Of a DNA stretch of 64,000 nucleotides, positions 1 through 64,000 are shown piece after piece. The position numbers were made by a program, and so were the translations under genes. Each line of letters opens with the position of its first letter. Position 1 is the first letter of the stretch. The notes under the pieces are model-generated. The model was not told the DNA's origin. It ran no database searches and saw only the letters and a list, made by a program, of their open reading frames with translations. Origin of the DNA: an uncultured Hyphomicrobiales bacterium. Its GTDB lineage: Bacteria > Pseudomonadota > Alphaproteobacteria > Rhodospirillales > CAYFNC01. The stretch is from the NCBI GenBank assembly GCA_964344345.1, contig CAYFNC010000011.1, forward strand, positions 18,325-82,324. The letters run 5' to 3'.

Positions 1-1
1 A

Positions 2-391
2 AAGGCCGAGCCCTATCCCAAGAGCCCGTCCGGCATGCCGGGCGTCCAGACCCTGGTCCCGATCATGCTGGACCACGTCAACGCCGGGCGGCTCAGCCTC
101 GAGCGTTTCGTGGACCTGACCAGCGCCGGGCCCGCGCGCATCTACAACATCGCGCGCAAGGGGCGGATCGCGTTGGGCCTCGACGCCGACTTCACCGTCG
201 TCGACCTGAAGGCGCAAAAGACCATCACCGACCGCTGGATCGTCAGCCGCTGCGGCTGGACCCCGTTCGATGGACGCAAGGTCACGGGGTGGCCGATCAC
301 CACCATCGTGCGCGGACAACCGGTGATGCACGACGGCCAGCTTCTGGGCTCGCCGATCGGCGACGCCGTCCGTTTCCTTGAATGCCTCTAG
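2..391 (+). CDS. pyrC: dihydroorotase-type cyclic amidohydrolase, C-terminal fragment (gene begins upstream of window)
   Basis: Frame is open from base 2 (KAEPYPKSPSGMPGVQT...). The C-terminal region (LSLERFVDLTSAGPARIY...DADFTVVDL...WTPFDG) matches remembered dihydroorotase/allantoinase C-termini. Confidence 0.7.
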   Translation, partial: KAEPYPKSPSGMPGVQTLVPIMLDHVNAGRLSLERFVDLTSAGPARIYNIARKGRIALGLDADFTVVDLKAQKTITDRWIVSRCGWTPFDGRKVTGWPITTIVRGQPVMHDGQLLGSPIGDAVRFLECL

Positions 392-552
392 GGAAAAAAT
401 AGCGGTTGATTCCTCCGGTCGATTCAAGGAAGCTCTTTACCAAGAAGCGCCTAAAATATTAGAATAAGATAATATAAGGCGCGCCCAACAGGCCGCATGC
501 GACGCGGACGCGGGCGATATTACGGGTGGAAACGTCAGGCACGGAAGGTCGC

Positions 553-972
553 ATGTCCATCTTTACCGCTTGCAATGGGCTTCGGCAGTATTGCATCGAT
601 CACGAATGGGCGCGCAACGCCTTCGCGTTCGTGGGCGCGGCCCTGTTCGTCACCACCATCTGGGTGTCCATCGACTACCAGCTCGAGATCCTGGAATGGG
701 TTCGCGAGAATATTCTGATCAACCTGGCGATCCTGGGTCTGGTCAGCGCGGTCAACCTGACCTGCATGTTCGGCTCGCTCTGCCTCGGCTTCTCGGAGTG
801 TTCCGAAGAGGACAAGAACTGCCTGCACGCCTATCGCGGGCGCGGCAAGGGCGGGCCTCTGTTCCCCGACACCGCCAAGTTCATCGACAACATGGGCAAG
901 AACACCAAGCGCGGGTCGCGCCGCCCGATTTCCGACCACCATCTCGCGACCGGGCAGGACAATGGAAACTGA
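553..972 (+). CDS. hypothetical small membrane protein (two hydrophobic segments)
   Basis: ATG at 553 follows a GGAAGG Shine-Dalgarno sequence. The translation has two TM-like stretches (FAFVGAALFVTTIWV; LINLAILGLVSAVNL). The end overlaps the acuI start by 11 nt. No family recognised. Confidence 0.45.
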   Translation: MSIFTACNGLRQYCIDHEWARNAFAFVGAALFVTTIWVSIDYQLEILEWVRENILINLAILGLVSAVNLTCMFGSLCLGFSECSEEDKNCLHAYRGRGKGGPLFPDTAKFIDNMGKNTKRGSRRPISDHHLATGQDNGN

Positions 973-1960
973 TTGCTTTCGCGCCGTCGTCCTGGAAAAG
1001 GGCGACGACGGCGTCACGTCCGAAATCCGCACCCTCTCCAACGACCGGCTTCCCGAAGGCGACGTCACCGTCGCCGTGGAGTACTCCACCGTCAACTACA
1101 AGGACGGGCTGGTTCTGGGCGGGCTTGGGCGTTTGGTGCGGGAATACCCCCACGTTTCCGGCATCGACTTCGCGGGTGTGGTCGAGCATTCGTCCTCGCC
1201 CCGGTTCAAAGCGGGCGACAAGGTGGTGCTCACCGGCTGGCGCGTCGGCGAAATCCATTGGGGCGGACATGCGAGCCGCGCGCGGGTGAAGGCCGGCTGG
1301 CTGGTGCCGCTTCCCGACGCGCTTTCCACCCGCCAGGCCATGGCCATCGGAACCGCCGGCTTCACCGCCATGCTGTCGGTCATGGCGTTGGAGGAACACG
1401 GGCTCACCCCCGGCGAAGACCCGGTCCTGATCACGGGCGCCGCGGGCGGCGTCGGCAGCGTCGCCACGGCCATCCTCGCCAAGCTGGGGCACAAGGTCGC
1501 CGCGTCGACCGGGCGGGCCAAGGAGAAATCCTACCTGAAGGATCTCGGCGCGGCCGAGGTCGTCGATCGCGAGGACACCTACGCCCCGCCCAAGGGCCCG
1601 CTGGGGGCCGAACGCTGGGCGGGCGTCATCGACAACGTGGGCGGCAACGGGCTTGCGGCCGTTCTCGCCTCCATCCGCTACGGCGGAAGCTGCGCCGCCG
1701 TCGGCAACGCGGGCGGGTTGGACTTCGGCGGCAACGTGATTCCGTTCCTGCTGCGCGGGATCAACCTGCTCGGCATCGATTCCGTGATGTGCCCGCGTCC
1801 CCGCCGGGAAGAGGCGTGGCGACGCCTCGCCCAAGACCTTCCGCTGGACAAGCTGGATGCGACGGTTCACGAGGCATCTCTTGCCGATGTGCCCGAACTG
1901 GGCGGCAAAATCCTCCGGGGCGAGGTGCGCGGCCGGGCCGTGATCGACGTCAACGCCTGA
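962..1960 (+). CDS. acuI: YhdH/AcuI-type NADPH-dependent acrylyl-CoA reductase (MDR superfamily)
   Basis: Similar along its full length to remembered E. coli YhdH (LPEGDVTV.V.YS..NYKD, TGW.VGE.HWGG, IGTAGFTAML, ITGA.GGVGS). Confidence 0.85.
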   Translation: METDCFRAVVLEKGDDGVTSEIRTLSNDRLPEGDVTVAVEYSTVNYKDGLVLGGLGRLVREYPHVSGIDFAGVVEHSSSPRFKAGDKVVLTGWRVGEIHWGGHASRARVKAGWLVPLPDALSTRQAMAIGTAGFTAMLSVMALEEHGLTPGEDPVLITGAAGGVGSVATAILAKLGHKVAASTGRAKEKSYLKDLGAAEVVDREDTYAPPKGPLGAERWAGVIDNVGGNGLAAVLASIRYGGSCAAVGNAGGLDFGGNVIPFLLRGINLLGIDSVMCPRPRREEAWRRLAQDLPLDKLDATVHEASLADVPELGGKILRGEVRGRAVIDVNA

Positions 1961-2098
1961 CCGGGCGCGCCGTTAACCATCTGCCGAAACTGATTCTTTT
2001 CCGCCGGGCGCGTTCTGGCCCGGAGATTGCAGAATATTCTTCCGAACCAATGCGGGACGAAGCATCCCGCGCCAAAGAGACGGAACGGGAGATGCAGA

Positions 2099-2536
2099 AT
2101 GCGCAAGATTATCGCCCTCGCGGGGTTCGCCGCGATCATGCTGTCGGGCTGCGGCGGTTACGTTTCCAAGTACGAAGAGCACGTTCATGACATGGAGCCG
2201 GTGTACTGCTATCGCACCATCGGCGGAATCACCTGCCACGGCCAACCCGACCACACCCGCGAGGCGCGGCTGGTGAACTACTTCGGCCCGGCGCCGTCCC
2301 GCTACGAGAAGCCCGCCCCGCTTCCGGAACCCGAACTCTACGCGCCCCAGGACGTCGGCTACTACGTGATGGACCCGGAACCCGTGCCCGAACCGGCGTC
2401 GACCGGCCAGACCGTGCTGCCCTGGTCCGCCCAGCAGCAGGCGGCGCATGGCTACGGCCAGGGCTCCGTGGACGATTTCGTGGCTTCCATGTCACACGAG
2501 CTCGCCGTTCCCTCCGAATCTTACCAGCAACCCTGA
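2099..2536 (+). CDS. lipoprotein of unknown function
   Basis: MRKIIALAGFAAIMLSGC is a signal peptide with a lipobox (LSGC). A GGGAGA Shine-Dalgarno sequence lies 6 nt upstream of the ATG at 2099. Confidence 0.6.
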   Translation: MRKIIALAGFAAIMLSGCGGYVSKYEEHVHDMEPVYCYRTIGGITCHGQPDHTREARLVNYFGPAPSRYEKPAPLPEPELYAPQDVGYYVMDPEPVPEPASTGQTVLPWSAQQQAAHGYGQGSVDDFVASMSHELAVPSESYQQP

Positions 2537-2611
2537 ACCAGCATTGGACTCGCCCCCCAAAGGGGGCTATAGTAAAGATCTCCTGTTTAGGGAAACCGAT
2601 GCGTTGAAATT

Positions 2612-2640
2612 AACCCCGCCTCCGGCGGGGTTCTTTTTTG
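2612..2640 (+). terminator. Rho-independent terminator (AACCCCGCC-TCC-GGCGGGGTT followed by CTTTTTT)
   Basis: A 9-bp GC-rich stem, a 3-nt loop and a T-run lie 76 nt after the lipoprotein stop. The reverse strand has an A-run then TTAATTT, so it may act weakly in both directions. Confidence 0.7.
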
Positions 2641-2762
2641 GTTCCTCGGCGTTGCGTGTTCGGTATTGCGGCGGAAGACGCCGAATTCCCTCCGTGATCA
2701 ATATTCGCAAAAACCATGAAGCGCTCCGTGTTGGCCTTCGGCCGCACAAACGCCGCGCGGGC

Positions 2763-4046
2763 TTACGAGCGATGGTGAGTAAGAAGAATGATCGCGAGAG
2801 CGGGCGTCAGCTCCCGCAGCAGGTTCTTCTGAACTTCCGTAAACTCCTTGAAATGCGCAAGCTCGACTACGCCGAGAGGACTGTCGAGATGCGTTACAGG
2901 CAGCATGGTGATCTTAGTCGGAGCGGCATGGCCTGTCCCGGAGCGGACCTGGAGATAAGCTTCCGGGATCTCTTTAAGGCTTATCTCCTTTCTTTCGCGA
3001 GCGCATTGTCCGACGAGGCCTTCGCCCATGGCGACCGGACCGACGGACAAGCGTTCACCGCGGGTCGCATACGATCCCTCCGGGATCAAAGCCTCCGAAG
3101 CCTCATCGACCACGAAAAAGATCCCATAACCGCATTCCAACAGTCGCGCAATTCGCCGGATCGCGATTCCCGATACCTCTTCCGTGGTTTTCGCCTGTTG
3201 AATCTCGACTGAAATCGACGCGACATTGGACCGCACCCAGGCTACCTCCTCCATTTCATTCAATGCTTCTTTGAACGAGTTCGCCGCCTTGGCCATGACC
3301 CCGATTTCGTCGCGACGCTCCGTGGAGGGTATTTCGATATCCTTGTTTCCCTCGGCCAGCGCCCGAAAGGACGCCGCCATGGCGTCGATGGGGTTGGCGA
3401 TCAATGAGCCAATCCAGAACGCCAACACGACGCCGCCGATTACGCCGCCGATAATACTAATGCCGACTATCGAGTAGGTCATGTTGATGGTCGTCGCGTT
3501 TTCCTCTTGGCGTTCATTCAGCAGCCGTTCCTCCTCCGCCCGGAATTCGGACATGACGACGCGGAATTTGTCGAAGTACTGCTTTCCCTTGGTCTGCGCG
3601 ACCATATTTGCAATGTCATCCATGCTCATTCCGGCGCCGACTTGACGCCGGAGCTCGATGGCGGGCTCCGAGATTTGGCGTTGCCATTGCCGCAGAATTC
3701 CTTCCGCTCGCGCGAGGCGTTCGACCTGCGGTGGGTTGTCCGAAACCGTTTCCTGCAAAGTCGCGATTTCGCCGTATACGGCGTTCTCCCCGGATCGGTA
3801 TGGTTCGAGAAATTCTTCTTTCCCCGCCAGCAGGAAACCTCGCAGGCCGGTTTCCATATCTACGGCGGCGCGGCTGATCTCTTCGGCGGTCCCCATCACC
3901 CGATGGGTATGTTGAACCCACTTCACCGCATGCAGAAGGCCGCCAAGGCCAGTGATGGTGACGGCTCCCAAAATCAGAAGAAAGACCAACGGCGCGCATG
4001 AGCCGATTAGGACTTTCCACTTGGTCGGGAAATTCGAGAACCCCAA
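2763..4046 (-). CDS. CHASE3-HAMP-GAF sensor protein with no recognisable output domain
   Basis: N-terminal TM, then a CHASE3-like periplasmic region (HTHRV...ETG.RGFLL.G...FLEPY). A second TM and a HAMP follow (PIDAMAASFRALAEGN...RRDEIGVMAKAANSF). The C-terminal region is GAF-like (GEGLVGQCARE...). No kinase, cyclase or MCP signalling domain follows. Confidence 0.65.
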   Translation of the reverse strand: MGFSNFPTKWKVLIGSCAPLVFLLILGAVTITGLGGLLHAVKWVQHTHRVMGTAEEISRAAVDMETGLRGFLLAGKEEFLEPYRSGENAVYGEIATLQETVSDNPPQVERLARAEGILRQWQRQISEPAIELRRQVGAGMSMDDIANMVAQTKGKQYFDKFRVVMSEFRAEEERLLNERQEENATTINMTYSIVGISIIGGVIGGVVLAFWIGSLIANPIDAMAASFRALAEGNKDIEIPSTERRDEIGVMAKAANSFKEALNEMEEVAWVRSNVASISVEIQQAKTTEEVSGIAIRRIARLLECGYGIFFVVDEASEALIPEGSYATRGERLSVGPVAMGEGLVGQCARERKEISLKEIPEAYLQVRSGTGHAAPTKITMLPVTHLDSPLGVVELAHFKEFTEVQKNLLRELTPALAIILLTHHRS

Positions 4047-4304
4047 ACCGATTCCCCTCTTGGCCGGCGCGCCGACGAATAGGTCTTCAGAGGAGCCTAC
4101 CCTATTATCCTATAAGAAGGTGAGAGGGGATTCGCAAGGCGCCCCCGAGGATCCGCGGAAGCATCTCCCTTGGATCATCACCAGACCCCAACGCGTTTCG
4201 CGACCGACGCCGGAAATGCGGGCCGATGCGGCGGCAATCCATCCGGCAATTCCTTATCAACGTCGAGGAGCCTATTATTGGCGTTATTCCCCTGAAAGAC
4301 GGAC

Positions 4305-4667
4305 CTACTCGTCCTCGCCGCGATAGACGCATCCGGCCGTGCAGGTCTCCCGGATTCCGACTTGCGAGAGACCGGGCAGGCCGGGCTTCAGCCTCCGCCA
4401 GATCCAGCGGGCGATCTCCTCGCTGGTGGGGTTCTCGAGGCCCTCGATCTCGTTCAGGAAATTATGGTCGAGCTGTTCCAGAAGGGGCTTGAACGCCGCC
4501 TTCACGTCGGCGAAGTCCATCACCCATCCGGCGTCGGGATCCATCGGCCCGGCGACGTGGATCGCGACCCGGAACGAATGGCCGTGCAGGCGGCGGCACT
4601 TGTGGCCCGGCGGCGTGTTGGGCAGGTGGTGGGCCGCCTCGAAGGTGAATTCCTTGAAAATCTCCAC
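4305..4667 (-). CDS. queD: 6-carboxy-5,6,7,8-tetrahydropterin synthase
   Basis: [16 protein letters not shown]...GHKC.RLHGHSF is the classic QueD/PTPS signature, and the length (120 aa) fits. Confidence 0.9.
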
Positions 4668-4670
4668 GCC

Positions 4671-4985
4671 CTAATGGCCCTTTCGCCTCGGCAGGTACCC
4701 GTCCGCGCCCAGCTTTTCGAAATGGCGCGAAACGTCCGGATGGTCCACGGGGCCGCGGGTCTCGTCCGGCTCCAGGTTCCGTTCGGCAACATAGGCGCGC
4801 GCGTCCGCGCCGTCCATCAGAACGTGGTACCAGGGGCGGTCCTTGGGCGGGCGGGTCTTGGCGACCTGGTCGTACCAGTCGTCCGACCCCTTGAAGTACG
4901 GGTCCACATCGAGCACCACGCCCCGGTATCCGAATAGCCGGTGGTGGATCAACTGCCCCACGTGGAATTTGGCGCGCGTCTGCAT
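4671..4985 (-). CDS. hspQ: heat-shock protein HspQ / hemimethylated-DNA-binding (YccV) family
   Basis: FHVGQLIHHRLFGYRGVVLDVDP...PWYHVL is the YccV/HspQ signature. Only 3 nt separate it from queD. Confidence 0.8.
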   Translation of the reverse strand: MQTRAKFHVGQLIHHRLFGYRGVVLDVDPYFKGSDDWYDQVAKTRPPKDRPWYHVLMDGADARAYVAERNLEPDETRGPVDHPDVSRHFEKLGADGYLPRRKGH

Positions 4986-4992
4986 GGCCGGA

Positions 4993-6234
4993 TCAGTGAA
5001 CCTGGGCGGACTCTTCGGCCATTATATGGGTATTCGCGTCCGCCGTCGCCGTCACCGGAAGGGAAAAGGAGAAGACGCTGCCCTCGCCCAAGGCCGACTC
5101 GCACCGGATATGCCCGTCCATGCGCCTGAGCAGGGATTGAACGTAGGCGAGCCCCATGCCCTCGCCCTCGGTGTCCTGCTTGCCGACGCGCTTGAAAACC
5201 TCGAACACGTGGGGAATGTCCGCCTCTGCGATGCCGCGCCCGGTGTCGCGGATGCGGAAGACCTGGTATTCCCGCTCCCGCTCCGCCATGACGGAGATTT
5301 CCCGGGAGCCGTCCGCGGACATGAACTTGACCGCGTTGCCGAGCAGGTTGCCGACGACCTGCTCCATGGCGGTCCTGTCCGCCATGACCGGGGGCAAGGG
5401 GCCGACGTCGACGGTGATTCCCTTTTCCTCGATCTGGAAGGCGAGCGCGTCCAGGGTTTCCTTGACCAGCGCGTTCATGTCGATGGTCTCGGGACGCATT
5501 TCCCGCTGGCCGGCCTTGGAGTAGTCCAGAATCGTATCCACCAGATGCATCATCCGCGCGGAGGAGCTGGCGATGTAGCCGAGCGATTCGGCGAGTTCGT
5601 CGTCCAGGCATTTCCCGATCGCGGCGCGCTGCCTGTCGGAAAGGGTCTGTTTGATCTCGTCCAACTGCTTGCGCGCTTCGTCCAGGTTGGATTTCGCGAT
5701 CTCGCCGAATCCGATGATGCTGACCAGCGGCGAGCGAAGGTCGTGCGACACGATGCTGGCGTAGCGCGGCACGTCCCGGTTCATCTGGCCCAACTCCTGG
5801 ATCAGGCGGTGCAGGTCCTCCTCGACCTCCTTGCGGACGGCGATTTCGGTGTTGAGCTTATGGATCTGCTCCTCCTGGCGGCGGCGCTCCTCGAGGATCG
5901 CCGGGATCAACCTGCGGAACAGAAGCCCGATCACCAGAACCGCGACGATGACGTTCAGGATTTTCGGAATGAAGACGATGTGGGGCTGGACCAGGAAGTC
6001 GAAAATCTCCTTGGGCAGCATCCCGACCCTGGCGGTGTACCAGGTCCCGAAGAAGGCGCTTTCGAACAGGCTGCGGAAGGCGTCGATGGCGAGCACCAGA
6101 AGCAGGACGGCGAAGGCCTTGCCGATGTCCCCGCTCGATTTGCGGTGCTTGTAATAGAACGCAAGGATCAACGCCCACAGGACGATCAGTATCCAGTAGG
6201 TCACGGGCGTCAGGATAGAGAAAATTTCGGCCAT
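4993..6234 (-). CDS. membrane-bound sensor histidine kinase
   Basis: Multi-TM N-terminus, a coiled linker, H-box SIVSHDLRSPL, N-box GNLLGNAVKF and G-boxes (DTGRGI, GEGMGL). Confidence 0.85.
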   Translation of the reverse strand: MAEIFSILTPVTYWILIVLWALILAFYYKHRKSSGDIGKAFAVLLLVLAIDAFRSLFESAFFGTWYTARVGMLPKEIFDFLVQPHIVFIPKILNVIVAVLVIGLLFRRLIPAILEERRRQEEQIHKLNTEIAVRKEVEEDLHRLIQELGQMNRDVPRYASIVSHDLRSPLVSIIGFGEIAKSNLDEARKQLDEIKQTLSDRQRAAIGKCLDDELAESLGYIASSSARMMHLVDTILDYSKAGQREMRPETIDMNALVKETLDALAFQIEEKGITVDVGPLPPVMADRTAMEQVVGNLLGNAVKFMSADGSREISVMAEREREYQVFRIRDTGRGIAEADIPHVFEVFKRVGKQDTEGEGMGLAYVQSLLRRMDGHIRCESALGEGSVFSFSLPVTATADANTHIMAEESAQVH

Positions 6235-6365
6235 GCAATTCCACCGCCGGTCAACATTTTCCGGTCGCGGTATTGAACCAGGGATTGCAGCGCCGGTAAA
6301 GCGCTTCGTCGCAATCCGCTCGTCGTCCGCACGGATTATGGACAGAAGGCCAAGTCATTAATAAG

Positions 6366-7088
6366 ATGGATCAAACCGTTTCTGTCGTCGAGACGCGCAT
6401 GCGCGAACAATTATTCCTCTCCTTACTGGCGGGCTTGTTGCTGCTGGTCTACCACATTCTCTTGTGGCGAAAGCTACGCGTCAGCCCGGCCGAGACCTCC
6501 ATCGGTCTCGCCAACCAGCGCCGCGCCCAGTGGGTGGAGCGGCTGATGACGGAGAACAAGGACATCCTGGCGGTCCAGACGCTGCGCAACCTGACCATGG
6601 CGGCGAGCTTCCTGGCCACCACCGCGATCATGCTGGGCCTCGCAACCATGAACGCGCTGTTGGGCGAGGGAGCCAGGGACGAGACCCTGCGGCTTCTGTC
6701 CGAGGACGTCATGACGGCGGACAAGCTGTGGGTGATCAAGCTGCTGTTCCTCAGCGGCACCTTCTTTTTCAGCTTTTTCAATTTCATGCTGTCGGTGCGC
6801 TACTACAACCACGCCGCCGTGTTCATCAACGTCTATCCGGCCGAGGACGACGCCCGCAACCTGCACAAGCCCGGCCTGTTCATCAAGATGAACAACCTGC
6901 CCAAGGTCCACGTTGCGCTTCGACCCGTGGCCGAAGCCTTCAACCACGGCGCCGCCCACTACACGCTCGGCATGCGGGGCTATTACTTCGTGCTGCCGTT
7001 TTCGCTCTGGCTGTTCGGCGGGGGGTGGTTCTTGATCGGATCGATCCTGCTCGTCGTCGTGCTCACGCGCATCGACAGCGCGGGCTAG
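6366..7088 (+). CDS. DUF599-family membrane protein
   Basis: Size (240 aa), TM pattern and the motif RR.QWVERLM...DILAVQTLRN match remembered DUF599 proteins. Confidence 0.6.
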   Translation: MDQTVSVVETRMREQLFLSLLAGLLLLVYHILLWRKLRVSPAETSIGLANQRRAQWVERLMTENKDILAVQTLRNLTMAASFLATTAIMLGLATMNALLGEGARDETLRLLSEDVMTADKLWVIKLLFLSGTFFFSFFNFMLSVRYYNHAAVFINVYPAEDDARNLHKPGLFIKMNNLPKVHVALRPVAEAFNHGAAHYTLGMRGYYFVLPFSLWLFGGGWFLIGSILLVVVLTRIDSAG

Positions 7089-7900
7089 GCGGAAGCGCCC
7101 GACAGGGCCGGGGACAGAAGCTCGCGCAGGCGGGCGAGGGCGCGGACCTCGATTTGGCGGACCCGGGCCTTGGACACGCCCAGTTCGCGGCCCACGGCCT
7201 CGAGCGTCTGGCGCGCCTCGTCCAGGTAGCGCCGCCGGATCACAAGCTGCTCGCGCGCGGAAAGCGCCTGGAGCGCCCGGGAGATCAGCTCGATCACGCG
7301 TCTTCGGTCCAGCGCGGCCTCCGGGTTGGCCCGCGCGCAGGCGAGGCGGTCGAGCCAGGTTTCCCCGTCGCCGCCGCCCGCCGGAAGGTCGAGGGACAGG
7401 TCGCCCGCGAGGCGGCGCGCCGTCGCGGCCACGTCGGCGGCCGAGATGTTGAACCGGCCCGCCAACCGGGCGGCGAGCTCCTCGGAAATTTCGCCTTTCA
7501 TCTGACGCAGCGACATGCCGAGCGAGCGCTGCGCCTTGGTCGTTCCCACCCGGACCATGGACCAAGACCGCGCCACGTGGTCCTGGATGGCGGCGCGGAT
7601 CCACCACATGGCGTAGGTGGACAGCCGGGTGTCGCGTTCTGGATTGAACCGCCGCACCGCCTGCATGAGCCCGAGCGCCCCCTCCTGGATCAGGTCGCTG
7701 ATGGGCAGCCCGTGGCCGCGATAGCGCTTGGCGATCTTGACCACCATGCGCATGTGGCTGGACACCAGCGCGCCCGCGGCCGCGTCGTCGCCGTCGCCCG
7801 CCCGGCGCGCGAGATCGCGCTCCTGCTCGGCGTCGAGCATCGGTTGGCGCGCCGCCTCGCGCAATAGACGCCGCAAGGGCGACGCCGGGGATTCGGACAT
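7085..7900 (-). CDS. RNA polymerase sigma-70-family factor, RpoH (sigma-32)-like with a divergent RpoH box
   Basis: Regions 2-4 are recognisable (HMRMVVKIAKRYRGHGLPISDLIQEGALGLMQAVRRFNPERDTRLSTYAMWWIRAAI). The RpoH-box position reads TTKAQRSLGMSLRQ rather than QRKLFFNLR. Start chosen at the ATG at 7900 (MSESPAS); the longer ORF to 8167 looks like run-on. Confidence 0.75.
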   Translation of the reverse strand: MSESPASPLRRLLREAARQPMLDAEQERDLARRAGDGDDAAAGALVSSHMRMVVKIAKRYRGHGLPISDLIQEGALGLMQAVRRFNPERDTRLSTYAMWWIRAAIQDHVARSWSMVRVGTTKAQRSLGMSLRQMKGEISEELAARLAGRFNISAADVAATARRLAGDLSLDLPAGGGDGETWLDRLACARANPEAALDRRRVIELISRALQALSAREQLVIRRRYLDEARQTLEAVGRELGVSKARVRQIEVRALARLRELLSPALSGASA

Positions 7901-7935
7901 GGCGAACTTCCATGCGGATTGCGTTGCGTTCGCCA

Positions 7936-7961
7936 GGATAATACTTAAATGCATATTATCC
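7936..7961. promoter_or_regulatory. inverted repeat GGATAATA-N10-TATTATCC in the sigma / TetR divergent intergenic region
   Basis: Perfect 8-bp arms read directly from the sequence. The repeat sits 25 nt upstream of the TetR ATG and 36 nt upstream of the sigma-factor ATG. Confidence 0.5.
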
Positions 7962-7985
7962 AATCCTGGGACGGAGGAAGCCGCC

Positions 7986-8642
7986 ATGGCCCGCAAGACG
8001 AAGACCAAAGCCGCCGACGGCCGCGACCTGCGCGCGCGCGTCGTCGACGCCGCCCTGGACCTAGCCGAAAAGGGCGAGTGGCCCGACGCGACCATGGCCG
8101 CCGTCGCCCGCGAGGCCGAAGCGGACCTGGGCGACGTCCTCGCGGCCTTTCCCTGCAAGTCCGCCATCGTTCACGGCCTTCTCGCCCGCGTCGACGAACA
8201 GGTCATGGCGGCCTGGCGTGACACCGCCTTCGAGGACGAGCCGCCCCGCGACCGCCTCTTCGACGTCCTGATGCGCCGCTTCGACGCGCTCGCGCCCCGC
8301 AAGGCGGGGGTCCGTGCGCTGATCGAGGGGCTTCGCGATGACCCCCTCGCCGCGCTCGCCTGGGGGCCCCGGTTCCTGCAATCCATGGCCTGGATGCTGG
8401 AGGCGGCGGGCGTGTCCGCCGACGGCGCCCGGGGCGCGCTCCGGGTTCCCGGGCTCGGCGCCGTCTATCTCCGCGCCTTCCGGGTCTGGCTCCACGACGA
8501 CAGCCCCGACATGGCCCGGACCATGGCGGCGCTCGACAAGGGACTGGGACGGGCGGAAAGGGCGGAGCGCTTTTTTTGCGGGCTCTCCCCGCGGCGGCGA
8601 CGCCGCCGGGAAACGCCGGACAAGACGGCGGACGCCCCGTGA
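7986..8642 (+). CDS. TetR/AcrR-family transcriptional regulator
   Basis: N-terminal HTH region (RARVVDAALDLAEKGEWPDATMAAVAREAEADLGDV) is TetR_N-like. A GGAGGA Shine-Dalgarno sequence precedes the ATG at 7986. Confidence 0.7.
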   Translation: MARKTKTKAADGRDLRARVVDAALDLAEKGEWPDATMAAVAREAEADLGDVLAAFPCKSAIVHGLLARVDEQVMAAWRDTAFEDEPPRDRLFDVLMRRFDALAPRKAGVRALIEGLRDDPLAALAWGPRFLQSMAWMLEAAGVSADGARGALRVPGLGAVYLRAFRVWLHDDSPDMARTMAALDKGLGRAERAERFFCGLSPRRRRRRETPDKTADAP

Positions 8643-8673
8643 CGCGGTGCAGCAAAATAGCGAAAACCGGCCA

Positions 8674-8749
8674 TTGTGCAGTGCAGCATAAATGCCGTAA
8701 CTTACTGCAAAATATTGGGAAAATTTATTTTTGTGCAGTGCAACATAAA
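8674..8749. promoter_or_regulatory. two 19-bp direct repeats TTGTGCAGTGCA(G/A)CATAAA (8674-8692 and 8731-8749), each with a TGCA-N-TGCA palindromic core
   Basis: Read directly: 18 of 19 positions are identical, the start-to-start spacing is 57 bp, and the second copy abuts the predicted -35 of the phasin promoter. Confidence 0.6.
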
Positions 8750-8751
8750 AC

Positions 8752-8780
8752 TTGACTCTCGGCGGCGCTTTTGGCATATT
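8752..8780 (+). promoter_or_regulatory. sigma-70-type promoter for the phasin gene (TTGACT-17 nt-CATATT)
   Basis: -35 at 8752-8757 and -10 at 8775-8780 with a 17-nt spacer, 67 nt upstream of the phasin ATG. Confidence 0.5.
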
Positions 8781-8846
8781 GTGTCTCGCAACATGAACCC
8801 GCGAGCAACCGCGCGACGAACCCTTCTAGATCAGTGGAGCGACACA

Positions 8847-9323
8847 ATGGCCAAGACCCCCGATCCCTTCTTCAACTTCGACGTCACCAAGATGATGGGT
8901 GAGTTCGACCCGACCAAGATGGCCGACGAATTCGCCAAGATGGCCGCGAAGTACAAGCTGCCCGGCGTCGACATGAACGCCGTCGTCGAGAGCCAGCGCA
9001 AGAACCTCGAAGCCCTGACCAACGCGAACCGCGTCGCTATCGAAGGCGTGCAGGCCGTCGCGAAGCGCCAGGCCGAGATCCTGCAGGAGACCATGGACGA
9101 GGCTTCCGCCGCCATGGACAAGCTGACCAAGGCCGGCAGCCCGCAAGACGCCGCCGCCAACCAGGCCGAGTTCGCCAAGAGCGCCTTCGAGAAGGCCCTG
9201 GGCAACATGCGCGAACTGGCCGAGCTGGTCGCCAAGTCGAACACCGAAGCGACCCAGACCATCAATTCCCGCATCTCCGAGACTCTCGACGAGATCAAAG
9301 AGCTTGCGATGAAGATGAAGTAA
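8847..9323 (+). CDS. phaP: phasin (PHA granule-associated protein)
   Basis: A 158-aa Ala/Glu/Lys-rich helical protein. FDVTKMMGEFDP...QRKNLEALTNANRVAIEGVQAVAKRQAEIL is typical of alphaproteobacterial phasins (Phasin_2). phaC lies in the same window. Confidence 0.8.
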   Translation: MAKTPDPFFNFDVTKMMGEFDPTKMADEFAKMAAKYKLPGVDMNAVVESQRKNLEALTNANRVAIEGVQAVAKRQAEILQETMDEASAAMDKLTKAGSPQDAAANQAEFAKSAFEKALGNMRELAELVAKSNTEATQTINSRISETLDEIKELAMKMK

Positions 9324-9354
9324 GAAACTTCATCATCCTCGATCTGACCGACGA

Positions 9355-9388
9355 GGGCCGTCTCGAATGCGAGGCGGCCCTTGTTTTT
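9355..9388 (+). terminator. Rho-independent terminator after the phasin gene
   Basis: GGGCCG-T-CTCG-AATG-CGAG-G-CGGCCC hairpin followed by TTGTTTTT. Confidence 0.8.
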
Positions 9389-9461
9389 CCAAGATGATGA
9401 ACGCCGCGCGGCGTGGTACAGTCGTCAGGCGCGCAAGACGAAACCGTTCGAGGACGAAGCC

Positions 9462-9677
9462 ATGCATGTGCAAAGGGACTTTCGCGACCCCCGTCTCGTG
9501 CGCCTGTTGGAAACCGTTCCCGAGGACGAACTCGCCCTCATGCTCGCCGACCCGGACGACCCGGTGCTGGAGGCCTGCATCGCCCGCTCCGTCGAGGAGG
9601 CGAGGAAAGCCTTCGACCCCGAGGACGGGATGAGCGCCGGGGCGTTCCTCGCCGCCTGCGAGCGCGGGGAGATTTGA
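9462..9677 (+). CDS. putative antitoxin (family not recognised) of the RelE/ParE pair
   Basis: A 71-aa acidic ORF ends 10 nt before the toxin ATG. The start is uncertain (ATG 9462 versus 9381). Confidence 0.45.
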   Translation: MHVQRDFRDPRLVRLLETVPEDELALMLADPDDPVLEACIARSVEEARKAFDPEDGMSAGAFLAACERGEI

Positions 9678-9687
9678 GCCGCGCCGC

Positions 9688-9969
9688 ATGTGGGAGCTTC
9701 ACCTCACCCGCGTATTCCAGAAATCCTTCCGCCGCCTTCCCTCCCACGCCCAGGAAGCCATCCTCGCGTTTCTCGCCGAACACGAGGTCGGTTTGGCCTC
9801 GCCTTCCGAAATCGCGCGGCTGAAAAAGCTCAAGGGCCATAAGGACGCATATCGGCTGCGCTTTGGCGCGGTGCGCGTCGGCGTGTTCCTGGATGAGAAA
9901 CGGAAACTGGTAGTGATGGATTTCGCCGGTTCACGGGGTGATTTCTATAAGCATTTTCCACCGCGCTGA
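9688..9969 (+). CDS. type II toxin, RelE/ParE superfamily
   Basis: 93 aa with F.KSFRRLP......I...L......P......KKLKG....YRLRFG..RV...LDE....VVMDF..R...Y, the RelE/ParE pattern. Confidence 0.7.
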   Translation: MWELHLTRVFQKSFRRLPSHAQEAILAFLAEHEVGLASPSEIARLKKLKGHKDAYRLRFGAVRVGVFLDEKRKLVVMDFAGSRGDFYKHFPPR

Positions 9970-10020
9970 TTGGCGCGGGAATCTCTCCGCAATCCCCCCT
10001 GTTTCACGTACAATGACCCC

Positions 10021-10782
10021 ATGTGGATGGACGCCGTGGACCTTAGGGATTTTTACGCCACGTCGCTTGGCCGGGCGGCCAGGCGGCTGGTGCGCCATCG
10101 GCTCCGCCAGGTCTGGCCCGACGTCAAGGGGGGGAGCATTCTGGGCGTGGGATACGCCACCCCGTTCCTGTCCCCGTTCCTGACCGAAGCCGATCGGGTC
10201 CTGGCCGCCATGCCCGCGCGCCAGGGCGTCCTGCACTGGCCCGCCGAATCCCCTGGCCTGACCACGCTCTGCGAGGAGAACGAACTGCCGTTCCCCGATC
10301 TCTCCATGGACTTCGCGGTCCTGGTCCACACCTTGGAATTCGCCGAGAACGTCCAGCCCCTGATGCGCGAAATCTGGCGGGTGCTGTCCGACGCCGGGCG
10401 GCTGGTGGTGATCGCGCCCAACCGCAACGGGCTGTGGTCCCGGTTCGAGCGCACGCCCTTCGGCCACGGGCGGCCCTATTCGCAGGGGCAGTTGTCCCGG
10501 CTTTTGCGCGACACGCTCTTCACCCCGATCGAATCCCACGCGGCGCTGTTCGTGCCGCCGATCCAGTCGCGCATGTTGCTGTCGTCCGCGCCGGCGTGGG
10601 AGGAGCTGGGCTCGCGCTGGTTCACGTCGTTTTCCGGCGTGGTGATGACCGAAGCCGCCAAGCAGCTCTACGCCGGCCAGCCCCAGGCCCAGGAATACCC
10701 CCGCCGCGCCTATTTGCCCATTCCCCAGCGCAAGCGCAAGGTCTTCCCCGGCCGCGCCACCTCCACCCGAGGCGCGGAATGA
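10021..10782 (+). CDS. class I SAM-dependent methyltransferase-like protein (conserved alphaproteobacterial)
   Basis: ILGVGYATPFL (motif I-like)...MDFAVLVHTLEFAENVQPLMREIWRVLSDAGRLVVIAPNR resembles the Methyltransf_11 pattern. The start is uncertain (ATG 10021 or TTG 9970). Confidence 0.6.
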   Translation: MWMDAVDLRDFYATSLGRAARRLVRHRLRQVWPDVKGGSILGVGYATPFLSPFLTEADRVLAAMPARQGVLHWPAESPGLTTLCEENELPFPDLSMDFAVLVHTLEFAENVQPLMREIWRVLSDAGRLVVIAPNRNGLWSRFERTPFGHGRPYSQGQLSRLLRDTLFTPIESHAALFVPPIQSRMLLSSAPAWEELGSRWFTSFSGVVMTEAAKQLYAGQPQAQEYPRRAYLPIPQRKRKVFPGRATSTRGAE

Positions 10783-10985
10783 GTTCGGGCTGGGGCTGCC
10801 CCCACGAACAAGACGGCAAGTGCGCGCAGGTCAAGGGGCGCGAATGCGACCCCGGCATGAAGGGATGCGTGCTGAGCGGCCGATTCACCTTCGCCAACGC
10901 CCCGGAAAAGAACCAGGCCGCCGAAATCCGCGCCAGGGCCGAGCAACGGCGCGAGAAGTCCAGGCGTTCGGGAAACGGGTCGTAG
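10779..10985 (+). CDS. small Cys-rich protein (68 aa), translationally coupled to the methyltransferase
   Basis: ATGA start/stop overlap at 10779-10782. Four Cys lie at regular spacing (C7, C15, C23, C30), followed by a basic tail. Confidence 0.5.
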   Translation: MSSGWGCPHEQDGKCAQVKGRECDPGMKGCVLSGRFTFANAPEKNQAAEIRARAEQRREKSRRSGNGS

Positions 10986-10988
10986 AGG

Positions 10989-11630
10989 CTATTCCCCCGG
11001 CAGCGCCACTCCGGTCCCGCCGAGCCCGCAGTATCCGTTGGGGTTCTTGGCCAGGTATTGCTGGTGGTAGTCCTCGGCGTAATAGAATTCCGGCGCGTCG
11101 AGGATTTCTGTGGTTATTGCCTTGTAGCCCGACACCTTCAACGCCTCCTGGAACCAATCGCGGGAGTCCTCGGCCTCTTTCCTTTGCTCTTCCGAATAGA
11201 CGTAGACGCCCGACCGGTACTGGGTCCCGACGTCGTTGCCCTGACGCATGCCCTGGGTCGGGTCGTGCTCCTCCCAGAACGCCTTGAGCAGGTCGCGGTA
11301 GGAAATCGCGGCGGGGTCGAAGACGACCCGGACCACCTCGTTGTGGCCGGTCATGCCGGTGCAGAGCTCCTGATAGGTGGGATTGGGCGTGTGGCCCGCG
11401 GCGTAGCCGACGGCGGTGGAGAACACGCCCGCCAGCGGCCAGAACCGCTTCTCCGCCCCCCAAAAGCACCCCATGCCGAACAGCGCCAGCTCCATGCCGT
11501 CCGGGAACGGCGGCAGGATCGGGTTGCCGTTGACGAAGTGCCGGTTGGCCACAGCCATGGCCTCGGCTCGGCCCGAAAGGGCCTCGGACGGGCTCGGCAT
11601 GGTGACTTTCTTGGGGTGTATGGCCCACAT
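10989..11630 (-). CDS. msrA: peptide-methionine (S)-S-oxide reductase
   Basis: [36 protein letters not shown] and [12 protein letters not shown] are near-identical to E. coli MsrA motifs. Confidence 0.92.
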
Positions 11631-11719
11631 GGCGCGACTCCCTTTTTGCCGCCGGCGCGTCTTTGGTCTAGCATGTCGGCGACGCGAACCGGGAGGGCGG
11701 CAGTATACCGCACATCGCC

Positions 11720-12487
11720 ATGGACTTCGAAAAAATCGCCATCGTCGCCGCCCGCCAGCCCCAGGCGCTCGGCGCCGGAGATCGGCTGAAGGAGCGCTAT
11801 GCCCACGTGGAGCCGGACGACGCCGACGTCATCGTGGCGCTGGGCGGCGACGGGTTCATGCTGCGCGCCCTGCACCGGTTCATGCACCGGCCCATTCCCA
11901 TCTACGGCATGAACCGGGGCTCGGTCGGGTTTTTGATGAACAACTTCGACGAGGACGGCCTGATCGAGCGCCTCGCCCGGTCCAAGCCCATCGTGCTGCA
12001 CCCCCTGAAGATGACCGCCATCGACACCCACGGGGCCGAGCACGAGGCCCGCGCCATCAACGAGGTCTCGCTGCTGCGCGAAACCCGGCTCGCCGCCAAG
12101 ATCCGAATTTCCGTGGACGACATCGTCCGGCTGGACGAGCTGATCTGCGACGGAGTTCTGGTGGCGACGCCCGCGGGCAGCACGGCTTACAACCTCTCGG
12201 CCCAGGGCGCCATCGTTCCATTGGGGGCCGAGCTTCTGGCGCTCACCCCCATCAGCGCGTTCCGTCCCCGGCGTTGGCGAGGCGCGTTGCTGCCCAGGGG
12301 GGCCACCGTCACCTTCGACATCATCGACGCCACCATGCGGCTTGTCAGCGCGGTCGCCGACTACACCGAAATCCGCGAGGCCAACCGGGTGATCGTGCGC
12401 GAGGACGCCTCGTTCAGCCCCACGCTCCTGTTCGATCCCGAGCACAATCTGGATGAACGCATCCTGCGCGAACAGTTCATGCCGTAA
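11720..12487 (+). CDS. nadK: NAD kinase
   Basis: [13 protein letters not shown] (GGDG motif), NEV.L.R and [19 protein letters not shown] are NAD-kinase signatures. Confidence 0.9.
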
Positions 12488-12490
12488 GGT

Positions 12491-12919
12491 TCAGCGCCCC
12501 TCGCCCGCCATACGCGATTGAAGCTGGCCAGCCAGCAGCCGGGCGCTTTCCAACTCGGGGTCGAGGACGAGGGCCTGGTCGAGGGCGGCCTTGGCGGGGC
12601 CGAGGGCGCCGACGTGCATGTAGGCCATGCCGAGGACGGCGAAGACCTTGGCGTCGGTTGGGTCCAGGCCGATGGCGGTCTGGAAGTTCTCGATCGCCTG
12701 GTCGTAGCGCTGGCGCGCGAGCGCGAGGCCGCCGAGCTTCAGAAACGGCTTGGGGGATTCGGGCGCCAGTTCGGCCGCGCGCCCGTAAGCCTTCTCCGCC
12801 TGGTCCAGGCTCCCCTCGGCCCAAAGCGCGTCGCCCTTCGCCAGCAGGGATGGCGCATCGGCGGCCGCGGCCGGGGCGGCGAACACCGCGAGAAAGAAGA
12901 AAAGAAACAGTCCGCGCAT
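12491..12919 (-). CDS. periplasmic TPR-repeat protein
   Basis: Signal peptide MRGLFLFFFLAVFAAPAAA followed by about 3 TPR-like units (A...Y..A......P.....LG). Lies immediately downstream of the octahaem cytochrome gene. Confidence 0.65.
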   Translation of the reverse strand: MRGLFLFFFLAVFAAPAAAADAPSLLAKGDALWAEGSLDQAEKAYGRAAELAPESPKPFLKLGGLALARQRYDQAIENFQTAIGLDPTDAKVFAVLGMAYMHVGALGPAKAALDQALVLDPELESARLLAGQLQSRMAGEGR

Positions 12920-12952
12920 GGATCGCTCCGGATAATCGCCTCGGGAATCGGA

Positions 12953-12980
12953 AGCGCCCCCCGCGTTGGCGGGAGGCGCT
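12953..12980 (-). other. 12-bp GC-rich intercistronic hairpin between the octahaem cytochrome and TPR genes
   Basis: Plus strand reads AGCGCCCCCCGC-GTTG-GCGGGAGGCGCT. No clear U-tract follows on the minus strand, so I do not call it a terminator. Confidence 0.5.
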
Positions 12981-13000
12981 CGCCTAGTCTTGATGAAAGC

Positions 13001-14506
13001 CTACTTCAAGGAGCCCTTGCCGTAGCGCTCCTCATAGCCCTTGCGGACCTTGTCGATGGCTTCCTTGCTCATGCCCTCGAAGAACCAGGTGTGGCCGGGG
13101 ATGAGCCGGAAGTGCTTGTCCAGCAGTTCGCCCGCCATCTTGTCGCCCACCTTCTTCTTCAGCTCGGGAATGAACTTGAAGTAGGTGTGCTTGGCCACGT
13201 CGTAGATGCCGTGCCACCACGTGTAGTCCGGACCGTTCATGGACGCGCCGTGGCGCGCGCGGCGGCCTTCGTGGTGCCAGATTTCCCACCAGACCCATTC
13301 GAGCTTCTCGTCGAACGGCGCCTTGGAGAGCTTTCCGGCCTTCTTCAGGTCGCTCATGATCGCGGCTATGGGCTTGGCGAACTTCTCGTTATAAAGATCG
13401 ACCAAGTCGTCGAGCTGCTTGTAATGGCCGTCCACGAAGCTGGAGGTGTGGCAGGCGTAGCAGATGTCCTGCATCTTGTCGCGTCGATCCTTCCAGGTCA
13501 GAATCTCGACCACCGTGCCGCCATGGGCCTTGGGATGGTCGGGCTTGTCGCCCTTCTTGGGCAGCGGCTTGCCTTCCGGCACGTCGTACTGATGGCCGTT
13601 GTCGAGCCGGACCAGGTTGATCTTCTTCGAGATCGGGGAGCGCAGGTTCCAGGAAATCCGCTCGCCGACGTCGTGGGTTTTTCCCTCGTCGGGCGAGGCG
13701 CTCATGTGGCAGGTGGCGCAGGTGGGCGCGGCCACGTAGTCGATGCCCGCGACCCACTTGTCCTTGTCCATGTTCATCTGGTCCACGCTGGCGCGGTAGA
13801 TGATGCCGTGCTTGGATTCGTTGTAGACCTCGATCTGCGGATGGTCGGGGCCGATGTGGCACTTGCCGCAGGTGTCCGGCGTCCTGGCCTGGGCGCGCGA
13901 GAAGCCGTGGCGGCCGTGGCAGGCCGAGCACGTGCCCTTGGACCCGTCCGGATTGATGCGGCCGATGCCGGTGTTGGGCCAGGTCTGGGGCGTGGGATGG
14001 CCCTTGCGCTTGCCGTCCTTGAAGACCTCGATCACCGAGCCGTGGCACTGGCGGCAACCGGCGTTCACCGCCGCCGGTCCCCCGACCACCTCGCCCAGGA
14101 GATTGTCAAGCGAAGCCAGGATCTCGCCGCCGCTGGCGTGGTGGGAGCGCTGGTGCTCCTTCACCTCGGTCGTATGGCACTGGCCGCAGTCCTTGGGACT
14201 CACGATTTCGGTGATCAGGGATTCCTTGTGCATGTAGGAATCCGGATCGCCCTTCTCGGCCCCGTGGCAGTCGAGGCAGGTGATGCCGTTCTGCCCATGC
14301 TGGGAGTTGTTCCATTGCCAGAACAGGCCGGGGCTTTCGGTGCGGTGGCAGTTCTCGCACCGCTCGCCCTGTTCGCCCCATTCCTTGCCGAGTTTGTTGC
14401 CCGGCCTCTCGGCCGAGGCCGCCGTCGCGACCAGAAGCGCGATGGCCATGGCGGCGAGCGCGCGAATGCTCAACAAATTCGATAACTTCGATCGCCAGCG
14501 CATCAT
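13001..14506 (-). CDS. octahaem c-type cytochrome of the hydroxylamine oxidoreductase (HAO) family
   Basis: Eight CXXCH motifs (CENCH, CLDCH, CGQCH, CRQCH, CSACH, CGKCH, CATCH, CYACH), a signal peptide (MMRWRSKLSNLLSIRALAAMAIALLVATAASA) and about 500 aa. The C-terminal helical region after haem 8 (WWEIWHHEGRRARHGASMNGPDYTWWHG) is HAO-like. Confidence 0.75.
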   Translation of the reverse strand: MMRWRSKLSNLLSIRALAAMAIALLVATAASAERPGNKLGKEWGEQGERCENCHRTESPGLFWQWNNSQHGQNGITCLDCHGAEKGDPDSYMHKESLITEIVSPKDCGQCHTTEVKEHQRSHHASGGEILASLDNLLGEVVGGPAAVNAGCRQCHGSVIEVFKDGKRKGHPTPQTWPNTGIGRINPDGSKGTCSACHGRHGFSRAQARTPDTCGKCHIGPDHPQIEVYNESKHGIIYRASVDQMNMDKDKWVAGIDYVAAPTCATCHMSASPDEGKTHDVGERISWNLRSPISKKINLVRLDNGHQYDVPEGKPLPKKGDKPDHPKAHGGTVVEILTWKDRRDKMQDICYACHTSSFVDGHYKQLDDLVDLYNEKFAKPIAAIMSDLKKAGKLSKAPFDEKLEWVWWEIWHHEGRRARHGASMNGPDYTWWHGIYDVAKHTYFKFIPELKKKVGDKMAGELLDKHFRLIPGHTWFFEGMSKEAIDKVRKGYEERYGKGSLK

Positions 14507-14685
14507 TGAACTCCCCCATTTCCCTGTTCGATTGACGACGCCTCGATGGGCGTGCTCCAAGGGTTGTCGCAAAACCCAGGGGTGATTTACTTTTGACTAA
14601 TTAGAGGCGATTCGGGGGCGTTCCGCAAGCTTCAAAAACATGACGAACCAAAGCATCGCCATATTAAAGCGCCGGATAGGAGCCG

Positions 14686-16848
14686 TTATTTTTCGCTCAT
14701 CACGATGACCACGCCCCGGCGTCCCCCCTCCAGACGGCGCAGGTGAAGCTTGATCAGGGGGTCGTCCGGATAGTGTTGATGCAGGGTCTGGAACATGCCG
14801 AGCGCCATGGGGTCCTCGTTCTCCATGGCGCGGAAGGCCTGGATGTAGGATTGGACGCGCTCGGACGCCACCTCGTCCGGCGGCATGGGCTCGAAAGTGG
14901 GCAGGTCTTCGGACTTGCCCTTGAGGACAAGGCTTCCCACCGGGCGGCCCGAGAATTCCGCGCAGCGATCCACGGTGTGGCCGCTGATGCACATGCGGGT
15001 TCCAAGATGCTTGTTCACGCTTTCGAGGCGCGCGGCCGTGTTGATGGCGTCGCCGTGGGCGCAGTAGTTGAAGATCACGTTGCCCCCCATGTTGCCGATG
15101 ATCACGGGGCCCGTGTGCACGCCGATGCGGGTCTTGCCGAGCGGAATGCCCTCGGCGACCTTCTTTTTTTGGAAGGCGTTGGCGAAGTCGTCCATTTCCA
15201 GGGCGCAGGCCATGGCGCGCTCGGCGTGGTCGGCCTGCTCGATCGGGGCGTTGAAGAAGAACGTGGTCGCGTCGCCGATGATGGCGTCCAGGGTGCCTCC
15301 GTGCTTGAAGCCGATGGCGATGATCTCGTTCAGGTACTCGTTCAGCATGGGGATCAGGTCGTCGGGCGTGAACTGCTCCACCAGCGGCGTGAAGTCCGCG
15401 AGGTCGGAGAAGATGAACGACAGCTCCTTGCGCTCGCCGCCGAGCTTCAGATGGTCGGGGTTCTCGATCAGGGCCTGGACCAGGTTGGGCGAGACGTAGC
15501 TGGCGAAGGCCTTGCGGATGTAGCCTCGCTCCCGTTCGGCCTGCACGTGGCGAAGCAGCGAGCCCGTGGTGTAAACCACCACGGCCGTCAAAGACGGGAA
15601 CAGGGGATCGAGTAAAATCCCCTCGGACGCGAAGGCCCACATGGACGTCCCGACCGCGCCCGCGACCGCCGCGCCGCCCACCAGCGCCGTCGGCAGCGCG
15701 CCGAAGCGCCGCCCCAGGACGATGATCACGATGGCGAGCAGGGTCTGCAAAACGATCTCGGCGCCAATGGCCCAATCGGGTCGGGTGAGGAACTGGCCGG
15801 ACAGGACCTGTTCGAGCACCTGGGCTTGTATCTCCACGCCCGGCAGCGCCTCGCGCAGCGGATTGAGCCGCAGGTCGTGCAGGCCCACCGCCGACGTCCC
15901 GACGAGCACGATGGCGCCGCCCAGCTTTTCGGGCGAAATCTCGTTGTCGATCAGCTTCCAGATCGGAATGTAGCGGTTTTTGTTGTGGTAGGAGTGGTGG
16001 ATCCACACCCGCCCCTCGGCGTCGGTGGGCACGGGAAGCTGGCCGATCTTGATGTGGGTGATGCCGGTCGCGGCGCCGTAGCCGCCCTCGCCGCTGGCGC
16101 CGACGGACTTGACGATGAAGGTTTTGGCTCCCTGCGCGACGCGGAGCGTCTCGGCGGACAGCGACGGAAAGATCTGGCCTCGGGACGCGAGCAGAAGGGG
16201 AACTTGGCGCACCACCCCGTCCACGGTGGGCACGAAGTTGATGGCGCCGAGGCCCGCGGCCCCCTCGATGATCTTGGGAAGCGGGCTGAGCGCGTTGTCG
16301 AAGGTCAGAAGGTAGGGCAGCGGATCGCCGCCCGCCGTCGCCACGCCCCATTTGGGCTTGGGCGGGTCGGACGCGCCCTCGGCATCGGTGAGCGCGAAGC
16401 CCGCGACCGCCGGAACCCCTTGAAGCGCGCGGGAGAATTCCTCGTCGTGGTCGGGCAGGGCGTCCAGGAATCGTTCAAGATCGCGGCTTGGCGGCAACTC
16501 GCCCCGCAGCCGCGACGGCGAGGTGCGGTCCTCCTCGGCGAACACGATATCGAAGGTCACCACCGCGACGCCGAGGTCCCCCAGACGCTGGACGATGTCG
16601 GCCATCAAGGTGCGCGGCCACGGCCACTGGCCCAGGCGGCGCAGGCTTTCCTCGTCGATGTCGAGGATCTTGACCGGCATCTCTTGGTATTCGCGGGGCT
16701 TCCAGCGCTGGTAGGCGTCAAACACGGAGTTGCGCAGCGTGCTGACCAACAAGGGGTCCTCGACCCGGGCGACGCCGGCGCCGGCGATCACCAGGACCGG
16801 CAACCACAGCGCCATGGTTCGCCACAGGAGGTCCCGGAGTTTGGTCAT
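14686..16848 (-). CDS. CHASE2-domain membrane adenylate/guanylate cyclase (class III)
   Basis: N-terminal TM and a CHASE2-like periplasmic region, then 3-4 TMs. The cyclase catalytic domain follows (FIFSDLADFT, GGTLDAIIGDA, IGVHTGPVIIGNMG, GDAINTAARLES). Start taken at the ATG at 16848 (MTKLRDLL). Confidence 0.8.
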   Translation of the reverse strand: MTKLRDLLWRTMALWLPVLVIAGAGVARVEDPLLVSTLRNSVFDAYQRWKPREYQEMPVKILDIDEESLRRLGQWPWPRTLMADIVQRLGDLGVAVVTFDIVFAEEDRTSPSRLRGELPPSRDLERFLDALPDHDEEFSRALQGVPAVAGFALTDAEGASDPPKPKWGVATAGGDPLPYLLTFDNALSPLPKIIEGAAGLGAINFVPTVDGVVRQVPLLLASRGQIFPSLSAETLRVAQGAKTFIVKSVGASGEGGYGAATGITHIKIGQLPVPTDAEGRVWIHHSYHNKNRYIPIWKLIDNEISPEKLGGAIVLVGTSAVGLHDLRLNPLREALPGVEIQAQVLEQVLSGQFLTRPDWAIGAEIVLQTLLAIVIIVLGRRFGALPTALVGGAAVAGAVGTSMWAFASEGILLDPLFPSLTAVVVYTTGSLLRHVQAERERGYIRKAFASYVSPNLVQALIENPDHLKLGGERKELSFIFSDLADFTPLVEQFTPDDLIPMLNEYLNEIIAIGFKHGGTLDAIIGDATTFFFNAPIEQADHAERAMACALEMDDFANAFQKKKVAEGIPLGKTRIGVHTGPVIIGNMGGNVIFNYCAHGDAINTAARLESVNKHLGTRMCISGHTVDRCAEFSGRPVGSLVLKGKSEDLPTFEPMPPDEVASERVQSYIQAFRAMENEDPMALGMFQTLHQHYPDDPLIKLHLRRLEGGRRGVVIVMSEK

Positions 16849-16850
16849 GG

Positions 16851-17789
16851 TCAGGCCTCCCGGCCGAGCGCCGCCATCAGTTCGCGCCATTCGCGTTTGC
16901 TCATGCCGCTGGATTTCTGGTCCATGGCCTCGCCGTTCAGCATGGCGCGCACCGCCGCCAACGCCTTGGCGGAAAGATTGAACCCGCCGTGGCGATAGTC
17001 CATGAACGCGGCGTGGGTGATCGGCACCCAACGCTTCAACGTTTCCAACATGGCCTCGGCGTAGACCCGGATTTCGTACTGGGCGTGGCTGTCGGCCCGC
17101 AAGCTGAGGAAGTGCAGCAGGTTATGCAGGTCGATCTTCCAGTACCACTGGGTGTAGGTGTTGAGCGTCAGGTTCATGCGGGCCAGTTCGCGGGCGAGGC
17201 CGGACCGGTCGGGATCAACCGGGTTCCCGTCCGCGTCCTCGTTCAGCATGGATTCGTAATCGGCGAAGCAGCGTTCGGCGTCGTCGCGAAGCATTTGCAG
17301 AACCTCGGCCGCCTCGTCGCCCTCCAAGACCGTACCCCGGCCCTGGCGGTTGGATCGGGACTGGGTTCCCAGCTTGTCGGGCGCGGGGATGTAGTACTCC
17401 CGGTCCAGGATCGAATAGCGCGCCGAGTATTCGTTCACGTTGGCGGTGCGATGCCTGATCCACTGGCGCGCCACGAAGATGGGCAGCTTCACGTGGTACT
17501 TGATCTCGCACATCTCGAAGGGCGTGGTGTGCCGGTGGCGCATCAGGTAGTTGATCAGCCCGGCGTCGTCCTGAAGCTTTTTTGTGCCCTTGCCGTAGGA
17601 CACCCGCGCCGCCTGCACGATGGCCGCGTCGTCGCCCATGTAGTCGATCACCCGGACGAAGCCGTGATCCAGGATCGGAATCGGCTGGTACAGGATGTCT
17701 TCCAGCTCCGGCGCCGTGGCGCGGCGCGTGTCGGACCGCTCCGCGCGCGCGGCCTCGATTTCGGCTTCCTGTTCGGGCGTGAGCTGCAT
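16851..17789 (-). CDS. thyX: FAD-dependent thymidylate synthase
   Basis: ThyX motif [15 protein letters not shown] plus the surrounding conserved blocks. The start is uncertain (17789 preferred, 17843 possible). Confidence 0.85.
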
Positions 17790-17890
17790 GCCGTGTTTCC
17801 CCCCCGCGAAACGAATGATCCCGCCCCCCAGAAGTATCGCCATCGGGAGGCGGGATCAATGGCCGCGAGGGGCCGAAGCCGAGAAAAGTT

Positions 17891-18325
17891 CTAGTCGGCG
17901 GCGGTGCGGACGCCGGTGTTCAGGTCCACCTTCCAGGTGCGCACCAGGGAGCCGTTCTTGGTGACGATGGTGGCGAGCGCGGTGTCCTTGTTCAATTTCT
18001 TGACCGTTCCCACCTTCACGTTGGGATTGCCGCGAAGGGCGACGCCCTGCTCGAACTGGGCCTTGACCTGCTCGATGGTCAGGGGCTTGTCGAGCTTTCC
18101 GCCCTTCATGCAGCCACCCTTGCCGAACATGCCGCCGTGGTGGCCGAAGCCGCCCTTGCCGCCGCCTTGCATGATCTTTTTCATGACCCAGGGCGGGGGG
18201 CCGAAATGGCCGCCGTAGGACGGGACGGCGCCGGGCGTGTCGGTGACGGCGAGGACCGGAACCGGGGCGGCGGCGGCGGCGAGGACGCCGACGGCGACGG
18301 CGGCGAGGATGATCTTGCGTTTCAT
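17891..18325 (-). CDS. secreted Gly/His-rich protein of unknown function
   Basis: Signal peptide MKRKIILAAVAVGVLAAAAAPVPVLA, then a low-complexity GGGKGGFGHHGGMFGKGG segment and a small C-terminal beta-rich domain. No family recognised. Confidence 0.5.
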   Translation of the reverse strand: MKRKIILAAVAVGVLAAAAAPVPVLAVTDTPGAVPSYGGHFGPPPWVMKKIMQGGGKGGFGHHGGMFGKGGCMKGGKLDKPLTIEQVKAQFEQGVALRGNPNVKVGTVKKLNKDTALATIVTKNGSLVRTWKVDLNTGVRTAAD

Positions 18326-18557
18326 GTTCTGTCTCCTTGCAAAGGGTTTCATGCGTTGTCGATGGAGACAGGTTCGCCCCCGAACGTTTCCGGCGTTTTT
18401 CCGAAAGGGGCCCACTTGGTAACGGAGTGTTTCAATCCCCCGCCCGCTTACGCGCCGTTACGCGAAATCCCGGATTGGCCGTCGGTTGGCGGCGCGCCCT
18501 TGCCCGCAACCGCGCCATGGCTTATCAATTCATGGTTTAGATGTGGCGTGGCGACCG

Positions 18558-21014
18558 ATGACTCCGTTGAACAAGATGCTGGCGGCGTTCGGGCTGGGAA
18601 GCCTCCTGATCTGCGCGCTGGCCGCGACCTTCCTGTGGCGGACCAACGAACGGGTCGCGGTCGAGCAATGGCGCGAGGGCGTCTCGGCGCTCGCCTTCGC
18701 CGTCGGGCGGAGCGTCGAGGGCGAGTTGGAGGGCGCGAAGAACACCCTCGCCGCGCTCGCCAGCCTGCCGGAATTCGCGGACCTGCCCCACGTGGCCGAC
18801 ATCGACCGCTCCATCAACGGGATACCGGAGCGCCTGGACCAGGAAAAACGCCGCCTGATGGACGCGGTGATGAAGCAGGCCGGGACCTTCTCGGTCATGT
18901 TCGTGCTGCGCCCGAACGGGGACCATTACATTTCCCATCCGTTTTCGGTCCAGCGCTCGCTCAGGAAATACAATCTGTCCGATCGGGTGTATTTCCGCGA
19001 GGCGAAACGAACCGGCGAGACGGTGATCTCGGACAGTTTCGTCGGGGCCGACGGCGCGCCCGCGGTCGCCATCCTCGTCCCCATCGATTCCAAAGCGGGG
19101 GAGCGCCGCGCCTATCTGGGCGGGGTGTTCCACCTGGCGACGCTGTCCGAGCTGGTCTCGAAACCCAGCCTGCCCCGGGGCGCCGAGGCCCTGATCGCGG
19201 ACAGGAACGCCAACATCATCGCCCACACGGACAAGGACTGGATCAAAGGAAACGAGAGAGTCTCGCTGACCGCGCATCCCTTCTTCAAGGAAAGCCGGAT
19301 CGAGAACCGGGGCGTCTACGCGGACCCGGAAACCGGCGAACGCATGATCGGCGGGTTCTTCCAGTTCCAATTCGGATGGGGCTTCGGGCTGTTCCAGCCG
19401 CTCGACGCGGCGCTGGGACAGGCGAGAAGGAACCTGTCCCTGGACGTCGCCATCCTGATCCTCACCATCGCGACGGTCTCGGCGCTTGGGCTCTACGTCG
19501 CGTGGAAGCTGGGATGGCGCTGGGAGCGGGCCGACGCGCTGGCCTTGGAGAGCGTCCGGAAATACCATTCCTTCGTGGAGACGTCCGGGGAGGGTTTCTG
19601 GCTCATCGACCCCGTGACCAAGGAGACCCAGGAGGTCAACGACAGCCTGCTCCGCATCCTCGGCTATTCCAGGGACGAGATGCTGGGCAAGACGCCCCTC
19701 GACTTCGCCGACGCGGACAACAAGCGGATCTTCGTCGAGCAAACCGCGAAGATCGCCGACACCGACCACCGCGGCTATGAAATCACCCTGACCCACAAGG
19801 CGGGCCACGGGGTGGAGACCCGGTTCAGCGCGACCACGCTGCGCGACGCGGACGGCGCGCCCGTGGCGGCTTTCGCCTTCGTCCGCGACATCACGAATCG
19901 CAAGCGGGCCGAGCGCGCGCTGGCGGCGAGCGAGAGCCACCTGCGCTCCCTGATCCAGGCCAGCCCGTACTGCATCCACGAAATCGACGCCAACGGAAAC
20001 CTTCAGTCCATGAATCAGGCGGGCCTGGACATGGTGAGCGCCAAGGACGAAAGCGAAATCCGGGGCCTGCATTACGTGGACTACGTCGCCGACGAGGACA
20101 ACGACCGCGTCGCGATCCTTTTGGACCGGGCGATCCATCGCGGCGAGGAGTCGCACTTCGAGTTCCGCTCCGACCTTGGCGGGCGAACGCATGTGTTCGC
20201 ATCCATGTTCGCGCCCCTGGGGGACGCGCCGCCGCACCGAATCCTGGGCGTCACCCAGGACATCACGGAGCGGGCTCGCGCGGAAAGGGCGCTGGCGGAC
20301 AAGACGGCCGAGTTGGAGCGCTCCAACGCCGAGCTTCAGGAGTTCGCCCACGTGGTCTCCCATGACCTCCAGGAGCCGCTGCGCGTCGTCACGGGCTTCA
20401 TGAGCCTGCTGTCCAAGGAGTACGAGGGACGCCTCGACGCCGACGCCGACGAGTACATCCGGTTCGCGGTCGAGGGCGCGGAGCGGATGTCGGCCATGAT
20501 CCGCGACCTGTTGCAGTATTCGCGGGTGCAGTCCCGCGCCCAGGAGCCCGTCCCCGTCGCGGCCGGCGCGGCCGTCGAGGAGGCCGTCGCCAATTTGCAG
20601 GCGTCGATCGAGGAGGCCGGGGCGACGCTCGCGGTCCAGGACGCGCTTCCCACCGTCATGGCCGACGAAAGCCAGTTGGTCCGGCTGTTCCAGAACCTGG
20701 TCGGCAACGCCGTAAAATACCGCGACCCCGCCCGCCCGCCGGAAATCGCCGTCGCCGCGGAAAGCCGCGGGGAAGAGTATGTGTTTTCGGTGCGGGACAA
20801 CGGCATCGGCATCGACGAGAAGAACACGGACAGGATCTTCGGCGTGTTCCAGCGGCTCCACCTGCGCGAGGAGTACGACGGCACCGGCATCGGCCTCGCC
20901 GTGGTCAAGCGCATCGTCGAGCGCCACGGCGGTCGGATTTGGGTGGAATCCACGCCCGGCGAGGGCAGCGCGTTCTTCTTCACCCTGCCCGATCGCGGAA
21001 TGAGCAAATTATAA
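18558..21014 (+). CDS. sensor histidine kinase with a periplasmic Cache-like domain and two PAS domains
   Basis: TM, Cache-like region (SHPFSVQRSLRKYNLSDRVYFREA...VISDSFVG), a second TM and two PAS blocks. H-box VVSHDLQEPLR, N-box NLVGNAVKY and G-boxes DNGIGI and GTGIGL are present. Confidence 0.85.
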   Translation: MTPLNKMLAAFGLGSLLICALAATFLWRTNERVAVEQWREGVSALAFAVGRSVEGELEGAKNTLAALASLPEFADLPHVADIDRSINGIPERLDQEKRRLMDAVMKQAGTFSVMFVLRPNGDHYISHPFSVQRSLRKYNLSDRVYFREAKRTGETVISDSFVGADGAPAVAILVPIDSKAGERRAYLGGVFHLATLSELVSKPSLPRGAEALIADRNANIIAHTDKDWIKGNERVSLTAHPFFKESRIENRGVYADPETGERMIGGFFQFQFGWGFGLFQPLDAALGQARRNLSLDVAILILTIATVSALGLYVAWKLGWRWERADALALESVRKYHSFVETSGEGFWLIDPVTKETQEVNDSLLRILGYSRDEMLGKTPLDFADADNKRIFVEQTAKIADTDHRGYEITLTHKAGHGVETRFSATTLRDADGAPVAAFAFVRDITNRKRAERALAASESHLRSLIQASPYCIHEIDANGNLQSMNQAGLDMVSAKDESEIRGLHYVDYVADEDNDRVAILLDRAIHRGEESHFEFRSDLGGRTHVFASMFAPLGDAPPHRILGVTQDITERARAERALADKTAELERSNAELQEFAHVVSHDLQEPLRVVTGFMSLLSKEYEGRLDADADEYIRFAVEGAERMSAMIRDLLQYSRVQSRAQEPVPVAAGAAVEEAVANLQASIEEAGATLAVQDALPTVMADESQLVRLFQNLVGNAVKYRDPARPPEIAVAAESRGEEYVFSVRDNGIGIDEKNTDRIFGVFQRLHLREEYDGTGIGLAVVKRIVERHGGRIWVESTPGEGSAFFFTLPDRGMSKL

Positions 21015-21214
21015 GCATTGAAAATTTGCCGCCCATCATTTGGTCGGCAAGCTTGTCCATTCGCTTCGCCCGTTCTCGACGCGCCTGGGGGTCGATCCGA
21101 ATCCATCCTTTTTGACAAAGGGTTGATGGCGGCGGTTTTCAACCGCGCGTTTGGCGCGCTTTTTGCTGCGCCCCCTTTTCCACGCAAGGTCGATGACCGA
21201 AGGGAGAAGGGCGA

Positions 21215-22633
21215 ATGGCCAAAAAGAAGGCCTTCGACGAAATGCGCGGCCCCCGGGGCGGGGTGCGGAAATCGTACCGGAGCTACAACAAGTGGCTCCA
21301 GGGCGCGCCGGTCGAGCGTCTGGTGGAGAAAAGCCGCCAGGCGGACGTCATGTTTCGTCGGCTCGGCATCACCTTCGCCGTCTACGGCGGCGACGAGGGC
21401 GCGGAGCGCCTGATCCCCTTCGACGTGGTGCCCAGAATCCTGAGCGCGGCGGAATGGAACATCGTCTCGTCCGGCGTCGTGCAGCGGGTCACGGCGCTGA
21501 ACGCGTTCCTGCACGACGTCTATCACGATCAGGAAATCCTGAAGGAGGGCATCGTCCCCGCCGACCTGATTCTGACCAACAGCGCCTATCGCCCGGAAAT
21601 GCTGGGGGTGAACCCGGCGCACGGGATCTACTCCCACGTGTCCGGCGTCGACGTGGTCCGGGTGGACGAGGATGAGTTCTACGTGCTCGAGGACAACCTG
21701 CGCACGCCGTCGGGGGTGTCCTACATGCTGGAGAACCGCCAGACCATGATGCGGCTGTTCCCGGACCTGTTCTCCAGGATCGGCGTCGCGCCGGTCAACC
21801 ATTACCCGGACGTCCTGCTCGAAACGCTGATGTCCGTGGCGCCGTCCCAGGCGGACGATCCCACCGTGGTGGTGCTGACCCCCGGCCCCTTGAACAGCGC
21901 CTACTTCGAGCACGCCTTCCTGGCCCAGGAAATGGGGGTGGAGTTGGTCGAGGGCCGCGACCTGTTCGTGGACGACGGATGGGTGTTCATGCGCACCACC
22001 GAGGGGCCCAAGCGCGTGGACGTGATCTACCGCCGCATCGACGACGACTTCCTCGACCCGCTGGCCTTCCGCCCGGATTCCATCCTTGGCGCGCCCGGGC
22101 TTTTGTCGGTATACCGCGGCGGGCGGGTGACGCTCACCAACGGCATCGGCGCCGGCGTCGCCGACGACAAGGCCGTCTATCCCTATGTCCCCGACATGAT
22201 CCGGTTCTATCTCGGCGAGCCGCCGATCCTGAAGAACGTGCCCACCTGGACGCTCCGCGATCCGGACCAGCGCGCCCACGTGCTCGACCGTCTCGAGGAA
22301 ATGGTGGTCAAGGAGGTCCACGGCTCCGGCGGCTACGGCATGCTGGTGGGCCCCACCAGCACCATGGAGGAGCGCCACCGCTTCAAGCAGAAGATCGAGG
22401 CCGCGCCGGAAACCTTCATCGCCCAGCCCACGCTGGCCTTGTCCACCTGCCCGTCCCTGGTGGACGCGGGCGTCGCGCCCCGCCACGTGGACCTCAGGCC
22501 CTACGTGCTGTCGGGCGAGAAGGTGACGGTGGTTCCGGGCGCGCTCACCCGCGTGGCGCTCCGCGAGGGCTCCTTGGTGGTGAACTCGTCCCAGGGCGGC
22601 GGGACCAAGGACACATGGGTGTTGGAGGCGTGA
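21215..22633 (+). CDS. circularly permuted ATP-grasp type 2 protein (Anbu operon gene 1)
   Basis: The 472-aa size and blocks (VYHDQEILKEGIVPADL, EDNLRTPSGVSYMLENR, GIGAGVADDKAVY, VVKEVHGSGGYGMLVGP) match the remembered CP_ATPgrasp_2 family, as does the operon context. Confidence 0.75.
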   Translation: MAKKKAFDEMRGPRGGVRKSYRSYNKWLQGAPVERLVEKSRQADVMFRRLGITFAVYGGDEGAERLIPFDVVPRILSAAEWNIVSSGVVQRVTALNAFLHDVYHDQEILKEGIVPADLILTNSAYRPEMLGVNPAHGIYSHVSGVDVVRVDEDEFYVLEDNLRTPSGVSYMLENRQTMMRLFPDLFSRIGVAPVNHYPDVLLETLMSVAPSQADDPTVVVLTPGPLNSAYFEHAFLAQEMGVELVEGRDLFVDDGWVFMRTTEGPKRVDVIYRRIDDDFLDPLAFRPDSILGAPGLLSVYRGGRVTLTNGIGAGVADDKAVYPYVPDMIRFYLGEPPILKNVPTWTLRDPDQRAHVLDRLEEMVVKEVHGSGGYGMLVGPTSTMEERHRFKQKIEAAPETFIAQPTLALSTCPSLVDAGVAPRHVDLRPYVLSGEKVTVVPGALTRVALREGSLVVNSSQGGGTKDTWVLEA

Positions 22634-22634
22634 C

Positions 22635-23570
22635 ATGCTGAGCCGGACGGCCGACCATCTGTACTGGATCGCCCGCTACGTGGAGCGGGCCGAGAACGTG
22701 GCCCGCATCCTGGAAAGCGCCTACCAGATGTCGCTGATGCCCATCGGCGGCAGCCGCGATGGGTCCGAATGGGAGGCGGCTCTCGCCGTCGGCGGGGACG
22801 CAAACGCCTTCCAGGAGCGTTATGGAACGGTCGGCGTCGGCACCGTGGTGGGCTACATGGCGCTTGACCTGGACAACCCGTCCTCCATCCGGTCCAGCAT
22901 CGGCAAGGCGCGGGAGAACGCGCGCGAGACCCGCCACCTGCTCAGCACCGAACTGTGGGAAAGCATCAACCAGACCTGGTTGGAGTTGCAGCAGCTCACC
23001 TACCCCCGGCTGATGGAGCGGGGCTTTTCCGAATTCTTCGAATGGGTCCGCGACCGGTCCCACCTGTTCCGGGGCGTCGCCGTCGGCACGGTCCGGCGCG
23101 GGGACGCGTTTTCGTTCATGGGCCTCGGCACCTTCGTCGAGCGCGCCGACAACACCGCCCGGGTGCTGGACGTCAAGTACCGCCTGCTGTCCGGCGCGGA
23201 CGACGGGACCGAGGCTGCGGTGGATTACTACCGCTGGGGCGCGCTCCTGAAAGCGCTGTCCGCGTTCAAGTCCTATCGCGAGATCTATCGCGGGGCCATC
23301 GCGCCCCGCAACGTGGCCGAGCTTCTGGTGCTGCGCGAGGACGTGCCGCGCTCGCTGCACGCCTGCACGGACAAGACCCGCGCAATCCTGGAGCGACTCA
23401 ACCGCGAGGGGGAATGCGCTCGCGTCGCGGGGCGGCTCCACGGCGAGCTTCATTACGGGCTGATCGACGAAATCCTGGACAGCGGCCTGTCCGAATATCT
23501 TGGAAGCTTCGTCGCGCGAAACGCCGGGCTGAACGCCCAGATCCAGGAAGACTTCATGATGACGGCTTAG
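22635..23570 (+). CDS. alpha-E domain protein (Anbu operon gene 2)
   Basis: MLSRTADHLYWIARYVERAENVARIL is the typical alpha-E (DUF403) N-terminus. It starts 1 nt after the ATP-grasp stop. Confidence 0.8.
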   Translation: MLSRTADHLYWIARYVERAENVARILESAYQMSLMPIGGSRDGSEWEAALAVGGDANAFQERYGTVGVGTVVGYMALDLDNPSSIRSSIGKARENARETRHLLSTELWESINQTWLELQQLTYPRLMERGFSEFFEWVRDRSHLFRGVAVGTVRRGDAFSFMGLGTFVERADNTARVLDVKYRLLSGADDGTEAAVDYYRWGALLKALSAFKSYREIYRGAIAPRNVAELLVLREDVPRSLHACTDKTRAILERLNREGECARVAGRLHGELHYGLIDEILDSGLSEYLGSFVARNAGLNAQIQEDFMMTA

Positions 23571-23582
23571 GGAGTCCGGGAC

Positions 23583-24395
23583 ATGAGACTGACCATCGAG
23601 CACGAAACCCACTACCGATTCGAAGAGCAGGCCAAGCACAGCATCCAATACCTGCGCATGACGCCCCGGCGCGACCTGTCCCAGCGCGTGATCCAGTGGG
23701 AGGTGACGACGCCGGGCGGGCTGCGCTCCTGGGTGGACGGGTTCGGAAACCTGACCCACGTCTCGGTCCAGGAAACCCTCCACGACGAGGTGCCGGTCCA
23801 CGTGCGCGGCGTGGTCGAGACCGTGGACAAGTCCGGCGTGCTGCCCGCCGACGACGGCATGCCTCCGCTGATCTTCCTACGCGAGACCGAATACACCAAG
23901 GTGGAGGACAACATCGAGGAGTTCGCCGCGCCCTTCCGCGACCAGCTCCAGGCCTTGGGCGCGCTCGACGCCTTGCACGCGCTCATGGCCCATATTCACG
24001 CGGTGGTGGCCTATCGCCAGGGCCACACCCACGTCCACAGCACGGCCTCGGACGCTCTCGCCCACGGCTGCGGGGTGTGCCAAGACCACGCGCACCTGTT
24101 CATCGCCTGCTGCCGGGTGCTGGGAATTCCGGCGCGTTACGTCAGCGGATACCTGTGGGGCGGAATCGGCGACGGCGACGATCCCCACCTGCACAGCCAC
24201 GCCTGGGCCGACGCCCTGGTGGACGGGCTGGGCTGGGTCGGCTTCGATCCCTCGAACAAGCAGTGCGCCACCGACGCCTACGTGCGCCTGGCCGTCGGCT
24301 TCGACTACGCCTCGGCCTGTCCGGTTCGGGGCGTGCGGCGCGGCGGCGGCGAGGAAATGATGGACGTCAAGGTCGTGGTGGAGCAAAACCAGTGA
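23583..24395 (+). CDS. transglutaminase-family protein (Anbu operon gene 3)
   Basis: Bact_transglu_N-like start (MRLTIEHETHYRF...) and a core with GVCQDHAHLFIACCRVLGIPARYVSGY and HAW (Cys-His-Asp type). Confidence 0.8.
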   Translation: MRLTIEHETHYRFEEQAKHSIQYLRMTPRRDLSQRVIQWEVTTPGGLRSWVDGFGNLTHVSVQETLHDEVPVHVRGVVETVDKSGVLPADDGMPPLIFLRETEYTKVEDNIEEFAAPFRDQLQALGALDALHALMAHIHAVVAYRQGHTHVHSTASDALAHGCGVCQDHAHLFIACCRVLGIPARYVSGYLWGGIGDGDDPHLHSHAWADALVDGLGWVGFDPSNKQCATDAYVRLAVGFDYASACPVRGVRRGGGEEMMDVKVVVEQNQ

Positions 24396-25132
24396 CCTAC
24401 TGCCTGGGAATGCTGCTGGACCGAGGAATGGTCATGGCGTCGGATTCGCGCACCAACGCGGGCGTGGACAGCGTCGCCACCTTTCGCAAGATGCACGTGT
24501 TCGCCCAGCCGGGCGAGCGGGTGATCGTCCTGATGTCGGCGGGCAACCTGGCGGTGACCCAGTCGGTGATCGCCATGCTCGAGGAAGGCCTGGCCATGGA
24601 TGGCGAGCCGACCCTGGACGAGATGGACACCCTCTACGAGGCCGCGCAACTGGTCGGCAAGGCGCTCAGGCGCGTCCACGACGTGGACGGGCCCTACCTC
24701 AAGGCCCAATCGGCCGAGGTCTCGGCCTCGTTCATCCTGGGCGGCCAGATCAAGGGCGGGCGCATGCGCCTGTTCCAGATCTATTCCGCCGGCAACTTCA
24801 TCGAGGCGACGGACGACACGCCGTATTTCCAAATCGGCGAGACCAAATACGGCAAGCCCATCGTCGAAAGGGTCCTGCGGCCCGAACTGGACCTGCTCAG
24901 CGCCGCCAAGTGCGCGTTGGTGTCGCTGGATTCGACCATCCGGTCCAACATCTCGGTGGCGCCGCCGGTGGATTTGCTGGTGATCAAGCGCGACGCCCTC
25001 GACATCGCCACCTGGCAACGGCTCGACGACGACGACCCCTATTTCAAGGAGGTGCGCAGCCATTGGGGCGACGGGCTGCGCCGGCTTTTCGACCGGGTGC
25101 CCAGCCCCGCGTGGGAAGGGGATATTTCCTGA
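24392..25132 (+). CDS. Anbu, proteasome beta-type Ntn peptidase homologue
   Basis: The GTG start overlaps the preceding stop (GTGA). The N-terminus M-TYCLGML puts Thr directly after fMet. SDSRTNAGVD and GETKYGKP blocks match remembered Anbu sequences. Confidence 0.75.
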   Translation: MTYCLGMLLDRGMVMASDSRTNAGVDSVATFRKMHVFAQPGERVIVLMSAGNLAVTQSVIAMLEEGLAMDGEPTLDEMDTLYEAAQLVGKALRRVHDVDGPYLKAQSAEVSASFILGGQIKGGRMRLFQIYSAGNFIEATDDTPYFQIGETKYGKPIVERVLRPELDLLSAAKCALVSLDSTIRSNISVAPPVDLLVIKRDALDIATWQRLDDDDPYFKEVRSHWGDGLRRLFDRVPSPAWEGDIS

Positions 25133-25513
25133 TCAGGAGTTGTCGGCGACTTCCTCGTCGATGTGCTCCATGACCTCGGACATGTCGTCGTCGTCCTCGC
25201 CCAGGTCCGACGCGTCCTCGATCAACGAGTCGTCGTTCTCGGCGGGTTCGATGTCCTTGTCGTCGTCGTCGTCCAGCCCCACGATTTCGATCGCGTCCTT
25301 GTCCTCCAGAGCTTCCGCCTCCTCTTCCGACGGCTTCGGCTTGACCGGCTCGGGCGGCGGCGGCGGCGCGGCGGCGCGCTTGGGCTTAACGGGAATGTCG
25401 ACCTCGAAAACGTGGGAGCACTTGGGGCACGTCGCAGGCTGTCGCTTCATGTCGTAGAAGCGGGCCCCGCAATTGGGGCATGTCCGTTTTTTTCCCCAGT
25501 CCGGCTTGGACAC
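25133..25513 (-). CDS. TIGR02300 (FYDLN_acid) family zinc-ribbon protein with an acidic tail
   Basis: [28 protein letters not shown] followed by a long Asp/Glu-rich C-terminus. A GTG start at 25513 fits the family N-terminus. Its stop codon abuts the Anbu stop with 0-nt spacing, convergent. Confidence 0.75.
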
Positions 25514-25676
25514 CTTCCACCTCCGAAAAATGGTCTGCGACAAAACATTCAGCCAGCCAATTGCCATGTTCGCCGAACGCTGTCAAAACCAAAAGGCCGG
25601 ACCGGCGAAAAAAAGCCCATCGACGCGGCTCCTTTCATGCTACATCGCACGAAGCGAGGCGCAAGGAGGAAAAAGC

Positions 25677-26999
25677 ATGCCCGCCATGAAATCGTCCCGA
25701 ACGGGCGCTCTTGCGGGCGACGTCACCGTGCCGGGCGACAAGTCCGTGTCGCACCGCGCCTTGATTTTCGGGGCCCTGGCGGTGGGGGAGACCGTCGTCC
25801 GCGGCTTGCTGGAGGGCGAGGACGTCCTGAACACGGCCGACGCGCTCCGCGCCTTCGGGGCGGAAATTTCGCGCGGCGACGGCGGAATCTGGCGCGTGGC
25901 GGGACGCGGCGTCGGCGGTCTGGCCGAGCCCGAGCGGGTGTTGGACATGGGCAATTCCGGAACCGGCGCGCGCCTGTTGATGGGCCTGGCCGCGAGTCAT
26001 CCGTTCACGACGCTGTTCACCGGCGACGCCTCCCTGGTCAAGCGCCCCATGAAGCGGGTCACGACGCCGCTGGAATCCATGGGCGCGGCGTTCTGGACGC
26101 GCTCGGGGGGACGGCTGCCGCTGGCGGTCATGGGGGCCGGGGATCCCCTGCCCATCGAATACGACATGCCCGTGGCCTCGGCCCAGGTGAAGTCGGCGGT
26201 TCTGCTGGCGGGATTGAACGCGCCTGGCCGCACCAGCGTGATCGAGCCCGCGCCCACCCGCGACCACACCGAACTGATGGCCCGCCACTTCGGCGCCGAG
26301 ATCGAGGTCCGGGACCTGGGTGACGGACGGCGCGCCGTCGCCGTGACGGGCCAGCCCGAACTGGCCGCCGCCGACGTGGTGGTTCCGGGAGACGTGTCGT
26401 CGGCCGCGTTCCCGCTGGTGGCGGCGCTGATCGTCCCGGGGTCCCGGGTGACGGTCAGGGGCGTTGGGCTGAACCCGCTTCGCGCCGGTCTTCTGCAGAC
26501 GCTACAGGACATGGGCGCGGATATCCGGATCGACAACCAACGCACCGAGGCCGGGGAGCCCGTGGGCGACGTCACCGCCGCCGCCTCCCGGCTCAAGGGC
26601 GTCTCCACACCGGCCGAGCGGGCGCCGTCCATGATCGACGAATTCCCCATCCTGGCCGTCGCCGCCGCCCTGGCGGACGGCGAAACCCGCATGAACGGGG
26701 TCGGCGAGCTTCGGGTCAAGGAAAGCGACCGCATCGACACGGTGGCGCGGGGGCTTCGCGCCTCGGGCGTCGCGGTCGAGGAGGGCGAGGACTGGATGGT
26801 CGTCCACGGGACCGGCCGCCCGCCCAAGGGCGGCGCGACCGTGGCGGTGGAGTTGGACCACCGCATCGCCATGTCGTTCCTGGTCCTGGGCCTCGCGTCC
26901 GAGAATCCGGTCGCGGTGGACGACGCCGGGCCGATCGAGACCAGCTTCCCCGGCTTCGCCGGCCTGATGGCCGGTCTCGGCGCGGACATTTCCCAATAA
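25677..26999 (+). CDS. aroA: 3-phosphoshikimate 1-carboxyvinyltransferase (EPSP synthase)
   Basis: [48 protein letters not shown] and KESDRI motifs are present. An AAGGAGGA Shine-Dalgarno sequence lies upstream. Confidence 0.92.
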
Positions 27000-27056
27000 G
27001 ACAATCTTAAGCCCCGTTCCGCATTATTCCAGAACGCAACCTGCCAGTTGCGCGAA

Positions 27057-28373
27057 ATGACTGGGAGAACGAGCTTGGCGATTAGCGACGACGACCTATT
27101 GCAAAGGATAGGTGTCCTGATCAACAAGCGCGCCACATATTTGGATGCCCAGGAACCGCTCGAAGAGGCGTGGGATCGACGCATCGGCAATCCCCCGGCG
27201 ATCTGCAATCTTCTCGCAGTGCTGTATACGTATAAAGGCCAATTTTCCAAGGCTTCCAACATCCTGGAGCAAATAGAGCCTTCGATCACTCTTGGAAATG
27301 TGTATTTCCTCGAGGGACGATACGAAGACGCCCAAAGCGCATATGAGATCGCGACGCGCGCGGCCCCTCTCGAGCCCGGCAAGCCGACGGCCCTTGTCCC
27401 GGGCGGCCTCGCCATAAACTATTTCGGGGAGTTGTCCGCCAACGTGGACGCCGCGCTCAGGGCCGATCAACTCGGCCTGCTCCCCCCGCACAACGAATTG
27501 ACGCTGCCTTCGCAAGGCCGCTTCGCGGATTCGACCCTTCGAAAAATCTGGGCCCAAGCGGGCGTGGGGGTTGGCGACGCAGTGAGGCACAAGATCCATG
27601 TCGACGTCATGCCGATAGCCGATGGACGGTTGCTTCCGAGGGTGTTGGCCCACGCCACCTATCGCACCGGACGCCCCTTAATCTCGATGGAATGGGAATC
27701 GACGCATTGGGATTTTCTGAAGCTTCGCCGCGGCGACCCCTTTGTCGTCATGCACGTCCGCGAGAACGCCAGTTACGAAGAAGATGAAATTCCCTGGACG
27801 CCCAACAAATTCCGCAACGCGGATCCCATGACCTATGTCTCCGCCGTCGAACACCTGACCTCGCTGGGCGTCAAGGTGTTCCGCATCGGGGACAAGAGCA
27901 TGTCGGCGATGCCTTCCATGCCCGGTTTTTTCGATCTCGCCACGTTGCCGGATCCCCGCCCCGACTGGGTCGATGTGTTCCTGGCGGCGAACGCGCTGTT
28001 TTTTTTGGCGACGGCGTCCGGCCCCTACACCCTGGCCTACCATTTCGGAACCCCGATTCTTGGAACGAACTGGTTTCCGCTTGGGTGGTGGCTCTATGAC
28101 GACAACCAGATGCTCATACACAAAACGTTCAAGAAGCGCTCCATGCCGGAAACCATGAAGCCGCCATGGTTCACGAACCTCCGCCCGGACATTCTGGACC
28201 CGGAAGAAACGGTCATAGACAACACATCCGATGAAATTCTCGAGGCCGTGAAGATCATGCTCAATCGTCCCGCGACCGCTTCGCCAACGCCCCCCGCCGC
28301 CGATCCGCTGGGAATCGGCTTTGCGTCGCGTTTGGCCTATCCCGAACATCGGGTCATGGAGCTCTGGGGATGA
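27057..28373 (+). CDS. TPR-containing protein with a C-terminal glycosyltransferase-like region (possibly TIGR04372-like)
   Basis: The N-terminal third is TPR-like (LGNVYFLEGRYEDAQSAYEIA). The C-terminal part (VFRIGDKSM...DVFLAANALFFLATASGPYTLAYHFGTPILGTNW) resembles the donor-binding half of GT-B-like enzymes. The family assignment is from memory only. G+C is lower than in the neighbours. Confidence 0.45.
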   Translation: MTGRTSLAISDDDLLQRIGVLINKRATYLDAQEPLEEAWDRRIGNPPAICNLLAVLYTYKGQFSKASNILEQIEPSITLGNVYFLEGRYEDAQSAYEIATRAAPLEPGKPTALVPGGLAINYFGELSANVDAALRADQLGLLPPHNELTLPSQGRFADSTLRKIWAQAGVGVGDAVRHKIHVDVMPIADGRLLPRVLAHATYRTGRPLISMEWESTHWDFLKLRRGDPFVVMHVRENASYEEDEIPWTPNKFRNADPMTYVSAVEHLTSLGVKVFRIGDKSMSAMPSMPGFFDLATLPDPRPDWVDVFLAANALFFLATASGPYTLAYHFGTPILGTNWFPLGWWLYDDNQMLIHKTFKKRSMPETMKPPWFTNLRPDILDPEETVIDNTSDEILEAVKIMLNRPATASPTPPAADPLGIGFASRLAYPEHRVMELWG

Positions 28374-29344
28374 CGGCGAACGCAACGCCCAAGGACCTGT
28401 TCCGCGCCATGCTTCGCATCCGCCGGATCGAGGAGGCCATCGCCGAGCGCTATCCGGCGCCGACCCCGGCCGAGCAGACGATCCGCTGCCCCGTGCATCT
28501 GTCCATCGGGCAAGAGGCGGTTCCGGTGGGCGTCGCGGCCGCGCTTCGCCCGGACGACAAATTCGCGCTCACCCATCGCTGCCACGCCCAGTACCTGGCC
28601 AAGGGCGGCGCGTTGAAGCCGATGATCGCCGAGATGCTCGGCCGCGAGACCGGGTGTTGCGGCGGGCGCGGGGGCTCCATGCATCTGCACGACGCCGAGG
28701 CCGGGGTGATGCTGAGCCTGCCCATCGTGGCCAGCGCGATTCCCATCGGAGTCGGAGTCGCGCTCGCGCTCCGCCAACAAGGGTCCGACGCCGTGGCCGC
28801 CGCGTTCTTCGGCGACGGCGCCGTCGAGGAAGGCGTCTTCCACGAAAGCATGAACTTCGCGGCGCTAAAAAAGCTGCCCATCCTGTTCGTGCTCGAGAAC
28901 AATCTCTACTCGGTCTACACCGGGCTTCCCGACCGCCAGCCGGACCGCCCCCTGGCCGACCTGGGCAAGGCCCACGCCGTTCCCGTCATCCAAGGCGACG
29001 GCAACGACGTCCGGTTCGCCCTGGACGCGGCGCGGGAGGCGACGGCGCGGGCCCGCGCCGGAGGCGGGCCCACGTTGATGGTGTTCGACACCTACCGCTG
29101 GCGCGAGCACTGCGGCCCCAACTACGACAACGACATCGGATACAGGACCGAGGCCGAATTCCTGGAATGGAAGGCCCGTTGCCCCATCGAACGACTTCGA
29201 AAATCGCTGGGCCTTTCCGAGGCGGAAGAGGCCGCCATGGAGCGCGCCATCCAGACCGAGATCGAGGACGCCTTCGCCTTCGCCGAGGCGTCCCCCCACC
29301 CCGACCCCGACACCGCCGGAGACATGGTCCTATGCCCGTCCTGA
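28370..29344 (+). CDS. thiamine-diphosphate-dependent 2-oxoacid dehydrogenase/acetoin-type E1 component, alpha subunit
   Basis: HLSIGQEAV, GRETGCCGGRGGSMHL, FFGDGAVEEGVFHESMNFAAL.KLPILFVLENNLYS (TPP-binding GDG...NN motif). ATGA overlap with the preceding gene. Confidence 0.8.
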   Translation: MTANATPKDLFRAMLRIRRIEEAIAERYPAPTPAEQTIRCPVHLSIGQEAVPVGVAAALRPDDKFALTHRCHAQYLAKGGALKPMIAEMLGRETGCCGGRGGSMHLHDAEAGVMLSLPIVASAIPIGVGVALALRQQGSDAVAAAFFGDGAVEEGVFHESMNFAALKKLPILFVLENNLYSVYTGLPDRQPDRPLADLGKAHAVPVIQGDGNDVRFALDAAREATARARAGGGPTLMVFDTYRWREHCGPNYDNDIGYRTEAEFLEWKARCPIERLRKSLGLSEAEEAAMERAIQTEIEDAFAFAEASPHPDPDTAGDMVLCPS

Positions 29345-30405
29345 CCGTCGCTGAGGCCATCCGCGAGGCCACGGACATCTGCCTGGGCCGCGACGAGCGG
29401 GTCTTCCTGATGGGGGAAGGCGTCGCCGATCCCAAGGCCATCTTCGGCACCACCGCGGGACTGGCGGAAAAGTACGGGCCCGAGCGGGTGTTCGAGACCC
29501 CTGTCTCGGAGAACGGCTTCACCGGCGTCGCCGTCGGCGCGGCCATGATGGGGCGGCGTCCCATCGTCGTCCATCAACGGGTGGACTTCGCCCTGCTCTC
29601 CCTCGAACAGCTTTTCAACAACGCGGCCAAGATCTGCTACGTCACCCGGGGCGAGCACACGGTTCCCCTGGTGGTCCGCATGATCGTCGGCCGGGGTTGG
29701 GGCCAAGGCCCGGCCCACTCCCAAAGCCTGGAGACCCTGTTTTCCTCGGTCCCGGGCCTGAAGGTCTGCATGCCCGCGAGCCCCAAGGAGGCCAAGGGCA
29801 TGATGATCGCGGCGGTCGAGGACCCCAACCCGGTCATCATGCTGGAGCACCGCTGGGTCCATTACGTCAAGGGCGATGTCCCCAAAGGACATTACGCGAC
29901 GCCGTTGGAAGGGCCGTTCCGGGTCCGCGAGGGCGGGGACGCCACCGTGGTCGCCACCGGCTACATGCGCTACGAGGCGCAACAGGCGGCGGACGCCCTG
30001 GCGGAACAGGGCGTCGAGGTCGAAATCCTGGACCAGGCCGTCCTGCGTCCCCTGAACGCGGAGCCCGTCGTCCGATCGGTCGCGAAAACCGGACGGCTTC
30101 TGGTTGTTGACAGCGGTTGGGTCCAGCACGGCCTGGGCGCCGAGATCATCTCCCGGGTGGTGGAGCGCGACCCGTCGCTGTTCGCCCGCAGGCCGAGGCG
30201 GCTCGGCCTCGGGGACCATCCGACGCCGTCGAGCCGCGTTCTGGCCGAGCGTTTCTATCCCACCTCGGTGGAGATCGCGTCCACCCTCGCCGACATGCTG
30301 GACCTTCCCGAAGACGCGCGCCGGGCGGTCGAGGATAGGCTGCGGGAGGAGCGCCGAGCCCTGCCCATCGACGTGCCCAACCCGGCGTTCATGGGGCCGT
30401 TCTGA
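29332..30405 (+). CDS. TPP-dependent E1 component, beta subunit
   Basis: VFLMGEGV....IFGTT.GL.EKYGPERVF.TP.SENGF.G.A.GAA..G.RP and the C-terminal transketolase-like domain. Overlaps the alpha subunit by 13 nt. Confidence 0.8.
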   Translation: MPVLTVAEAIREATDICLGRDERVFLMGEGVADPKAIFGTTAGLAEKYGPERVFETPVSENGFTGVAVGAAMMGRRPIVVHQRVDFALLSLEQLFNNAAKICYVTRGEHTVPLVVRMIVGRGWGQGPAHSQSLETLFSSVPGLKVCMPASPKEAKGMMIAAVEDPNPVIMLEHRWVHYVKGDVPKGHYATPLEGPFRVREGGDATVVATGYMRYEAQQAADALAEQGVEVEILDQAVLRPLNAEPVVRSVAKTGRLLVVDSGWVQHGLGAEIISRVVERDPSLFARRPRRLGLGDHPTPSSRVLAERFYPTSVEIASTLADMLDLPEDARRAVEDRLREERRALPIDVPNPAFMGPF

Positions 30406-30512
30406 CCCCCTTGGCGTTTCCACCGGTAACGCCATATTAAGGACGGCGCGGGTATGTTGACGTGGGCGATCGCCCCGGTCGCATCCGGACGCGTCCCAAG
30501 GAGGCATGGAGC

Positions 30513-31307
30513 GTGAGCGGTTTTCAGGAGCTGCCCGACATCATCCGCGACGGCTTGTCCCGGGCCGCCGAGGCGCCGCGCCGCGAGGGCCCCCTCGGCC
30601 CGAGCCCCAAAAGCGTTCCCATCGAAGCCGCCGAGAACGGAGCGACCCTGTTCCTGGCCGTCGATCCCAAAGACCACACGGTCATCGAAGCGCGCCATTC
30701 GAAGGCGAAGGATCCGGTCGAGCGGGCCGTCCTGGATTGTTTCTGCCATGAGATCGAGGGCCTGCCGCTTCAGGAGGCTTGCGACCATGGGAGCCTGAGA
30801 ACGCTTCACCGCTTGGCTTCCCCAGTAGCCGCGCGCCCCGCGCCCGGCATCATGACGCCCCGGACCGTCCATCCCGCATTCGCCACACCGGAAAGGTTGA
30901 TCGACAAGGCGCGGGACGCCTATCTGCGGTCCCGGAGCCTCGATGGTATCGACGCCGTCTATAAACCCCGCCCGTCCGACGCCTGGATGGGAAAAAGCCG
31001 CGACGCGCGGCTGGCCGCGGTTTCAAAAAGCGTCCAGGCGTTCCTGAGCGACCGGGACCTTCCCGCAAGCGCCGTCGAGGCGGACCATATCGACGACGAC
31101 GCCTTCCATCGACCCGTCCGCGTCTTTGTCGCCTTCGGCGACGCGATCCCTTCCGAACAAAAGCCCATTCTCTCCCGGGAGCTAGAGGCTTGGCTCAAGA
31201 CCGAAGTCGAGGACCGCCTGGAGCTCTACAACCTGACCGAGGCGGACGCCAACAAGATCCGCGTGATCGGGGGCGCGACCCGTGGCGGGGCCAAGGAGGT
31301 CGCATGA
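30513..31307 (+). CDS. hypothetical protein (264 aa), no family recognised
   Basis: GTG at 30513 lies 8 nt after an AAGGAGG Shine-Dalgarno sequence (alternative start 30462). The end overlaps the radical-SAM ATG (ATGA). Confidence 0.5.
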   Translation: MSGFQELPDIIRDGLSRAAEAPRREGPLGPSPKSVPIEAAENGATLFLAVDPKDHTVIEARHSKAKDPVERAVLDCFCHEIEGLPLQEACDHGSLRTLHRLASPVAARPAPGIMTPRTVHPAFATPERLIDKARDAYLRSRSLDGIDAVYKPRPSDAWMGKSRDARLAAVSKSVQAFLSDRDLPASAVEADHIDDDAFHRPVRVFVAFGDAIPSEQKPILSRELEAWLKTEVEDRLELYNLTEADANKIRVIGGATRGGAKEVA

Positions 31308-32416
31308 GCGAAAACGGCGGCCTGATCCTGGACGGCACCAAGATCGCCTGGCACATGGAGCGCGTCGAGGCTTGGGAGCGGGGCGAACGCATCGCGCCCA
31401 TCACCATCGACATGGCACTGACCCGATCGTGCAACTACGCCTGCGTCTATTGCTTCGCCATGCTGCAGGAAAACGCGCGCAAGATCATCGACCAGAGGGT
31501 GATCCATGATTTCCTTGAGGACTGCGCCGAGATAGGCGTCAAGGGCATCAGCCTGGTCTCGGACGGCGAAAGCACCATCAGCCCCGTGTTCAAGGACACC
31601 ATCGTCCGGGGCGGCGAGCTGGGGCTGTCCATGGCCTGCGGCACAAACGCCTTCGTGCTCAATCGGCGGCTGCTCGAGGAGATCATGCCGCACCTGACGT
31701 ACATCCGCGTCAACATCTCGGCCGGGGAGCGCGACCGCTACGCCGAGATCATGGGCGTGCAGCCCGAATGGTTCGACCGGGTCCGCCGCAACATCCAGGA
31801 CATGGTGGACATCAAGAGATCCAAGGGCCTCGACGTCACCATCGGCATGCAGATGGTCCTCATGCCCGACTTCAGGGACCAGATCCTTCCGCTGGCCCGG
31901 CTGGGCCAGGAGCTCCGCCCCGACTACCTGGTGTACAAGCACTGCTCGGACAGCGAGGACGGCGGGCTCGGCGTCGATTACGGCGCCTACGACGCCCTTC
32001 ACGACCTGCTCCGCGAGGCGGAGGCCTTTTCGGACGAGTCGTTCGAGGTCATCGTGAAGTGGTCCAAGGTGAGGGACGGCGACGCCAGAAGCTACCAACG
32101 ATGCTACGGCCCGCCGTTCATCATCCAGCTTTCGGGCTCTGGCCTGGTCGCGCCCTGCGGCATGCTGTTCAACGAGCGCTACAAGAAGCTCCACATCGGC
32201 AACATCTGCGACGAGCGGTTCCGGGACATCTGGGCGTCCGACCGTTACTGGGACGTCATGAACTACCTGGCCTCGCCTCGATTCGACGCGCAGAACATGT
32301 GCGGGACGCTGTGCATGCAGCACAAGGTCAACGAGGCCCTGGACGCCCACATGAAACGGAATATCACCCTGGAGCCGCCCACGGGTCCGGCGCCCCAGCA
32401 CCTCAATTTCATCTGA
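31304..32416 (+). CDS. radical SAM enzyme (paralogue 1) with a Cys-rich C-terminal extension
   Basis: CNYACVYC (CX3CX2C) lies near the N-terminus after ITIDMALTRS. Further conserved Cys are present (RCYGPPF, APCG, CGTLCMQHKVN). The C-terminus ...PQHLNFI is shared with paralogue 2. Confidence 0.8.
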   Translation: MSENGGLILDGTKIAWHMERVEAWERGERIAPITIDMALTRSCNYACVYCFAMLQENARKIIDQRVIHDFLEDCAEIGVKGISLVSDGESTISPVFKDTIVRGGELGLSMACGTNAFVLNRRLLEEIMPHLTYIRVNISAGERDRYAEIMGVQPEWFDRVRRNIQDMVDIKRSKGLDVTIGMQMVLMPDFRDQILPLARLGQELRPDYLVYKHCSDSEDGGLGVDYGAYDALHDLLREAEAFSDESFEVIVKWSKVRDGDARSYQRCYGPPFIIQLSGSGLVAPCGMLFNERYKKLHIGNICDERFRDIWASDRYWDVMNYLASPRFDAQNMCGTLCMQHKVNEALDAHMKRNITLEPPTGPAPQHLNFI

Positions 32417-32428
32417 TCGGTAACGCCC

Positions 32429-33526
32429 ATGCCCGACGCTTTTCGCATCGAAAGCCACAAGCTGATCTACCACCCCGAACGGGTCGCCCAACTTCAAGCG
32501 GCGGGCGAGGATTGGGAGAAGGCGAAACACGTCTATCCCATCTACGTCGAGATCACCCCCATCGGGGCCTGCAACCACCGCTGCGGGTTCTGCGCCTTCG
32601 ACTACGTCGGTTACAAGCCCGTCGCGCTCGACGTCGATCTGTTGCGCGAGCGGCTTCCGGAAATGGGGCGGCTCGGCGTCAAAAGCGTCATGTACGCGGG
32701 CGAGGGCGAGCCGCTGTTGCACAAGAAGATCAACGAAATCGTCGCCATCACCGAGGACGCGGGGATCGACGCCTCGTTCACCACCAACGCGACCGTCCTG
32801 CCCGACGGCTTCGCCGAGGAGGCCTTGCCAAGGATTTCGTGGATCAAGGCGTCGATCAACGCGGGGAACGCGGACACCTACGCCAAGATACACGGGACCA
32901 AGGCGCGGGATTTCGACAAGGCCCTGGAGAACCTGCGGACCATGGTCGCGGCTCGGAACGCGCAAGGCTCGGACTGCGTTCTCGGCGCCCAGATTCTTTT
33001 GCTGCCCGAGAACGAGGGCGAAATCGAGGCCCTGGCGCGGATCTGCCGCGACGACGTGGGCCTGGACTACCTGGTGGTGAAGCCCTACTCCCAGCACCAT
33101 TCCTCCATCACCCAGAAATACGCGAACCTGGAGTACACGTCCTTCCAGGACCTGGAAAAAGGCCTGGAGGGAATGAGCACGGCCGATTTCTCGCTGGTCT
33201 TCCGCAGCGCGACCATGCGCAAGTACACGGAAACCGACCGCTATCCCCGCTGCTATTCGGTGCCTTTCCTGTGGGCCTACGTGATGGCGGACGGGACGGT
33301 TTCGGCGTGCGGCGCCTACCTGCTGGACGAAACGTTCGATCTCGGAAACATCCAGGACCAAACCTTCGAGCAAATCTGGATCGGTGAGAAGCGCCGCAAG
33401 AACTTCGAATTCGTCCGCAACGAGTTGAACATCGATCAGTGCCGCCGCAACTGCCGCATGGACGAGGTCAACCGCTACCTCCACCAGCTCATGGACGCGC
33501 CCCCGCCGCACGTGAATTTCATCTGA
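32429..33526 (+). CDS. radical SAM enzyme (paralogue 2) with a Cys-rich C-terminal extension
   Basis: CNHRCGFC (CX3CX2C), RCYSVPF, SACG, CRRNCRMDEVN and the C-terminus ...PPHVNFI. Lies 12 nt after paralogue 1. Confidence 0.8.
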   Translation: MPDAFRIESHKLIYHPERVAQLQAAGEDWEKAKHVYPIYVEITPIGACNHRCGFCAFDYVGYKPVALDVDLLRERLPEMGRLGVKSVMYAGEGEPLLHKKINEIVAITEDAGIDASFTTNATVLPDGFAEEALPRISWIKASINAGNADTYAKIHGTKARDFDKALENLRTMVAARNAQGSDCVLGAQILLLPENEGEIEALARICRDDVGLDYLVVKPYSQHHSSITQKYANLEYTSFQDLEKGLEGMSTADFSLVFRSATMRKYTETDRYPRCYSVPFLWAYVMADGTVSACGAYLLDETFDLGNIQDQTFEQIWIGEKRRKNFEFVRNELNIDQCRRNCRMDEVNRYLHQLMDAPPPHVNFI

Positions 33527-33737
33527 GGCGCCGGTTCAATAAAACGACCGCTCGGCCTTGAAGCGGGCGACGGCGCTTCATCGGCGCGAGGATCGCCTGG
33601 CCCGTGGCGCGCCGGTAGCGGCGCTTCGAACTCCGAGCCGCCCGCGCCAGCCCTCCGCTTCGAGGCCCAAAATCCCCGGCGGCCACGAGAAGGCTTGATT
33701 GTCGCCATCATCTCAAGTACCAAGGGGGACCCAACAG

Positions 33738-33813
33738 GTCCCCTTCGTCTAGAGGCCTAGGACACCGCCCTCTCACGGCGGCAACAGGGGTTCGAATCCC
33801 CTAGGGGACGCCA
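33738..33813 (+). tRNA. tRNA-Glu (anticodon CUC), CCA encoded
   Basis: GTCCCCTTCGTCTAGAGGCCTAGGACACCGCCCTCTCACGGCGGCAACAGGGGTTCGAATCCCCTAGGGGACGCCA is near-identical to E. coli tRNA-Glu except for the anticodon loop CUCUCAC. Confidence 0.92.
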
Positions 33814-33927
33814 ATCTCCCGCAATTGCGGGCGCTTCGGCCCGCCAGCGACGCGATCGGTTCGCGCATCGCCCGGGTCTTGCGCCGTTCGGGTGGGCGCG
33901 GGCGCCGTTCCGCGCGGCGAAGGGCCT

Positions 33928-33960
33928 AAAAAAAGAGGAGGCCCCATGGGGCCTCCCCTG
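33928..33960 (-). terminator. Rho-independent terminator of phaC
   Basis: Minus strand reads AGGGGAGGCCCC-AT-GGGGCCUCCUCU followed by UUUUUUU, about 30 nt after the phaC stop. Confidence 0.85.
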
Positions 33961-33990
33961 CGCGTTCGGCTTTCGCCCTTGGCTCGCAAC

Positions 33991-35790
33991 TCAGAGACGC
34001 TCCTTGACGTAGGAGCCGGGCGCGGGCTCGATGGGCTTGTAGACGCCACAGCCTTCCTCGCGGGCGGCGACCATGTCCTTGCCCGAAAGCTTGCGCATCC
34101 ACGCGTCCCAATCCGGCCACCAGGAGCCCTCTTTCTCCACCGACTTCTCGAGCCAGGCGTCGGGGTCCTTGGGCGGCTTGCGGTCGTTGACCCAGTAGCA
34201 GTACTTGTTGCCCGCGGGCGGGTTGATCACGCCGGCGATGTGGCCCGACGCCGCCAGCACGAAGCGGTTGGGGCCGCCAAGCAACTGGGTGCCCTTGTAG
34301 GTGGACAGCCACGGCGCGATGTGGTCCTCGCGGGCCGACAGGAAGTACGTCGGGGTCTTGATCTTGCCGAGATCGATGGGAACGTCGCCCAGCACGATCC
34401 CGCCCGGGTCCTTCAGACGGTTCTTCTGGTAGAAATTCCGGAGATAGAAGCTGTGCATCACGGCGGGCATGCGGGTCGAGTCCGAGTTCCAGAACAGAAG
34501 GTCGAACGGGAACGGATCCTTGCCCAGCAGGTAGTTGCTGACCACGAAGGACCAGATCAGGTCGTTGGCGCGCAGCATGTTGAAGGTGCCCGCCATTTCC
34601 GAGCCTTCGAGATAGCCGCGCTCGCTCATCTTCTTCTCGAGGAAGCAGATGGTCTCCTCGTCGATGAAGACGCCCAATTCGCCGGGCTCGGAGAAGTCCA
34701 TCATGGTGGTGAGGAAGGTGGCGCTCTTGATCCGGTCGTCGCCCTTGGCGGCGCAGTAGGCGAGCGTGGAGGCCAGAAGCGTGCCGCCGATGCAGTAGCC
34801 GATGGCGTTGACTTCGGGAACGCCGGTGGCCTTCTCGATCACGTCGATCGCGACGGTGGTGCCCTCGATCACGTAGTCGGCGAAGCTCTTGTTCGCGAGA
34901 CGCTCGTCCGGGTTGACCCACGAGATCATGAAACAGGTGTGGCCCTGGTCCACCGCCCACTTGACCAGCGAGTTCTTCTCGCGGAGGTCCATGATGTAGA
35001 ACTTGTTGATCCAGGCCGGGACGAACAGCAGCGGGCGCTTCAGCACCTTGTCGGTGGTCGGCGTGTACTGGATCAGCTGCATCAGGTCGTTCTGGAAGAT
35101 CACCTTGCCCTTGGTGGTGGCGATGTTTTCGCCGATGGTGAAGGCGTCCATGTCGGTCATGCTGACGCGGAGCGAGCCCTTGCCCCGCTCCAGGTCGCCC
35201 AGCATGTTCTTCAGGCCGTTCAGCAGGTTCTCGCCGCCGGTCTCGATGGTGGTGCGCAGAACCTCGGGATTGGTCATCACGAAGTTGGTGGGCGAGAAGG
35301 CGTCGATGAACTGGCGGGTGTAGAAGTCCACCTTCTGGGCGGTCTTCTCGTCCAGGCCGTCCACGTTGTTGACGGTGGACTGCATCCAGCGCGCGGTCAG
35401 CAGGTAGGACTGCTTCATGAAATTGAAGACTTCGTTCTCGCTCCAGGCCTCGTCCTTGAAGCGGCGGTCTTCGCGCTCGGGCACGATCACGGGCTCGGTC
35501 TCGGCGCCCAGCATGCGGCTGGCCGTGTTCTGCCACAGGTTCAGGTAGTCCTGCCACAGCGACATGCTGGCCTGGGCCAGCTTGCCGGGGTCCGTCATCA
35601 TCTTGGTGGTCATTTCCAGGAAGGCGCTGCCGATGTTCAGGGGATCGGACATCCCGATCGATCCCTCGGCCGCCTGCTTGGTGAGAAATTCGGTCACGAT
35701 CCTCTGGCTGCGCTCGGCGATGTCAGCCATGGACTGGGAAAGCTTTGCAGGATCAGGCATTTGGAAGTTGGCGCCCTGTTGCTCTGCCAT
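33991..35790 (-). CDS. phaC: class I poly(R)-hydroxyalkanoate synthase
   Basis: 599 aa with lipase-box GYCIGG and conserved blocks (LLFVPAWINKFYIMDL, FNMLRANDLIW, W.N.D.TR.P). Confidence 0.92.
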   Translation of the reverse strand: MAEQQGANFQMPDPAKLSQSMADIAERSQRIVTEFLTKQAAEGSIGMSDPLNIGSAFLEMTTKMMTDPGKLAQASMSLWQDYLNLWQNTASRMLGAETEPVIVPEREDRRFKDEAWSENEVFNFMKQSYLLTARWMQSTVNNVDGLDEKTAQKVDFYTRQFIDAFSPTNFVMTNPEVLRTTIETGGENLLNGLKNMLGDLERGKGSLRVSMTDMDAFTIGENIATTKGKVIFQNDLMQLIQYTPTTDKVLKRPLLFVPAWINKFYIMDLREKNSLVKWAVDQGHTCFMISWVNPDERLANKSFADYVIEGTTVAIDVIEKATGVPEVNAIGYCIGGTLLASTLAYCAAKGDDRIKSATFLTTMMDFSEPGELGVFIDEETICFLEKKMSERGYLEGSEMAGTFNMLRANDLIWSFVVSNYLLGKDPFPFDLLFWNSDSTRMPAVMHSFYLRNFYQKNRLKDPGGIVLGDVPIDLGKIKTPTYFLSAREDHIAPWLSTYKGTQLLGGPNRFVLAASGHIAGVINPPAGNKYCYWVNDRKPPKDPDAWLEKSVEKEGSWWPDWDAWMRKLSGKDMVAAREEGCGVYKPIEPAPGSYVKERL

Positions 35791-36071
35791 GGGTCAATCC
35801 TTCGTTTTCTTCAGGTTTTACAGATACTTGACGGACGTATGCGTGCGGTTGGTCGCGCCCCCTTCATCGACACCGTGAAAGTCCGAAACGCCATCCCCGC
35901 CGCGCGCGCACGCGTTGTTTATACAGTCTTAAGGAATTTGATGGCAATCTTCAATTCCGGTTGGACCAAGAATTGTTGGCTTTCGGGGGGCCGCGCGGAC
36001 TAAAATAGGGGAGAACCGCGGCCGGGACCGATTTCGGGGAGCCTGTTTTGAAAAGGGAGAACACGGCCATC

Positions 36072-37241
36072 ATGACGAGGCAACGCACGCCGCGATCTCG
36101 CGCGGCCTTTCGTCGTTGGCGGGGGATTTACGCCGTAATCGCGGCGTTCGCCGGGAGCGCGGCGCTCGTCGGATGCTCCCAGGTGCCGGACGCGATCAAC
36201 CCGATCGAGTGGAGGAACTCGGTCGTCGACGCCTTCACCGACGAGGAGGTGGATGAAAGCTCCGACAAGGAGAACCACTTGGTCGCCGAGCGGGGCGAGG
36301 ACGCTCCCGGCGGCGACAAGCCGTTCCCCAACCTGGGCGAGACCCCGGACAAGCCCAAGACCCTGTCCAAGACCGAGCGCGAGCGCATCGCCGAGGGCCT
36401 GGTGGCCGATCGCCAGGAACGGCGCTACGCCGGCGCCGACATCCGCCGCCAAGGCGACGCGGTGCGTCCCTTGAACGAGGAAGCGGCGTCCGCCTTCCCG
36501 CCCGAACGCCCGTCCATGCCCACCAAGGCGCCGCCCGCGAAGCCCCGGCCCGAGCCCAGGCTCACGCCGCTTCAGGCCCCGGCCTCCTCTCGCCCCCTGA
36601 CCACCGAGGAATCGGTCAAGGCGGTGAAGGAAACCTTCGCCCAGCGCCTCAACGACCCGGTGCCGCCGGGCGCGGGCTCCGGCCCGCCGCGGCTGCGCTC
36701 CACCTCCGACCTTTTCGGCGGCTACCAGGGCGAAACGTCCATGTCCACCGTCGTGGTGTCGTCGGGCGGCATCGACCACGCGGTCGGCGTGCCCATGGGC
36801 CGCATGCTCACGCCCCCGGCCCAGCTCACCCCCGCGCCCGCGAGCTCGCCCGGTCTGCACCGCAGCGCGGGCGGACCGGTCGGCGGGCCGCTCAAGGTCG
36901 CGACCATCCAGTTCGGCAACGGCTCGTCCCGTCTGGGCCAGCGCGACAAGGCGATCCTGCGCGACGTGGTCCGGCTCCAGCGCCAGCGCGGCGGCCGCTT
37001 CCACATCGTCGGACACGCCAGCAGCCGCACCCGGCCCATGGACCCGGTCCGGCATCAGATGGTGAACTTCAAGATCTCGGCCGCCCGGGCCGACGCCATC
37101 GCCCAGGCCCTGATCGGCATGGGGGTCAAGCCCGACGACGTGGTGGTCACCGCCAAGTCCGACGGCGTGCCCATGTTCTACGAGGTCATGCCCACGGGCG
37201 AGGCCGGAAACCGTCGGGCCGTAATCTACCTGATCAACTAA
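36072..37241 (+). CDS. OmpA-family lipoprotein (Pro/Ala-rich linker plus C-terminal OmpA-like domain)
   Basis: Lipobox ALVGCSQ. The C-terminus FGNGSSRL.....L..V......GG.F.IVGHASS...........N..IS..RA.A....L...GV.....V...G resembles an OmpA_C peptidoglycan-binding domain. Confidence 0.7.
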   Translation: MTRQRTPRSRAAFRRWRGIYAVIAAFAGSAALVGCSQVPDAINPIEWRNSVVDAFTDEEVDESSDKENHLVAERGEDAPGGDKPFPNLGETPDKPKTLSKTERERIAEGLVADRQERRYAGADIRRQGDAVRPLNEEAASAFPPERPSMPTKAPPAKPRPEPRLTPLQAPASSRPLTTEESVKAVKETFAQRLNDPVPPGAGSGPPRLRSTSDLFGGYQGETSMSTVVVSSGGIDHAVGVPMGRMLTPPAQLTPAPASSPGLHRSAGGPVGGPLKVATIQFGNGSSRLGQRDKAILRDVVRLQRQRGGRFHIVGHASSRTRPMDPVRHQMVNFKISAARADAIAQALIGMGVKPDDVVVTAKSDGVPMFYEVMPTGEAGNRRAVIYLIN

Positions 37242-37271
37242 ACCGGGGCCCGCGTGGCGGGAATAAAAGGC

Positions 37272-38492
37272 ATGGAGCACGAATTTCACGCCGTACGACG
37301 GCTTCCGCCGTACGTGTTCGCCGAAGTCAACGCGATGAAGAGCCGCGCCCGCGCGGCCGGCGAGGACATCATCGATTTCGGCATGGGCAATCCCGACATG
37401 CCCACGCCCGAGCACATCGTCGAAAAGCTGCGCGAGACCGCGCTGGACGGCCGCACCCACCGTTATTCCAACTCGCGCGGCATTCCGGGGCTGCGCCGGG
37501 CCATCTGCGCCTATTACGAACGGCGCTTCGACGTGTCGCTCGACTTCGAGTCCGAGGCCATCGTGACGCTGGGCTCCAAGGAGGGTCTGGCCAACCTGAC
37601 CTCGGCGATCTCGGCCCCGGGCGACGTGGTGCTGGTGCCCAACCCCAGCTATCCCATCCACCAGTTCGGCTTCATCATCGTCGGCGCGGTGGTGCGCAAC
37701 GTGCCTGTTACGCCGGGCGAGGAGTTCCTCCAGGCCCTGGATCGCGCCGTGCGCCACAGCGTGCCCAAACCGACGGCGGTGGTTCTGAACTACCCCAACA
37801 ATCCCACCTGCCAGGTGGCGGACCTGGACTTCTACGCCGAGGTGGTGGACTTCTGCCGCATGCACGGCATCTACATCCTGTCGGACGTGGCCTATTCCGA
37901 GCTGTACTTCGACGGAAACCCGCCCCCCTCGATCCTGCAGGTGGCGGGCGCGCGCGACATTTCGGTGGAGTTCACCTCGCTGTCCAAGACCTACAACATG
38001 CCGGGCTGGCGCATCGGATTCGCCTGCGGCAACAAACGGCTGATCGCGGCCTTGGCCCGGGTGAAGTCGTATCTCGACTACGGCGCCTTCACCCCGATCC
38101 AGGTGGCGGCGACCGCCGCGCTGAACGGTCCCCAGGACTGCGTCGAGGAAATCCGCGAGACCTATCGCCAGCGGCGCGACGTGTTGATCGAGGGCCTGGC
38201 GGCGGCCGGATGGGAGGTTCCGCTTCCGGTCGCGACCATGTTCGCCTGGGCGCCGATCCCGCCCGCGTTCCAGCACCTGGGCTCGATCGAGTTCTCCAAG
38301 CTTATCCTGCGCGAGGCCCAGGTGGCGATCTCGCCCGGCATCGGCTTCGGCGAGCACGGCGACGGCCACGTCCGCTTCGCCCTGGTGGAGAATTTGCACC
38401 GCACGCGCCAGGCGCTGCGCAACATCAAGTCATTCATGAGCCGATACGATAAAGTGCTGGAAGGGGCGGAGCGCGACCGCGCCGCCGGTTGA
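37272..38492 (+). CDS. class I/II PLP-dependent aminotransferase (AlaC / LL-DAP-aminotransferase-annotated type)
   Basis: RLPPYVFAEVNAMK...DIIDFGMGNPD.PTP, YPNNPT and SLSKTYNMPGWRIGF (PLP-Lys motif). Sits in the conserved position upstream of hom. Confidence 0.85.
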   Translation: MEHEFHAVRRLPPYVFAEVNAMKSRARAAGEDIIDFGMGNPDMPTPEHIVEKLRETALDGRTHRYSNSRGIPGLRRAICAYYERRFDVSLDFESEAIVTLGSKEGLANLTSAISAPGDVVLVPNPSYPIHQFGFIIVGAVVRNVPVTPGEEFLQALDRAVRHSVPKPTAVVLNYPNNPTCQVADLDFYAEVVDFCRMHGIYILSDVAYSELYFDGNPPPSILQVAGARDISVEFTSLSKTYNMPGWRIGFACGNKRLIAALARVKSYLDYGAFTPIQVAATAALNGPQDCVEEIRETYRQRRDVLIEGLAAAGWEVPLPVATMFAWAPIPPAFQHLGSIEFSKLILREAQVAISPGIGFGEHGDGHVRFALVENLHRTRQALRNIKSFMSRYDKVLEGAERDRAAG

Positions 38493-38510
38493 GGGGGAAT
38501 TACACGCACC

Positions 38511-39803
38511 ATGAGCGAGCCTTTGAGGATTGCCGTCGCCGGACTGGGAACCGTGGGCGGCGGCGCGGTGAAACTGTTGCTGGAGAACGCGGCGCTGCTG
38601 GAAAAGCGCTGCGGCCGTCCGTTGAAGCTGGTGGCGGTGGCGGAAAGGGACGCGGGCCGGGACATCGGCGTTTCCCTTGACGGGATCGACCGGCTCGACG
38701 ACGCGTCCAAGCTTCCCGAACGCGACGACGTGGACGTGGTGGTGGAGCTGATCGGCGGCTCGGGCGGCATCGCCAAGACCCTTTGCGAAAGCGCGCTCAA
38801 CGCCGGAAAGCACGTGGTCACCGCCAACAAGGCGCTCATCGCCCACCACGGCAACGCATTCGCCCGCATCGCCGAGGCCAAGGGCGTGAGCCTTTGTTAC
38901 GAGGCCGCGGTGGCGGGCGGCATCCCCATCATCAAGGCCCTGCGCGAGGGGCTCGCGGGCAACGGGATCGGGCGCGTCTACGGCATCATGAACGGCACCT
39001 GCAACTACATCCTGACCCAGATGCGCGAATCGGGCCGGGAGTTCGACGACGTGCTGAAGGAGGCCCAGGAGCTCGGCTACGCCGAGGCCGACCCGTCCTT
39101 CGACGTGGATGGGGTGGACACGGCCCACAAGCTCGCCATCCTCGCCGCGCTGGCCTTCGGCTGCGAGATCGACTTCGACGCGGTCCAGATGGAGGGCATC
39201 CGCCACGTGTCCCCGGTGGACATCGAATACGCGGAAGAGCTCGGCTACCGCATCAAGCTTCTGGGCGTGGCCTCCAAGACCGACGCGGGCGTGGAGCAGC
39301 GGGTCCAGCCCTGCATGGCGCCCAAGGACGCTCCCATCGCCCAGGTCGAGGGCGTGTTCAACGCCGTCGTCGTGGACGGGGATTACGTGGACACCACGGT
39401 CTACCAGGGCCGAGGCGCGGGCGAGCGCCCGACCGCGTCCGCCGTGGTCGCCGACATCGCCGATCTGGCGCGCGGCCTTTCGTTGCCCACGCTCGGCGTT
39501 CCGGTGGGCGATCTCGCGCCGTCGCGCCCGGCGGCGACGGACCTGCACCAGGGGGCCTACTACGTGCGGCTGATGGTGCTGGACAAGCCGGGCGTCTTCG
39601 CCGACGTGGCCAAGATTCTCCGCGACCACCAGGTGTCCATGGAATCGATCATCCAGCGCACGCGCCGCCCCGGCGAGCCCGTGCCCGTGGTCATGACCTT
39701 CCACGAGACCCGCGAGCTGGCCGCCCAGGGCGCGTTGGTCGACATCGAGGCCTTGGACGCGGTGGTCGAGCCGCCGCGCATGATCAGGATCGAATCCTTT
39801 TAA
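38511..39803 (+). CDS. hom: homoserine dehydrogenase
   Basis: IAVAGLGTVGGG, TANKAL, EAAVAGGIPII, NGT.NYILT.M and DVDG.D.AHKL motifs plus a C-terminal ACT domain. Confidence 0.92.
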   Translation: MSEPLRIAVAGLGTVGGGAVKLLLENAALLEKRCGRPLKLVAVAERDAGRDIGVSLDGIDRLDDASKLPERDDVDVVVELIGGSGGIAKTLCESALNAGKHVVTANKALIAHHGNAFARIAEAKGVSLCYEAAVAGGIPIIKALREGLAGNGIGRVYGIMNGTCNYILTQMRESGREFDDVLKEAQELGYAEADPSFDVDGVDTAHKLAILAALAFGCEIDFDAVQMEGIRHVSPVDIEYAEELGYRIKLLGVASKTDAGVEQRVQPCMAPKDAPIAQVEGVFNAVVVDGDYVDTTVYQGRGAGERPTASAVVADIADLARGLSLPTLGVPVGDLAPSRPAATDLHQGAYYVRLMVLDKPGVFADVAKILRDHQVSMESIIQRTRRPGEPVPVVMTFHETRELAAQGALVDIEALDAVVEPPRMIRIESF

Positions 39804-39831
39804 AACAGAAAACCCGGCGAGGGGGGGGGCC

Positions 39832-40806
39832 ATGCCATATCTTCAGGAGATCAGCCGCGAACAGCCCGGCGTGTTCCTGTTTCTGATCGACCAGTCCAAA
39901 TCCATGGAGGAGCCGTTCGCCCACAACAACGCGGGCGAGCCGATCAGCCGCGCCGCAGTGGTGGCCGAGGCGCTGAACAACACGCTGGAGGAACTGGTCA
40001 ACCGCTGCGTCCGAGACGAGGGCGTGCGGGATTATTTCCACGTCGGCGTCATCGGCTACGGCAAGTTCAACCGAGCGGCGTTCAGCTGGGAGGGCGAGAT
40101 GGCCAAGCGGTCCATCGTGTCCATCTCGCGCGTCGCCCGCAACGCCACGGTCGAGGAGCAGGAGATCGAGACCACGGTCCGCGGCCAGACCGTGCGGGAA
40201 AGGGCCACGGTCTATCGCTGGGTCACCCCCCAGGCGGTGGGCAGCACGCCCATGAACAGCGCCTTCCAACTGGCGCATCAGGCCATGGAGCAATGGGTCT
40301 ACCGCCACCCCCAGTCCTATCCGCCCATCGTCATCAACATCACCGACGGCATGGCCAACGACGTGGAGAGCAAGGAGGAGTTGCTGGCGAGCGCCCGACG
40401 GCTCACCGACCTCAAGACCACCGACGGGAACGTCCTGCTCATCAACTGCCACATTTCCGGCGGCGAAAACGAACCGGTGGTGTTCCCCTGGAGCCCGCTG
40501 GACCTGCCCAAGGATTCCTACGCCCGTCTCCTGTTCGAGATGTCGAGCGAGATTTCTGAACGGCTGCGCGACGTGATCTGCGAGATCTTCGGCCGCGACG
40601 CGTCGCAGATCCCCATGCTCAAGGGCATGGCCTACAACGCCGACGCGGTGGCCTTGGTCAAGGTGCTCGACATCGGCACCCGCCAGGCGATCGTGCTGCC
40701 CTCGGACGCGGGCTTCGATTCCCTGACAACGAACGACGCCCCGGTCGAGATCGAGCCCGCTCCCGAGGAGGAGAAACCGACCGAGGGGCCCGAGAGCTTC
40801 TCCTGA
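39832..40806 (+). CDS. von Willebrand factor A (TerY-like) protein, first gene of the vWA/PP2C/kinase triad
   Basis: MIDAS residues are present: LIDQSKSM (DxSxS), GSTPM (Thr), NITDGMAND (Asp). Starts 28 nt after the hom stop with a G-rich Shine-Dalgarno sequence. Confidence 0.75.
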   Translation: MPYLQEISREQPGVFLFLIDQSKSMEEPFAHNNAGEPISRAAVVAEALNNTLEELVNRCVRDEGVRDYFHVGVIGYGKFNRAAFSWEGEMAKRSIVSISRVARNATVEEQEIETTVRGQTVRERATVYRWVTPQAVGSTPMNSAFQLAHQAMEQWVYRHPQSYPPIVINITDGMANDVESKEELLASARRLTDLKTTDGNVLLINCHISGGENEPVVFPWSPLDLPKDSYARLLFEMSSEISERLRDVICEIFGRDASQIPMLKGMAYNADAVALVKVLDIGTRQAIVLPSDAGFDSLTTNDAPVEIEPAPEEEKPTEGPESFS

Positions 40807-40819
40807 CGCGAGCCCGACC

Positions 40820-41947
40820 ATGACGCCTCCGGACCTGGAAATCGAAGCGGAGGGCCGTATCCGCGTTTACGGCAGGACGACGGCCAAGCCCAAGAACGAC
40901 CGCGTCGTCCAGAACGCCAAGGCGAAATGGCGCGCCAACGAGGATCGGTTCCGTCTTTCGCAAAAGGGCGACCGCATTGTCTGCGCCGTGTCCGACGGCG
41001 CCGGATCGTCCGGCATGTACTGCGGGGCCTGGGCGGAGACCCTGGTCAGCAAGCTGCCCAACAAGCCCCTGAAGAACTTCAAGGCCCTGAACGACTGGAT
41101 GGAAGGGTTCTGGCAGGGGTTTTCCGAAAAGTACAAGATGCTGTCGGCGTCCGAGACCTTCAAGCGCAACAAGTTCGTGCGCGAGGGCTCGTGCGCCACG
41201 CTCACCGCCTGCTGGGTCAAGCCCATAGAGGGCGGGGCCAGACTCTATTGGATGGCCTACGGCGACAGCCCGCTGATGATCTTCCAGGACAAGGCGAACG
41301 GGCCGCGCATGTTCTTTCCCGATTCCCTGGCGTCCTTCGACCACGCCCCGCACCTTCTGAACTGGAAGGACCTTCCGGACGAAAGCCAGTTCCACGCCGG
41401 GACCGTGGACCTGAAGGGTCCGGCCAAGGTGGTCTTGGCCTCCGACGGCATGGGGCAATTCTTGCTGCTGCGTCACCTGTCGGACATGTTCCGCAACATG
41501 GGCGAACGGAACGGCGAGGCCGCCCTGATGGACGAGTTCGCCCGCTTCGTGAAACGGCCCCAGGGCCGGATGGCGAACCTGGTCCGCTCCCATCTCGCGT
41601 CCCCGGGACCCGGCATCCTGCGCGAGCTCGACGCCATCCGCGACAACATGGAGGACGACGAGAGCTTCGCCGCCATGGCCGAACGTTGCCACGCGCAAAA
41701 ACTTCTGCCCAACGACGACGCCACATTGGTGATCATCGAAATCGAGCCGCCGTTGCCCGAGCCCGAGCCGGAACCTGAGCCCGAGGAGGAAACGGCCTCC
41801 GACGACGAGGAGACGGCGGTTGCGGAGCCCGAGCCCCAGCTCGAGCTGGCGCTGGAGGCCCCTCCGGAACAGGAGCCGCAAACCGAACCCGAGCAAGAGC
41901 CCGAACCGGCGCCCGAACCCGAACCGGAGCCCCAAGAGCCGTCATGA
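40820..41947 (+). CDS. PP2C-family Ser/Thr phosphatase-like protein with an acidic Pro/Glu-repeat tail
   Basis: AVSDGAGSSG, YGDSPL and LASDGMGQF are metal-binding Asp motifs of the PP2C_2 type. The C-terminal 80 aa are EP/PE repeats. Confidence 0.65.
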   Translation: MTPPDLEIEAEGRIRVYGRTTAKPKNDRVVQNAKAKWRANEDRFRLSQKGDRIVCAVSDGAGSSGMYCGAWAETLVSKLPNKPLKNFKALNDWMEGFWQGFSEKYKMLSASETFKRNKFVREGSCATLTACWVKPIEGGARLYWMAYGDSPLMIFQDKANGPRMFFPDSLASFDHAPHLLNWKDLPDESQFHAGTVDLKGPAKVVLASDGMGQFLLLRHLSDMFRNMGERNGEAALMDEFARFVKRPQGRMANLVRSHLASPGPGILRELDAIRDNMEDDESFAAMAERCHAQKLLPNDDATLVIIEIEPPLPEPEPEPEPEEETASDDEETAVAEPEPQLELALEAPPEQEPQTEPEQEPEPAPEPEPEPQEPS

Positions 41948-42936
41948 CCTATCCGCTGATCAACGACTACAAAGCCGCCATGCGCAATCCGACCGCCCGC
42001 TTCGCCAGCTTGACGGTCGATCCCGCGACCACGTCCAAGGGCCAGCCGGTGTTTTTGGCCGGGAACTTCGCCTGCGTGTTCAAGGGCCGGCTGAACGGCG
42101 CCGAGACGCCCTCGGCCATCAAGTGCTTCATCCGCGACATGCCGGACCTGGAGCGCCGCCACGCGGCGATTGCGGACATCATCAAGAGCCTGGACGCGCC
42201 CTACCTTCCGGATTTGGCGTTCCATCCGGGCGAGTTGTTCGTCAGCTCCGAGGTGGCGGACAGCGGCGACTATCCCGTGGTCACCATGCCCTGGATCGAG
42301 GGCGAGACCCTGAGCGCGACGGTCAAGCGCCTTTGCGAGGGGGCGAGGCGGGACGCGCTGGTCGGGCTCGGCCGGGCGTGGGCGAACCTGTGCCTGAACA
42401 TGCTGTCGGCCGGGATATCCCACGGCGACCTGAAACACGACAACATCCTGATCGACAAGTCGGGCAAGCTGATGCTGATCGATTGCGAGTCCATCTACAC
42501 CCCGGCGCTGAACGGCCTTCCGGCGATCCTGCTCGGCGGCGTGAACTATCAGCACCCCAAGCGCGAGGCCAAGCATTTCGACGGGGACCTCGACCATTTC
42601 TCCATGCTGGTGATCGCGCTGACCTTGCGCGCGCTGGCGTTCGAGCCCGGGCTTCTGGAAAAGCACTGCAACGGCGAGAACCTGATCCTCACGCGCGAAG
42701 ACTTCAACGCGCCCGACCGCTCCGAACTTATCGCCCGGCTCAAGTCCAGTCCCGACGGCCTGATCCGGGAATGGACCGACCAGATGGTCGAGGCGCTGGC
42801 GGGCGAGTCCATGGCCATCCCCAAGATCAAGCGAACCCTGAAACAGGCCAAGCTCGCCGAAGCCGAGCCGGTCGAGGGCCGCTGGGCGATGATGACGGCG
42901 TCGGTGGAATTGCCGTGGAAGAAGAAAAAGGGTTAA
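41944..42936 (+). CDS. atypical Ser/Thr protein kinase-like protein
   Basis: FLAGNFACVFKG (degenerate Gly loop), AIKCF (VAIK Lys), catalytic loop HGDLKHDNILI, and LIDCE in place of DFG. ATGA overlap with the phosphatase gene. Confidence 0.7.
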   Translation: MTYPLINDYKAAMRNPTARFASLTVDPATTSKGQPVFLAGNFACVFKGRLNGAETPSAIKCFIRDMPDLERRHAAIADIIKSLDAPYLPDLAFHPGELFVSSEVADSGDYPVVTMPWIEGETLSATVKRLCEGARRDALVGLGRAWANLCLNMLSAGISHGDLKHDNILIDKSGKLMLIDCESIYTPALNGLPAILLGGVNYQHPKREAKHFDGDLDHFSMLVIALTLRALAFEPGLLEKHCNGENLILTREDFNAPDRSELIARLKSSPDGLIREWTDQMVEALAGESMAIPKIKRTLKQAKLAEAEPVEGRWAMMTASVELPWKKKKG

Positions 42937-43784
42937 TCCAGCAGCTCTATAATCCGCTCCATCGCCTCCGCGGAGCCCAGCGGGATGGAGACGTGCGGCC
43001 CCTTGGGGACGTCATGGTCCCGGGGATTGACCCGGACCAGCACGCCGCGCGCGCCCCGGGCGGCGGCTTCGGACGTGCGCCGGACCGTGGGCACCGCCTT
43101 TCCGGCGCCGAACTCCAACACGACAAGGGAATGCCTGGCCCGCTCCAATCCCTCCAACCAACGGTGCATGCGCCGCGACTGGGTGTTGTAGCGGGTGCCG
43201 ATCCAGGTCCAGTCGCCGAACAGCATGATGTTGGGCCTGGCGACCTCGCGGCAGTGGGGGCAGCGGGGCAGCGGGCTGGTGGCCCGGAAGCGATCCATGT
43301 CGATGTCGAGCTTGACCGCGTCCGCGGGCCAGGTCTCGTGCGCGCAGGGCTTGGTGCATTGCAGGTAATGGATCGAGCCGTGGCATTCCTCGATCCGGTT
43401 TTCCGAAAAGCCCGCCTTCTGGAACTGCCCGTCCACGTTGGAGGTGAAGACGTAGTAGCCGCCGGGCTTGGACTCGCCAAGCGCCAACAGCCGGGCGAAC
43501 CCGGAATGGGGCTCGGTCTTGCGATAAAGGTCGAGGCGATGGCCGTAGAACGCCCAGGCGAAGTCGGGCTCGTGGGCGAACCAGTGCGGGTTGGCCATGT
43601 CGGCGAAATCCATGCCCATCTTGGCGATGGGGGGATAGGCCTTCCAGAATCCCTCGCGGCCCCGGAAATCGGGCAGGCCGGAGTCCACGCCCATGCCGGC
43701 CCCGGCGGTGATCAGGACCGCGTCGGCCCCGGCCACCGCCTCGGCCGCGTGAATCAGGTTCCTTTCGAGCAGATCGACGGGCAT
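42933..43784 (-). CDS. SIR2-family NAD-dependent protein deacylase
   Basis: ITAGAGMGVDSGLPDFRG, FTSNVDGQF, CHGS and a Zn ribbon (C.KPC...CPHC). Lies 4 nt downstream of metZ. Its 3' end overlaps the kinase 3' end by 4 nt, convergent. Confidence 0.8.
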   Translation of the reverse strand: MPVDLLERNLIHAAEAVAGADAVLITAGAGMGVDSGLPDFRGREGFWKAYPPIAKMGMDFADMANPHWFAHEPDFAWAFYGHRLDLYRKTEPHSGFARLLALGESKPGGYYVFTSNVDGQFQKAGFSENRIEECHGSIHYLQCTKPCAHETWPADAVKLDIDMDRFRATSPLPRCPHCREVARPNIMLFGDWTWIGTRYNTQSRRMHRWLEGLERARHSLVVLEFGAGKAVPTVRRTSEAAARGARGVLVRVNPRDHDVPKGPHVSIPLGSAEAMERIIELLD

Positions 43785-43788
43785 GGGC

Positions 43789-44988
43789 TCAGCCGGTGGC
43801 GGCCTTGAGGGCCTGGTCCAGGTCCTCCTTGATGTCGTCGATGTGCTCGAGCCCCACCGAGACGCGCACCATGTTCTGGTCGATGCCCATGGCGAGGCGC
43901 TCGTCCTCGGTCAGGCGCTGGTGGGTGGTGGTGGACGGGTGGGTGGCCAGGCTCTTGGCGTCGCCGAGATTGTTGGAGATGTCCACCAGCTTGAGCGAAT
44001 CCAGGAACCGGAACGCCGCCTCGCGCCCGCCGCCCGCGAGCTCGAACGCGACCACGCCGCCGCCCGCCGTCATCTGCTTCATGGCCAGCGCGTGCTGGGG
44101 ATGGCTTTCGAGCCCGGGATAGAGCACCCGGTCCACCCCGTCGCGGGCTTCCAGGAAATGGGCCGCGGCGAGCGCGTTCTGGCAATGGCGCTCCATGCGG
44201 AGCTCCAAGGTCTCGATTCCCTTGAGCAGCACCCAGGCGTTGAAGGGGCTCAGCGCCGGTCCGGTGTTGCGGAGAAACGGCACCAGCTCGTTTTCCATCC
44301 ATTCCCCGTCGTTGGTCAGGATGGCCCCGCCCAAGGAGCGTCCCTGTCCGTCCAGGTGCTTGGTGGCGGAGTAAATCGTCACGTCCGCGCCCATGTCCAA
44401 GGGCCGTTGCAGGACGGGCGTCGCGAACACGTTGTCGACCACCACACGGGCCCCGGCCGCGCGGCCCATTTCGCACACCGCCGGAACGTCGATGATCTTG
44501 AGCGTCGGGTTGGACGGGGTCTCGAGGAAGATGGCGTCGGTCTTGGTCGCGAGCGCGTCCTTCCACTGATCCAGGTCGGTTCCGTCCACAAGCACGGTCT
44601 CGACGCCGTAGCGGGGCAAAAGCTGGGCGACGATGAAATGGCACGACCCGAACAGCGCGTTGGACGCCACCACCCGGGAGCCCGCCCTGACCGACGCCAA
44701 CAGCGCCGCGTTGACCGCCGCCATGCCGCTGGCGGTGGCCATGCAGAATTCGGCCCCGTCCAGCGCGGCCATGCGGGCCTCGAACATGCCGACGCTGGGA
44801 TTGGCGAATCGAGAGTAGACGAAGCGCTTCTTCTCGCCGGTGAACGCCGCCTCGGCCTCGGCCGCGGACTCGTAGACATAGCCCGATGTCATGAAGATGG
44901 CCTCGGACGTCTCGCAGAAGCCGGAGCGCTGGGTCCCGCCGCGCACCAGGGTGGTCGCGCGGCGGCGCGAAGTCGTGTTGTCGGCCAT
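43789..44988 (-). CDS. metZ: O-succinylhomoserine sulfhydrylase (Cys/Met-metabolism PLP enzyme)
   Basis: TTLVRGG..RS.F.ETSEA.F.TSGY, SATKHLDGQGR (PLP-Lys) and LGD.KSL..HP..TTH are present. An AAGGAGGA Shine-Dalgarno sequence lies 5 nt before the ATG at 44988. Confidence 0.85.
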   Translation of the reverse strand: MADNTTSRRRATTLVRGGTQRSGFCETSEAIFMTSGYVYESAAEAEAAFTGEKKRFVYSRFANPSVGMFEARMAALDGAEFCMATASGMAAVNAALLASVRAGSRVVASNALFGSCHFIVAQLLPRYGVETVLVDGTDLDQWKDALATKTDAIFLETPSNPTLKIIDVPAVCEMGRAAGARVVVDNVFATPVLQRPLDMGADVTIYSATKHLDGQGRSLGGAILTNDGEWMENELVPFLRNTGPALSPFNAWVLLKGIETLELRMERHCQNALAAAHFLEARDGVDRVLYPGLESHPQHALAMKQMTAGGGVVAFELAGGGREAAFRFLDSLKLVDISNNLGDAKSLATHPSTTTHQRLTEDERLAMGIDQNMVRVSVGLEHIDDIKEDLDQALKAATG

Positions 44989-45016
44989 GAAGTCCTCCTT
45001 GCCGGGGCGGCCCAAG

Positions 45017-45044
45017 AAAAAACCCGGCCGCGAAAAAGCCGGGT
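45017..45044 (-). terminator. leader terminator/attenuator between the SAM-II element and metZ
   Basis: Minus strand reads ACCCGGC-UUUUUCGCG-GCCGGGU followed by UUUUUC, about 28 nt upstream of the metZ ATG. Confidence 0.6.
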
Positions 45045-45057
45045 CGTGCGCCTCGGA

Positions 45058-45110
45058 CCTTTTAGCGGGGTTTTTTTACGTGGCCGCAAGCCGGTCGCCA
45101 AATCACCACG
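45058..45110 (-). promoter_or_regulatory. SAM-II (SAM-alpha) riboswitch in the metZ leader
   Basis: Minus strand reads GUGGUGAUUUGGCGACCGGCUUGCGGCCACGUAAAAAAACCCCGCUAAAAGG. It has a P1 (GUGG/CCAC) and a pseudoknot AUUUGGC/GCUAAA(A). The conserved GAUUUGGC, GGCUUGC and GCUAAA blocks match my memory of the metA/SAM-II motif. Confidence 0.7.
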
Positions 45111-45118
45111 TTGGTTAA

Positions 45119-45147
45119 CGCATACTCCCACGGCGCGAAATCGTCAA
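45119..45147 (-). promoter_or_regulatory. candidate sigma-70 promoter for the metZ leader (TTGACG-17 nt-TATGCG)
   Basis: Read on the minus strand. The -10 ends about 9 nt before the riboswitch P1. The -10 is weak. Confidence 0.4.
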
Positions 45148-45197
45148 GACCCTTGGGATTCCTGGGCGCGCGGCCCCAAACAGGGGTTTACGGCCCG

Positions 45198-45213
45198 TTT
45201 ACGATTCATTAAC
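45198..45213 (+). promoter_or_regulatory. CtrA-type box (TTTA-N7-TTAAC) upstream of flgB
   Basis: One mismatch to the TTAA-N7-TTAAC consensus. Lies 58 nt upstream of the flgB ATG. Confidence 0.4.
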
Positions 45214-45270
45214 TTTCTCGGCGGAGAATGAATACGGTGCATTGGATTCTTGCATGGGGAGCCTTACGCC

Positions 45271-45675
45271 ATGGAGCTTAACAATCTCCCGCTTTTCGGG
45301 ATCGTCAAGCGGCGCCTGGACTGGCTGACCCAGCGGCAAGAGGTGTTGGCCTCGAATATCGCCAACGCGGACACGCCGGGCCACAAGTCCCGCGACATCG
45401 CCAAGTTCAAGTTCGACGAACTGGTGCGGCGCGAGAAGATGAACCTGAACATGGCGTCGTCGGACGCCGGCCACGTCGGCGGGCGGCGCAAGCGTCTCCG
45501 CGACTGGGCGTCCGAGGAAATCAAGCGGCCCCATGAAACCCTGCCCAACGAGAACTCGGTCGTTCTCGAGGAGCAAATGGGCAAGATGAACGAGACCCAG
45601 GTGATGCACAAGGTCACCACCTCGCTCTACAAGAAGCAACTGCACCTGTTCAAGATCGCGATCGGAAAGGGCTGA
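45271..45675 (+). CDS. flgB: flagellar basal-body rod protein FlgB
   Basis: L.QRQ.VLASNIANADTPG...RD is the rod-protein N-terminal signature. Size and position ahead of flgC fit. Confidence 0.85.
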   Translation: MELNNLPLFGIVKRRLDWLTQRQEVLASNIANADTPGHKSRDIAKFKFDELVRREKMNLNMASSDAGHVGGRRKRLRDWASEEIKRPHETLPNENSVVLEEQMGKMNETQVMHKVTTSLYKKQLHLFKIAIGKG

Positions 45676-45711
45676 CGCGATTACGGCTTCCGGGGATCGG
45701 AGTAACCGGTC

Positions 45712-46122
45712 ATGGATGATTTGCTGAAGACATTTCGTATTTCGGCCGCGGGGATGAAGGCCCAGGGCACGCGCTTGCGCGTCGTGTCCGAGAACATCGC
45801 CAACGCCAACAACGTGGCGTCCTCGCCGGGCGATTCTCCCTACGAGCGCAAGACGGTGATCTTCAAGAACAAGCTGGACAAGGCCATCGGGCTCGACACC
45901 GTCCGGGTCCACCGCATCGCCCAGGAAAAGGGCGGGTTCAAGCGCAGCTACGAGCCCGGGCATCCGCACGCGGACGAGAACGGCTACGTCTTGAAGCCGA
46001 ACGTGAATTCGTTGATCGAAATGATGGACATGCGCGAGGCCCAGCGCTCCTACCAGGCCAACGTGAGCGTGATCAAGGCGTCCCGGGGCATGATCGAGAA
46101 CACCATTGACGTGCTGAAATAG
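45712..46122 (+). CDS. flgC: flagellar basal-body rod protein FlgC
   Basis: ISAAGMKAQ..RL.VVSENIANA.....PG..PY.RK and the C-terminal SNV....EM..M..A.RSY.AN. Confidence 0.9.
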   Translation: MDDLLKTFRISAAGMKAQGTRLRVVSENIANANNVASSPGDSPYERKTVIFKNKLDKAIGLDTVRVHRIAQEKGGFKRSYEPGHPHADENGYVLKPNVNSLIEMMDMREAQRSYQANVSVIKASRGMIENTIDVLK

Positions 46123-46177
46123 TCGTGATGTGCTAAGCTACAGCAATTAGCCGGACCGCGAGGGAAAGGACAAAACG

Positions 46178-46504
46178 ATGGCGAACCCGATTGGCGGCAT
46201 CAACAACGCGATTTCCGCGTACTCCAACACGTCGCGCATGTCCGGCGGCGAAGCGTCCTCGGGGGCCATGGACGCGCGCGATCAGGGAGACGAATTCGCC
46301 GATCTGGTCAAGTCCGCGCTCAAGGAAGCCCAGAAGATCGGGGAGCGCGGCGAACAGATGACCATGGCCGCCATCGCGGACAAGGCCGACATCAACAAGG
46401 TGGTCACCGCCGTGGCCGAAGCCGAAGTCACCCTGCAGACCGTCGTCGCCGTCCGCGACAAGGTGCTCGAGGCCTACAAGGAGATCATCCGCATGCCCAT
46501 GTAG
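46178..46504 (+). CDS. fliE: flagellar hook-basal body complex protein FliE
   Basis: 108 aa with C-terminal ...AV.EAE..LQT.VAVRDK...AY.EI..MP. Confidence 0.85.
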   Translation: MANPIGGINNAISAYSNTSRMSGGEASSGAMDARDQGDEFADLVKSALKEAQKIGERGEQMTMAAIADKADINKVVTAVAEAEVTLQTVVAVRDKVLEAYKEIIRMPM

Positions 46505-46533
46505 GGCGTGGTCTCCGTCTGCGGGAATATCCA

Positions 46534-46800
46534 ATGAACGAGGTAGCGGTTCTAGAGGTCGGGCGCGAAGCGCTGATGGTCATCTTGAAGACCTCCGGCC
46601 CGATTTTGGCCGCCGGCCTGATCATCGGCCTGATCATCGCCCTGTTCCAGGCGCTGACCTCGATCCAGGAAATGACCCTGACCTTCGTGCCCAAGATCAT
46701 CGTGGTCTTCATCTCCATCGTCGTGTTCCTGCCCTACATGATGAGGACGGTCATCGAATTCGCCCACGTCATGTTCGATCGAATCATCGCCTTGGGCTGA
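46534..46800 (+). CDS. fliQ: flagellar export apparatus protein FliQ
   Basis: 88 aa with two TMs. GPIL...L.IGL.I...QA.T.IQE.TL.F.PK is the FliQ signature. Confidence 0.9.
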   Translation: MNEVAVLEVGREALMVILKTSGPILAAGLIIGLIIALFQALTSIQEMTLTFVPKIIVVFISIVVFLPYMMRTVIEFAHVMFDRIIALG

Positions 46801-46806
46801 CGGGGC

Positions 46807-47568
46807 ATGCTTCAGGAATTCCTGTCCGTCAACATCTTCGCCTTTTTTCTGATCTTCGCGCGCATGGGAACCTTGCTCGCGATCATGCCGGGGTTCGGGG
46901 CCAACTACATCCCCATGCGGGCCCGGCTGATCTTCGCGGTGATGGTGACTTTCGTGGTCGCGCCGATCCTCACGCCCGGTCTGCCCGTCGCGCCCGCGGC
47001 GCCGTCGGCCCTGGTTCTGCTGATGGCGGGCGAGGTTTTCGTCGGAGGCTTCTTCGGCCTTTTGGGCCGCATCGTCATGAGTTCGCTCCAGGTCGCCGGC
47101 ACCTTGATTGCCTACTTCTCCTCCATGGCCAACGCCTTCATCAACGATCCCATCGCCGAACAGCAAAGCTCCGCGATCGCGGGCCTTCTCGGCACCATGG
47201 GGCTTTTGCTGATTTTCGTCACCGACCTGCACCACCTGATCCTCGCGGCGGCCATCGACAGCTACAGCCTGTTCGAGCCCGGCCGCCCCCTGCCCTTCGG
47301 CGACTTCAGCGAAATGGCGGTCAGACGTCTCTCGGAAAGCTTCGCGCTGGGGCTGCAGTTCGCCTCGCCGCTGATTCTCACGGCGCTGACTTATTACATC
47401 GGCATCGGCCTTCTGGGACGGCTGATGCCGACGTTGCAGGTGTTCTTTTTCGGCCTGCCGATCCAGATCGCGGTGCAGATTTGGACGATGTCGCTGGTGG
47501 TGTCGGGTATAATGTACGTGTTCCTGAACCAATTTCAGGAAACATTTATTACACTTTTGACGCCATAA
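46807..47568 (+). CDS. fliR: flagellar export apparatus protein FliR
   Basis: 253-aa polytopic protein in the position after fliQ, with the FARMG....MPGFG motif. Confidence 0.85.
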   Translation: MLQEFLSVNIFAFFLIFARMGTLLAIMPGFGANYIPMRARLIFAVMVTFVVAPILTPGLPVAPAAPSALVLLMAGEVFVGGFFGLLGRIVMSSLQVAGTLIAYFSSMANAFINDPIAEQQSSAIAGLLGTMGLLLIFVTDLHHLILAAAIDSYSLFEPGRPLPFGDFSEMAVRRLSESFALGLQFASPLILTALTYYIGIGLLGRLMPTLQVFFFGLPIQIAVQIWTMSLVVSGIMYVFLNQFQETFITLLTP

Positions 47569-47613
47569 TAGTCTCCCAAGGGCTTTTGGCGAGAGGACGC
47601 GGAAAGGCGCGAC

Positions 47614-48696
47614 ATGTCCGAAGACTCCGACGACGCATCAAAAACAGAAGATCCGACCGACAAAAAACTGTCGAAGGGCCGCGACAAGGGCCAGGTCGCC
47701 CAGTCCCAGGAAATCCGGAGTTGGGCCGTCCTGGTCGCGGGCACGCTGGTTCTGACCATGATGTCGCCGTGGTTGATGGGCAACGTGTCCGACGCGGTGA
47801 CGCCCTTCCTTGCGCGTCCCCACACCTATGACCTGGATCCCGGCGACCTGCAGCGCCTGATCGCGAGCGTCACCTCGGATCTCGGGATCATCCTCTGGCC
47901 GGTCTTCGCCCTGATCTCGGTCGCCGCGGTGGCGTCCAACCTGGCCCAGTTCGGCTTGCTTTGGGCCTCGGAAAAGCTCAAGCCCGAACTGAACAAGATC
48001 AGCCCCATCGCGGGCGTCAAGCGCGTGTTCTCGCTCAAGCAGGTGATAGAGTTCGTCAAGGGCATCATCAAGCTGTCCGTCGTGGCCGTGATCGCGCTGG
48101 CCGCCTCTATCCCGCTGATGACCGATCTCGAGTTGGTGCCCGGCTTCCATCTTCTGTTCACGCTCGACAGGCTGTACGACATCGCGATCCGTCTGGCGCT
48201 GGCGACCATCGCGGTGATGGCGGCGGTGGCGTTTCTCGACTACTTGTACCAACGATACGCCTTCATGAAACAGATGCGCATGACAAAGCAGGAAGTGAAG
48301 GACGAGCACAAGTCGTCCGAAGGCGACCCGCAGATCAAGTCCCGCATCCGCAGCCTGCGCATCGAACGCTTCCGCCAGCGCATGTTCTCGGCGCTGTCCG
48401 ATCGCGCCGACGTGGTGGTGACCAACCCGACCCATTACGCCGTCGCGCTTGAGTACAAGATCGACAGCATGCCCGCGCCGGTGCTGGTGGCCAAGGGCGT
48501 GGACCATATCGCCCACCGCATCAAGGAAGTGGCCGAATACAACGAGATTCCCATCGTCGAGAACCCGGCGCTGGCCCGCGCGCTTTATTCCGCCGTGGAG
48601 CTCGAGGACGAAATCCCGCCCGAGCACTACGTCGCGGTGGCCGAGGTCATCGGCTACGTCATGAACCTTAACGACGGACAAAGAAGGGTCCATTGA
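47614..48696 (+). CDS. flhB: flagellar export switch protein FlhB
   Basis: KTE.PT.KKL...R.KGQV..S.E, MTKQEVKDE.K..EGDP.IK.R.R and the autocleavage site NPTHYAVAL are present. Confidence 0.92.
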   Translation: MSEDSDDASKTEDPTDKKLSKGRDKGQVAQSQEIRSWAVLVAGTLVLTMMSPWLMGNVSDAVTPFLARPHTYDLDPGDLQRLIASVTSDLGIILWPVFALISVAAVASNLAQFGLLWASEKLKPELNKISPIAGVKRVFSLKQVIEFVKGIIKLSVVAVIALAASIPLMTDLELVPGFHLLFTLDRLYDIAIRLALATIAVMAAVAFLDYLYQRYAFMKQMRMTKQEVKDEHKSSEGDPQIKSRIRSLRIERFRQRMFSALSDRADVVVTNPTHYAVALEYKIDSMPAPVLVAKGVDHIAHRIKEVAEYNEIPIVENPALARALYSAVELEDEIPPEHYVAVAEVIGYVMNLNDGQRRVH

Positions 48697-51173
48697 TGGA
48701 GGCCGACGCCAATTTCTGGCGGCGGCTGATGTCGTGGCGCCTCGCGCCCTGGGTCGCCGGGGTGTTCCTCTGCGTTGCGGGCGCGGTGTTCATCGCGGTG
48801 GCCCACCCGTCCTTCGCCGCGCTCGCGGGCGCCTTGGGCGCGGCGGCGGCGGCGGCGCTGGTGGGGCTGGGCTGGACCGCAGCCCGCAACATCCGCAAGG
48901 AGGAGGCGTCAGAGCTTCTGATCCTCGCCGCCGAGGGCAGCCCGGTGGCGCACCTGATCACCGACTCCAAGGGGAATTTCCTCTACGCCAACTCGGCCTT
49001 CCACCGCCTGTTCCTCCTCGCCACCTCCCTTGACGCGGTGGCCGCCATCGTCGGCGGCGACGAGGGGTACGAGGCCTTCGCCAGGCTTCGGGCCAGCGCG
49101 TCTGCGGGGGTGTCGGACTCGGCGGAAATCCCGCTGGACATCCCGTCCGGCGGCACGGAATGGCGCCATATCAGCGTCTTCCCCCTGCAAGGCATGTCCG
49201 GCCACGCGCTGTGGCGGGCCGAGGACGCCACGGCGCGGCGCGAATTGGAGGTCGTGCGTCGGCGAGAGGAGGACATGCTTGCCGACTTCCTCGACCACCT
49301 GCCGGTCGGATTCTTCTCCGCCGACCCGGACGGGCGAATCCTGTACGCCAACCAAACGCTGGCCGACTGGCTCGAGGTGCCGCTGAAAAGCATGATCGGC
49401 CAGGGGCGCAAGTTCTCGGACTTCGTGGTTGATGGCGGGCAGCGCCAGGGGTCCGGCGACCGGAGCCAGGGCGAAGTGGTTCTCGAGGCGGCGTCGGGCG
49501 AGACCTTCCGCGCCGTCCTGGCGCAGTCCGAGCGGGACGACGACAAGGGCGAGATGGTCTACACCCGTTCGGTGGTGCTGCGCAGCGTGAGCATGCCGAG
49601 GCGGCAATCGAGCGCCGAGGGCTCGGCCGACGTCGCCCGCGAACGGCTGCAGTCGGTGTTCGAGGGCGCGCCGGTGGGCATCGCCATCCTCAACCTTTCG
49701 GGCGAGGTCACGGACTGCAACCGCTCGTTCCTGAAAATGCTGGGCCTGCATCAGGAGGCGGTGATGGGCCGCCCGTTCTCGGACCGGGTCAACAAGGAAT
49801 CCCGCGAGGACATCGCGGCGCAACTCTCGAAACTGGTCATGGGCACCATGCGCGCGGTGGCGCTGGAGGACGTGCGCATCCCCGGCGCGGGCCAGCGCGA
49901 GCTGGTCACCACCGTCTACGCCAGTCCCGTGGCCGGGGCCGAGGGCGACCCGGAGGGCCTGGTGCTCCACGTCATCGACACCACCGAGCAAAAGCACCTG
50001 GAGGTCCAGTTCGCCCAGTCCCAGAAGATGCAGGCGGTGGGCCAGCTCGCTGGCGGGGTGGCCCACGACTTCAACAACCTGCTGACCGCCATGATCGGGT
50101 TCTGCGACCTTTTGCTGGCGCGCCACGGGCCCGAGGATCCGTCCTTCGCCGACATCATGCAGATCAAGCAGAACGCCAACCGCGCCACCAACCTGGTGCG
50201 CCAGCTTCTGGCGTTCTCGCGCAAGCAGAAACTCCAGCCCGTGATCATGGACCCGACCGAGGCGCTGTCGGACCTGTCCAACCTGATCCGCCGCCTGATC
50301 GGCGAGAACATCGAGCTGAAGATGGAGCACGAGGCCGAGGTCGGCGTGATCCGCGCCGACAGGGGCCAGTTCGACCAGGTGCTGATCAACTTGGCCGTCA
50401 ACGCACGCGACGCCATGTCTGGCGGGGGCGCGCTGACCATCCGCACCTCTCGGGTCGAAGTCCACGAGCCCACCCACCACGGCCACGAGCTGATTCCGGC
50501 CAACAGCTACGTGGTGCTGGAGGTCGCAGACACCGGCGTCGGCATCCCGAAGGAGAACCTGAACCACATCTTCGAGCCCTTCTTCTCCACCAAGGAGGTG
50601 GGCCAGGGCACGGGACTGGGGCTTTCCACGGTCTACGGCATCGTTCGCCAGTCCGACGGCTTCGTCTTCGTCGACAGCGCGGTGGGCCAGGGCACCACCT
50701 TCACCATCTACCTGCCGGTGTTCGAGCCCAAGCCCGACAGCCCCGAGGCCCGCCAACTCGCCGCCCGCAACGCGGCCCCGGTCGACGACGCCGCCGACCT
50801 GACCGGCGAGGGCGTGGTGCTTCTGGTGGAGGACGAGGCGGCGGTGCGCATGTTCGGCGCCCGGGCGCTGCGCAACAAGGGCTACCACGTGCTCGAAGCC
50901 GAGAACGGAGAGGCGGCGCTGGAAGTCGTCAACCAGACCGACCAGAAGATCGACCTGATCATCTCGGACGTGGTCATGCCCGGCATGGACGGCCACACCT
51001 TCGTCCAGCTGGTGCGCCAGGAGCTCCAGGACGTCAAGGTGATCCTGATCTCCGGCTACGCCGAGGACGCGCTGTCCGAAAACATCAGCCGCGACGAAAC
51101 CGTCGAATTCCTGCCCAAGCCCTTCAGTCTGAAGGACCTGGCCGGAAAGGTGAAGGACGTGTTGGGGGGGTAG
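48696..51173 (+). CDS. hybrid sensor histidine kinase / response regulator with PAS domains, CckA-like
   Basis: Two N-terminal TMs and 2-3 PAS blocks. H-box KMQAVGQLAGGVAHDFNNLLTAMIGFCDLLL, N/G boxes and a C-terminal receiver (LLVEDE...DLIISDVVMPGMDG...KPF). The start overlaps the flhB stop (TGATG). Orthology to CckA is inferred from architecture and H-box only. Confidence 0.8.
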   Translation: MEADANFWRRLMSWRLAPWVAGVFLCVAGAVFIAVAHPSFAALAGALGAAAAAALVGLGWTAARNIRKEEASELLILAAEGSPVAHLITDSKGNFLYANSAFHRLFLLATSLDAVAAIVGGDEGYEAFARLRASASAGVSDSAEIPLDIPSGGTEWRHISVFPLQGMSGHALWRAEDATARRELEVVRRREEDMLADFLDHLPVGFFSADPDGRILYANQTLADWLEVPLKSMIGQGRKFSDFVVDGGQRQGSGDRSQGEVVLEAASGETFRAVLAQSERDDDKGEMVYTRSVVLRSVSMPRRQSSAEGSADVARERLQSVFEGAPVGIAILNLSGEVTDCNRSFLKMLGLHQEAVMGRPFSDRVNKESREDIAAQLSKLVMGTMRAVALEDVRIPGAGQRELVTTVYASPVAGAEGDPEGLVLHVIDTTEQKHLEVQFAQSQKMQAVGQLAGGVAHDFNNLLTAMIGFCDLLLARHGPEDPSFADIMQIKQNANRATNLVRQLLAFSRKQKLQPVIMDPTEALSDLSNLIRRLIGENIELKMEHEAEVGVIRADRGQFDQVLINLAVNARDAMSGGGALTIRTSRVEVHEPTHHGHELIPANSYVVLEVADTGVGIPKENLNHIFEPFFSTKEVGQGTGLGLSTVYGIVRQSDGFVFVDSAVGQGTTFTIYLPVFEPKPDSPEARQLAARNAAPVDDAADLTGEGVVLLVEDEAAVRMFGARALRNKGYHVLEAENGEAALEVVNQTDQKIDLIISDVVMPGMDGHTFVQLVRQELQDVKVILISGYAEDALSENISRDETVEFLPKPFSLKDLAGKVKDVLGG

Positions 51174-51228
51174 GAAAACATTATTGCCGTCATGAGGTTA
51201 AGGCAAGATACTAAGGCAACGAACATAC

Positions 51229-51243
51229 GTTCACTATATGTTC
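51229..51243. promoter_or_regulatory. GTTC-N7-GTTC direct repeat (alphaproteobacterial LexA/SOS-box pattern) abutting the -35
   Basis: GTTC at 51229-51232, ACTATAT, then GTTC at 51240-51243. It is embedded in the palindromes GAACATACGTTC and GAACATA-N9-TATGTTC. Two TAAGGCAA direct repeats lie just upstream (51199, 51212). Confidence 0.45.
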
Positions 51244-51272
51244 TTGACAAAGCCGACACACTAGGTTAAATT
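51244..51272 (+). promoter_or_regulatory. near-consensus sigma-70 promoter (TTGACA-17 nt-TAAATT) at the left edge of the low-GC island
   Basis: Perfect -35, 17-nt spacer, and 4 of 6 matches in the -10, read directly. Confidence 0.55.
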
Positions 51273-51427
51273 TCCTATTGTGTTGGCTGGAGCGAGACCG
51301 ATGATAAAGCATCTGCATTCTGTCCTGTCTATGCATCTGAAAATCCATCAAAACCTTGTGGCAACGGTTAATCACGTGTTAGTGTATAAAATGTATTTTT
51401 GGATTGACGGCAATAGGAGGCGCAATT

Positions 51428-51559
51428 ATGAATACCCTCTCAAGCCTACGTCCGATAAGAGGCCTGCTTTCGGTGCCGGAAAAATCCGACTGTTCTCTAC
51501 TGCATCGTCAGCTCCACACGGTCCGCATGCACAATCAGGAGAGGGGAACGGCAATATGA
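51428..51559 (+). CDS. candidate mini-ORF (43 aa) inside the low-GC island
   Basis: Not in the ORF track (under 60 aa). An AGGAGG Shine-Dalgarno sequence lies 9 nt before the ATG at 51428. Translation: MNTLSSLRPIRGLLSVPEKSDCSLLHRQLHTVRMHNQERGTAI. Its stop overlaps the next ATG (ATATGA). Confidence 0.35.
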   Translation: MNTLSSLRPIRGLLSVPEKSDCSLLHRQLHTVRMHNQERGTAI

Positions 51560-51777
51560 CCTCAACTGCTCAAGCTCAACACTTTTTTGAGCCTCTAAAA
51601 GCAGATGACTTCAAGGTCACACCGATAGGCGAACTGATGGATAAACATTCTGGGCTTCGGGAAGCAGCGAGGACAAACCTCGGAAACTCCCAAGAAGAGC
51701 ACAATGACGAGGAAGCGGACGCGGAGCTTCCTAGTTTGGCTTCGGGAGTCTGGAAGTCTCTGCGCCACACAACCTAA
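51556..51777 (+). CDS. candidate small acidic protein (73 aa) inside the low-GC island
   Basis: ATG at 51556 is preceded by AGGAGAGGGGA. Translation begins MTSTAQAQHFFEPLKADDFKV and ends in an acidic segment. A terminator hairpin follows. The 165-aa version in the ORF track (from GTG 51280) has an implausible N-terminus. Confidence 0.4.
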   Translation: MTSTAQAQHFFEPLKADDFKVTPIGELMDKHSGLREAARTNLGNSQEEHNDEEADAELPSLASGVWKSLRHTT

Positions 51778-51803
51778 ACCCAAACGAATTCAGCATAAAG
51801 TAT

Positions 51804-51830
51804 GGCCCCATGTTAATGGGGCTTTACTTT
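51804..51830 (+). terminator. terminator-like hairpin (GCCCCA-TGTTAA-TGGGGC followed by TTTACTTT)
   Basis: 6-bp GC stem with an interrupted T-tract, 27 nt after the small-ORF stop. Confidence 0.5.
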
Positions 51831-51880
51831 GCCACAACACAAATGGTTGTAAATCTATAGAGTAGGGGGCGTTTTCCCAA

Positions 51881-52654
51881 ATGACTGGACATGATCATTA
51901 CTCCACTAGCGGTAAAAAAGTTGTTGCCTGTGACCAAGAGACAAAGAAAATTAGTCCGGTTGAACCTTGCATGGTGGATGATCGACCTCAGACATGCGAA
52001 TTGATACCGTCGGGATATGGATATTTTTGTCAATATGAGCGGGACATCATAGATCTTCGCCGAGAGAATCTTCAAAACATCTATAATAATTTAGAAAAAC
52101 TATCAGAAGCCGAAGAACAAAATCAGAAACTCCCCGCATTTTGTACGTATGAATACAATCCATTGATTGCAACAGAATTGTGTGAATATTACATGAATGA
52201 CTTAAAGCGAGATCGTGGAGCTCATGGGCTTTCAGGAGGAAGCAGCAAGGTGCGTAGAGCTGCCTATATGAGCCGGCTGGTGGCTAAACATAAGCCAATT
52301 ATCCTGCGCTTCCCCGAGCCATTTATGAAGGCCGACAGATTATCAAAAATGCTAAACATAGCAACTGAAACAAAAAACTTATCTAAACCGCATGAAGACG
52401 AAGACCTTCCTGAGTGGTTCTTGAGGTTAAACCAGACATTTTCCATTTTGACTTTCTATTATTATCTTGGAGTAAAGGAAAAAACCCTAGAAAAGCTACC
52501 AAACCGTAGCAAAATTGACAAAATTATAGAGTTCACTCTCATCCACCGCGACCCTGATGTTGAGATGTTGATGGCATTGGGGCAAACAATTGTCTCCTTT
52601 GCCGAATTTGCAGAAATGCGGGACAATTCGAAGGAAGAAAAAGAAGCTTCCTAG
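51881..52654 (+). CDS. orphan protein (257 aa), Cys-rich N-terminus, no family recognised
   Basis: A 774-nt open frame in DNA of about 35% G+C, where stops should be frequent, argues for coding. No motif known to me is present. Confidence 0.55.
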   Translation: MTGHDHYSTSGKKVVACDQETKKISPVEPCMVDDRPQTCELIPSGYGYFCQYERDIIDLRRENLQNIYNNLEKLSEAEEQNQKLPAFCTYEYNPLIATELCEYYMNDLKRDRGAHGLSGGSSKVRRAAYMSRLVAKHKPIILRFPEPFMKADRLSKMLNIATETKNLSKPHEDEDLPEWFLRLNQTFSILTFYYYLGVKEKTLEKLPNRSKIDKIIEFTLIHRDPDVEMLMALGQTIVSFAEFAEMRDNSKEEKEAS

Positions 52655-52676
52655 GATTGCTTTGATGCAATAACCG

Positions 52677-53066
52677 TCAATTCACCGGCTGCTTCTCGAG
52701 GTCCCGCACCATCTGGGCCAGTTCGCCCTTCAGCGGCGTGATCATGGGCTCGACCTCGGCCATCATGCGCTTGACCTCGGCCATGTCCTCGAGGCCGATC
52801 TCGCCGTCCTCCATCAGCAGGGGCGTCAGCTTCAGGAACGTCTCCATGCCCTCGATCAGGCAGCCGAGCTCGTAGGACCGGAGCTCCCGGGTGTCGACGC
52901 CGTCGGGGAACAGCGCCAGCATCTCGCGAACGATGACGTGGTCCGGGGTGATCTGGACCGGGACGTGGCCGTCGAAGCCGTCCTTGAAGGCCTCCATGTT
53001 CTCGCCCTCGAGCCAGGCGAGCCGCTGGTTGAGCACGTTGCCCCAAATGGGGTTTCCGATCTTCAT
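52677..53066 (-). CDS. hypothetical protein (129 aa) coupled to the alpha/beta hydrolase
   Basis: The ATG at 53066 overlaps the hydrolase stop (ATGA) and follows a GGAGG Shine-Dalgarno sequence. The longer 406-aa ORF in this frame is run-on. Confidence 0.55.
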   Translation of the reverse strand: MKIGNPIWGNVLNQRLAWLEGENMEAFKDGFDGHVPVQITPDHVIVREMLALFPDGVDTRELRSYELGCLIEGMETFLKLTPLLMEDGEIGLEDMAEVKRMMAEVEPMITPLKGELAQMVRDLEKQPVN

Positions 53067-53884
53067 GCGGCCTCCTTTCCTCCCACGGCCTCCTCCAGCC
53101 ACGCGGCCATGCGGGCGGCCGGGGCTTCCCAATCGGGCTCCAGCATCATGGCGTGGGCCATGCCCGGGAAAACCTCGAAATCGACGCCTAAGGCCTCGGC
53201 GGTCTCCGCCACCAGGTGGCCGGGAAAGAAGGCGTCGTTCTCGGCGCCGAGGACCAGCATGGGGATGTTTTTCTCCCGCACCGCCTCGATTTCGCCGCGC
53301 CGGGGCAGGCCGGGGCCCATCATCTCCATCACCGCGATCGGGGATTCCGCCTGGGGCTTTTGGAAGTACTCCCGCACCAGGTCGTGGTCGAGGCCGTCGG
53401 AGAACAGCGCCCGGCGCATTGAGGTCGGCGACGCCATCCAGAACGCGCCCGACTGCACCATCGCCATGCTCGCGAACAGGTGGGGATCGCGCATCATCAG
53501 CCCCATGGACGCGCCGAAGAGCCCGCTGGGCGGCACCGGCGCCATGAAGATCGCGGCGGGCGCGTCGTTTTCGACCAGGTAATGCTGGATCAGGATCGCG
53601 CCCATGGAATGGCCGACCAGGATCGGCGGCGTTCCGATTTTCTCGATGGCGCTCGCCAAGTCCTCCACGTAATCGCCGACGCGGGACGTCATCAGGCGCA
53701 TGGCCCCGCCGCTTTTGCCGTGGCCGCGCAGGCTGAGCGCGTGGCAGGGCCAGCCCCTCTCGGCGAAATAGGGCATGAAATGCACGTCCCACACCCACGC
53801 GCCGGAATTGGCGCCGTGAACGAACAGAATCGGCCGGGGCTTTTCTTGGCCTCTCGGCGCCTCGGAAATGATCTCCAGGTCCAT
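53063..53884 (-). CDS. alpha/beta-fold hydrolase
   Basis: PILFVHGANSGAWVW (oxyanion-hole HG), nucleophile elbow GHSMGA, and a C-terminal H in FPGMAHAMMLE. Confidence 0.75.
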   Translation of the reverse strand: MDLEIISEAPRGQEKPRPILFVHGANSGAWVWDVHFMPYFAERGWPCHALSLRGHGKSGGAMRLMTSRVGDYVEDLASAIEKIGTPPILVGHSMGAILIQHYLVENDAPAAIFMAPVPPSGLFGASMGLMMRDPHLFASMAMVQSGAFWMASPTSMRRALFSDGLDHDLVREYFQKPQAESPIAVMEMMGPGLPRRGEIEAVREKNIPMLVLGAENDAFFPGHLVAETAEALGVDFEVFPGMAHAMMLEPDWEAPAARMAAWLEEAVGGKEAA

Positions 53885-54019
53885 GGTTTCCCCCCAATCT
53901 CCCTGATAAGACAATACGGCACCCTGCGCGATTGGCAAGATCGCCGCTTCGCCGTTGACACGCCCCGCCTTGTATGAAAGATCGGCGCCAGTTCTACACG
54001 ACCAAAAGGGGGGAGCGAA

Positions 54020-56134
54020 ATGGACGTTTTTTCAAGGTTCGTCAGCATCGACATGCCCGAAAGCCTCAAGTGCGGGGCCAAGGGCAAGAATCCCGCGTTC
54101 GAGATCAAGATCGTCGCGGACGGCGCGATCCCGTTCCCCCAGGTGATCTTCCACATCCACGGCCAGCAGAAGATCCTCAAGGACGACGCCATCAAGCCAA
54201 AGCGCGGCGGCAAGAAGGGAACCAAGACCTACGCGGTCTCGGTCCCAGCCGACATGATGCGGCCCGGCGAGATCACGGTCCAGGTCGAGGGCTGCAAGAA
54301 GGAGGACTGGCGCAAGTCCGGCGGCGACGACTGGGTCAAGGAATTCAAAACGTTTGAACTGATCGCGCCCCCGAAGAAGCCCCGCGCCAAGGTCAAGGCC
54401 GGGGACGTGAAGATCTACTTCGGCATCCACAAGCACATGCACCAACCCTACTACAACACCACCGACCTGAACTACTGGGACGGAGAGAAGGACGAGATCT
54501 TCGGGTCGCGCGGCGGCCCCTACACCGATTTCATCCCCGCCGCCGTGCGCCAGTATTCGGACGGCGGCCTGCCGCACGCGGGCCTGTCCACCAGCTGGAG
54601 CGGAACCCTGATCGAACAGCTCGACCGCTGCGCCCGCGACGGGCTCTGCGGCGGCCGCTTCGGGGGCTGGAGCGGCGGGTTGCGCTCCCTCGCACAGCAC
54701 AAGACCGAGCGCGGCAACCCCCGCTGCGACTTCACCGCCTTCGGGTTCTACCATCCCCTGATGGCGCTGATCCCGCACCGGGACATCGTCAAGCAGATCC
54801 ACTGGCACCGCGACGTGGTCAAGCAGGCCTTCGGCATCGAGGCCTCGCGCGTTCTGTTCCCGCCGGAAACCGCGTTCCACGTGCGCATGATCCCGGCGCT
54901 GCTGGAAGCCGGGATCGACGCGGTGATCTATGATTCCATCCACCGCTTCCGGGCCTGCGAGGACTACCCCTACGCCGGCATCAACGAGGGCATGCTGCCG
55001 CCGAACGGGGCCGAGCAGGTGAACGAACCCGCGGACGATTGGCTCCAGCTCAACAACATCTGGGCCGGATCGAAAATCGCGCCGTCCATGCTGCGCCCCG
55101 AATACGTGGGCTACACCGATCCCGACGGCAAGGAATACAAGATCATCGCGGTGCCCGCCGAACGCTACATCGGCAACGAGGACGCCCGCGGCGGCTTCGG
55201 CGCGTTGCAGTATCCGGACGTCCTGGGCCAGGTCTACGACCAGGTCGCGGACACCGGGACCTACGATCCCAAGCACCCGCCGTTCTTCCTGTTGCATTCC
55301 GACGGCGACAACCACGGCGGCGGCGCGGACAGCTACTACTACCACAACACCGGTTCGCTGGTGCATTGGCTGCAGCAGGACCCCCGGTTCGAACTGATCT
55401 CGATCCGCGACTACTTGGAAATGTTCCCGCCCGACCCCAAAAAGGTGGTGCACATCGAGCCCGGCTCCTGGGCCGGCGCGGACAACGGCGATCCCCAGTT
55501 CATGAAGTGGTTCAGCCGCTACAACGAGCCCTACTCCCCCGACCTGAACTCGTGGGCGGTGCTGACCGCGATGCAGAACGCGGTCCATTCGTTGGAGGAC
55601 AGCGAGCCGAACCATCCCATGCTCCAGGACGCCGTCCGCCTGATGCTGACCGCCGAGACCAGTTGCTATTGGTACTGGACCGGCCAGCACGTCTGGGACC
55701 AGCAGGTCACCAACGCGGCCAACAAGGGTTACGACGAGCTGAAGTCGTCGGTCGACGCCCTGGTCTCGTCCGGCAAGGACAAGACCGGCCCGACCATCTT
55801 CGCGCCCTGGGTGATTCCGGAAAATCCCGGCGGCAAGAAGTGGGGCCAGGGCTGTCTCGAGGACGCGCCGGAGCAGGGCGTGGTCCAGACCTACGTCTAC
55901 GACATCTCGGGCCTGAAGCGGGTCGATCTGATCCTGCGCACGGCGAACGGCGAGAAGACCCTGAAGATGAAGGACAACGGCGTCTACCCGTCCGAGACCG
56001 GCGCTCAGATCGCCGCCAACTACTACACCTGCGAACTGCCGGTGGGGGCGGGCGACGCGCGCTATTACGTCGAGGCCGAGGACAACAAGGGCAACGTGTC
56101 CCGCAGCGCGCTGGAGCGGGTGTTCCTGGCGTGA
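54020..56134 (+). CDS. glycoside hydrolase family 57-like protein with extra N- and C-terminal beta-rich domains
   Basis: GH57-like conserved regions: HKHMHQPYY (region I), FPPETAF (nucleophile Glu region), HSDGDNHGG (acid/base Asp region), ETSCYWYW (region V). Confidence 0.6.
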   Translation: MDVFSRFVSIDMPESLKCGAKGKNPAFEIKIVADGAIPFPQVIFHIHGQQKILKDDAIKPKRGGKKGTKTYAVSVPADMMRPGEITVQVEGCKKEDWRKSGGDDWVKEFKTFELIAPPKKPRAKVKAGDVKIYFGIHKHMHQPYYNTTDLNYWDGEKDEIFGSRGGPYTDFIPAAVRQYSDGGLPHAGLSTSWSGTLIEQLDRCARDGLCGGRFGGWSGGLRSLAQHKTERGNPRCDFTAFGFYHPLMALIPHRDIVKQIHWHRDVVKQAFGIEASRVLFPPETAFHVRMIPALLEAGIDAVIYDSIHRFRACEDYPYAGINEGMLPPNGAEQVNEPADDWLQLNNIWAGSKIAPSMLRPEYVGYTDPDGKEYKIIAVPAERYIGNEDARGGFGALQYPDVLGQVYDQVADTGTYDPKHPPFFLLHSDGDNHGGGADSYYYHNTGSLVHWLQQDPRFELISIRDYLEMFPPDPKKVVHIEPGSWAGADNGDPQFMKWFSRYNEPYSPDLNSWAVLTAMQNAVHSLEDSEPNHPMLQDAVRLMLTAETSCYWYWTGQHVWDQQVTNAANKGYDELKSSVDALVSSGKDKTGPTIFAPWVIPENPGGKKWGQGCLEDAPEQGVVQTYVYDISGLKRVDLILRTANGEKTLKMKDNGVYPSETGAQIAANYYTCELPVGAGDARYYVEAEDNKGNVSRSALERVFLA

Positions 56135-56163
56135 CGCGGCGGACGCGCTGACGAGGGCCGCGC

Positions 56164-57036
56164 ATGGGCTCGCCGCTCGCGTATCTCGAGCTCATGCGCC
56201 CGCGCCAGTGGCTGAAGAACGCCTTCGTCGCCGCACCGCTGTTCTTTTCGCTCAATCTGTTCGACGCGGACGCGGTCATCGCCGCCCTTTGGGCGGTGGC
56301 CGCGTTCTGCCTGGTCTCCGGCGCCGCCTATATCGAGAACGACGTCTGCGACGTCGAAGCGGACCGCGTCCACCCGCGCAAGAGCAACCGTCCCCTGGCC
56401 CGGAGAGATGTTACGCCCATGGCGGCGCGGGCGGTTTCCCTGGTTCTTATCCTTTGCGCCGCCGCCATCGTCGTCCTGACCGATGCGCCCTGGCGCTTCG
56501 CCGCCGCGCTCGCCGCCTACATGGTTTTGACCGACCTTTACAGCTGGGTCCTGAAGCGAGTCGCGCTGGTTGAGCTGTTCGCGCTCGCGTCCGGCTACGT
56601 GATCCGGGTGATCGCCGGGTGCATGGCCATCGCCGTCCAGCCCTCGCCGTGGATATTGGGCGCCACCGGCGCGCTCGCGCTTTTCGTCGTGACCGGCAAG
56701 CGCCGGGCCGAGCTTCAAGAGGCCCCGGATTCCATCCGCGTCGCGCTCAAGGGCTATACGGTTCCGTTCCTGGACTCGCTTCTCAACATTTTGGCCGGAT
56801 TGACCCTGGCGCTCTATGTCCTCTACGCCATGGACGCGGAAACGGCGGCCCGGTTCGGCGGGGCGAGCCTGTTGCCGTCCGCCGTGTTCGTGGCATTCGG
56901 CGTCTTCCGCTACCTCCAGGTGGTCCGGACCGGCGAGGGCGTGGACGACCCCACCGAAATCCTGCTCGGGGACCATTGGCTGCAAGGCGCCATCGGCCTT
57001 TGGGTCGCGAGTCTCGCCTACCTGATTTACAGCTGA
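56164..57036 (+). CDS. UbiA-family prenyltransferase, decaprenyl-phosphate phosphoribosyltransferase-like
   Basis: LMRPRQWLKN..V.AP, YIENDVCDVEADRVHPRK..RPLA (NDxxDxxxD) and a polytopic membrane profile. Confidence 0.7.
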   Translation: MGSPLAYLELMRPRQWLKNAFVAAPLFFSLNLFDADAVIAALWAVAAFCLVSGAAYIENDVCDVEADRVHPRKSNRPLARRDVTPMAARAVSLVLILCAAAIVVLTDAPWRFAAALAAYMVLTDLYSWVLKRVALVELFALASGYVIRVIAGCMAIAVQPSPWILGATGALALFVVTGKRRAELQEAPDSIRVALKGYTVPFLDSLLNILAGLTLALYVLYAMDAETAARFGGASLLPSAVFVAFGVFRYLQVVRTGEGVDDPTEILLGDHWLQGAIGLWVASLAYLIYS

Positions 57037-57049
57037 TTTGTTTCGATTC

Positions 57050-57067
57050 GCCCCAACATGTTGGGGC
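57050..57067. terminator. perfect palindrome GCCCCAACATGTTGGGGC after the UbiA-family gene
   Basis: Perfect 18-nt palindrome (folds as about a 7-bp stem with a 4-nt loop) 14 nt after the stop. Only a weak T-tract follows. Confidence 0.4.
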
Positions 57068-57091
57068 CTTACGCATGTGATAAAAAAAAGC

Positions 57092-57121
57092 TTGACTCCA
57101 CCTAATACTCAAACCTAGCAT
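57092..57121 (+). promoter_or_regulatory. candidate nadA promoter (A-tract, TTGACT-18 nt-TAGCAT)
   Basis: Read directly. The spacer is 18 nt and the -10 is imperfect. Confidence 0.35.
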
Positions 57122-57161
57122 AATGATGCAGGCGAGTTGCCGGCCGTTTTTTTACGGCCTG

Positions 57162-57182
57162 TTATACTCTATCTGAGCATAA
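57162..57182. promoter_or_regulatory. 21-bp palindrome TTATACTC-N5-GAGCATAA in the nadA leader
   Basis: 7 of 8 arm positions are complementary. The right arm runs into the AAGGGG Shine-Dalgarno sequence, 13 nt before the nadA ATG. Confidence 0.5.
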
Positions 57183-57194
57183 GGGGAATCGGTC

Positions 57195-58238
57195 ATGGAT
57201 GGCATTGTCGCGACGGCGGAGATCGAAGACGAAGAAACATCCCACGACCCGGCTTTCACGCCCGGAGTGGAGAAACGGACCCGTCATATCTATGAACGCG
57301 TGAAGCACGCGATCAACGAGGCGGAATGGCGGGAGTTCGCGCCCCTGGTGGACGAGGTGATCCGCCTGAAGAAAGAACGCAACGCCATCATTCTCGCCCA
57401 CAACTACCAGACCCGGGATATCTTCCACTGCGTCGCCGACGTGGTCGGGGACTCGCTCTATCTCGCGCGCAAGGGGGCCGAGGTCGAGGCCGACGTGATC
57501 GTCATGGGCGGCGTTCATTTCATGGCGGAGACCGCCAAGATCATGAACCCCGAACGCACCGTGCTCATCCCCGACCCGGAAGCCGGTTGCTCGCTGGCCG
57601 ACGCCATCACGCCCCAAGACGTGCGCGATCTGCGCAAGCAATATCCCGGCGTTCCCATCGTCACCTACGTCAACACCACGGCGGCCGTGAAGGCCGAATG
57701 CGACATCACCTGCACGTCGGCGAACGCGAAAAAGGTGGTGGAAAGCCTGGGCGTTCCCCGGGTCATCATGGTCCCGGACAAGTTCCTGGCCCGGAACACC
57801 GACGCCGAAACCGATGTCGAGATCATCGAGTTCGACGGCGTCTGCGAGGTTCACGAGAACTTCTCCGCCAACCAGGTGCATCAGCTGCGCAAGGCCCACC
57901 CGGGCATCAGCGTGCTCGCCCATCCCGAATGCCCGCGCGAAGTGATCGAGGTCTCCGACTTCTCGGGCTCCACGTCGGGCATGGCCAACTGGGTCGATGA
58001 CCATCCCGAGGCCAGGCAGGTGGCCATGATCACCGAATGCTCCATGAGCGCCAACGTGGCCATGCTGCATCCCGAGGTCGACTTCGTGCGCTCGTGCGGC
58101 TTCTGCCCCTATATGCAGAAGATCACGCTCGCCAACATCGCCAAGGCGCTCCGCACCAACACCCACGAGGTCACGCTCCCCGCCGACCTGATCGAGCGGG
58201 CCCGCAAACCGATCGAGGCGATGCTGAGGATCAGCTGA
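57195..58238 (+). CDS. nadA: quinolinate synthase
   Basis: ILAHNYQ, DSL.LAR, FMAETAKI, YVNT.A.VKA..DI.CTS.NA and HPECP are NadA signatures. Confidence 0.92.
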   Translation: MDGIVATAEIEDEETSHDPAFTPGVEKRTRHIYERVKHAINEAEWREFAPLVDEVIRLKKERNAIILAHNYQTRDIFHCVADVVGDSLYLARKGAEVEADVIVMGGVHFMAETAKIMNPERTVLIPDPEAGCSLADAITPQDVRDLRKQYPGVPIVTYVNTTAAVKAECDITCTSANAKKVVESLGVPRVIMVPDKFLARNTDAETDVEIIEFDGVCEVHENFSANQVHQLRKAHPGISVLAHPECPREVIEVSDFSGSTSGMANWVDDHPEARQVAMITECSMSANVAMLHPEVDFVRSCGFCPYMQKITLANIAKALRTNTHEVTLPADLIERARKPIEAMLRIS

Positions 58239-59782
58239 TGCGTCATGCCGACGCCATCATCGTCGGGGCCGGCGTCGCCGGCCTGATGACGGCCTTGCGC
58301 GCCGCGCCAGCGCGGGTTTTGGTGCTAGCCAAGGCGCCGGTGGGCCAGGGCGCGGCGACCGCTTGGGCCCAAGGCGGCATCGCCGCCGCCGTCGGCGGCG
58401 ACGACGAACCCGCGCTCCACGCCAACGACACCATCGACGCGTCCGCGGGTATTTGCGCCAACGACGTGGTCCGGCTTCTGACGCGCGAGGCCCCTGACGC
58501 CATCCGGGAGTTGGAGCGCTACGGCGTCAAGTTCGACCGGGCGGTGGACGGCTCCTTTTCCCTTGGCCGCGAAGGCGCGCACGGACGCAGGCGCATCCTG
58601 CACGCGAACGGCGACGGCACCGGGGCGGAAATCATGCGCGCGCTGGGCGCGGCGGTTCGCGCCTGCCCCACCATCGAGGCGCTGGCCCCGGCCGAGGCCG
58701 AGGACCTGATCATGGCCGACGGCCGCGCGGTCGGACTCGTCGCGAAAATCGCCGGGCGGCGCATGGCGCTCCGCGCCGGCGCGATCGTGTTCGCCAGCGG
58801 CGGCGCGGGCCAGGTCTACGCCCGCACCACCAACCCCGTCGAAGCCCGGGGCGACGGGCTCGCCATGGCGGCGCGGGCGGGCGCGGTTATCGCCGATCCC
58901 GAATTCGTCCAGTTCCATCCCACCGCCATCGACGTCGGCGCGACGCCCATGCCGCTCGCGACCGAGGCGCTTAGGGGCGAGGGCGCGACCCTGGTCAACG
59001 ACAAGGGCGAGCGCTTCATGCGCGCGGTCCATCCGCTGGCCGAACTGGCGCCTCGCGACGTGGTCGCCCGCGCCATCTGGCGCCAGTTGATCCGGGGGCG
59101 CAGGGTCCATCTGGACGCGACGGGCTGCGTCGGTTCGGCCTTTCCCGACCGCTTTCCGACCGTCTGGGGCAAGTGCCGGGAATACGGCGTCGATCCCCGG
59201 GTCGAGGGCATCCCGGTCGCGCCCGCCGCCCACTACCACATGGGCGGGATCGCGGTGGACGAATGGGGCCGGACCTCCATCGACGGGCTTTGGGCCTGCG
59301 GCGAGGCCGCCTGCACCGGGGCCCACGGCGCCAACCGGCTGGCCAGCAATTCCCTTTTGGAAGGCGCGGTGTTCGCCAAGCGCGTCGCCGACAGCGTCGC
59401 GGACGAAGCCGTCGCCTTCGACGAAGCCGCGCCCCTTCCCGACGCGCCGGGCGAACGGGACGCGGCCGCCCACGTGCAAAAGATCATGTACGACGCCGCC
59501 GGTCTCGCGCGGGCCGAAGAGCCCCTGATCGAGGCGCTCGGCGCGCTCGACCGCCTGGCTGGCCCCGACCTGGAGGCGGGCTCGCGGAACCTGGTCGCCG
59601 TCGCCAAGCTGATCGCGGCGGCCGCGTTGGAGCGCCGGGAAAGCCGGGGCGGGCATTTCCGCGCCGACTATCCGGAACCGTCCGCCGCCTACGCCGAGCG
59701 CACCTTCACCACGCTCTTCGAGACCGAGGCCCTGATCCGCTCCGTCGCGCCCATGCGCGCCGTTCGGAGCGCCGAGGGATGA
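58238..59782 (+). CDS. nadB: L-aspartate oxidase
   Basis: [15 protein letters not shown] fold, AQGGIAA, HPTA, GGI.VD..GRTS..GLWA.GE and RLASNSLLE are present. Overlaps the nadA stop by 1 nt. Confidence 0.92.
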
Positions 59783-60624
59783 GCGGCGTTCCCCACCTTC
59801 TGGTCGAGGACGCGGTCCGCGCCGCGTTGCTCGAAGACCTGGGCCGCGCGGGCGACATCACCACCGAGGCCGTGGTGCCCGAAGACGCCTTCATGCGCGC
59901 CGCCTTCGTCGCGCGCCAGCCGGGCCGGATCGCGGGCGTGGATTTCGCGGTCACGGCCCTTCGCCTGATGGACGCGGAAATCCACGTGGACATCGTCAAG
60001 CGCGACGGGGAGGACGTGGAGCCCGGCGACGCGATCGCCGAGGTTTCGGGTTCGGCCCGCGCCATCCTTTCGGCGGAGCGGGTGGCGCTGAACTTCCTCG
60101 GCCACCTTTCGGGCATCGCCACCGCGACGCGCGAAATCGTCGACGCGGTCGGCGACAACAAGGCCCGGGTCGCCTGCACCCGCAAGACCACGCCCGGCAT
60201 GCGCGCCTTCGAAAAGCACGCGGTTCGCATGGGCGGGGGCGCCAACCACCGCTTCGGACTCGACGACGGGATCCTGATCAAGGACAACCACATCGCGGTC
60301 GCGGGCGGCGTTCGCCCGGCCATCGAGCGCGCCCGGGCCGCCATCGGCCACATGGTCAAGATCGAGATCGAGGTGGACACCCTGGACCAGCTTTCCGAGG
60401 TCCTCGCCATCGGCGCCGACGCCGTCCTTCTCGACAACATGGCGCCGGACCAACTCGCCCAGGCCGTGAAGATGATCGACGGGCGCTGCGTCGCCGAGGC
60501 GTCGGGCCGCGTCACGGCGGAAACGGCGGGCGCCATCGCGGCCGCGGGCGTGGACGTCATCTCGGCGGGCTGGCTGACCCACAGCGCGCCGACGCTCGAC
60601 ATCGGGCTGGACGAGATCGGCTAA
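59779..60624 (+). CDS. nadC: nicotinate-nucleotide pyrophosphorylase (carboxylating)
   Basis: [38 protein letters not shown] and LDNM motifs. ATGA overlap with nadB. Confidence 0.92.
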
Positions 60625-60703
60625 TTCCAATTCCGGATGATTGACGGATCGCGTGATGGTATGATCCATCTCGCGCGATGACTGATGGGCGACGAGGGCG
60701 GAC

Positions 60704-62089
60704 ATGAACAAGCGGCTCAAGGAAATCAAGACCCGGACCAAGGCGGCGAGCAAGGGACCGTGGGTCCTGGACGGCAAGCAACGGTTCCCGACCGTGACCG
60801 ACCGTCTGGGCGCGGTCAGCATCGCCGAATGCCGCGACGCGGGCGGCGTCCTGAACCTGCGCAACGCCCAGTTCATCGCGAGCGCTCCCGCCGACATGGA
60901 ATGGCTCCTGGCCGAGCTGGAGGCCGCGCGCGGCAAGGGCGGCAAGGCCGCCTCCGCCTCCGCGCAGAACAAGATGGAGGAGCTTCGCGAAAGCCTGAAG
61001 GCCTCGGAAAAGGAAATCAAGGCCCTGAAGTCGGCCCTGGATAAAAGCGAGGGGGCGAGCCAGTCCGCGCTGCAGGAGCGGCAAACCCACCTGGAGCAAT
61101 CCTGGGAGGAAATCGAAAGCCTGAAGACCGCGCTGGAGGGCAAGGAGGCCGAGCGCCTCGCCGTCATCGAGCGCCAGGACCGGGAGCTCAAGGCGGCGCG
61201 TGACGACGCGGCCAAGCGCAAGGCCGCGTTCGAGGAGCGCGAAAGGGCCCTGCAGCACGAGGTGAAGGAAGCCGAGGGCCGGGTCCGCAGCGCCAACAAC
61301 GAAACCGCCATCGTCAACGCCGCGCTCGAGGAGCGCAAGAAACAGCTCGACGAGTCCTGGTACGAGACCGAGCGCCTGCGCAACGAAATCAAGGAAAAGG
61401 AATCCGAGCGCGCCGCCCTTGGGACCGAACTCCAGGCCAAGCTCAAATCGCTCGGCGACGAGTTCGCGAAGCTCAAGGCCGAGGCGGACGGCGCGGCGGC
61501 CGCGCTCAAGACCGCCGAGAAAAAGGCGGCGAAGCTCGAGGCCGACGCCGCCGAAAAACACAAGGCGTCGAAAGCCGGAGCCGAGGACGCCGAGAAGAAA
61601 CTGAAGGCCGCCGAGGAAAAAGCCAAGAAGCTCGAGGCCGACGCGAACGAGGGCAAGGCCCTAAAAGCCAAGGTCGAGGAGACCGAGAAAAAGCTGAAAG
61701 CCGCCGAGGAAAAAGCCAAGAAGCTCGAAGCCGAGACGGGAGAGAGCAAGGCCCTAAAAGCCAAGGTCGAGGAGACCGAGAAGAAACTGAAGGCCGCAGA
61801 GGAAAAGGCCAAGAAGCTCGAAGCCGACGCGGGCGCGGCCGAGGACAAGGCTCTCAAGGCCAAGGTCGAGGACGCGGAGAAAAAGCTGAAGGCCGCGGAA
61901 GAAAAGGCCAAAAAACTCGAAGCCGACGCCGCCGACAAGGACAAGGTCCACCAGACCGCTCTCGCCGACGTCCAGGCGAAACTGAAACGGGCGGAGGACG
62001 ACCTGAAGGCGCAGCAGGCGGCCGCCAAGGCGGAGCCGGAAAAACCCTCCATGGCCTCGAAGGCCAACAAGCTGTTCAAGAAGGGCTAG
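60704..62089 (+). CDS. long coiled-coil protein with a globular N-terminal domain and four tandem 31-33-aa repeats
   Basis: N-terminal 70 aa: KGPWVLDG...ECRDAGGVLNLRNAQFIASAPADMEWLLAELE. The rest is heptad-like and Glu/Lys/Ala-rich. (ALKAKVEETE)KKLKAAEEKAKKLEAD occurs four times. Confidence 0.7.
   Translation: MNKRLKEIKTRTKAASKGPWVLDGKQRFPTVTDRLGAVSIAECRDAGGVLNLRNAQFIASAPADMEWLLAELEAARGKGGKAASASAQNKMEELRESLKASEKEIKALKSALDKSEGASQSALQERQTHLEQSWEEIESLKTALEGKEAERLAVIERQDRELKAARDDAAKRKAAFEERERALQHEVKEAEGRVRSANNETAIVNAALEERKKQLDESWYETERLRNEIKEKESERAALGTELQAKLKSLGDEFAKLKAEADGAAAALKTAEKKAAKLEADAAEKHKASKAGAEDAEKKLKAAEEKAKKLEADANEGKALKAKVEETEKKLKAAEEKAKKLEAETGESKALKAKVEETEKKLKAAEEKAKKLEADAGAAEDKALKAKVEDAEKKLKAAEEKAKKLEADAADKDKVHQTALADVQAKLKRAEDDLKAQQAAAKAEPEKPSMASKANKLFKKG
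61570..61935 (+). repeat. in-frame tandem DNA repeats (units of about 93-99 bp, four copies) within the coiled-coil gene
   Basis: GAGAA(G/A)AA(A/G)CTGAA(G/A)GCCGC.GA(G/A)GAAAA(A/G)GCCAA(G/A)AA(G/A)CTCGA(G/A)GCCGA recurs near 61592, 61685, 61778 and 61877. Confidence 0.8.
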
Positions 62090-62116
62090 GAGTCTGCTGG
62101 GGGTCGCCTGAAAAAG

Positions 62117-62401
62117 TGGTGCCGGATGAGGGACTCGAACCCCCGACCTTCTGATTCATCCCAACTACGGCTTTCGCCGCCCGTACGGTTTGTGGGCTGG
62201 ACTTTCCCTTCGCCATGGGCCGTGGCCCGTAGGCGCCGCCCGTCAAGTCTCTACACCTTCCCCGGCTGGGGCTTGGCTCGGGATCGGCATCGGCCAGGGC
62301 CGGAAGCGTTCCCCGAATTTGAGCGGATCATTCCAAGGGGTTTCCCCCAAGGACGGCAATCATTCACAAATCAGCGGCTCTACCATCTGAGCTAATCCGG
62401 C
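62117..62401 (-). tRNA. tRNA-Thr (anticodon UGU) gene interrupted by a group I intron between nt 36 and 37; CCA encoded
   Basis: The 5' exon (62401-62366) is GCCGGAUUAGCUCAGAUGGUAGAGCCGCUGAUUUGU. The 3' exon (62156-62117) is AAUCAGAAGGUCGGGGGUUCGAGUCCCUCAUCCGGCACCA. Joined, they give a canonical 76-nt cloverleaf closely resembling E. coli tRNA-Thr(UGU). Confidence 0.85.
62157..62365 (-). ncRNA. group I intron (Azoarcus/Agrobacterium tRNA-intron type, IC3-like), 209 nt, no ORF
   Basis: The preceding exon ends in U and the intron ends in G. Core blocks CAAAUUCGG, GAGCCAAGC and GAAGGUGUAGAGACUUGACGG match the remembered Azoarcus tRNA-Ile intron. Pairings seen by eye: P3 CCGCUC/GGGCGG, P4 UUCGGG/CCCGAG, P6 CCCC/GGGG, P7 GACUU/AAGUC, GAAA tetraloops on P2 and P9, and P10 UGAUU/AAUCA. 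Confidence 0.8.
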
Positions 62402-62451
62402 GTATTTCCACTTTTACACCGTCCCAGGGCCACTATCCACCCCGATCCTTC

Positions 62452-63969
62452 TCAAACGGAGCAACTCCCCCGGTCCTCGCGCGGGTCGGGATAGAGGGTG
62501 TCGAGCGGCACCGACTTCCCGGCCGAGGTCACGATGCGGCAATGGCTTCGGCGCAACCGCCTCGGCGCCGGCACGCCGCAGGAATGGCCGATAACGCCGA
62601 CCTCGCGCACCATGTTGCGGACGTAGTTGGCGACGCGGACCGATTTCTCCCCGGGCACCAGGCCCTTCTGCAGGCGGGGGTCGTGGGTGGCGACGCCGGT
62701 GGGGCACGTGTTCTTGTTGCACTGGAGCGCCTGGACGCAGCCGAGCGCGAACATGAAGCCGCGCGCGGAGGCGACGAAATCGGCCCCGGCGCAGAGCGCC
62801 CAGGCCACAGACGACGCGGTGACCAGCTTGCCGGACGCGATGACCTTGATCCGGTCCTCGAGCCCGTGCTTGTGGATCATGTCCACCACCATGGGCAGGC
62901 TTTCCTGGATCGGAATGCCCATGTGGTCGATCAGGCTTTGGGGCGCGGCGCCGGTGCCGCCGTCGGCGCTGTCGACGGTGATGAAGTCGGGCGCGTAGTT
63001 CAGCCCCATCTCCATGATCATCTCGAACAGGCCCTCGAGCCATGCGGTGGAGCCGATCACGGTCTTGAAGCCCACGGGCTTTCCCGTGACCTCGCGCACG
63101 CGCAGGATCATGTCCAGCAGGTCTCCGGGCGAGGCGATGTCGGGGTGGCGGTTGGGGCTGATGGCGTCTTGGCCCATGGGGATGCCGCGCATCTTGGCGA
63201 TTTCGGGGGTGATCTTGGAGGCGGGTAGGATGCCGCCCTTGCCGGGCTTGGCGCCCTGGCTCATCTTGATCTCGAACATGCGGACGGCTTCATGGGCGGC
63301 GACCTCGCGGAGCTTCTCGTCGCTGAGGTTCCCGTCCTCGTCGCGCACCCCGAACTTTGCGGTTCCGATCTGGAACACCAGGTCGCAACCCGCCTCGAGA
63401 TGATAGGGCGACAGCGCCCCCTCGCCGGTGTTGACCCAGCACCCGGCCTCGCGCGCGCCGGCCGTGAGCGCCAGGACGGCGGGCTTGGACAGCGCACCGT
63501 AGCTCATGCCGGACACGTTGAAGATGGACTTGGTCACGAAGGGTTGGGGACAGTCGGCGCCGATGGTCATGGGCTCGGGCTCCACCGCGTCCTGGGCCAG
63601 GACCGGGAACGGGCAGTTCACGAACAGCACCGTGCCCGGCGGGCGCAGATCGTGGGTGGAGCCGAAGGCCACCGTGTTGTCGATGTTCTTGGCCGCGCGG
63701 TAGACCCAGGTTCGCTGGGCCCGGTTGAACGGCATCTCCTCGCGGTCGGAGGCGAAGAAGTACTGGCGGAAGAACTCGCCCAGATGCTCGAACATGTAAC
63801 GGAAGCGGCCGATGACCGGAAAGTTCCGCCGCACCGCGTGCTTGCTCTGGCTGCGATCGACGACGTAGACGACCGCGACCGCCACGATCCCGATCCCGAC
63901 GCCCAACGTCGCCAACGTGATGAACAGGTCGTTGGCCAGGGTGATGTAGTAATGCCAAGTCTCCAACAT
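62452..63969 (-). CDS. FMN-binding glutamate synthase-family protein (GltB FMN-domain homologue, membrane anchored)
   Basis: An N-terminal TM, then RRNFPVIGRFRY.FE..GEFFRQYF...DREE.PF.R, SGMSYGALS, KMSQGAKPGKGG.LP and DGGTGAAP match this family. The start is 63969 or 63984. Confidence 0.85.
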   Translation of the reverse strand: MLETWHYYITLANDLFITLATLGVGIGIVAVAVVYVVDRSQSKHAVRRNFPVIGRFRYMFEHLGEFFRQYFFASDREEMPFNRAQRTWVYRAAKNIDNTVAFGSTHDLRPPGTVLFVNCPFPVLAQDAVEPEPMTIGADCPQPFVTKSIFNVSGMSYGALSKPAVLALTAGAREAGCWVNTGEGALSPYHLEAGCDLVFQIGTAKFGVRDEDGNLSDEKLREVAAHEAVRMFEIKMSQGAKPGKGGILPASKITPEIAKMRGIPMGQDAISPNRHPDIASPGDLLDMILRVREVTGKPVGFKTVIGSTAWLEGLFEMIMEMGLNYAPDFITVDSADGGTGAAPQSLIDHMGIPIQESLPMVVDMIHKHGLEDRIKVIASGKLVTASSVAWALCAGADFVASARGFMFALGCVQALQCNKNTCPTGVATHDPRLQKGLVPGEKSVRVANYVRNMVREVGVIGHSCGVPAPRRLRRSHCRIVTSAGKSVPLDTLYPDPREDRGSCSV

Positions 63970-64000
63970 GGCCCCTTCTCCCATGTTTCGCTTGAACGCT

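Follow-up and report, generated by a model that had tools for sequence, protein, structure and literature searches.

The window analysed here is a 64,000-nt stretch of DNA from an uncultured Hyphomicrobiales bacterium, and its positions 27057–33526 hold six tightly packed, co-directional genes, all of them ORFs on the + strand as the first-pass annotation had called them, between aroA (TIGR01356, 408 bits) and a tRNA-Glu(CTC) gene (33738–33813), the two flanks that it had also named. The cluster encodes a 438-aa protein with TPR-like repeats and a TIGR04372 glycosyltransferase domain (g1, 27057–28373), the alpha (g2, 28370–29344; 324 aa) and beta (g3, 29332–30405; 357 aa) subunits of a ThDP-dependent E1 of the stand-alone type, a 264-aa accessory protein whose family carries no annotation (g4, 30513–31307), and two radical-SAM enzymes of 370 aa (g5 or rSAM_A, 31304–32416) and 365 aa (g6 or rSAM_B, 32429–33526). 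Each claimed junction was found, namely ATGA overlaps at g1/g2 (28370–28373) and g4/g5 (31304–31307), a 13-nt overlap at g2/g3 (29332–29344) and a 12-nt gap between g5 and g6 (32417–32428); g3 and g4 are separated by 107 nt, and g4 starts with GTG at 30513, with AAGGAGG just 5′ of the start. Matches were obtained for all of the profiles that had been put forward for the cluster (PF04055, PF13186, PF00676, PF02779/PF02780 and TIGR04372). The lower G+C ascribed to g1 was real (0.589, with a GC3 of 0.73 vs. 0.86–0.93 in its neighbours); the tRNA-linked island site suggested alongside it found no support beyond this. Neither att-like direct repeats involving the tRNA nor an integrase-like ORF between aroA and phaC was seen, and g1 is the only gene of the cluster to deviate in composition, g2–g6 having a GC3 of 0.87–0.88, like the flanking genes.

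The E1 pair has the domains and motif of a 2-oxoacid dehydrogenase E1: g2 matches PF00676 (6e-60; Pfam) and carries the TPP motif read there earlier (GDG-X26-NN, residues 148–178), and g3 matches PF02779 and PF02780 (Pfam). Both subunits score below the pyruvate dehydrogenase (PDH) cut-offs of NCBIfam (272 vs. 393.85 for the E1-alpha equivalog TIGR03182; 257 vs. 321 for E1 beta, NF006667). A six-frame scan of the 64-kb window for the E2 catalytic motif DHRxxDG, the lipoyl motif and the E3 redox motif came back empty, in agreement with the claim that no E2 or E3 partner lies there, and the gene families annotated around rSAM_B in 80 loci included no E2 or E3. These sub-threshold scores, together with the lack of E2 and E3 in the window and among the annotated neighbours, support the view, on sequence grounds, that the pair would not be the E1 of a dehydrogenase complex. 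The arrangement had been called typical of two-carbon transfer onto a keto-sugar, and precedent exists: stand-alone E1 alpha/beta pairs add a two-carbon branch to keto-sugars in the Plm8/Plm9 (paulomycose), AviB1/AviB2 (eurekanate) and kosinostatin systems (PMC4802897), the closest E1 systems that we found, to which YerE (yersiniose) can be added functionally. Plm8/9 and AviB1/2 likewise consist of E1 alpha plus E1 beta set among sugar-nucleotide genes, matching a pair with no E2/E3 motif in our window, and the same chemistry, in which pyruvate supplies two carbons to a keto-sugar (PMC4802897), would be expected here. They differ in belonging to actinomycete antibiotic pathways that act on dTDP-deoxyhexoses without a radical-SAM or IscU-like partner, whereas the present pair stands in a fixed E1a-E1b-g4-rSAM_A order in Gram-negative bacteria and its beta subunit ends in an invariant ...F-x-GPF. 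In g3 this tail reads ...DVPNPAFMGPF, and the module-specific pattern D-x-P-x3-F-x-G-P-F ends 27 of 27 module orthologues of E1 beta. In the window itself only glycosyltransferase and radical-SAM genes adjoin the pair; its embedding among nucleotide-sugar genes is seen in its orthologues, which have SDR, HldE-like, GmhA-like, DegT and NeuB neighbours.

Both g5 and g6 belong to the radical-SAM superfamily by their CX3CX2C motif (C43/47/50 at residues 43–50 in g5; C48/52/55 at residues 48–55 in g6) and by PF04055 matches above gathering (43 and 67 bits, respectively, vs. 29.5), and both also exceed the gathering threshold of the SPASM domain PF13186 (27.0 and 41.8 bits vs. 21.5). That they are clear paralogues, as first noted, is evident from their end-to-end alignment (26% identity, E = 8e-42), and the shared cysteine pattern and C-terminus described for them are present in both, with four cysteines downstream of CX3CX2C (RCY..PF,.CG, C...C) and P.H[LV]NFI. 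The C-terminal cysteines of g5 are residues 267, 285, 333 and 337, and the conserved cysteines of g6 are residues 206, 275, 294, 338 and 342. Of the earlier proposal of an auxiliary cluster or a dedicated subfamily, a single twitch-like cluster is suggested, because only four C-terminal cysteines are conserved in each protein; a full SPASM domain is not, and the complete seven-cysteine SPASM motif is found in neither g5 nor g6. One rSAM_A subclade lacks all four C-terminal cysteines. Among 8000 candidates scored, 5804 were homologues of g6, the best 120 being 61–67% identical and mostly 365 aa long, and the solved structures closest to g6 are BlsE (2.6e-8) and DesII (9e-8). BlsE, DesII and BtrN are radical-SAM enzymes acting on nucleoside or nucleotide sugars and aminocyclitols, and like them g6 combines CX3CX2C with a C-terminal auxiliary-cluster (twitch/SPASM) region that probably holds one auxiliary 4Fe-4S cluster. 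However, the likeness to BlsE and DesII extends over the radical-SAM core only (E about 1e-8), with scores far under the NCBIfam cut-offs of these two families (43 vs. 400 and 39 vs. 450), and, unlike in these three systems, there are here two paralogues per cluster, one of them with a dedicated IscU-fold partner.

This partner, g4, had been described as matching nothing recognisable. It indeed has no Pfam or NCBIfam match, but it belongs to a sizeable unannotated family (488 representatives at E ≤ 1e-3), and structure prediction for 30513–31307, a check that had been recommended, gave a confident two-domain AF2 model (pLDDT 92) in which the N-terminal 140 residues have the IscU/SufU-like fold (Foldseek to IscU 2z7e_B, E = 1.5e-5, TM (target) 0.66–0.73). 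The likeness to the IscU/SufU/NifU N-terminal scaffold is one of fold; the three cysteine ligands of IscU, however, are not kept, since C78 and H92 alone are conserved in the family alignment, and an additional C-terminal domain is fused. In a manual alignment with E. coli IscU, the ligand positions are presumably taken by N, D and T/P, and Pfam NifU_N is weakly matched by 4 of 50 family members. The C-terminal alpha/beta domain has no detectable relatives in the PDB and also occurs as a free-standing 112-aa protein (match E 1e-14 to 3e-9). The position of g4, after E1 beta and before rSAM_A, is a conserved one.

It had been set beforehand that the adjacency would be held fortuitous if these genes did not co-occur in other genomes. 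We compared 80 other species-level genomes with an rSAM_B orthologue, taking neighbours within 10 kb, and g2–g6 do co-occur: E1 alpha/beta lies near rSAM_B in 35 of the 80 (g2 orthologues, 47–57% identity), and an rSAM_A paralogue accompanies 22 of these 35 E1-positive loci vs. 4 of the 45 E1-negative ones. The order E1a-E1b-(g4 or the 112-aa C-domain)-rSAM_A is kept in 16 of these loci, as well as on four further contigs, and both adjacency and order are met again in Proteobacteria, in Nitrospira and in further phyla. Loci that lack E1 alpha/beta often have a split transketolase and another radical-SAM enzyme in its place, and E1 and split transketolase never occur together (19 and 8, respectively, of 33 loci with full flanks). 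The commonest neighbours of rSAM_B are an SDR epimerase/dehydratase (64 of 80 loci), an HldE-like protein (50) and a GmhA-like protein (46), others being DegT, NeuB, CMP-NulO synthetase and GalU, and on Solidesulfovibrio carbinolicus pDCAR1 the orthologue lies within a pseB/pseC/pseF cluster. These sugar-nucleotide neighbours fit the initial inference of a glycan or small-molecule pathway. We also agree that no characterised equivalent can be named: although its enzymatic core is spread over many bacterial phyla, we found no studied example, and neither a curated family nor an accessible paper describing the module was found.

As to g1, the reported coupling of TPR repeats to a glycosyltransferase-like C-terminal half was confirmed. 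Residues 227–404 belong to the TIGR04372 family (1.4e-36, 125.9 bits vs. a cut-off of 45; NCBIfam), and roughly residues 10–105 form TPR-like helical repeats, which match Pfam weakly, slightly below gathering, and a profile built from g1 together with homologous sequences hits TPR proteins of the PDB (E 3e-24); the structure model (pLDDT 51) is unusable for fold comparison. Of the proposed six-gene unit, g2–g6 stand as a recurring module, but the membership of g1 does not: its closest homologue (68% identity) is at a separate locus, where it neighbours an IS fragment and a different set of sugar genes, and TIGR04372-like domains occur in only 4 of the 80 rSAM_B loci. We propose that g1 is a putative transferase onto a protein acceptor. 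The closest known systems are FlmG of Caulobacter crescentus and the TPR-GT41 flagellin glycosyltransferases. FlmG recognises its protein substrate by an N-terminal TPR domain and has its glycosyltransferase domain at the C-terminal end (PMC7591256), a bipartite architecture that g1 shares, although FlmG is longer (596 vs. 438 aa), g1 has only about three TPR hairpins and a glycosyltransferase domain of the TIGR04372 type, and the FlmG donor is pseudaminic acid. Relatives of g1 with 31% identity have flaF directly 3′ in all six longer loci obtained (L085, L086, L089–L093). Of the 80 rSAM_B loci, 8 have flagellin genes and 6 have TPR-GT41 genes within 10 kb of the rSAM_B orthologue. In L098, a TPR-GT41 gene stands beside g4-rSAM_A. 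In the window, FlgB, FlgC, FliE, FliQ, FliR and FlhB are encoded 12 kb downstream of the cluster.

We lean, somewhat better than evenly, towards a reading by analogy in which g2–g6 would form a nucleotide-sugar tailoring pathway and g1 would be the transferase onto protein, with flagellin the most likely acceptor. What was observed, and what this reading draws on, are the domain identities, the paralogy of g5 and g6, the co-occurrence and order of the genes, the sugar and flagellar context of their relatives and the fold of g4; every chemical step is assigned by analogy because no enzyme of the module has been characterised. The substrate would be an NDP-sugar supplied by genes at another place in the genome, perhaps of a heptose or similar higher-sugar type, since most cassettes in other genomes carry a GmhA-like isomerase, an HldE-like kinase/nucleotidyltransferase and an SDR. 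rSAM_B may then take a hydrogen from the sugar and oxidise or dehydrate it to a keto or deoxy-keto intermediate, and E1 alpha/beta may decarboxylate pyruvate on ThDP and attack the keto carbon with the hydroxyethyl/acetyl carbanion, giving a two-carbon branch or extension. rSAM_A, with the IscU-fold g4, would then act on the branched sugar by radical chemistry once more, epimerisation, deoxygenation and C–C closure being candidate reactions, and finally the TPR repeats of g1 would bind the protein substrate, probably flagellin, onto which the sugar is transferred. The GmhA-like SIS isomerase and HldE-like bifunctional kinase/nucleotidyltransferase of these other loci recall the ADP-heptose pathway, but they fall far short of the scores required of equivalogs (87 vs. 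209 and 170 vs. 521, respectively), and the domains of the HldE-like protein come in reverse order. Unlike in those loci, no SDR, HldE-like or GmhA-like gene, the usual companions of rSAM_B, is present in the 64-kb window, which counts against the tailoring pathway proposed here.

The same sugar pathway could instead feed LPS O-antigen, core or capsule, with g1 either a polysaccharide glycosyltransferase or unrelated to g2–g6, a possibility that we regard as unlikely but serious. Many rSAM_B loci resemble LPS/O-antigen clusters rather than flagellar islands, with PglK/MsbA-like ABC exporters (13 loci), GalU, UDP-glucose dehydrogenase and GT2 genes, the 64-kb window contains no flagellin gene, and the association of g1 with g2–g6 is not conserved, all of which favour this alternative. 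On the other hand, TPR domains are protein-binding modules, flaF flanks the g1 homologues, several genomes have flagellins or TPR-GT41 genes next to the module, and the ATGA overlap of g1 and g2 implies their co-translation, all of which speak against it.

Peptide maturation is the best-known role of SPASM-type radical-SAM enzymes, which counts against the sugar-tailoring reading favoured here, and g5 and g6 both have a SPASM/twitch domain. The cluster might accordingly be a RiPP-like system, or one making a protein-derived cofactor, in which the radical-SAM enzymes would act on g4, its 112-aa relatives or another protein and E1 would process the product; directly 5′ of rSAM_A there is always a small conserved protein, which has a C-terminal motif that is likewise conserved (D..sLRnLRGIEVK / IRRL). 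We consider this improbable, as the confident model of g4 shows a two-domain protein and not a leader-core peptide, there is no conserved protease, RRE or exporter of the kinds usual in RiPP loci, the neighbours are overwhelmingly sugar-nucleotide enzymes and sugars are the substrates of the nearest solved relatives.

Less probable still is metallocofactor or Fe-S maturation, in which a NifU/IscU-like g4 would help the radical-SAM enzymes to mature a metalloenzyme. It would account for the IscU-like fold of g4 and for the top NCBIfam match of both g5 and g6, TIGR04317 (maturase of a tungsten-cofactor oxidoreductase); this match, however, reaches only 61 and 74 bits, respectively, vs. a cut-off of 380 (the named radical-SAM equivalogs MoaA, BlsE, DesII, viperin, NirJ, PqqE and others also stay under their NCBIfam cut-offs, by more than TIGR04317 does), the g4 family is without the IscU cysteine ligands, no client metalloenzyme is conserved nearby and the genomic context is one of sugar biosynthesis. 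Finally, that a housekeeping acetoin/pyruvate dehydrogenase E1, which g2 and g3 resemble in sequence, came to lie by chance beside unrelated radical-SAM genes is hardly credible given the co-occurrence and recurring order across phyla, the scores below the PDH cut-offs in a window free of E2/E3 motifs, and the C-terminal tail that marks the E1 beta of this module.

The stretch from 27057 to 33526 holds six open reading frames, all on the + strand, flanked by aroA, tRNA-Glu(CTC) and a class I PHA synthase gene. They encode a TPR protein with a TIGR04372 glycosyltransferase domain (g1), the ThDP-dependent E1 alpha (g2) and E1 beta (g3), a 264-aa accessory protein (g4), and two radical-SAM enzymes (g5 or rSAM_A, and g6 or rSAM_B). 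The g1/g2 junction is an ATGA overlap at 28370, g2 and g3 overlap by 13 nt (29332-29344), g3 is separated by 107 nt from g4 (GTG start at 30513, with AAGGAGG ahead of it), g4 and g5 meet in an ATGA overlap at 31304, and a 12-nt gap (32417-32428) lies between g5 and g6. The first-pass annotation had described six co-directional genes with four such overlaps and gaps, and its coordinates proved exact in the window; Pfam and NCBIfam agreed with every one of its domain calls. We consider it likely that g2-g6 constitute one sugar-tailoring unit.

To see how these genes are arranged elsewhere, we scanned one genome per species for relatives of rSAM_B, examined the best 80 of the 336 found together with 10-kb flanks, and compared the six window proteins with these 80 loci by tblastn. 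Orthologues of E1 alpha and E1 beta (44-57% identity) adjoin rSAM_B in 35/80 loci, so that g2-g6 do show the co-occurrence proposed earlier as a check on whether their adjacency is fortuitous. An rSAM_A-type paralogue is present in 22 of the 35 E1-positive loci vs. 4 of the 45 E1-negative ones. The module, by which we mean g2-g6 and orthologous gene sets, is carried by Methylomonas, Thiosymbion, Gallionellaceae, Rhodocyclaceae, Comamonadaceae, Magnetococcales, Zetaproteobacteria, Nitrospira, Nitrospina and a Sericytochromatia MAG.

We then clustered all ORFs of the 80 loci and annotated the representatives. The most frequent neighbours of rSAM_B were a GalE/LegB/RmlB-like SDR (64 of 80 loci), a 510-aa HldE-like protein, best matched by HldE, whose N-terminal half is a cytidylyl/adenylyltransferase domain and whose C-terminal half is a PfkB kinase domain (50 of 80), and a GmhA-like SIS isomerase (46 of 80); rarer ones were a DegT aminotransferase, NeuB, CMP-nonulosonate synthetase, GalU, UDP-glucose dehydrogenase, methyltransferases, a PglK/MsbA-like ABC exporter and TPR-GT41 proteins. 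The genes of such an operon typically follow the order GmhA-like, rSAM_B, SDR, HldE-like, E1 alpha, E1 beta, a 112-aa protein and rSAM_A (L004, L017, L018). Loci without E1 often have in its position a transketolase split into N and C halves, and after it a different radical-SAM enzyme and a methyltransferase (L008, L094-L096). This version, which stands for E1 alpha/beta, g4 and rSAM_A together, lies near rSAM_B in 13/80 loci and also in L097; E1 alpha/beta and the split transketolase never occur together (19 E1 and 8 transketolase among the 33 loci with full flanks). From these recurrent neighbours and this interchange it follows that the constant theme is rSAM_B, a two-carbon-moving ThDP enzyme and a second radical-SAM enzyme, in a setting of nucleotide-sugar metabolism. 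Solidesulfovibrio carbinolicus carries an rSAM_B orthologue (51% identity) on its plasmid pDCAR1 (L097, 66846-97907), inside an annotated pseB/pseC/pseF/NeuB pseudaminic-acid cluster that also has an HldE-like gene, a SIS gene, three additional radical-SAM genes and a split transketolase. None of the SDR, HldE-like, GmhA-like, NeuB or DegT genes was found within the 64-kb window.

Both radical-SAM enzymes match Radical_SAM and SPASM above the Pfam gathering thresholds, and they align with each other over their full length (26% identity, E 8e-42), sharing the Cys pattern and C-terminus on which the first-pass annotation had called them paralogues. Each has CX3CX2C; beyond it only four Cys are conserved per family, which suggests, at the level of sequence, one auxiliary cluster of the twitch type rather than the two of a full SPASM domain. 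Neither approached any NCBIfam equivalog (best 61 and 74 bits, cut-off 380), and identity with prokaryotic viperin, a defence system, was dismissed because the scores of 40-43 bits fall far short of the cut-off (180). Among solved structures, the closest in sequence are those of BlsE, a cytosylglucuronate decarboxylase, and of DesII; both enzymes have nucleoside or nucleotide sugars as substrates. The rSAM_B family is very large and tightly conserved: 5804 homologues were found among the 8000 candidates scored, and the best 120 share 61-67% identity and are mostly 365 aa long. Their names in the source records are generic only, or wrongly MoaA-like.

The E1 alpha protein matches PF00676 (6e-60) and carries GDG-X26-NN at residues 148-178, and E1 beta matches PF02779 and PF02780; both fall under the NCBIfam equivalog cut-offs for PDH. 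A motif scan of the whole 64-kb window found neither an E2 nor an E3 motif, bearing out the earlier remark that the pair is without such partners there. There is precedent for E1 alpha/beta pairs that work on their own and load a two-carbon side chain from pyruvate onto 4-keto sugars (PMC4802897), the examples being Plm8/Plm9 for paulomycose, AviB1/B2 for eurekanate, and kosinostatin; in yersiniose the same two-carbon step is performed by a different ThDP enzyme (PMC4802897). We lean, if only slightly, towards the window pair performing a C2 carboligation onto a sugar. All 27 of 27 module E1 beta orthologues (from loci L004-L081) end in D-x-P-x3-F-x-G-P-F-COOH (DVPNPAFMGPF in g3, 30373-30405), a tail to which a partner protein may dock.

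The first-pass annotation had recognised nothing resembling g4 (30513-31307), and indeed no Pfam or NCBIfam model covers its family. A word-indexed search returned g4 itself and one 35% relative, downstream of a Transketolase_C gene; the apparent orphan status dissolved in an exhaustive HMMER search, which recovered 488 cluster representatives at E<=1e-3, 325 of them at <=1e-10 (240-450 aa). Four of 50 family members touch NifU_N weakly. Structure prediction, which had been proposed for this protein, gave a confident AlphaFold model (50 sequences, pLDDT 92) whose first ~140 residues match IscU/SufU structures (Foldseek E 1.5e-5, TM (target) 0.66-0.73); unlike in IscU, the cysteines that act as ligands in the scaffold are not maintained across the family, in which only C78 and H92 are conserved. 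The C-terminal domain (residues ~152-254) belongs to the family of the free-standing 112-aa protein (profile E 1e-14 to 3e-9), which sits between E1 beta and rSAM_A in 15 loci. Profile search detects no PDB relative of this domain, and an Nfu-like identity, guessed from the order of secondary structures, was discarded on that result. The order E1 alpha, E1 beta, g4, rSAM_A recurs on four further contigs encoding g4-family proteins, one of which (L098) has a TPR-GT41 gene next door. From this conserved position, g4 would thus be a fixed accessory of the E1/rSAM_A pair.

The auxiliary-cluster Cys of rSAM_A vary with the form of the accessory protein. In the subclade paired with the short 112-aa protein, all four are replaced (C267F, C285S, C333M, C337P; 15 loci: L004, L006, L010, L012, L013, L015, L017, L018, L024, L033, L039, L040, L043, L055 and L057), whereas they persist in the subclade whose partner is full-length g4 (window 31304-32416, L037, L088, L098). 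Because the loss was probably a single evolutionary event, and because a third subclade keeps these Cys without any g4, we take this as only a hint that the auxiliary cluster and the IscU-like domain are connected. Separately, rSAM_A-type proteins with ~38% identity to g5 (L044, L059, L062, L071, L076, L051, L067) are extended at the N-terminus by 75-110 aa, in which the motifs NRFG, PGHKLRTSN and FTGPSYRN are conserved; homology of this extension to the 112-aa protein or g4 was rejected (hmmsearch E>0.1, hhalign probability 0.6%). In L088, a 106-aa ORF between E1 beta and the g4-like gene (4787-5107) matches the N-terminal extension of long (350-450 aa) g4-family members (P0002 residues 1-110), and the family therefore exists both split and fused; the window lacks this piece.

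We reasoned that the pathway would begin with an NDP-sugar made elsewhere in the genome, perhaps heptose-like by analogy with other genomes, which rSAM_B would convert to a keto or deoxy-keto sugar. The E1 pair would add hydroxyethyl/acetyl from pyruvate to this keto sugar, rSAM_A with g4 would carry out a second radical step, and g1 would transfer the product to protein. A bolder proposal, put forward purely on chemical plausibility and in our estimation improbable, concerns the conserved set of rSAM_B, a C2 ThDP enzyme (be it E1 alpha/beta or the split transketolase) and a second radical-SAM enzyme, which in other genomes mostly accompanies a nucleotide-sugar pathway of the heptose type. This set could be the missing route by which bacteria make a sugar that is higher-carbon, C-branched or carbocyclic. 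Products of the caryose/caryophyllose type are one candidate class under this proposal: on our reading of its structure, caryose can formally be described as a 3-deoxyheptose whose two-carbon branch at 4-C closes onto C7, and as of 2022 its biosynthesis was described as unknown (PMC9092360). If the proposal were true, g4 would be a new kind of dedicated radical-SAM partner, and the sugar would decorate flagellins or LPS widely yet have been overlooked.

The g1 protein combines weak TPR matches with a TIGR04372 domain (125.9 bits vs. a cut-off of 45), and its TPR-plus-glycosyltransferase design is that of Caulobacter FlmG, whose TPR part binds flagellins (PMC7591256). Its relatives in a word-indexed search are few, and a metagenome scan with the g1 alignment found only 5 loci, all of one flaF-linked lineage; a structure model from 5 sequences reached pLDDT 51. 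After a 68% homologue, the next relatives (31% identity, 505 aa) are followed directly, in each of six longer loci, by flaF and a PglD-like acetyltransferase. In 8/80 loci a flagellin gene is no more than 10 kb away from the rSAM_B orthologue, against at most 1 locus expected by chance on rough reasoning alone, and in Comamonas (L065) the order is rSAM_B, SDR, HldE-like, E1, TPR-GT41 and two flagellins. Given the shared design, the flaF linkage and these flagellins, we favour, though only moderately, a protein as the acceptor of g1, with flagellin as the likeliest but tentative candidate. The organism is flagellated (flgB, flgC, fliE, fliQ, fliR and flhB at 45250-48696, 12 kb downstream of the cluster), and no flagellin gene was detected within the 64-kb window. 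The loci of the 31% relatives (L085, L086 and L089-L093) also hold several paralogous TIGR04372-domain proteins (343-360 aa), two TPR-GT41 and two 570-aa TPR proteins, flaF, a PglD-like acetyltransferase, methyltransferases and radical-SAM genes, including one for a radical-SAM/SPASM protein. They resemble an extensive island for flagellin glycosylation, from an uncultured lineage.

The first-pass annotation had also taken the position of the cluster, between a core gene and a tRNA gene, for a typical island site. Only the composition of g1 is odd (GC 0.589; GC3 0.73, clearly below that of every neighbour), whereas that of g2-g6 is like the neighbours (GC3 0.87-0.88). The idea of a tRNA-linked insertion site found no support: the cluster has no att-like direct repeats involving the tRNA, and no integrase-like ORF was seen between aroA and phaC. 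The 68% g1 homologue, from another organism of the same metagenome project (L082 9660-11299), is neighboured by an IS fragment (DUF4096 transposase), a nucleotidyltransferase and two SDRs, not by E1 or radical-SAM genes; this transposase fragment, together with the low GC3, hints that g1 moves on its own.

The enzyme kinds are known, and their combination is without description in Pfam, NCBIfam or the literature searched; the first-pass annotation, too, could name no characterised equivalent. A full-text search found no paper on it and no indexed paper mentioning TIGR04372; a C. jejuni HS:19 paper in which radical SAM and heptose are mentioned deals with unrelated genes. What is unfamiliar is the g4 family, the tail of E1 beta, the E1/split transketolase interchange and the breadth of distribution, which spans Alpha-, Beta-, Gamma- and Zetaproteobacteria, Nitrospira, Nitrospina, Desulfovibrionales and a cyanobacteria-related MAG. 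If our reading is correct, this would be a widespread cassette for a structurally unusual sugar and a second enzymology (radical SAM plus ThDP carboligation) for bacterial surface-glycan biosynthesis; it would give functions to an unannotated protein family with a degenerate IscU fold and to the large, highly conserved rSAM_B family now labelled 'radical SAM protein' or mislabelled MoaA-like, and a biosynthetic basis to flagella/LPS glycans that shape phage, predator and host recognition. Cultivable carriers include Paludibacterium purpuratum CECT 8976 (L044), in which flagellin genes lie next to the module, as well as Methylomonas rivi WSC-6 and Solidesulfovibrio carbinolicus DSM 3852.

Elsewhere in the window, a 704-aa ORF (54020-56134, GC3 0.92) has no NCBIfam match at E<=1e-10. 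A promoter scan found nothing, and in the Rfam scan the tRNA alone reached threshold, with no riboswitch or other RNA. A sub-threshold RAGATH-31 match at 34015-34068 (32 bits vs. gathering 71.8, E 0.003) falls in the phaC region, within its 3' end, and is probably due to chance.

What the first reader, a model, noticed from the sequence alone, without database searches (positions are those of the whole stretch)
39832..42936. vWA / PP2C / atypical kinase triad (TerY-P type) appended to the aminotransferase-hom operon
Three consecutive genes encode the triad. The first is a vWA protein with an intact MIDAS (DQSKS...T...D). The second is a PP2C-like phosphatase (SDGAGS, GDS, SDGMG) ending in an 80-aa Pro/Glu repeat tail. 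The third is a kinase-fold protein with HGDLKHDN but a degenerate Gly loop and DCE instead of DFG. The spacings are a 13-nt gap and an ATGA overlap. This matches the computationally defined TerY-phosphorylation triad. As far as I recall, that triad has also been listed among experimentally screened anti-phage candidates (TerY-P). Its mechanism and target are not understood. The context here is unusual. The triad has host-like G+C and starts only 28 nt after hom, with no visible terminator. Its last gene overlaps by 4 nt the 3' end of a convergent SIR2 gene. There are no mobile-element hallmarks. That suggests a domesticated signalling module rather than a mobile defence island.
Basis: partly seen in the sequence, partly recalled or inferred. 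Interest (0 to 1): 0.65.

Follow-up and report, generated by a model that had tools for sequence, protein, structure and literature searches.

The report
Kinase-only TerY-P phospho-switch triad
Three intact neighbouring genes encode a metal-site adaptor protein, a phosphatase and a bare protein kinase of the known but mechanistically unsolved 'TerY-P' family; this copy sits in ordinary chromosomal DNA, lacks the extra kinase domain of the phage-defence versions, and its closest relatives lie inside magnetosome gene clusters.

Summary
Three intact co-directional genes sit at 39832-42936: a TerY-type vWA, a PP2C and a Hanks-type kinase. Spacings, motifs and host-like composition are as stated; the Pro/Glu tail is ~70 aa, not 80. 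All three proteins hit PADLOC's TerY-P models, and the triad is syntenic in about 30 other genomes.

- The kinase is kinase-only. It matches positions 1-301 of the 562-position STK_OB profile, and a confident AF2 model shows one kinase domain. It therefore lacks the OB fold of the validated defence system and the zinc ribbon of CoCoNuT-linked triads.
- The SIR2 neighbour is a canonical sirtuin in a convergent metZ operon led by a SAM-II riboswitch. It is unrelated to the triad.
- The context is unique. Relatives have AT-hom-glpX-recJ, so the triad sits at a synteny break.

Unexpectedly, 31 of 46 closest loci place the module within 10 kb of magnetosome genes (MamY/X/Z, MamD/G/C, FeoAB). Others lie beside an MmeI restriction gene or IS elements. 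The window has no mam genes.

Most likely this is a chromosomally fixed MIDAS-gated Ser/Thr phospho-switch. Its biological role (regulation or phage defence) is unresolved.

The parts
37254..39803 (+). Upstream context: class I/II aminotransferase (37254-38492) and homoserine dehydrogenase hom (38511-39803). This is a widely conserved AT-hom pair.
   Evidence: Pfam Aminotran_1_2 at 5e-60; Homoserine_dh at 6e-68 plus NAD_binding_3 and ACT. AT-hom is conserved in most of 80 metagenome loci, where glpX and recJ follow hom.
39804..39831 (+). 28-nt hom-TerY spacer. It contains a purine-rich, SD-like stretch and a G9 homopolymer (39821-39829) ending 2 nt before the TerY ATG.
   Evidence: Sequence read. 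No terminator-like site lies in the gap. G9 is the longest G/C run in the 64 kb; all others are 7 or shorter.
39832..40806 (+). TerY-type vWA protein, 324 aa, soluble and acidic. The MIDAS is intact: D20, S22, S24 (nt 39889-39903), T139 and D172. It ends in a short acidic Pro/Glu tail.
   Evidence: PADLOC TerY PDLC02224 at 9.2e-64, covering profile positions 1-274 of 277. Pfam VWA_2 is weak. MIDAS residues are invariant in 43 homologues. No TM segment. No sequence relative in the PDB.
40820..41734 (+). PP2C (PPM) Ser/Thr phosphatase catalytic core, residues 1-305. All metal-binding acidic motifs are present: E41-D42, D59-G60, G148-D149-S150, D209-G210, D299-D300.
   Evidence: Pfam PP2C_2 at 1.3e-7, 31.8 bits against a gathering score of 24. 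PADLOC PP2C PDLC02222 at 4e-13. Motif conservation in 29 homologues.
41735..41947 (+). Lineage-specific Pro/Glu-rich low-complexity tail of the PP2C. It spans residues 306-375 (20 Pro and 25 Glu of 70; pI about 4), followed by the stop codon.
   Evidence: Composition. The DNA consists of imperfect 6- and 18-nt repeats. Homologues end 10-45 aa after the NDD motif, with variable short tails.
41944..42936 (+). Hanks-type Ser/Thr kinase, 330 aa, kinase domain only. Key residues are K60 (nt 42121-42123), HGDLKHDN 160-167 (nt 42421-42444) and D180-C-E (nt 42481-42489). The P-loop is the variant 'AGNFACV'.
   Evidence: PADLOC STK_OB PDLC02223 at 3.4e-49, matching profile positions 1-301 of 562 only. 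AF2 model with pLDDT 88.9 and pTM 0.85. Foldseek matches PknB, IRAK4, JAK3 and LIMK1 over about 300 columns. Invariant catalytic residues.
42933..45119 (-). Convergent, unrelated transcription unit. It comprises a SAM-II riboswitch (45041-45119) with a terminator-like hairpin (45045-45021), the metZ-like Cys/Met PLP enzyme (43789-45015), and a canonical sirtuin (42933-43784).
   Evidence: Rfam SAM_alpha RF00521 at 61.8 bits. Terminator-like site. Pfam Cys_Met_Meta_PP at 4e-131 and SIR2 at 3e-20. Sirtuin relatives are Sir2-Af1 and SIRT5. No PADLOC hit. No co-occurrence with the triad elsewhere.

Best explanation
This is an intact, chromosomally fixed TerY-P-type three-protein phospho-switch of a minimal, kinase-only subtype.

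Shown:
- A cytoplasmic vWA protein with a complete MIDAS metal-ion site (TerY).
- A PP2C phosphatase with all its metal-binding motifs.
- A Hanks-type kinase with all catalytic residues but no accessory domain.
- The three genes are packed tightly (13-nt gap, 4-nt overlap) and conserved as a unit in an alphaproteobacterial clade.

Inferred:
- The MIDAS face of TerY captures a ligand, either a protein acidic residue or a metal-dependent partner.
- That binding gates the kinase, which phosphorylates TerY itself and/or other cellular proteins. The PP2C resets the state.
- Because the kinase lacks the OB or zinc-ribbon module of the defence-associated forms, output must go through protein phosphorylation rather than nucleic-acid binding.
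- The copy here was inserted at a synteny break directly after hom, has fully adopted host codon usage, and is probably read through from the aminotransferase-hom transcript.
- I lean towards a regulatory or stress (possibly metal-related) signalling role rather than an autonomous phage-defence role, but this is the weakest step.
For: Identity: all three PADLOC TerY-P models hit, and Pfam PP2C_2 is above its cut-off.

Catalytic competence: MIDAS, PP2C and kinase catalytic residues are invariant across 27-43 homologues. The AF2 kinase model is confident (pLDDT 88.9) and aligns to active Hanks kinases over the whole length.

Unit character: the TerY-PP2C-STK order recurs in about 30 loci, and a TerY-STK dyad in about 12 more.

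Kinase-only subtype:
- 77 close homologues are 305-342 aa.
- Non-alphaproteobacterial relatives are 470-1033 aa with variable C-terminal domains.
- Only 3 of the top 150 representatives of a family of 4,956 clusters or more are 345 aa or shorter.

Fixation in the host:
- GC3 and codon usage equal the neighbours.
- There are no repeats, adjacent tRNA, integrase or transposase.
- The family is absent from viral contigs. It occurs on only 2 of 72,556 plasmids, and only distantly.

Synteny break: relatives have AT-hom-glpX-recJ, and glpX and recJ are absent from the window.

Regulatory lean:
- The clade keeps a stable position next to mamY-mamX-mamZ and mamD/G-feoAB genes across several genera. 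That is unlike fast-turnover defence cargo.
- vWA proteins are known to act within kinase/phosphatase regulatory circuits, as in Sulfolobus ArnA/ArnB with PP2A (PMC7472852, listed) and the Deinococcus DRA0331-0334 operon.
Against: - There are no expression or phosphorylation data. No sequencing runs could be retrieved.
- The strongest profile matches are to models built from an anti-phage system.
- Some of the nearest relatives sit beside an MmeI-type restriction-modification gene or among IS elements and phage remnants. Magnetosome islands are themselves mobile, IS-rich islands (PMC3197154). A defence role is therefore fully compatible.
- The kinase P-loop is non-canonical, and the alpha-C Glu position (E70 here) is not strictly conserved in the family. 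Activity is inferred, not shown.
- Co-transcription with hom rests only on a 28-nt gap and the absence of a consensus terminator or promoter.
Confidence: 0.5

Rival explanations
1. It is an autonomous anti-phage defence system (TerY-P sensu Gao et al. 2020). Infection is sensed through TerY. The kinase then phosphorylates host or phage proteins to abort or block infection, and the PP2C prevents autoimmunity.
For: - All three PADLOC TerY-P HMMs hit.
- TerY-P is reported active against T7-like phages (PMC7699616).
- The wider kinase family shows immune-like diversification: variable C-terminal domains, tandem kinase paralogues and a patchy distribution.
- Close relatives lie beside an MmeI restriction-modification gene and amid IS and prophage debris.
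Against: - The OB fold of the validated system is absent (PMC11090510).
- No other defence genes or island features are in the 64 kb.
- Composition is fully ameliorated.
- The clade is stably linked to magnetosome operons across genera.
- No relatives occur on viral contigs, and almost none on plasmids.
Confidence: 0.3
2. It is an accessory module of magnetosome or iron biology. This clade would be a metal-sensing phospho-switch that tunes biomineralisation or Fe uptake. The window's copy would then belong to a magnetotactic or formerly magnetotactic lineage whose mam genes lie elsewhere.
For: - 31 of 46 closest loci have Mam markers within 10 kb. The triad is often 24-306 nt from, and divergent to, mamY.
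- The paralogous dyad sits next to mamD/G-like, mamF-like and feoAB genes.
- NCBIfam equivalog hits lie above their cut-offs for MamY, X, Z, C, D, G and K.
- In Rhodovastum the triad follows MamK/M/O/H-like genes.
- The original hypothesis for TerY-P was a metal-sensing switch (quoted in PMC11090510).
Against: - No mam-like gene is anywhere in the 64-kb window.
- MAI regions outside the mam/mms operons were dispensable for magnetosome formation in M. gryphiswaldense (PMC3197154; PMC7676999).
- The model strains did not appear among the hits.
- Co-location could be hitch-hiking on a mobile island.
- Some relatives are not next to mam genes.
Confidence: 0.15
3. It is a pathway-specific regulator of Thr/Met biosynthesis, phosphorylating homoserine dehydrogenase or neighbouring enzymes. 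The idea comes from its position between hom and the SAM-riboswitch-controlled metZ operon.
For: The triad starts 28 nt after hom with no terminator. It is flanked on the other side by metZ behind a SAM-II riboswitch.
Against: - None of 78 triad loci has hom, the aminotransferase, metZ or the sirtuin nearby.
- None of 80 hom loci has the triad.
- The association is therefore a one-off consequence of a rearrangement.
Confidence: 0.04

Closest known systems
TerY-phosphorylation (TerY-P) triad as defined computationally by Anantharaman, Iyer and Aravind 2012 (paper not held; described in PMC11090510 and PMC4978471)
   Same: It has a TerY-like vWA with MIDAS, a PP2C phosphatase and a Ser/Thr kinase as three adjacent co-directional genes. 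It was hypothesised to be a metal-sensing, phosphorylation-dependent switch.
   Different: The described triads are typically embedded in DNA-processing, restriction or WXG100-FtsK clusters. This one stands alone in housekeeping DNA, and its kinase has no C-terminal domain.
TerY-P stand-alone anti-phage system (Gao et al. 2020; PADLOC models TerY, PP2C and STK_OB)
   Same: All three proteins match the PADLOC models, with TerY matching over its full length. The gene order is the same.
   Different: The kinase of the validated system is fused at its C-terminus to an OB fold (PMC11090510). The window's kinase stops after the kinase domain, covering profile positions 1-301 of 562. Anti-phage activity has not been tested.
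CoCoNuT type II / III-A associated TerY-P triads (eLife 2024, PMC11090510)
   Same: The same three protein families.
   Different: In those triads the kinase carries a C-terminal zinc ribbon, and the triad is part of cnuH/cnuE/McrBC-type operons. None of these features is present here. Distant homologues P0078 and P0090 are of that zinc-ribbon type.
Sulfolobus ArnA (FHA) / ArnB (vWA) with Hanks kinases and PP2A, and the Deinococcus DRA0331-0334 vWA-STPK-FHA-PP2C operon
   Same: These are non-defence regulatory circuits in which a vWA protein is encoded or acts together with Ser/Thr kinases and a phosphatase (PMC7472852 abstract; bioRxiv 2026.01.23.701218). This is the closest precedent for how the triad may work.
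   Different: They include an FHA phospho-reader, and in Deinococcus the kinase is membrane-bound. No sequence-family membership was tested or claimed.
McaA, the vWA/MIDAS protein of magnetosome positioning in M. magneticum AMB-1 (PMC9512821)
   Same: It is a MIDAS-dependent vWA protein encoded in a magnetosome island.
   Different: McaA is a membrane protein of more than 600 aa with a periplasmic vWA and no kinase or phosphatase partner. It is not the same family.

Membership tests
TerY-P triad (computational definition, 2012) | TerY-like vWA protein with an intact MIDAS | tested here: met
   PADLOC TerY at 9.2e-64, covering profile 1-274 of 277. D20, S22, S24, T139 and D172 are invariant in 43 homologues.
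TerY-P triad (computational definition, 2012) | PP2C-family Ser/Thr phosphatase | tested here: met
   Pfam PP2C_2 at 31.8 bits against a cut-off of 24. PADLOC PP2C at 4e-13. Metal-binding motifs are conserved.
TerY-P triad (computational definition, 2012) | Ser/Thr kinase of the triad-associated family | tested here: met
   PADLOC STK_OB at 3.4e-49 over the kinase part. Invariant K60, D162, N167 and D180. AF2 and Foldseek show a Hanks fold.
TerY-P triad (computational definition, 2012) | The three genes are adjacent and co-directional, and co-occur across genomes | tested here: met
   13-nt gap and ATGA overlap. The same order recurs in about 30 loci from diverse genomes.
TerY-P anti-phage system (Gao 2020 / PADLOC TerY-P) | Kinase fused at its C-terminus to an OB fold | tested here: not met
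   Only profile positions 1-301 of 562 match. The 330-aa protein is one kinase domain in a confident AF2 model. The feature itself is taken from PMC11090510.
TerY-P anti-phage system (Gao 2020 / PADLOC TerY-P) | Confers resistance to phages (T7-like in the original report) | not testable with these tools
   This needs plaque assays. The PADLOC and DefenseFinder pipelines themselves were not run; only their HMM level was reproduced.
TerY-P anti-phage system (Gao 2020 / PADLOC TerY-P) | Location in a defence island or mobile context | tested here: not met
   Neighbours are housekeeping genes with no PADLOC hits, and there is no integrase or transposase. Composition is host-like.
CoCoNuT-associated TerY-P | Kinase with a C-terminal zinc ribbon, next to cnuH/cnuE/McrBC-type genes | tested here: not met
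   No zinc-ribbon Pfam hit and no C-terminal domain. No such neighbours.
SIR2-based defence (Thoeris, DSR or SIR2-HerA type), considered for the overlapping neighbour | Defence-type SIR2 NADase that co-occurs with the system | tested here: not met
   No PADLOC hit. NCBIfam and PDB relatives are CobB, Sir2-Af1 and SIRT5 deacylases. It lies in the metZ operon behind a SAM-II riboswitch. It is absent from all related triad loci.
Magnetosome-gene-cluster-embedded TerY/PP2C/STK module (clade seen here in relatives) | Adjacency to mam, mms or feoAB1 genes | tested here: not met
   Met in 31 of 46 related loci. No mam-like gene is in the 64-kb window. The rest of the genome is not visible.
Magnetosome-gene-cluster-embedded TerY/PP2C/STK module (clade seen here in relatives) | Kinase-only architecture (305-345 aa) and sequence clade membership | tested here: met
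   45-55% identity to 77 kinase-only homologues. It branches inside the alphaproteobacterial clade in an NJ tree, on a long branch.

The most novel reading that the evidence does not exclude
The kinase-only alphaproteobacterial TerY/PP2C/STK clade may be a conserved, so far undescribed accessory component of magnetosome gene clusters. It would be a MIDAS-based metal-sensing phospho-switch, with a triad next to mamXY and a paralogous dyad next to mamD/G-feoAB, coupling iron or biomineralisation status to Ser/Thr phosphorylation. The window's copy would then be either an exapted escapee or a marker of a cryptic or former magnetotactic lineage. This would give the first physiological, non-defence role for a TerY-P module.
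Probability: 0.17. Interest if true: 0.75.

Novelty: new variant of a known kind. Interest (0 to 1): 0.5.

Why it matters
TerY-P is a widespread three-gene module whose trigger, substrate and output are unknown. Only its OB-fused form has been shown to protect against phages.

A stripped-down version could be the simplest system in which to ask what the MIDAS protein senses and what the kinase phosphorylates. This version has a bare kinase, no effector domain, and a fixed place in housekeeping DNA.

The closest relatives are built into magnetosome gene clusters of many magnetotactic bacteria, and I found no paper in the held library describing this. That finding offers a concrete, testable link between TerY-P and metal biology, which was the original 2012 hypothesis. 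Alternatively, it would show that magnetosome islands carry their own defence cargo. Either outcome would be informative.

Tried and rejected
- SIR2 as a fourth component: rejected. It is a canonical sirtuin in the metZ operon and never co-occurs with the triad.
- Recent horizontal insertion detectable by composition, repeats or tRNA: no signal.
- RNA-seq test of co-transcription with hom: no runs could be listed for the region.
- Sigma-70 promoter scan over 36.0-45.4 kb: nothing found, which is uninformative for an alphaproteobacterium.
- Primary TerY-P papers (Gao 2020, Anantharaman 2012): not held under DOI or PMC id. Secondary descriptions were used instead.
- McaA as a possible identity of the MGC-linked vWA: rejected, because it has a different architecture.
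- Literature searches for the triad in magnetosome clusters found nothing relevant. The term sets were magnetosome + PP2C/von Willebrand, + TerY, + mamXY + kinase, and MTB-specific + kinase.
- Viral contigs: no relatives. Plasmids: only two distant cyanobacterial megaplasmid copies.
- Sequence search of the PDB for TerY and PP2C: no hits.
- The low-GC patch and other orphan ORFs of the window as hidden defence genes: no PADLOC or Pfam hits.
- I did not model TerY or PP2C structures or a complex. The locus-derived TerY and PP2C homologues could not be handed to the predictor, and the HMM evidence was already decisive.


Full report
**1. Observation**

- 39832-40806, 324 aa.
- 40820-41947, 375 aa.
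- 41944-42936, 330 aa.

Reading the junctions directly confirms the stated spacings. There is a 28-nt gap after the hom stop codon, a 13-nt gap, an ATGA start/stop overlap, and a TTAA stop/stop overlap with a convergent SIR2 gene. GC3 (0.86-0.90) and a codon-adaptation index computed against neighbouring genes cannot be told apart from the flanking housekeeping genes. The large antisense ORFs are the usual shadow ORFs of a 65% G+C genome.

No terminator-like hairpin lies between hom and the first gene. No meaningful direct or inverted repeats flank the triad. The only tRNA is 6 kb upstream. Pfam scans of 20 further window proteins show sensor kinases, a sigma factor, EPSP synthase, NadA, glutamate synthase and similar genes, with no integrase or transposase. 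It is encoded by imperfect 6/18-nt repeats.

**2. Identity of the three proteins**

PADLOC's three TerY-P models all hit:
- TerY at 9.2e-64, over essentially the whole profile.
- PP2C at 4e-13.
- STK_OB at 3.4e-49.

Pfam places the second protein in PP2C_2 above the gathering score. It gives weak kinase-superfamily hits for the third.

I aligned the kinase with 26 homologues from a 5.8-billion-protein search. The beta3 lysine (K60), the catalytic loop HGDLKHDN (160-167) and the Mg-binding Asp (D180) are invariant. The odd P-loop 'AGNFAxV' is likewise a family trait, not decay.

In 43 TerY homologues the MIDAS residues are invariant: D20, S22, S24, T139 and D172. In 29 PP2C homologues the acidic metal-binding motifs are conserved. 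All three proteins are soluble and acidic. They therefore look catalytically competent and under purifying selection.

**3. The kinase is kinase-only**

The STK_OB profile has 562 positions, and the window protein matches 1-301. An AlphaFold2 model built on the alignment is confident (pLDDT 88.9, pTM 0.85). It shows a single bilobal kinase domain spanning the whole chain. Foldseek aligns about 300 columns to PknB, IRAK4, JAK3, LIMK1 and similar kinases.

According to the CoCoNuT paper (PMC11090510), TerY-P kinases come in two C-terminally fused forms. One carries a zinc ribbon, in CoCoNuT systems. The other carries an OB fold, in the stand-alone system shown by Gao et al. 2020 to defend against phages (T7-like phages according to PMC7699616).

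The length data agree that the window's form is unusual:
- 77 close homologues are 305-342 aa.
- More distant homologues carry zinc ribbons or longer tails.
- The non-alphaproteobacterial relatives in genome contigs have 470-1033 aa kinases with LRR-like, FGE-sulfatase-like or WG-repeat-like C-termini.
- In an exhaustive profile search the family has 4,956 representative clusters at E<=1e-30. Only 3 of the best 150 representatives are 345 aa or shorter.

The window's protein thus belongs to a distinct minimal subtype.

**4. Co-occurrence**

A scan of 185,579 species genomes with the kinase profile returned 78 loci. A tblastn map of the window's proteins onto them gave three results:
- The order TerY-PP2C-STK appears in about 30 alphaproteobacterial loci and in many Bacteroidota, Campylobacterota and other loci.
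- A paralogous TerY-STK dyad without PP2C appears in about a dozen. Several genomes carry both forms, and in L009 they lie 7 kb apart.
- None of these loci has hom, the aminotransferase, the sirtuin or metZ nearby.

The refutation criterion 'the three genes fail to co-occur' is therefore clearly not met.

**5. The local context is a one-off**

I fetched 80 metagenome loci around relatives of the window's hom; the closest are only 63-64% identical, so the host lineage is poorly sampled. The phaC(-)...aminotransferase-hom arrangement is widely conserved among them. However, hom is followed by glpX and recJ. Neither gene is anywhere in the window. The triad therefore occupies a synteny breakpoint immediately after hom.

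On the other side, Rfam finds a SAM-II (SAM_alpha) riboswitch at 45041-45119(-). A terminator-like hairpin follows it, directly upstream of the metZ-like gene. The sirtuin gene starts 4 nt after metZ ends.

The sirtuin has no PADLOC hit. Its best NCBIfam and PDB relatives are CobB, Sir2-Af1 and SIRT5-type deacylases. It belongs to a convergent SAM-regulated methionine operon, not to the triad.

**6. An unexpected lead from the relatives**

I clustered the neighbours of the alphaproteobacterial loci and scanned representatives against Pfam and NCBIfam. Equivalog-level matches above curated cut-offs are:

| Protein | Bits |
|---|---|
| MamY | 703 |
| MamX | 442 |
| MamZ | 1055 |
| MamC | 138 |
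| MamD | 334 |
| MamG | 110 |
| MamK | 447 |

MamO scores 707, just below its cut-off. FeoA/FeoB, magnetochrome and hemerythrin domains are also present.

In Magnetospirillum, Paramagnetospirillum, Terasakiella PR1, LM-1 and several MAGs the triad is transcribed divergently from mamY-mamX-mamZ, with 24-306 nt between them. The dyad sits next to mamD/G-like, MamF-like (this one recognised by eye only) and feoAB genes. Overall, 31 of 46 loci have a Mam marker within 10 kb, and most of the rest are short contigs. In Rhodovastum atsumiense the triad follows MamK/M/O/H-like genes.

Other close relatives sit elsewhere. One dyad is followed directly by an MmeI-type restriction-modification gene. One triad lies among IS elements and phage capsid/protease remnants.

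The window itself has no mam-like gene. In an NJ tree its kinase is a long branch inside the alphaproteobacterial clade (indicative only).

I found no paper in the held library that mentions this module in magnetosome clusters. The M. gryphiswaldense literature treats inter-operon MAI genes as dispensable for magnetosome formation (PMC3197154; PMC7676999). The model strains did not appear among the hits. McaA, the known magnetosome vWA protein, has a different architecture.

**7. Mobility**

No relative was found on IMG/VR viral contigs. Only two cyanobacterial megaplasmids out of 72,556 plasmids carry a distant copy, at 25-35% identity.

**8. How it most likely works**

Shown: three intact enzymes or adaptors with conserved active sites, encoded as a tight unit.

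Inferred:
- TerY's MIDAS binds a ligand. For vWA domains this is classically an acidic side chain of a partner protein completing the metal coordination.
- That binding gates the kinase, which phosphorylates TerY and/or other proteins. The PP2C resets the state.
- With no OB or zinc ribbon, output must be protein phosphorylation.
- The acidic Pro/Glu tails of the PP2C and of TerY could act as MIDAS pseudo-ligands. This is speculation and is untested. The long PP2C tail is specific to this genome.

Precedents for vWA proteins operating within kinase/phosphatase regulatory circuits exist in Sulfolobus (ArnA/ArnB, PMC7472852) and are proposed in Deinococcus.

On biological role, I lean to regulation (0.5). 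The reasons are loss of the variable C-terminal module, stable synteny with mam operons in relatives, full amelioration, and the housekeeping context. Autonomous phage defence (0.3) remains a serious rival. It is supported by the PADLOC matches, by relatives beside restriction-modification and IS elements, and by the island nature of MAIs.

**9. Comparison and novelty**

The triad meets every testable feature of the 2012 computational TerY-P definition. It fails one defining feature of the experimentally validated defence system, the OB-fused kinase, and of the CoCoNuT-linked form, the zinc ribbon. I therefore file it as a new variant of a known kind: kinase-only and chromosomally fixed. It belongs to a clade whose usual home is the magnetosome gene cluster.

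Interest is moderate (0.5). The module itself is known. The minimal architecture and the magnetosome link are new leads that make the open question 'what does TerY-P sense and do?' more tractable.

Noticed in passing
window 45041-45119 (-), with 43789-45015 (-) and 42933-43784 (-): A SAM-II (SAM_alpha, RF00521, 61.8 bits) riboswitch with a terminator-like hairpin precedes a metZ-like PLP enzyme. A canonical sirtuin gene starts 4 nt after metZ. This suggests a SAM-regulated metZ-sirtuin operon, which is an unusual pairing.
   Followed up: partly
window 39821-39829: A G9 homopolymer ends 2 nt before the TerY start codon. It is the longest G/C run in the 64 kb (all others are 7 or shorter). It could be a slipped-strand site affecting translation initiation. 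No population data were available to check for length variation.
   Followed up: partly
L004-L045 (e.g. L021 3767-10966; L008 4204-10505; L009 98-11164; L084 1562-10975): The closest relatives of the triad, and a paralogous TerY-STK dyad, lie inside magnetosome gene clusters. They sit next to mamY-mamX-mamZ, mamD/G/C-like genes and feoAB, or at the end of a mamK/M/O/H block. This holds for 31 of 46 loci. I found no description of this in the held literature.
   Followed up: yes
L082 9030-13839 and L083 2024-6833: In two MAGs the TerY-STK dyad is preceded by a JAB-domain protein. It is immediately followed by a 932-aa MmeI-type restriction-modification gene, which is a defence-island-like context.
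   Followed up: no
L008 9342-10505 and equivalents (L005, L007, L009, L010, L012, L013): The 387-aa kinase of the Magnetospirillum-type dyad has a C-terminal extension. It ends in a SHOCT-like motif (...LRKLKAALDEGLISQADYDGQKAKIMENF), recognised by eye.
   Followed up: no
L065 3825-12893: A Bacteroidota locus has TerY-PP2C followed by four tandem paralogous kinases. In the exhaustive search many top representatives contain two kinase domains. This kind of diversification is typical of immune-type gene families.
   Followed up: no
window 51200-52700: A low-GC patch (0.49 against about 0.65) holds two orphan ORFs: 51280-51777 (165 aa) and 51881-52654 (257 aa). Neither has a Pfam or PADLOC hit. 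It is probably a small foreign insertion.
   Followed up: partly
window 61000-62000 (+): A strong AT skew (0.63) is caused by a Lys/Glu/Ala-rich coiled-coil protein. It has units of about 90 nt in tandem (AEEKAKKLEADA...KALKAKVEETEKKLKA).
   Followed up: no
window 33991-39803 versus L086-L165: phaC(-)...aminotransferase-hom-glpX-recJ is a widely conserved arrangement. In the window it is broken right after hom, and glpX and recJ are absent from the 64 kb. The nearest hom relatives are only 63-64% identical, so the host lineage is poorly represented in public data.
   Followed up: yes
window 13001-14572 (-): A 523-aa multihaem c-type cytochrome (Multi-haem_cyto, MtrC/MtrF-like hits) lies next to a CHASE2-adenylate/guanylate cyclase gene.
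   Followed up: no

Follow-up and report, generated by a model that had tools for sequence, protein, structure and literature searches.

Can a tRNA gene whose halves lie 209 nt apart, and whose interrupting sequence forms only two contiguous pairs with its 5′ exon, still yield a functional tRNA? This question is raised by positions 62117-62401, minus strand, of a 64,000-nt stretch of DNA from an uncultured Hyphomicrobiales bacterium (GCA_964344345.1, CAYFNC010000011.1:18325-82324), hereafter the window. The 5′ exon (62366..62401, minus strand; 36 nt, tRNA nt 1-36, GCCGGATTAGCTCAGATGGTAGAGCCGCTGATTTGT) ends in U34 G35 U36, and the 3′ exon (62117..62156, minus strand; 40 nt, tRNA nt 37-76, AATCAGAAGGTCGGGGGTTCGAGTCCCTCATCCGGCACCA) includes an encoded CCA (62117-62119, minus strand). 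Between them lies a 209-nt intron (62157..62365, minus strand) that begins GAATGATTGCC, ends GGGATG and contains no ORF. The first-pass annotation had placed the split on the minus strand between tRNA positions 36 and 37, with a 5′ exon ending in U and an insert ending in G; the coordinates and the split are correct, and the two boundary residues are indeed U−1 and omega-G. We consider it highly probable that a 209-nt IC3 group I intron, spliced out by means of a weakened guide, splits a tRNA-Thr(UGU) gene between U36 and A37 at this locus.

The two exons joined in silico form a 76-nt molecule that ARAGORN, run on the spliced sequence, calls tRNA-Thr(tgt). The acceptor stem has 7 bp and the D stem 4 bp, the anticodon loop reads TTTGTAA and the T loop TTCGAGT, and the CCA is encoded. 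Its UGU anticodon is located in a 7-nt loop with U33 and A37, and its acceptor stem carries the pairs G1-C72 and C2-G71, which are threonine identity elements known from work in E. coli. Judged by these features, the spliced product is tRNA-Thr(UGU), its aminoacylation being a prediction. The cloverleaf had been described as textbook, which holds for its length, stems, loops and CCA but not for the 27:43 pair at the top of the anticodon stem, a G.A mismatch here compared with C-G or G.U in the other Thr(UGU) genes found. The window tRNA exons are identical at 58-68 of the 76 positions to those of 10 other split Thr(UGU) genes, with identical boundaries.

To which class does the insert belong? 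A targeted search of 421 nt gave an end-to-end match to the Rfam model RF00028 at 62180-62382 (minus strand), with a score of 39.2 bits and E=1.2e-8. Proposed earlier as a check, the model thus gave a match at this E-value in the targeted search; on the negative side, the score falls below its gathering score of 50, and the intron was not reported in either whole-window Rfam run (gathering mode; E<=0.01). According to the preprint of Williams (bioRxiv 10.1101/2020.01.27.920355), the RF00028 seed contains no bacterial sequence, and scores of 18-20 bits were used in that study, so the cut-off is a detection setting rather than a definition of group I introns. The miss that the gathering score and the speed filters cause for a small bacterial IC3 intron in whole-window scans amounts to a systematic blind spot in annotation.

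A covariance model of the core (R1; P3 to the P7 3′ strand) was built from 28 related introns with the window left out, and it matched the window over its full length (model positions 1-135) at 136.1 bits (E=2.5e-34) with zero non-canonical pairs, with no further match anywhere else in the 64 kb. A chance match of the intron core is excluded by this leave-one-out model. In blastn comparisons with more than 100 tRNA introns, the window precursor gave 70-80% identity with a best E of about 1e-39. In addition, every one of the 74 columns without variation across the other 28 introns is kept by the window; at near-invariant columns it deviates once, with C170, a change that G206 compensates where the family has an A-U pair. 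As a group I intron, the insert falls into the small IC3 family of bacterial tRNA introns, in agreement with the original reading of an ORF-less intron of the Azoarcus/IC3 type, which is upheld by the leave-one-out score together with the covarying P1-P9; the sequence blocks then recognized as Azoarcus-like also occur in the Azoarcus-type seed from the alignment by Williams. The intron looks intact and, as far as its sequence can tell, is probably competent for splicing.

The P1-P9a structure was drawn on the window sequence under the guidance of the Williams seed-alignment consensus, and its pairs were counted on a MAFFT alignment of 29 sequences. Across the 29 introns, 87.9% of cells in the P1-P9 structure were paired, compared with 31-46% when the 3′ partners were slid, and changes on both sides were found in 39 of the 66 pairs; the observed values were reached by 0 of 500 shuffles. 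Compensatory changes were clear in P3, P6, the last P7 pair, P8 and P9.

The catalytic core extends from the P3 5′ strand to the P7 3′ strand (62197..62329, intron nt 37-169; this and all intron elements below are on the minus strand). The P3 5′ strand CCGCUC (62321..62326) pairs with the P3 3′ strand GGGCGG (62236..62241), with 99.4% of cells paired in the alignment and compensatory changes in four of the six pairs. P4 (nt 50-55 with 83-88) encloses P5 (nt 59-79) within 62278..62316; P4 is invariant and 100% paired, and the outer P5 pair covaries, being C-G in 17 and G-C in 12 sequences. P6 (GCC/GGU) and the P6a hairpin (62255..62277) are 100% and 97% paired, respectively, and the pair C91-G109 in this region is C-G in 21 and G-C in 8 sequences. 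The guanosine-binding helix P7 is formed by a 5′ strand with a bulged A, G(A)GACUU (62245..62251), in a pseudoknot with the 3′ strand AAGUCC (62199..62204), and by the alignment count it is 100% paired, its last pair being U-A in 11, A-U in 10 and G-C in 8 sequences. The possibility, raised at the outset, that covariance might show P3, P4, P6 and P7 not to be homologous to group I cores is answered by this alignment, in which the core helices are 97-100% paired across the 29 introns.

Outside these helices, the P2 hairpin (62332..62353), whose pairs covary, carries a GAAA tetraloop (62341-62344, intron nt 22-25) and a tandem U.U internal mismatch. The P8 hairpin (62211..62235) is 100% paired in its outer and 84% in its inner pairs and contains a CCUACG...CAUGG motif, which by analogy with Azoarcus would act as a tetraloop receptor. 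P9 and P9a (62160..62196) include a second GAAA tetraloop (62172-62175, intron nt 191-194) and the C170-G206 pair that replaces the A-U pair of the family. The last intron nucleotide is omega-G (G209, 62157..62157), and the relatives all end in G. With its 209 nt, the intron lacks both P5abc and an ORF, and the GAAA loops on P2 and P9 would dock into P8 and P5, respectively, if the Azoarcus architecture applies. The minimum free energy fold recovers P2 with its GAAA loop, P3, P4, P5, P6a, P8 and P9a, and the centroid structure also keeps the P2 GAAA loop; the folding energy was not below that of shuffled sequences (z = +0.8), a measure that is uninformative for a GC-rich pseudoknotted RNA. The P3, P4, P6 and P7 helices and the GAAA loops on P2 and P9 that had been visible by eye are supported.

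Is the host tRNA a new one for such introns? It had been suggested that tRNA-Thr(UGU) might be a new insertion context, a suggestion that does not survive, given that tRNA-Thr hosts are present in the 2020 Williams seed alignment and that 10 distinct metagenomic Thr(UGU) genes are split at 36/37. The Williams preprint (bioRxiv 10.1101/2020.01.27.920355) reports the mapping of 5292 tRNA group I introns, which extended the four classical settings to 21. Its seeds (10.1101/2020.01.27.920355) include Rba53.Thr.5Ug, with the exon ggU, the guide Gcc and a loop position identical to that of the window, Mti5.Thr.3Ug, whose loop CUU/G corresponds to Thr(UGU) split after U34, and Pgr210.Thr.2Ug as a third tRNA-Thr setting. 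A metagenome scan for the Thr(UGU) anticodon arm joined to two intron core blocks returned 11 contigs with 10 distinct sequences (L121-L131), each a tRNA-Thr(UGU) split exactly at 36/37 with a spliced tRNA of 76 nt, an intron of 209-225 nt and, in all of them, the guide GCA; the same pattern had zero matches in viral contigs. Our literature search found no published splicing evidence for any Thr-hosted intron. The known Thr(UGU) 36/37 class gains a GC-rich alphaproteobacterial member with this locus, and the host context is not new. In five of the metagenomic introns, a G-rich 5′ stretch (intron nt 3-7 in L124, L125, L127 and L130; from nt 4 in L126) can pair with the 5′ exon over 5-8 nt, which may reflect chance or a P1-extension register as an alternative to the canonical guide.

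A wider genome scan with an 18-nt intron core (GGTGTAGAGACTNGACGG) as the query found at least 120 loci, and nearly all resolvable sites among the matches listed are tRNA genes split in the anticodon loop. The hosts are Leu(UAA) split at 34/35 (at least 66 loci), Arg(CCU) at 36/37 (at least 10), CAU tRNAs at 33/34 (at least 8) and at 36/37 (at least 6), Arg(UCU) at 36/37 (at least 2), Thr(GGU) at 36/37 (at least 2), and Lys and Leu(CAA) with at least 1 locus each. Among these matches, the core is found in split tRNAs far outside cyanobacteria, in Acidobacteriota, Eremiobacterota, Nitrospirota, Chloroflexota and Bacteroidota, and further in Saccharibacteria (L064), Actinomycetota (L102, Tsukamurella, Lys-UUU) and Vibrio (L067, Arg-UCU). 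This distribution among the matches listed suggests that the classical list of four hosts greatly understates how widespread tRNA group I introns are beyond cyanobacteria.

Some core-motif sites gave no split-tRNA call (L007, L008, L018, L020, L031, L032, L034, L035, L037, L041, L043, L056, L066, L083, L098, L099, L103, L106, L112 and the minus-strand copy in L013). Several of them are located at the ends of their loci and some adjoin an intact tRNA; they could be introns in other hosts, such as tmRNA or other genes, or reflect incomplete data. The proteobacterial contig L013 contains the core motif twice, at 5654-5671 (plus strand) and 6129-6146 (minus strand), about 475 nt apart, of which only one copy was resolved, as a split tRNA-Leu(UAA).

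What sets the present copy apart is its guide. P1 (62356..62367) is a 4-bp hairpin with the loop AUGA, formed by A2-U7, G1.U8, the splice-site wobble U36.G9 (U−1.G9) and G35-C10 (G−2-C10), followed by a mismatch of U−3 with C11, beyond which U−4.G12 could pair. P1 had been described as only 2 bp long; the two contiguous exon-guide pairs stand as the most unusual feature of this copy, but the P1 hairpin totals 4 bp. All 29 aligned introns have the U.G wobble at the splice site, and the pairs next to it in P1 change in step with the anticodon of the host. The internal guide triplet (62355..62357, intron nt 9-11) is GCC in the window versus GCA in 10 of the 10 other Thr(UGU) introns, so the exon U34, opposite C11, is left unpaired; GCC is the triplet of Thr(GGU) introns. 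At least three contiguous exon-guide pairs are formed in 106 of 108 family introns, and only the window and one other intron form two. In the alignment, the window is the sole real case of an unpaired −3 position among the 29 introns; L015 appeared as a second exception and was rejected because its exon had been misaligned by MAFFT and contains no real mismatch. The tandem U.U mismatch of P2 occurs where the similar P2 of L129 has A-U pairs.

At the other splice site, P10 is formed by the guide strand UGAUU (62358..62362, intron nt 4-8) and AAUCA of the 3′ exon (62152-62156) through five contiguous pairs, as the first-pass annotation had proposed. Across the family, conservation extends over the first three pairs of P10, and only 4 of 108 family introns have a P10 of 5 bp, which makes that of the window longer than in nearly all its relatives. 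On this pairing pattern, the weakened guide (GCC opposite UGU) probably lowers the efficiency of splicing without abolishing it. According to the title of an Anabaena study, splicing requires that the exons pair in the anticodon stem, and by extension from Anabaena such pairing could help to hold the exons here despite the short P1. The locus offers a natural test of how few exon-guide pairs an IC3 ribozyme can work with while its exons are also held by the anticodon stem and a long P10.

How did the mismatched guide arise? The triplet GCC is a perfect complement of GGU and serves as the guide in L015, L025 and Rba53, all of them Thr(GGU) introns, which raises the alternative that the intron recently moved in from another tRNA gene, possibly Thr(GGU), by reverse splicing or recombination, an origin that would be compatible with function. 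To compare intron bodies, distances were calculated with the first 12 nt left out because they are constrained by the host. Among the matches listed, the nearest bodies were alphaproteobacterial Leu(UAA) and Arg(CCU) introns (p-distance 0.22-0.25; Paracoccus, Acetobacteraceae, Phenylobacterium, Rhodovulum and Xanthobacter) and not those of other Thr(UGU) genes (minimum 0.27, mean 0.33), in keeping with a relocation. On the other hand, both Thr(GGU) introns compared were not close (0.33-0.35), and the distances give no support to a derivation from a Thr(GGU) intron, which we regard as unlikely. Azoarcus-type introns were the most distant class (0.42-0.44). The differences in distance also lie within sampling error, and neighbour joining gave no placement of the window intron with at least 50% bootstrap support; moreover, the sample of relatives is biased by the core motif used as the query, so the comparison covers the matches listed. 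Identity to the Williams seed sequences was uniform, at 77-84% of aligned positions. The 5-bp P10 strand fits a UGU-type 3′ exon, the P1-P2 region resembles that of the Thr(UGU) intron L129, and a single A-to-C change in a GCA guide is simpler than a move. We therefore regard a recent relocation as unlikely, and equally doubtful is its corollary that the locus captures an intron in the act of switching tRNA genes, with a P10 that fits the new exon and a guide GCC that still reads the old anticodon. If true, such a snapshot would reveal the route by which the family reached about 21 host settings and the extent of guide mismatch that it tolerates in cis. An A-to-C change of the guide in an intron of the Thr(UGU) lineage appears to be the simplest explanation of the data.

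The mismatched guide leaves the question of whether the gene is still functional. Three blemishes meet at this one locus, namely the mismatch of the GCC guide with UGU, the U.U mismatch in P2 and G27.A43 in the tRNA, and the exon-guide pairing is at the low extreme of the family, among the lowest 2 of 108, as might be expected of a decaying or poorly splicing relic in which mismatches make the gene non-functional and another gene supplies tRNA-Thr(UGU). Against such decay, the invariant core columns are intact without exception and the lone near-invariant deviation is compensated, the core helices are all fully paired, U−1, omega-G, the cloverleaf and the CCA are preserved, P10 is longer than usual, and default ARAGORN finds no second Thr(UGU) gene within the 64-kb window. 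We consider a relic improbable, and given the intact core we read the locus as a functional, though possibly inefficient, gene.

The architecture and family membership of the split gene are read directly from its sequence, and the catalytic steps proposed here are modelled on those of the family, which is known to self-splice from the Azoarcus pre-tRNA-Ile (PMC13168695) and, as far as the Anabaena source goes, from work on Anabaena. The gene would be transcribed as a 285-nt precursor, in which the intron would fold into a P3-P9 ribozyme core while its 5′ end forms P1 and presents the U36.G9 wobble. An external guanosine bound in P7 would then attack after U36. The 3′ exon would be aligned by P10, in which UGAUU of the intron pairs with AAUCA, and by the anticodon stem formed between the two exons, upon which omega-G209 would enter the guanosine site and the exons would be ligated into a 76-nt tRNA with its encoded CCA.

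Such genes escape standard annotation. Default ARAGORN misses the split gene, as had been anticipated for standard callers, and for the whole window it reports only one tRNA-Glu. The intron-aware mode (-i), likewise suggested earlier, does report an intron-split tRNA at the locus, but with the wrong identity, tRNA-His(gtg) with a 207-nt intron, i(39,207), and the tRNAscan-SE 2.0 paper describes that program as not designed for detecting such genes. When the possible 7-nt anticodon loops were enumerated, U−1, omega-G and a plausible anticodon occurred together only at the 36/37 junction; Pro and Ile (anticodon GAU) registers, favoured by the criterion of a 5-bp anticodon stem, were rejected on tRNA geometry and on homology to the 10 Thr(UGU) loci. 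U−1 and omega-G are present in 98.5% of tRNA group I introns according to the preprint of Williams (2020, bioRxiv 10.1101/2020.01.27.920355). A different register or identity is hardly credible, be it the tRNA-His(GUG) reported by ARAGORN -i with a 207-nt intron at 38/39, which we rejected because its 5′ exon and its intron both end in A and it thus has neither U−1 nor omega-G, or a GAU tRNA spliced after U33, which is bounded by U and G and has a 5-bp anticodon stem and the loop TTGATGA but would make a non-canonical tRNA of 78 nt in which two nucleotides separate the D stem from the anticodon stem, given that the 10 homologous loci splice unambiguously to Thr(UGU) at 36/37 and that P1 and P10 are compatible with this register only. 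The practical side of the locus is thus annotation, as genomes of this kind would appear to lack tRNA-Thr(UGU) because gene finders and Rfam at standard thresholds miss the split gene.

The 285-nt precursor recurs unchanged in the ENA metagenome contig ERZ930068 (PRJEB17505), whose identity to the window is 99.97% over 3.5 kb; that record has no gene call across the tRNA. Neither antisense ORF, the one of 89 aa that had been described as spurious or another of 66 aa, matches a Pfam family. The upstream same-strand gene encodes an FMN-binding protein of the glutamate-synthase family, whose best homologues beyond the source record reach only about 70% identity, and the synteny search through this gene accordingly returned no close relative genome. 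No sigma-70-like promoter was found in the 50-nt upstream gap. Downstream, a weak terminator-like hairpin with a U-run (62046..62063, minus strand) is located about 55 nt from the tRNA and may be unrelated to it; a terminator consensus scan gave 2 sites against 1.0 expected. Convergent with the tRNA, a 461-aa ORF (60704-62089, plus strand) is rich in Lys, Glu and Ala with repeated KKLKAAEEKAKKLEA-like units, matches no Pfam family above the cut-off apart from a sub-threshold coiled-coil match, and is internally repetitive at the DNA level (80% self-hits). Farther away are a tRNA-Glu(CUC) (33738-33813, plus strand), the sole tRNA reported in the window by default ARAGORN and Rfam, and a SAM_alpha riboswitch (RF00521; 45041-45119, minus strand; 61.8 bits, E=1.8e-11), which suggests an alphaproteobacterial origin of the window.

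Several named systems share features with the window intron. The Thr.5Ug setting, represented by the seed Rba53, agrees with it in isotype, in the loop position after nt 36, in U−1 and omega-G, in the guide GCC and in the P3 sequence CCGCUC/GGGCGG, with 83.5% identity over aligned positions. By contrast, its anticodon is GGU rather than UGU, so the shared GCC guide is mismatched only in the window, and Rba53 is 258 nt long, with a long P8 insertion and another P7 variant. The metagenomic Thr(UGU) genes L121-L131 share the tRNA, the insertion point, the architecture and intron lengths of 209-225 nt with the window, and L129 in addition has the same UGAUUGC P10/guide strand and a near-identical P2. 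These genes differ in the guide GCA, in the 27:43 pair (C-G or G.U), in an intron identity to the window of only 69-74%, and in the P3 helix, which in 9 of 10 is the Azoarcus-like GGUGUC/GGCACC.

Among the matches listed, alphaproteobacterial Arg(CCU) introns at 36/37 and Leu(UAA) introns at 34/35 are GC-rich and resemble the window precursor at 74-80% identity in blastn (E about 1e-39), with examples in Xanthobacter (L053), Paracoccus (L087 and L089), Phenylobacterium (L002) and Rhodovulum (L003), and several carry the P3 of the window. They reside in other host tRNAs, however, with the Leu insertion after U34, and their guide and P10 strands match their own exons. The Azoarcus pre-tRNA-Ile(CAU) intron (IC3), which serves as the family's structural model and self-splices by a mechanism that has been solved structurally (PMC13168695), is likewise inserted at 36/37, is without an ORF and has a similar length (205 versus 209 nt). 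It also shares the P1 hairpin formed from three exon nucleotides and intron nucleotides, a GAAA loop on each of P2 and P9, and the sequence blocks CAAAUUCGG, GAGCCAAGC and GAAGGUGUAGAGACU.GACGG; in a global alignment, the Azoarcus-type seed and the window intron are identical at 141 of 209 positions. The two introns differ in their host tRNA, their guide (GUG versus GCC), the sequence of P3 and the P9 region.
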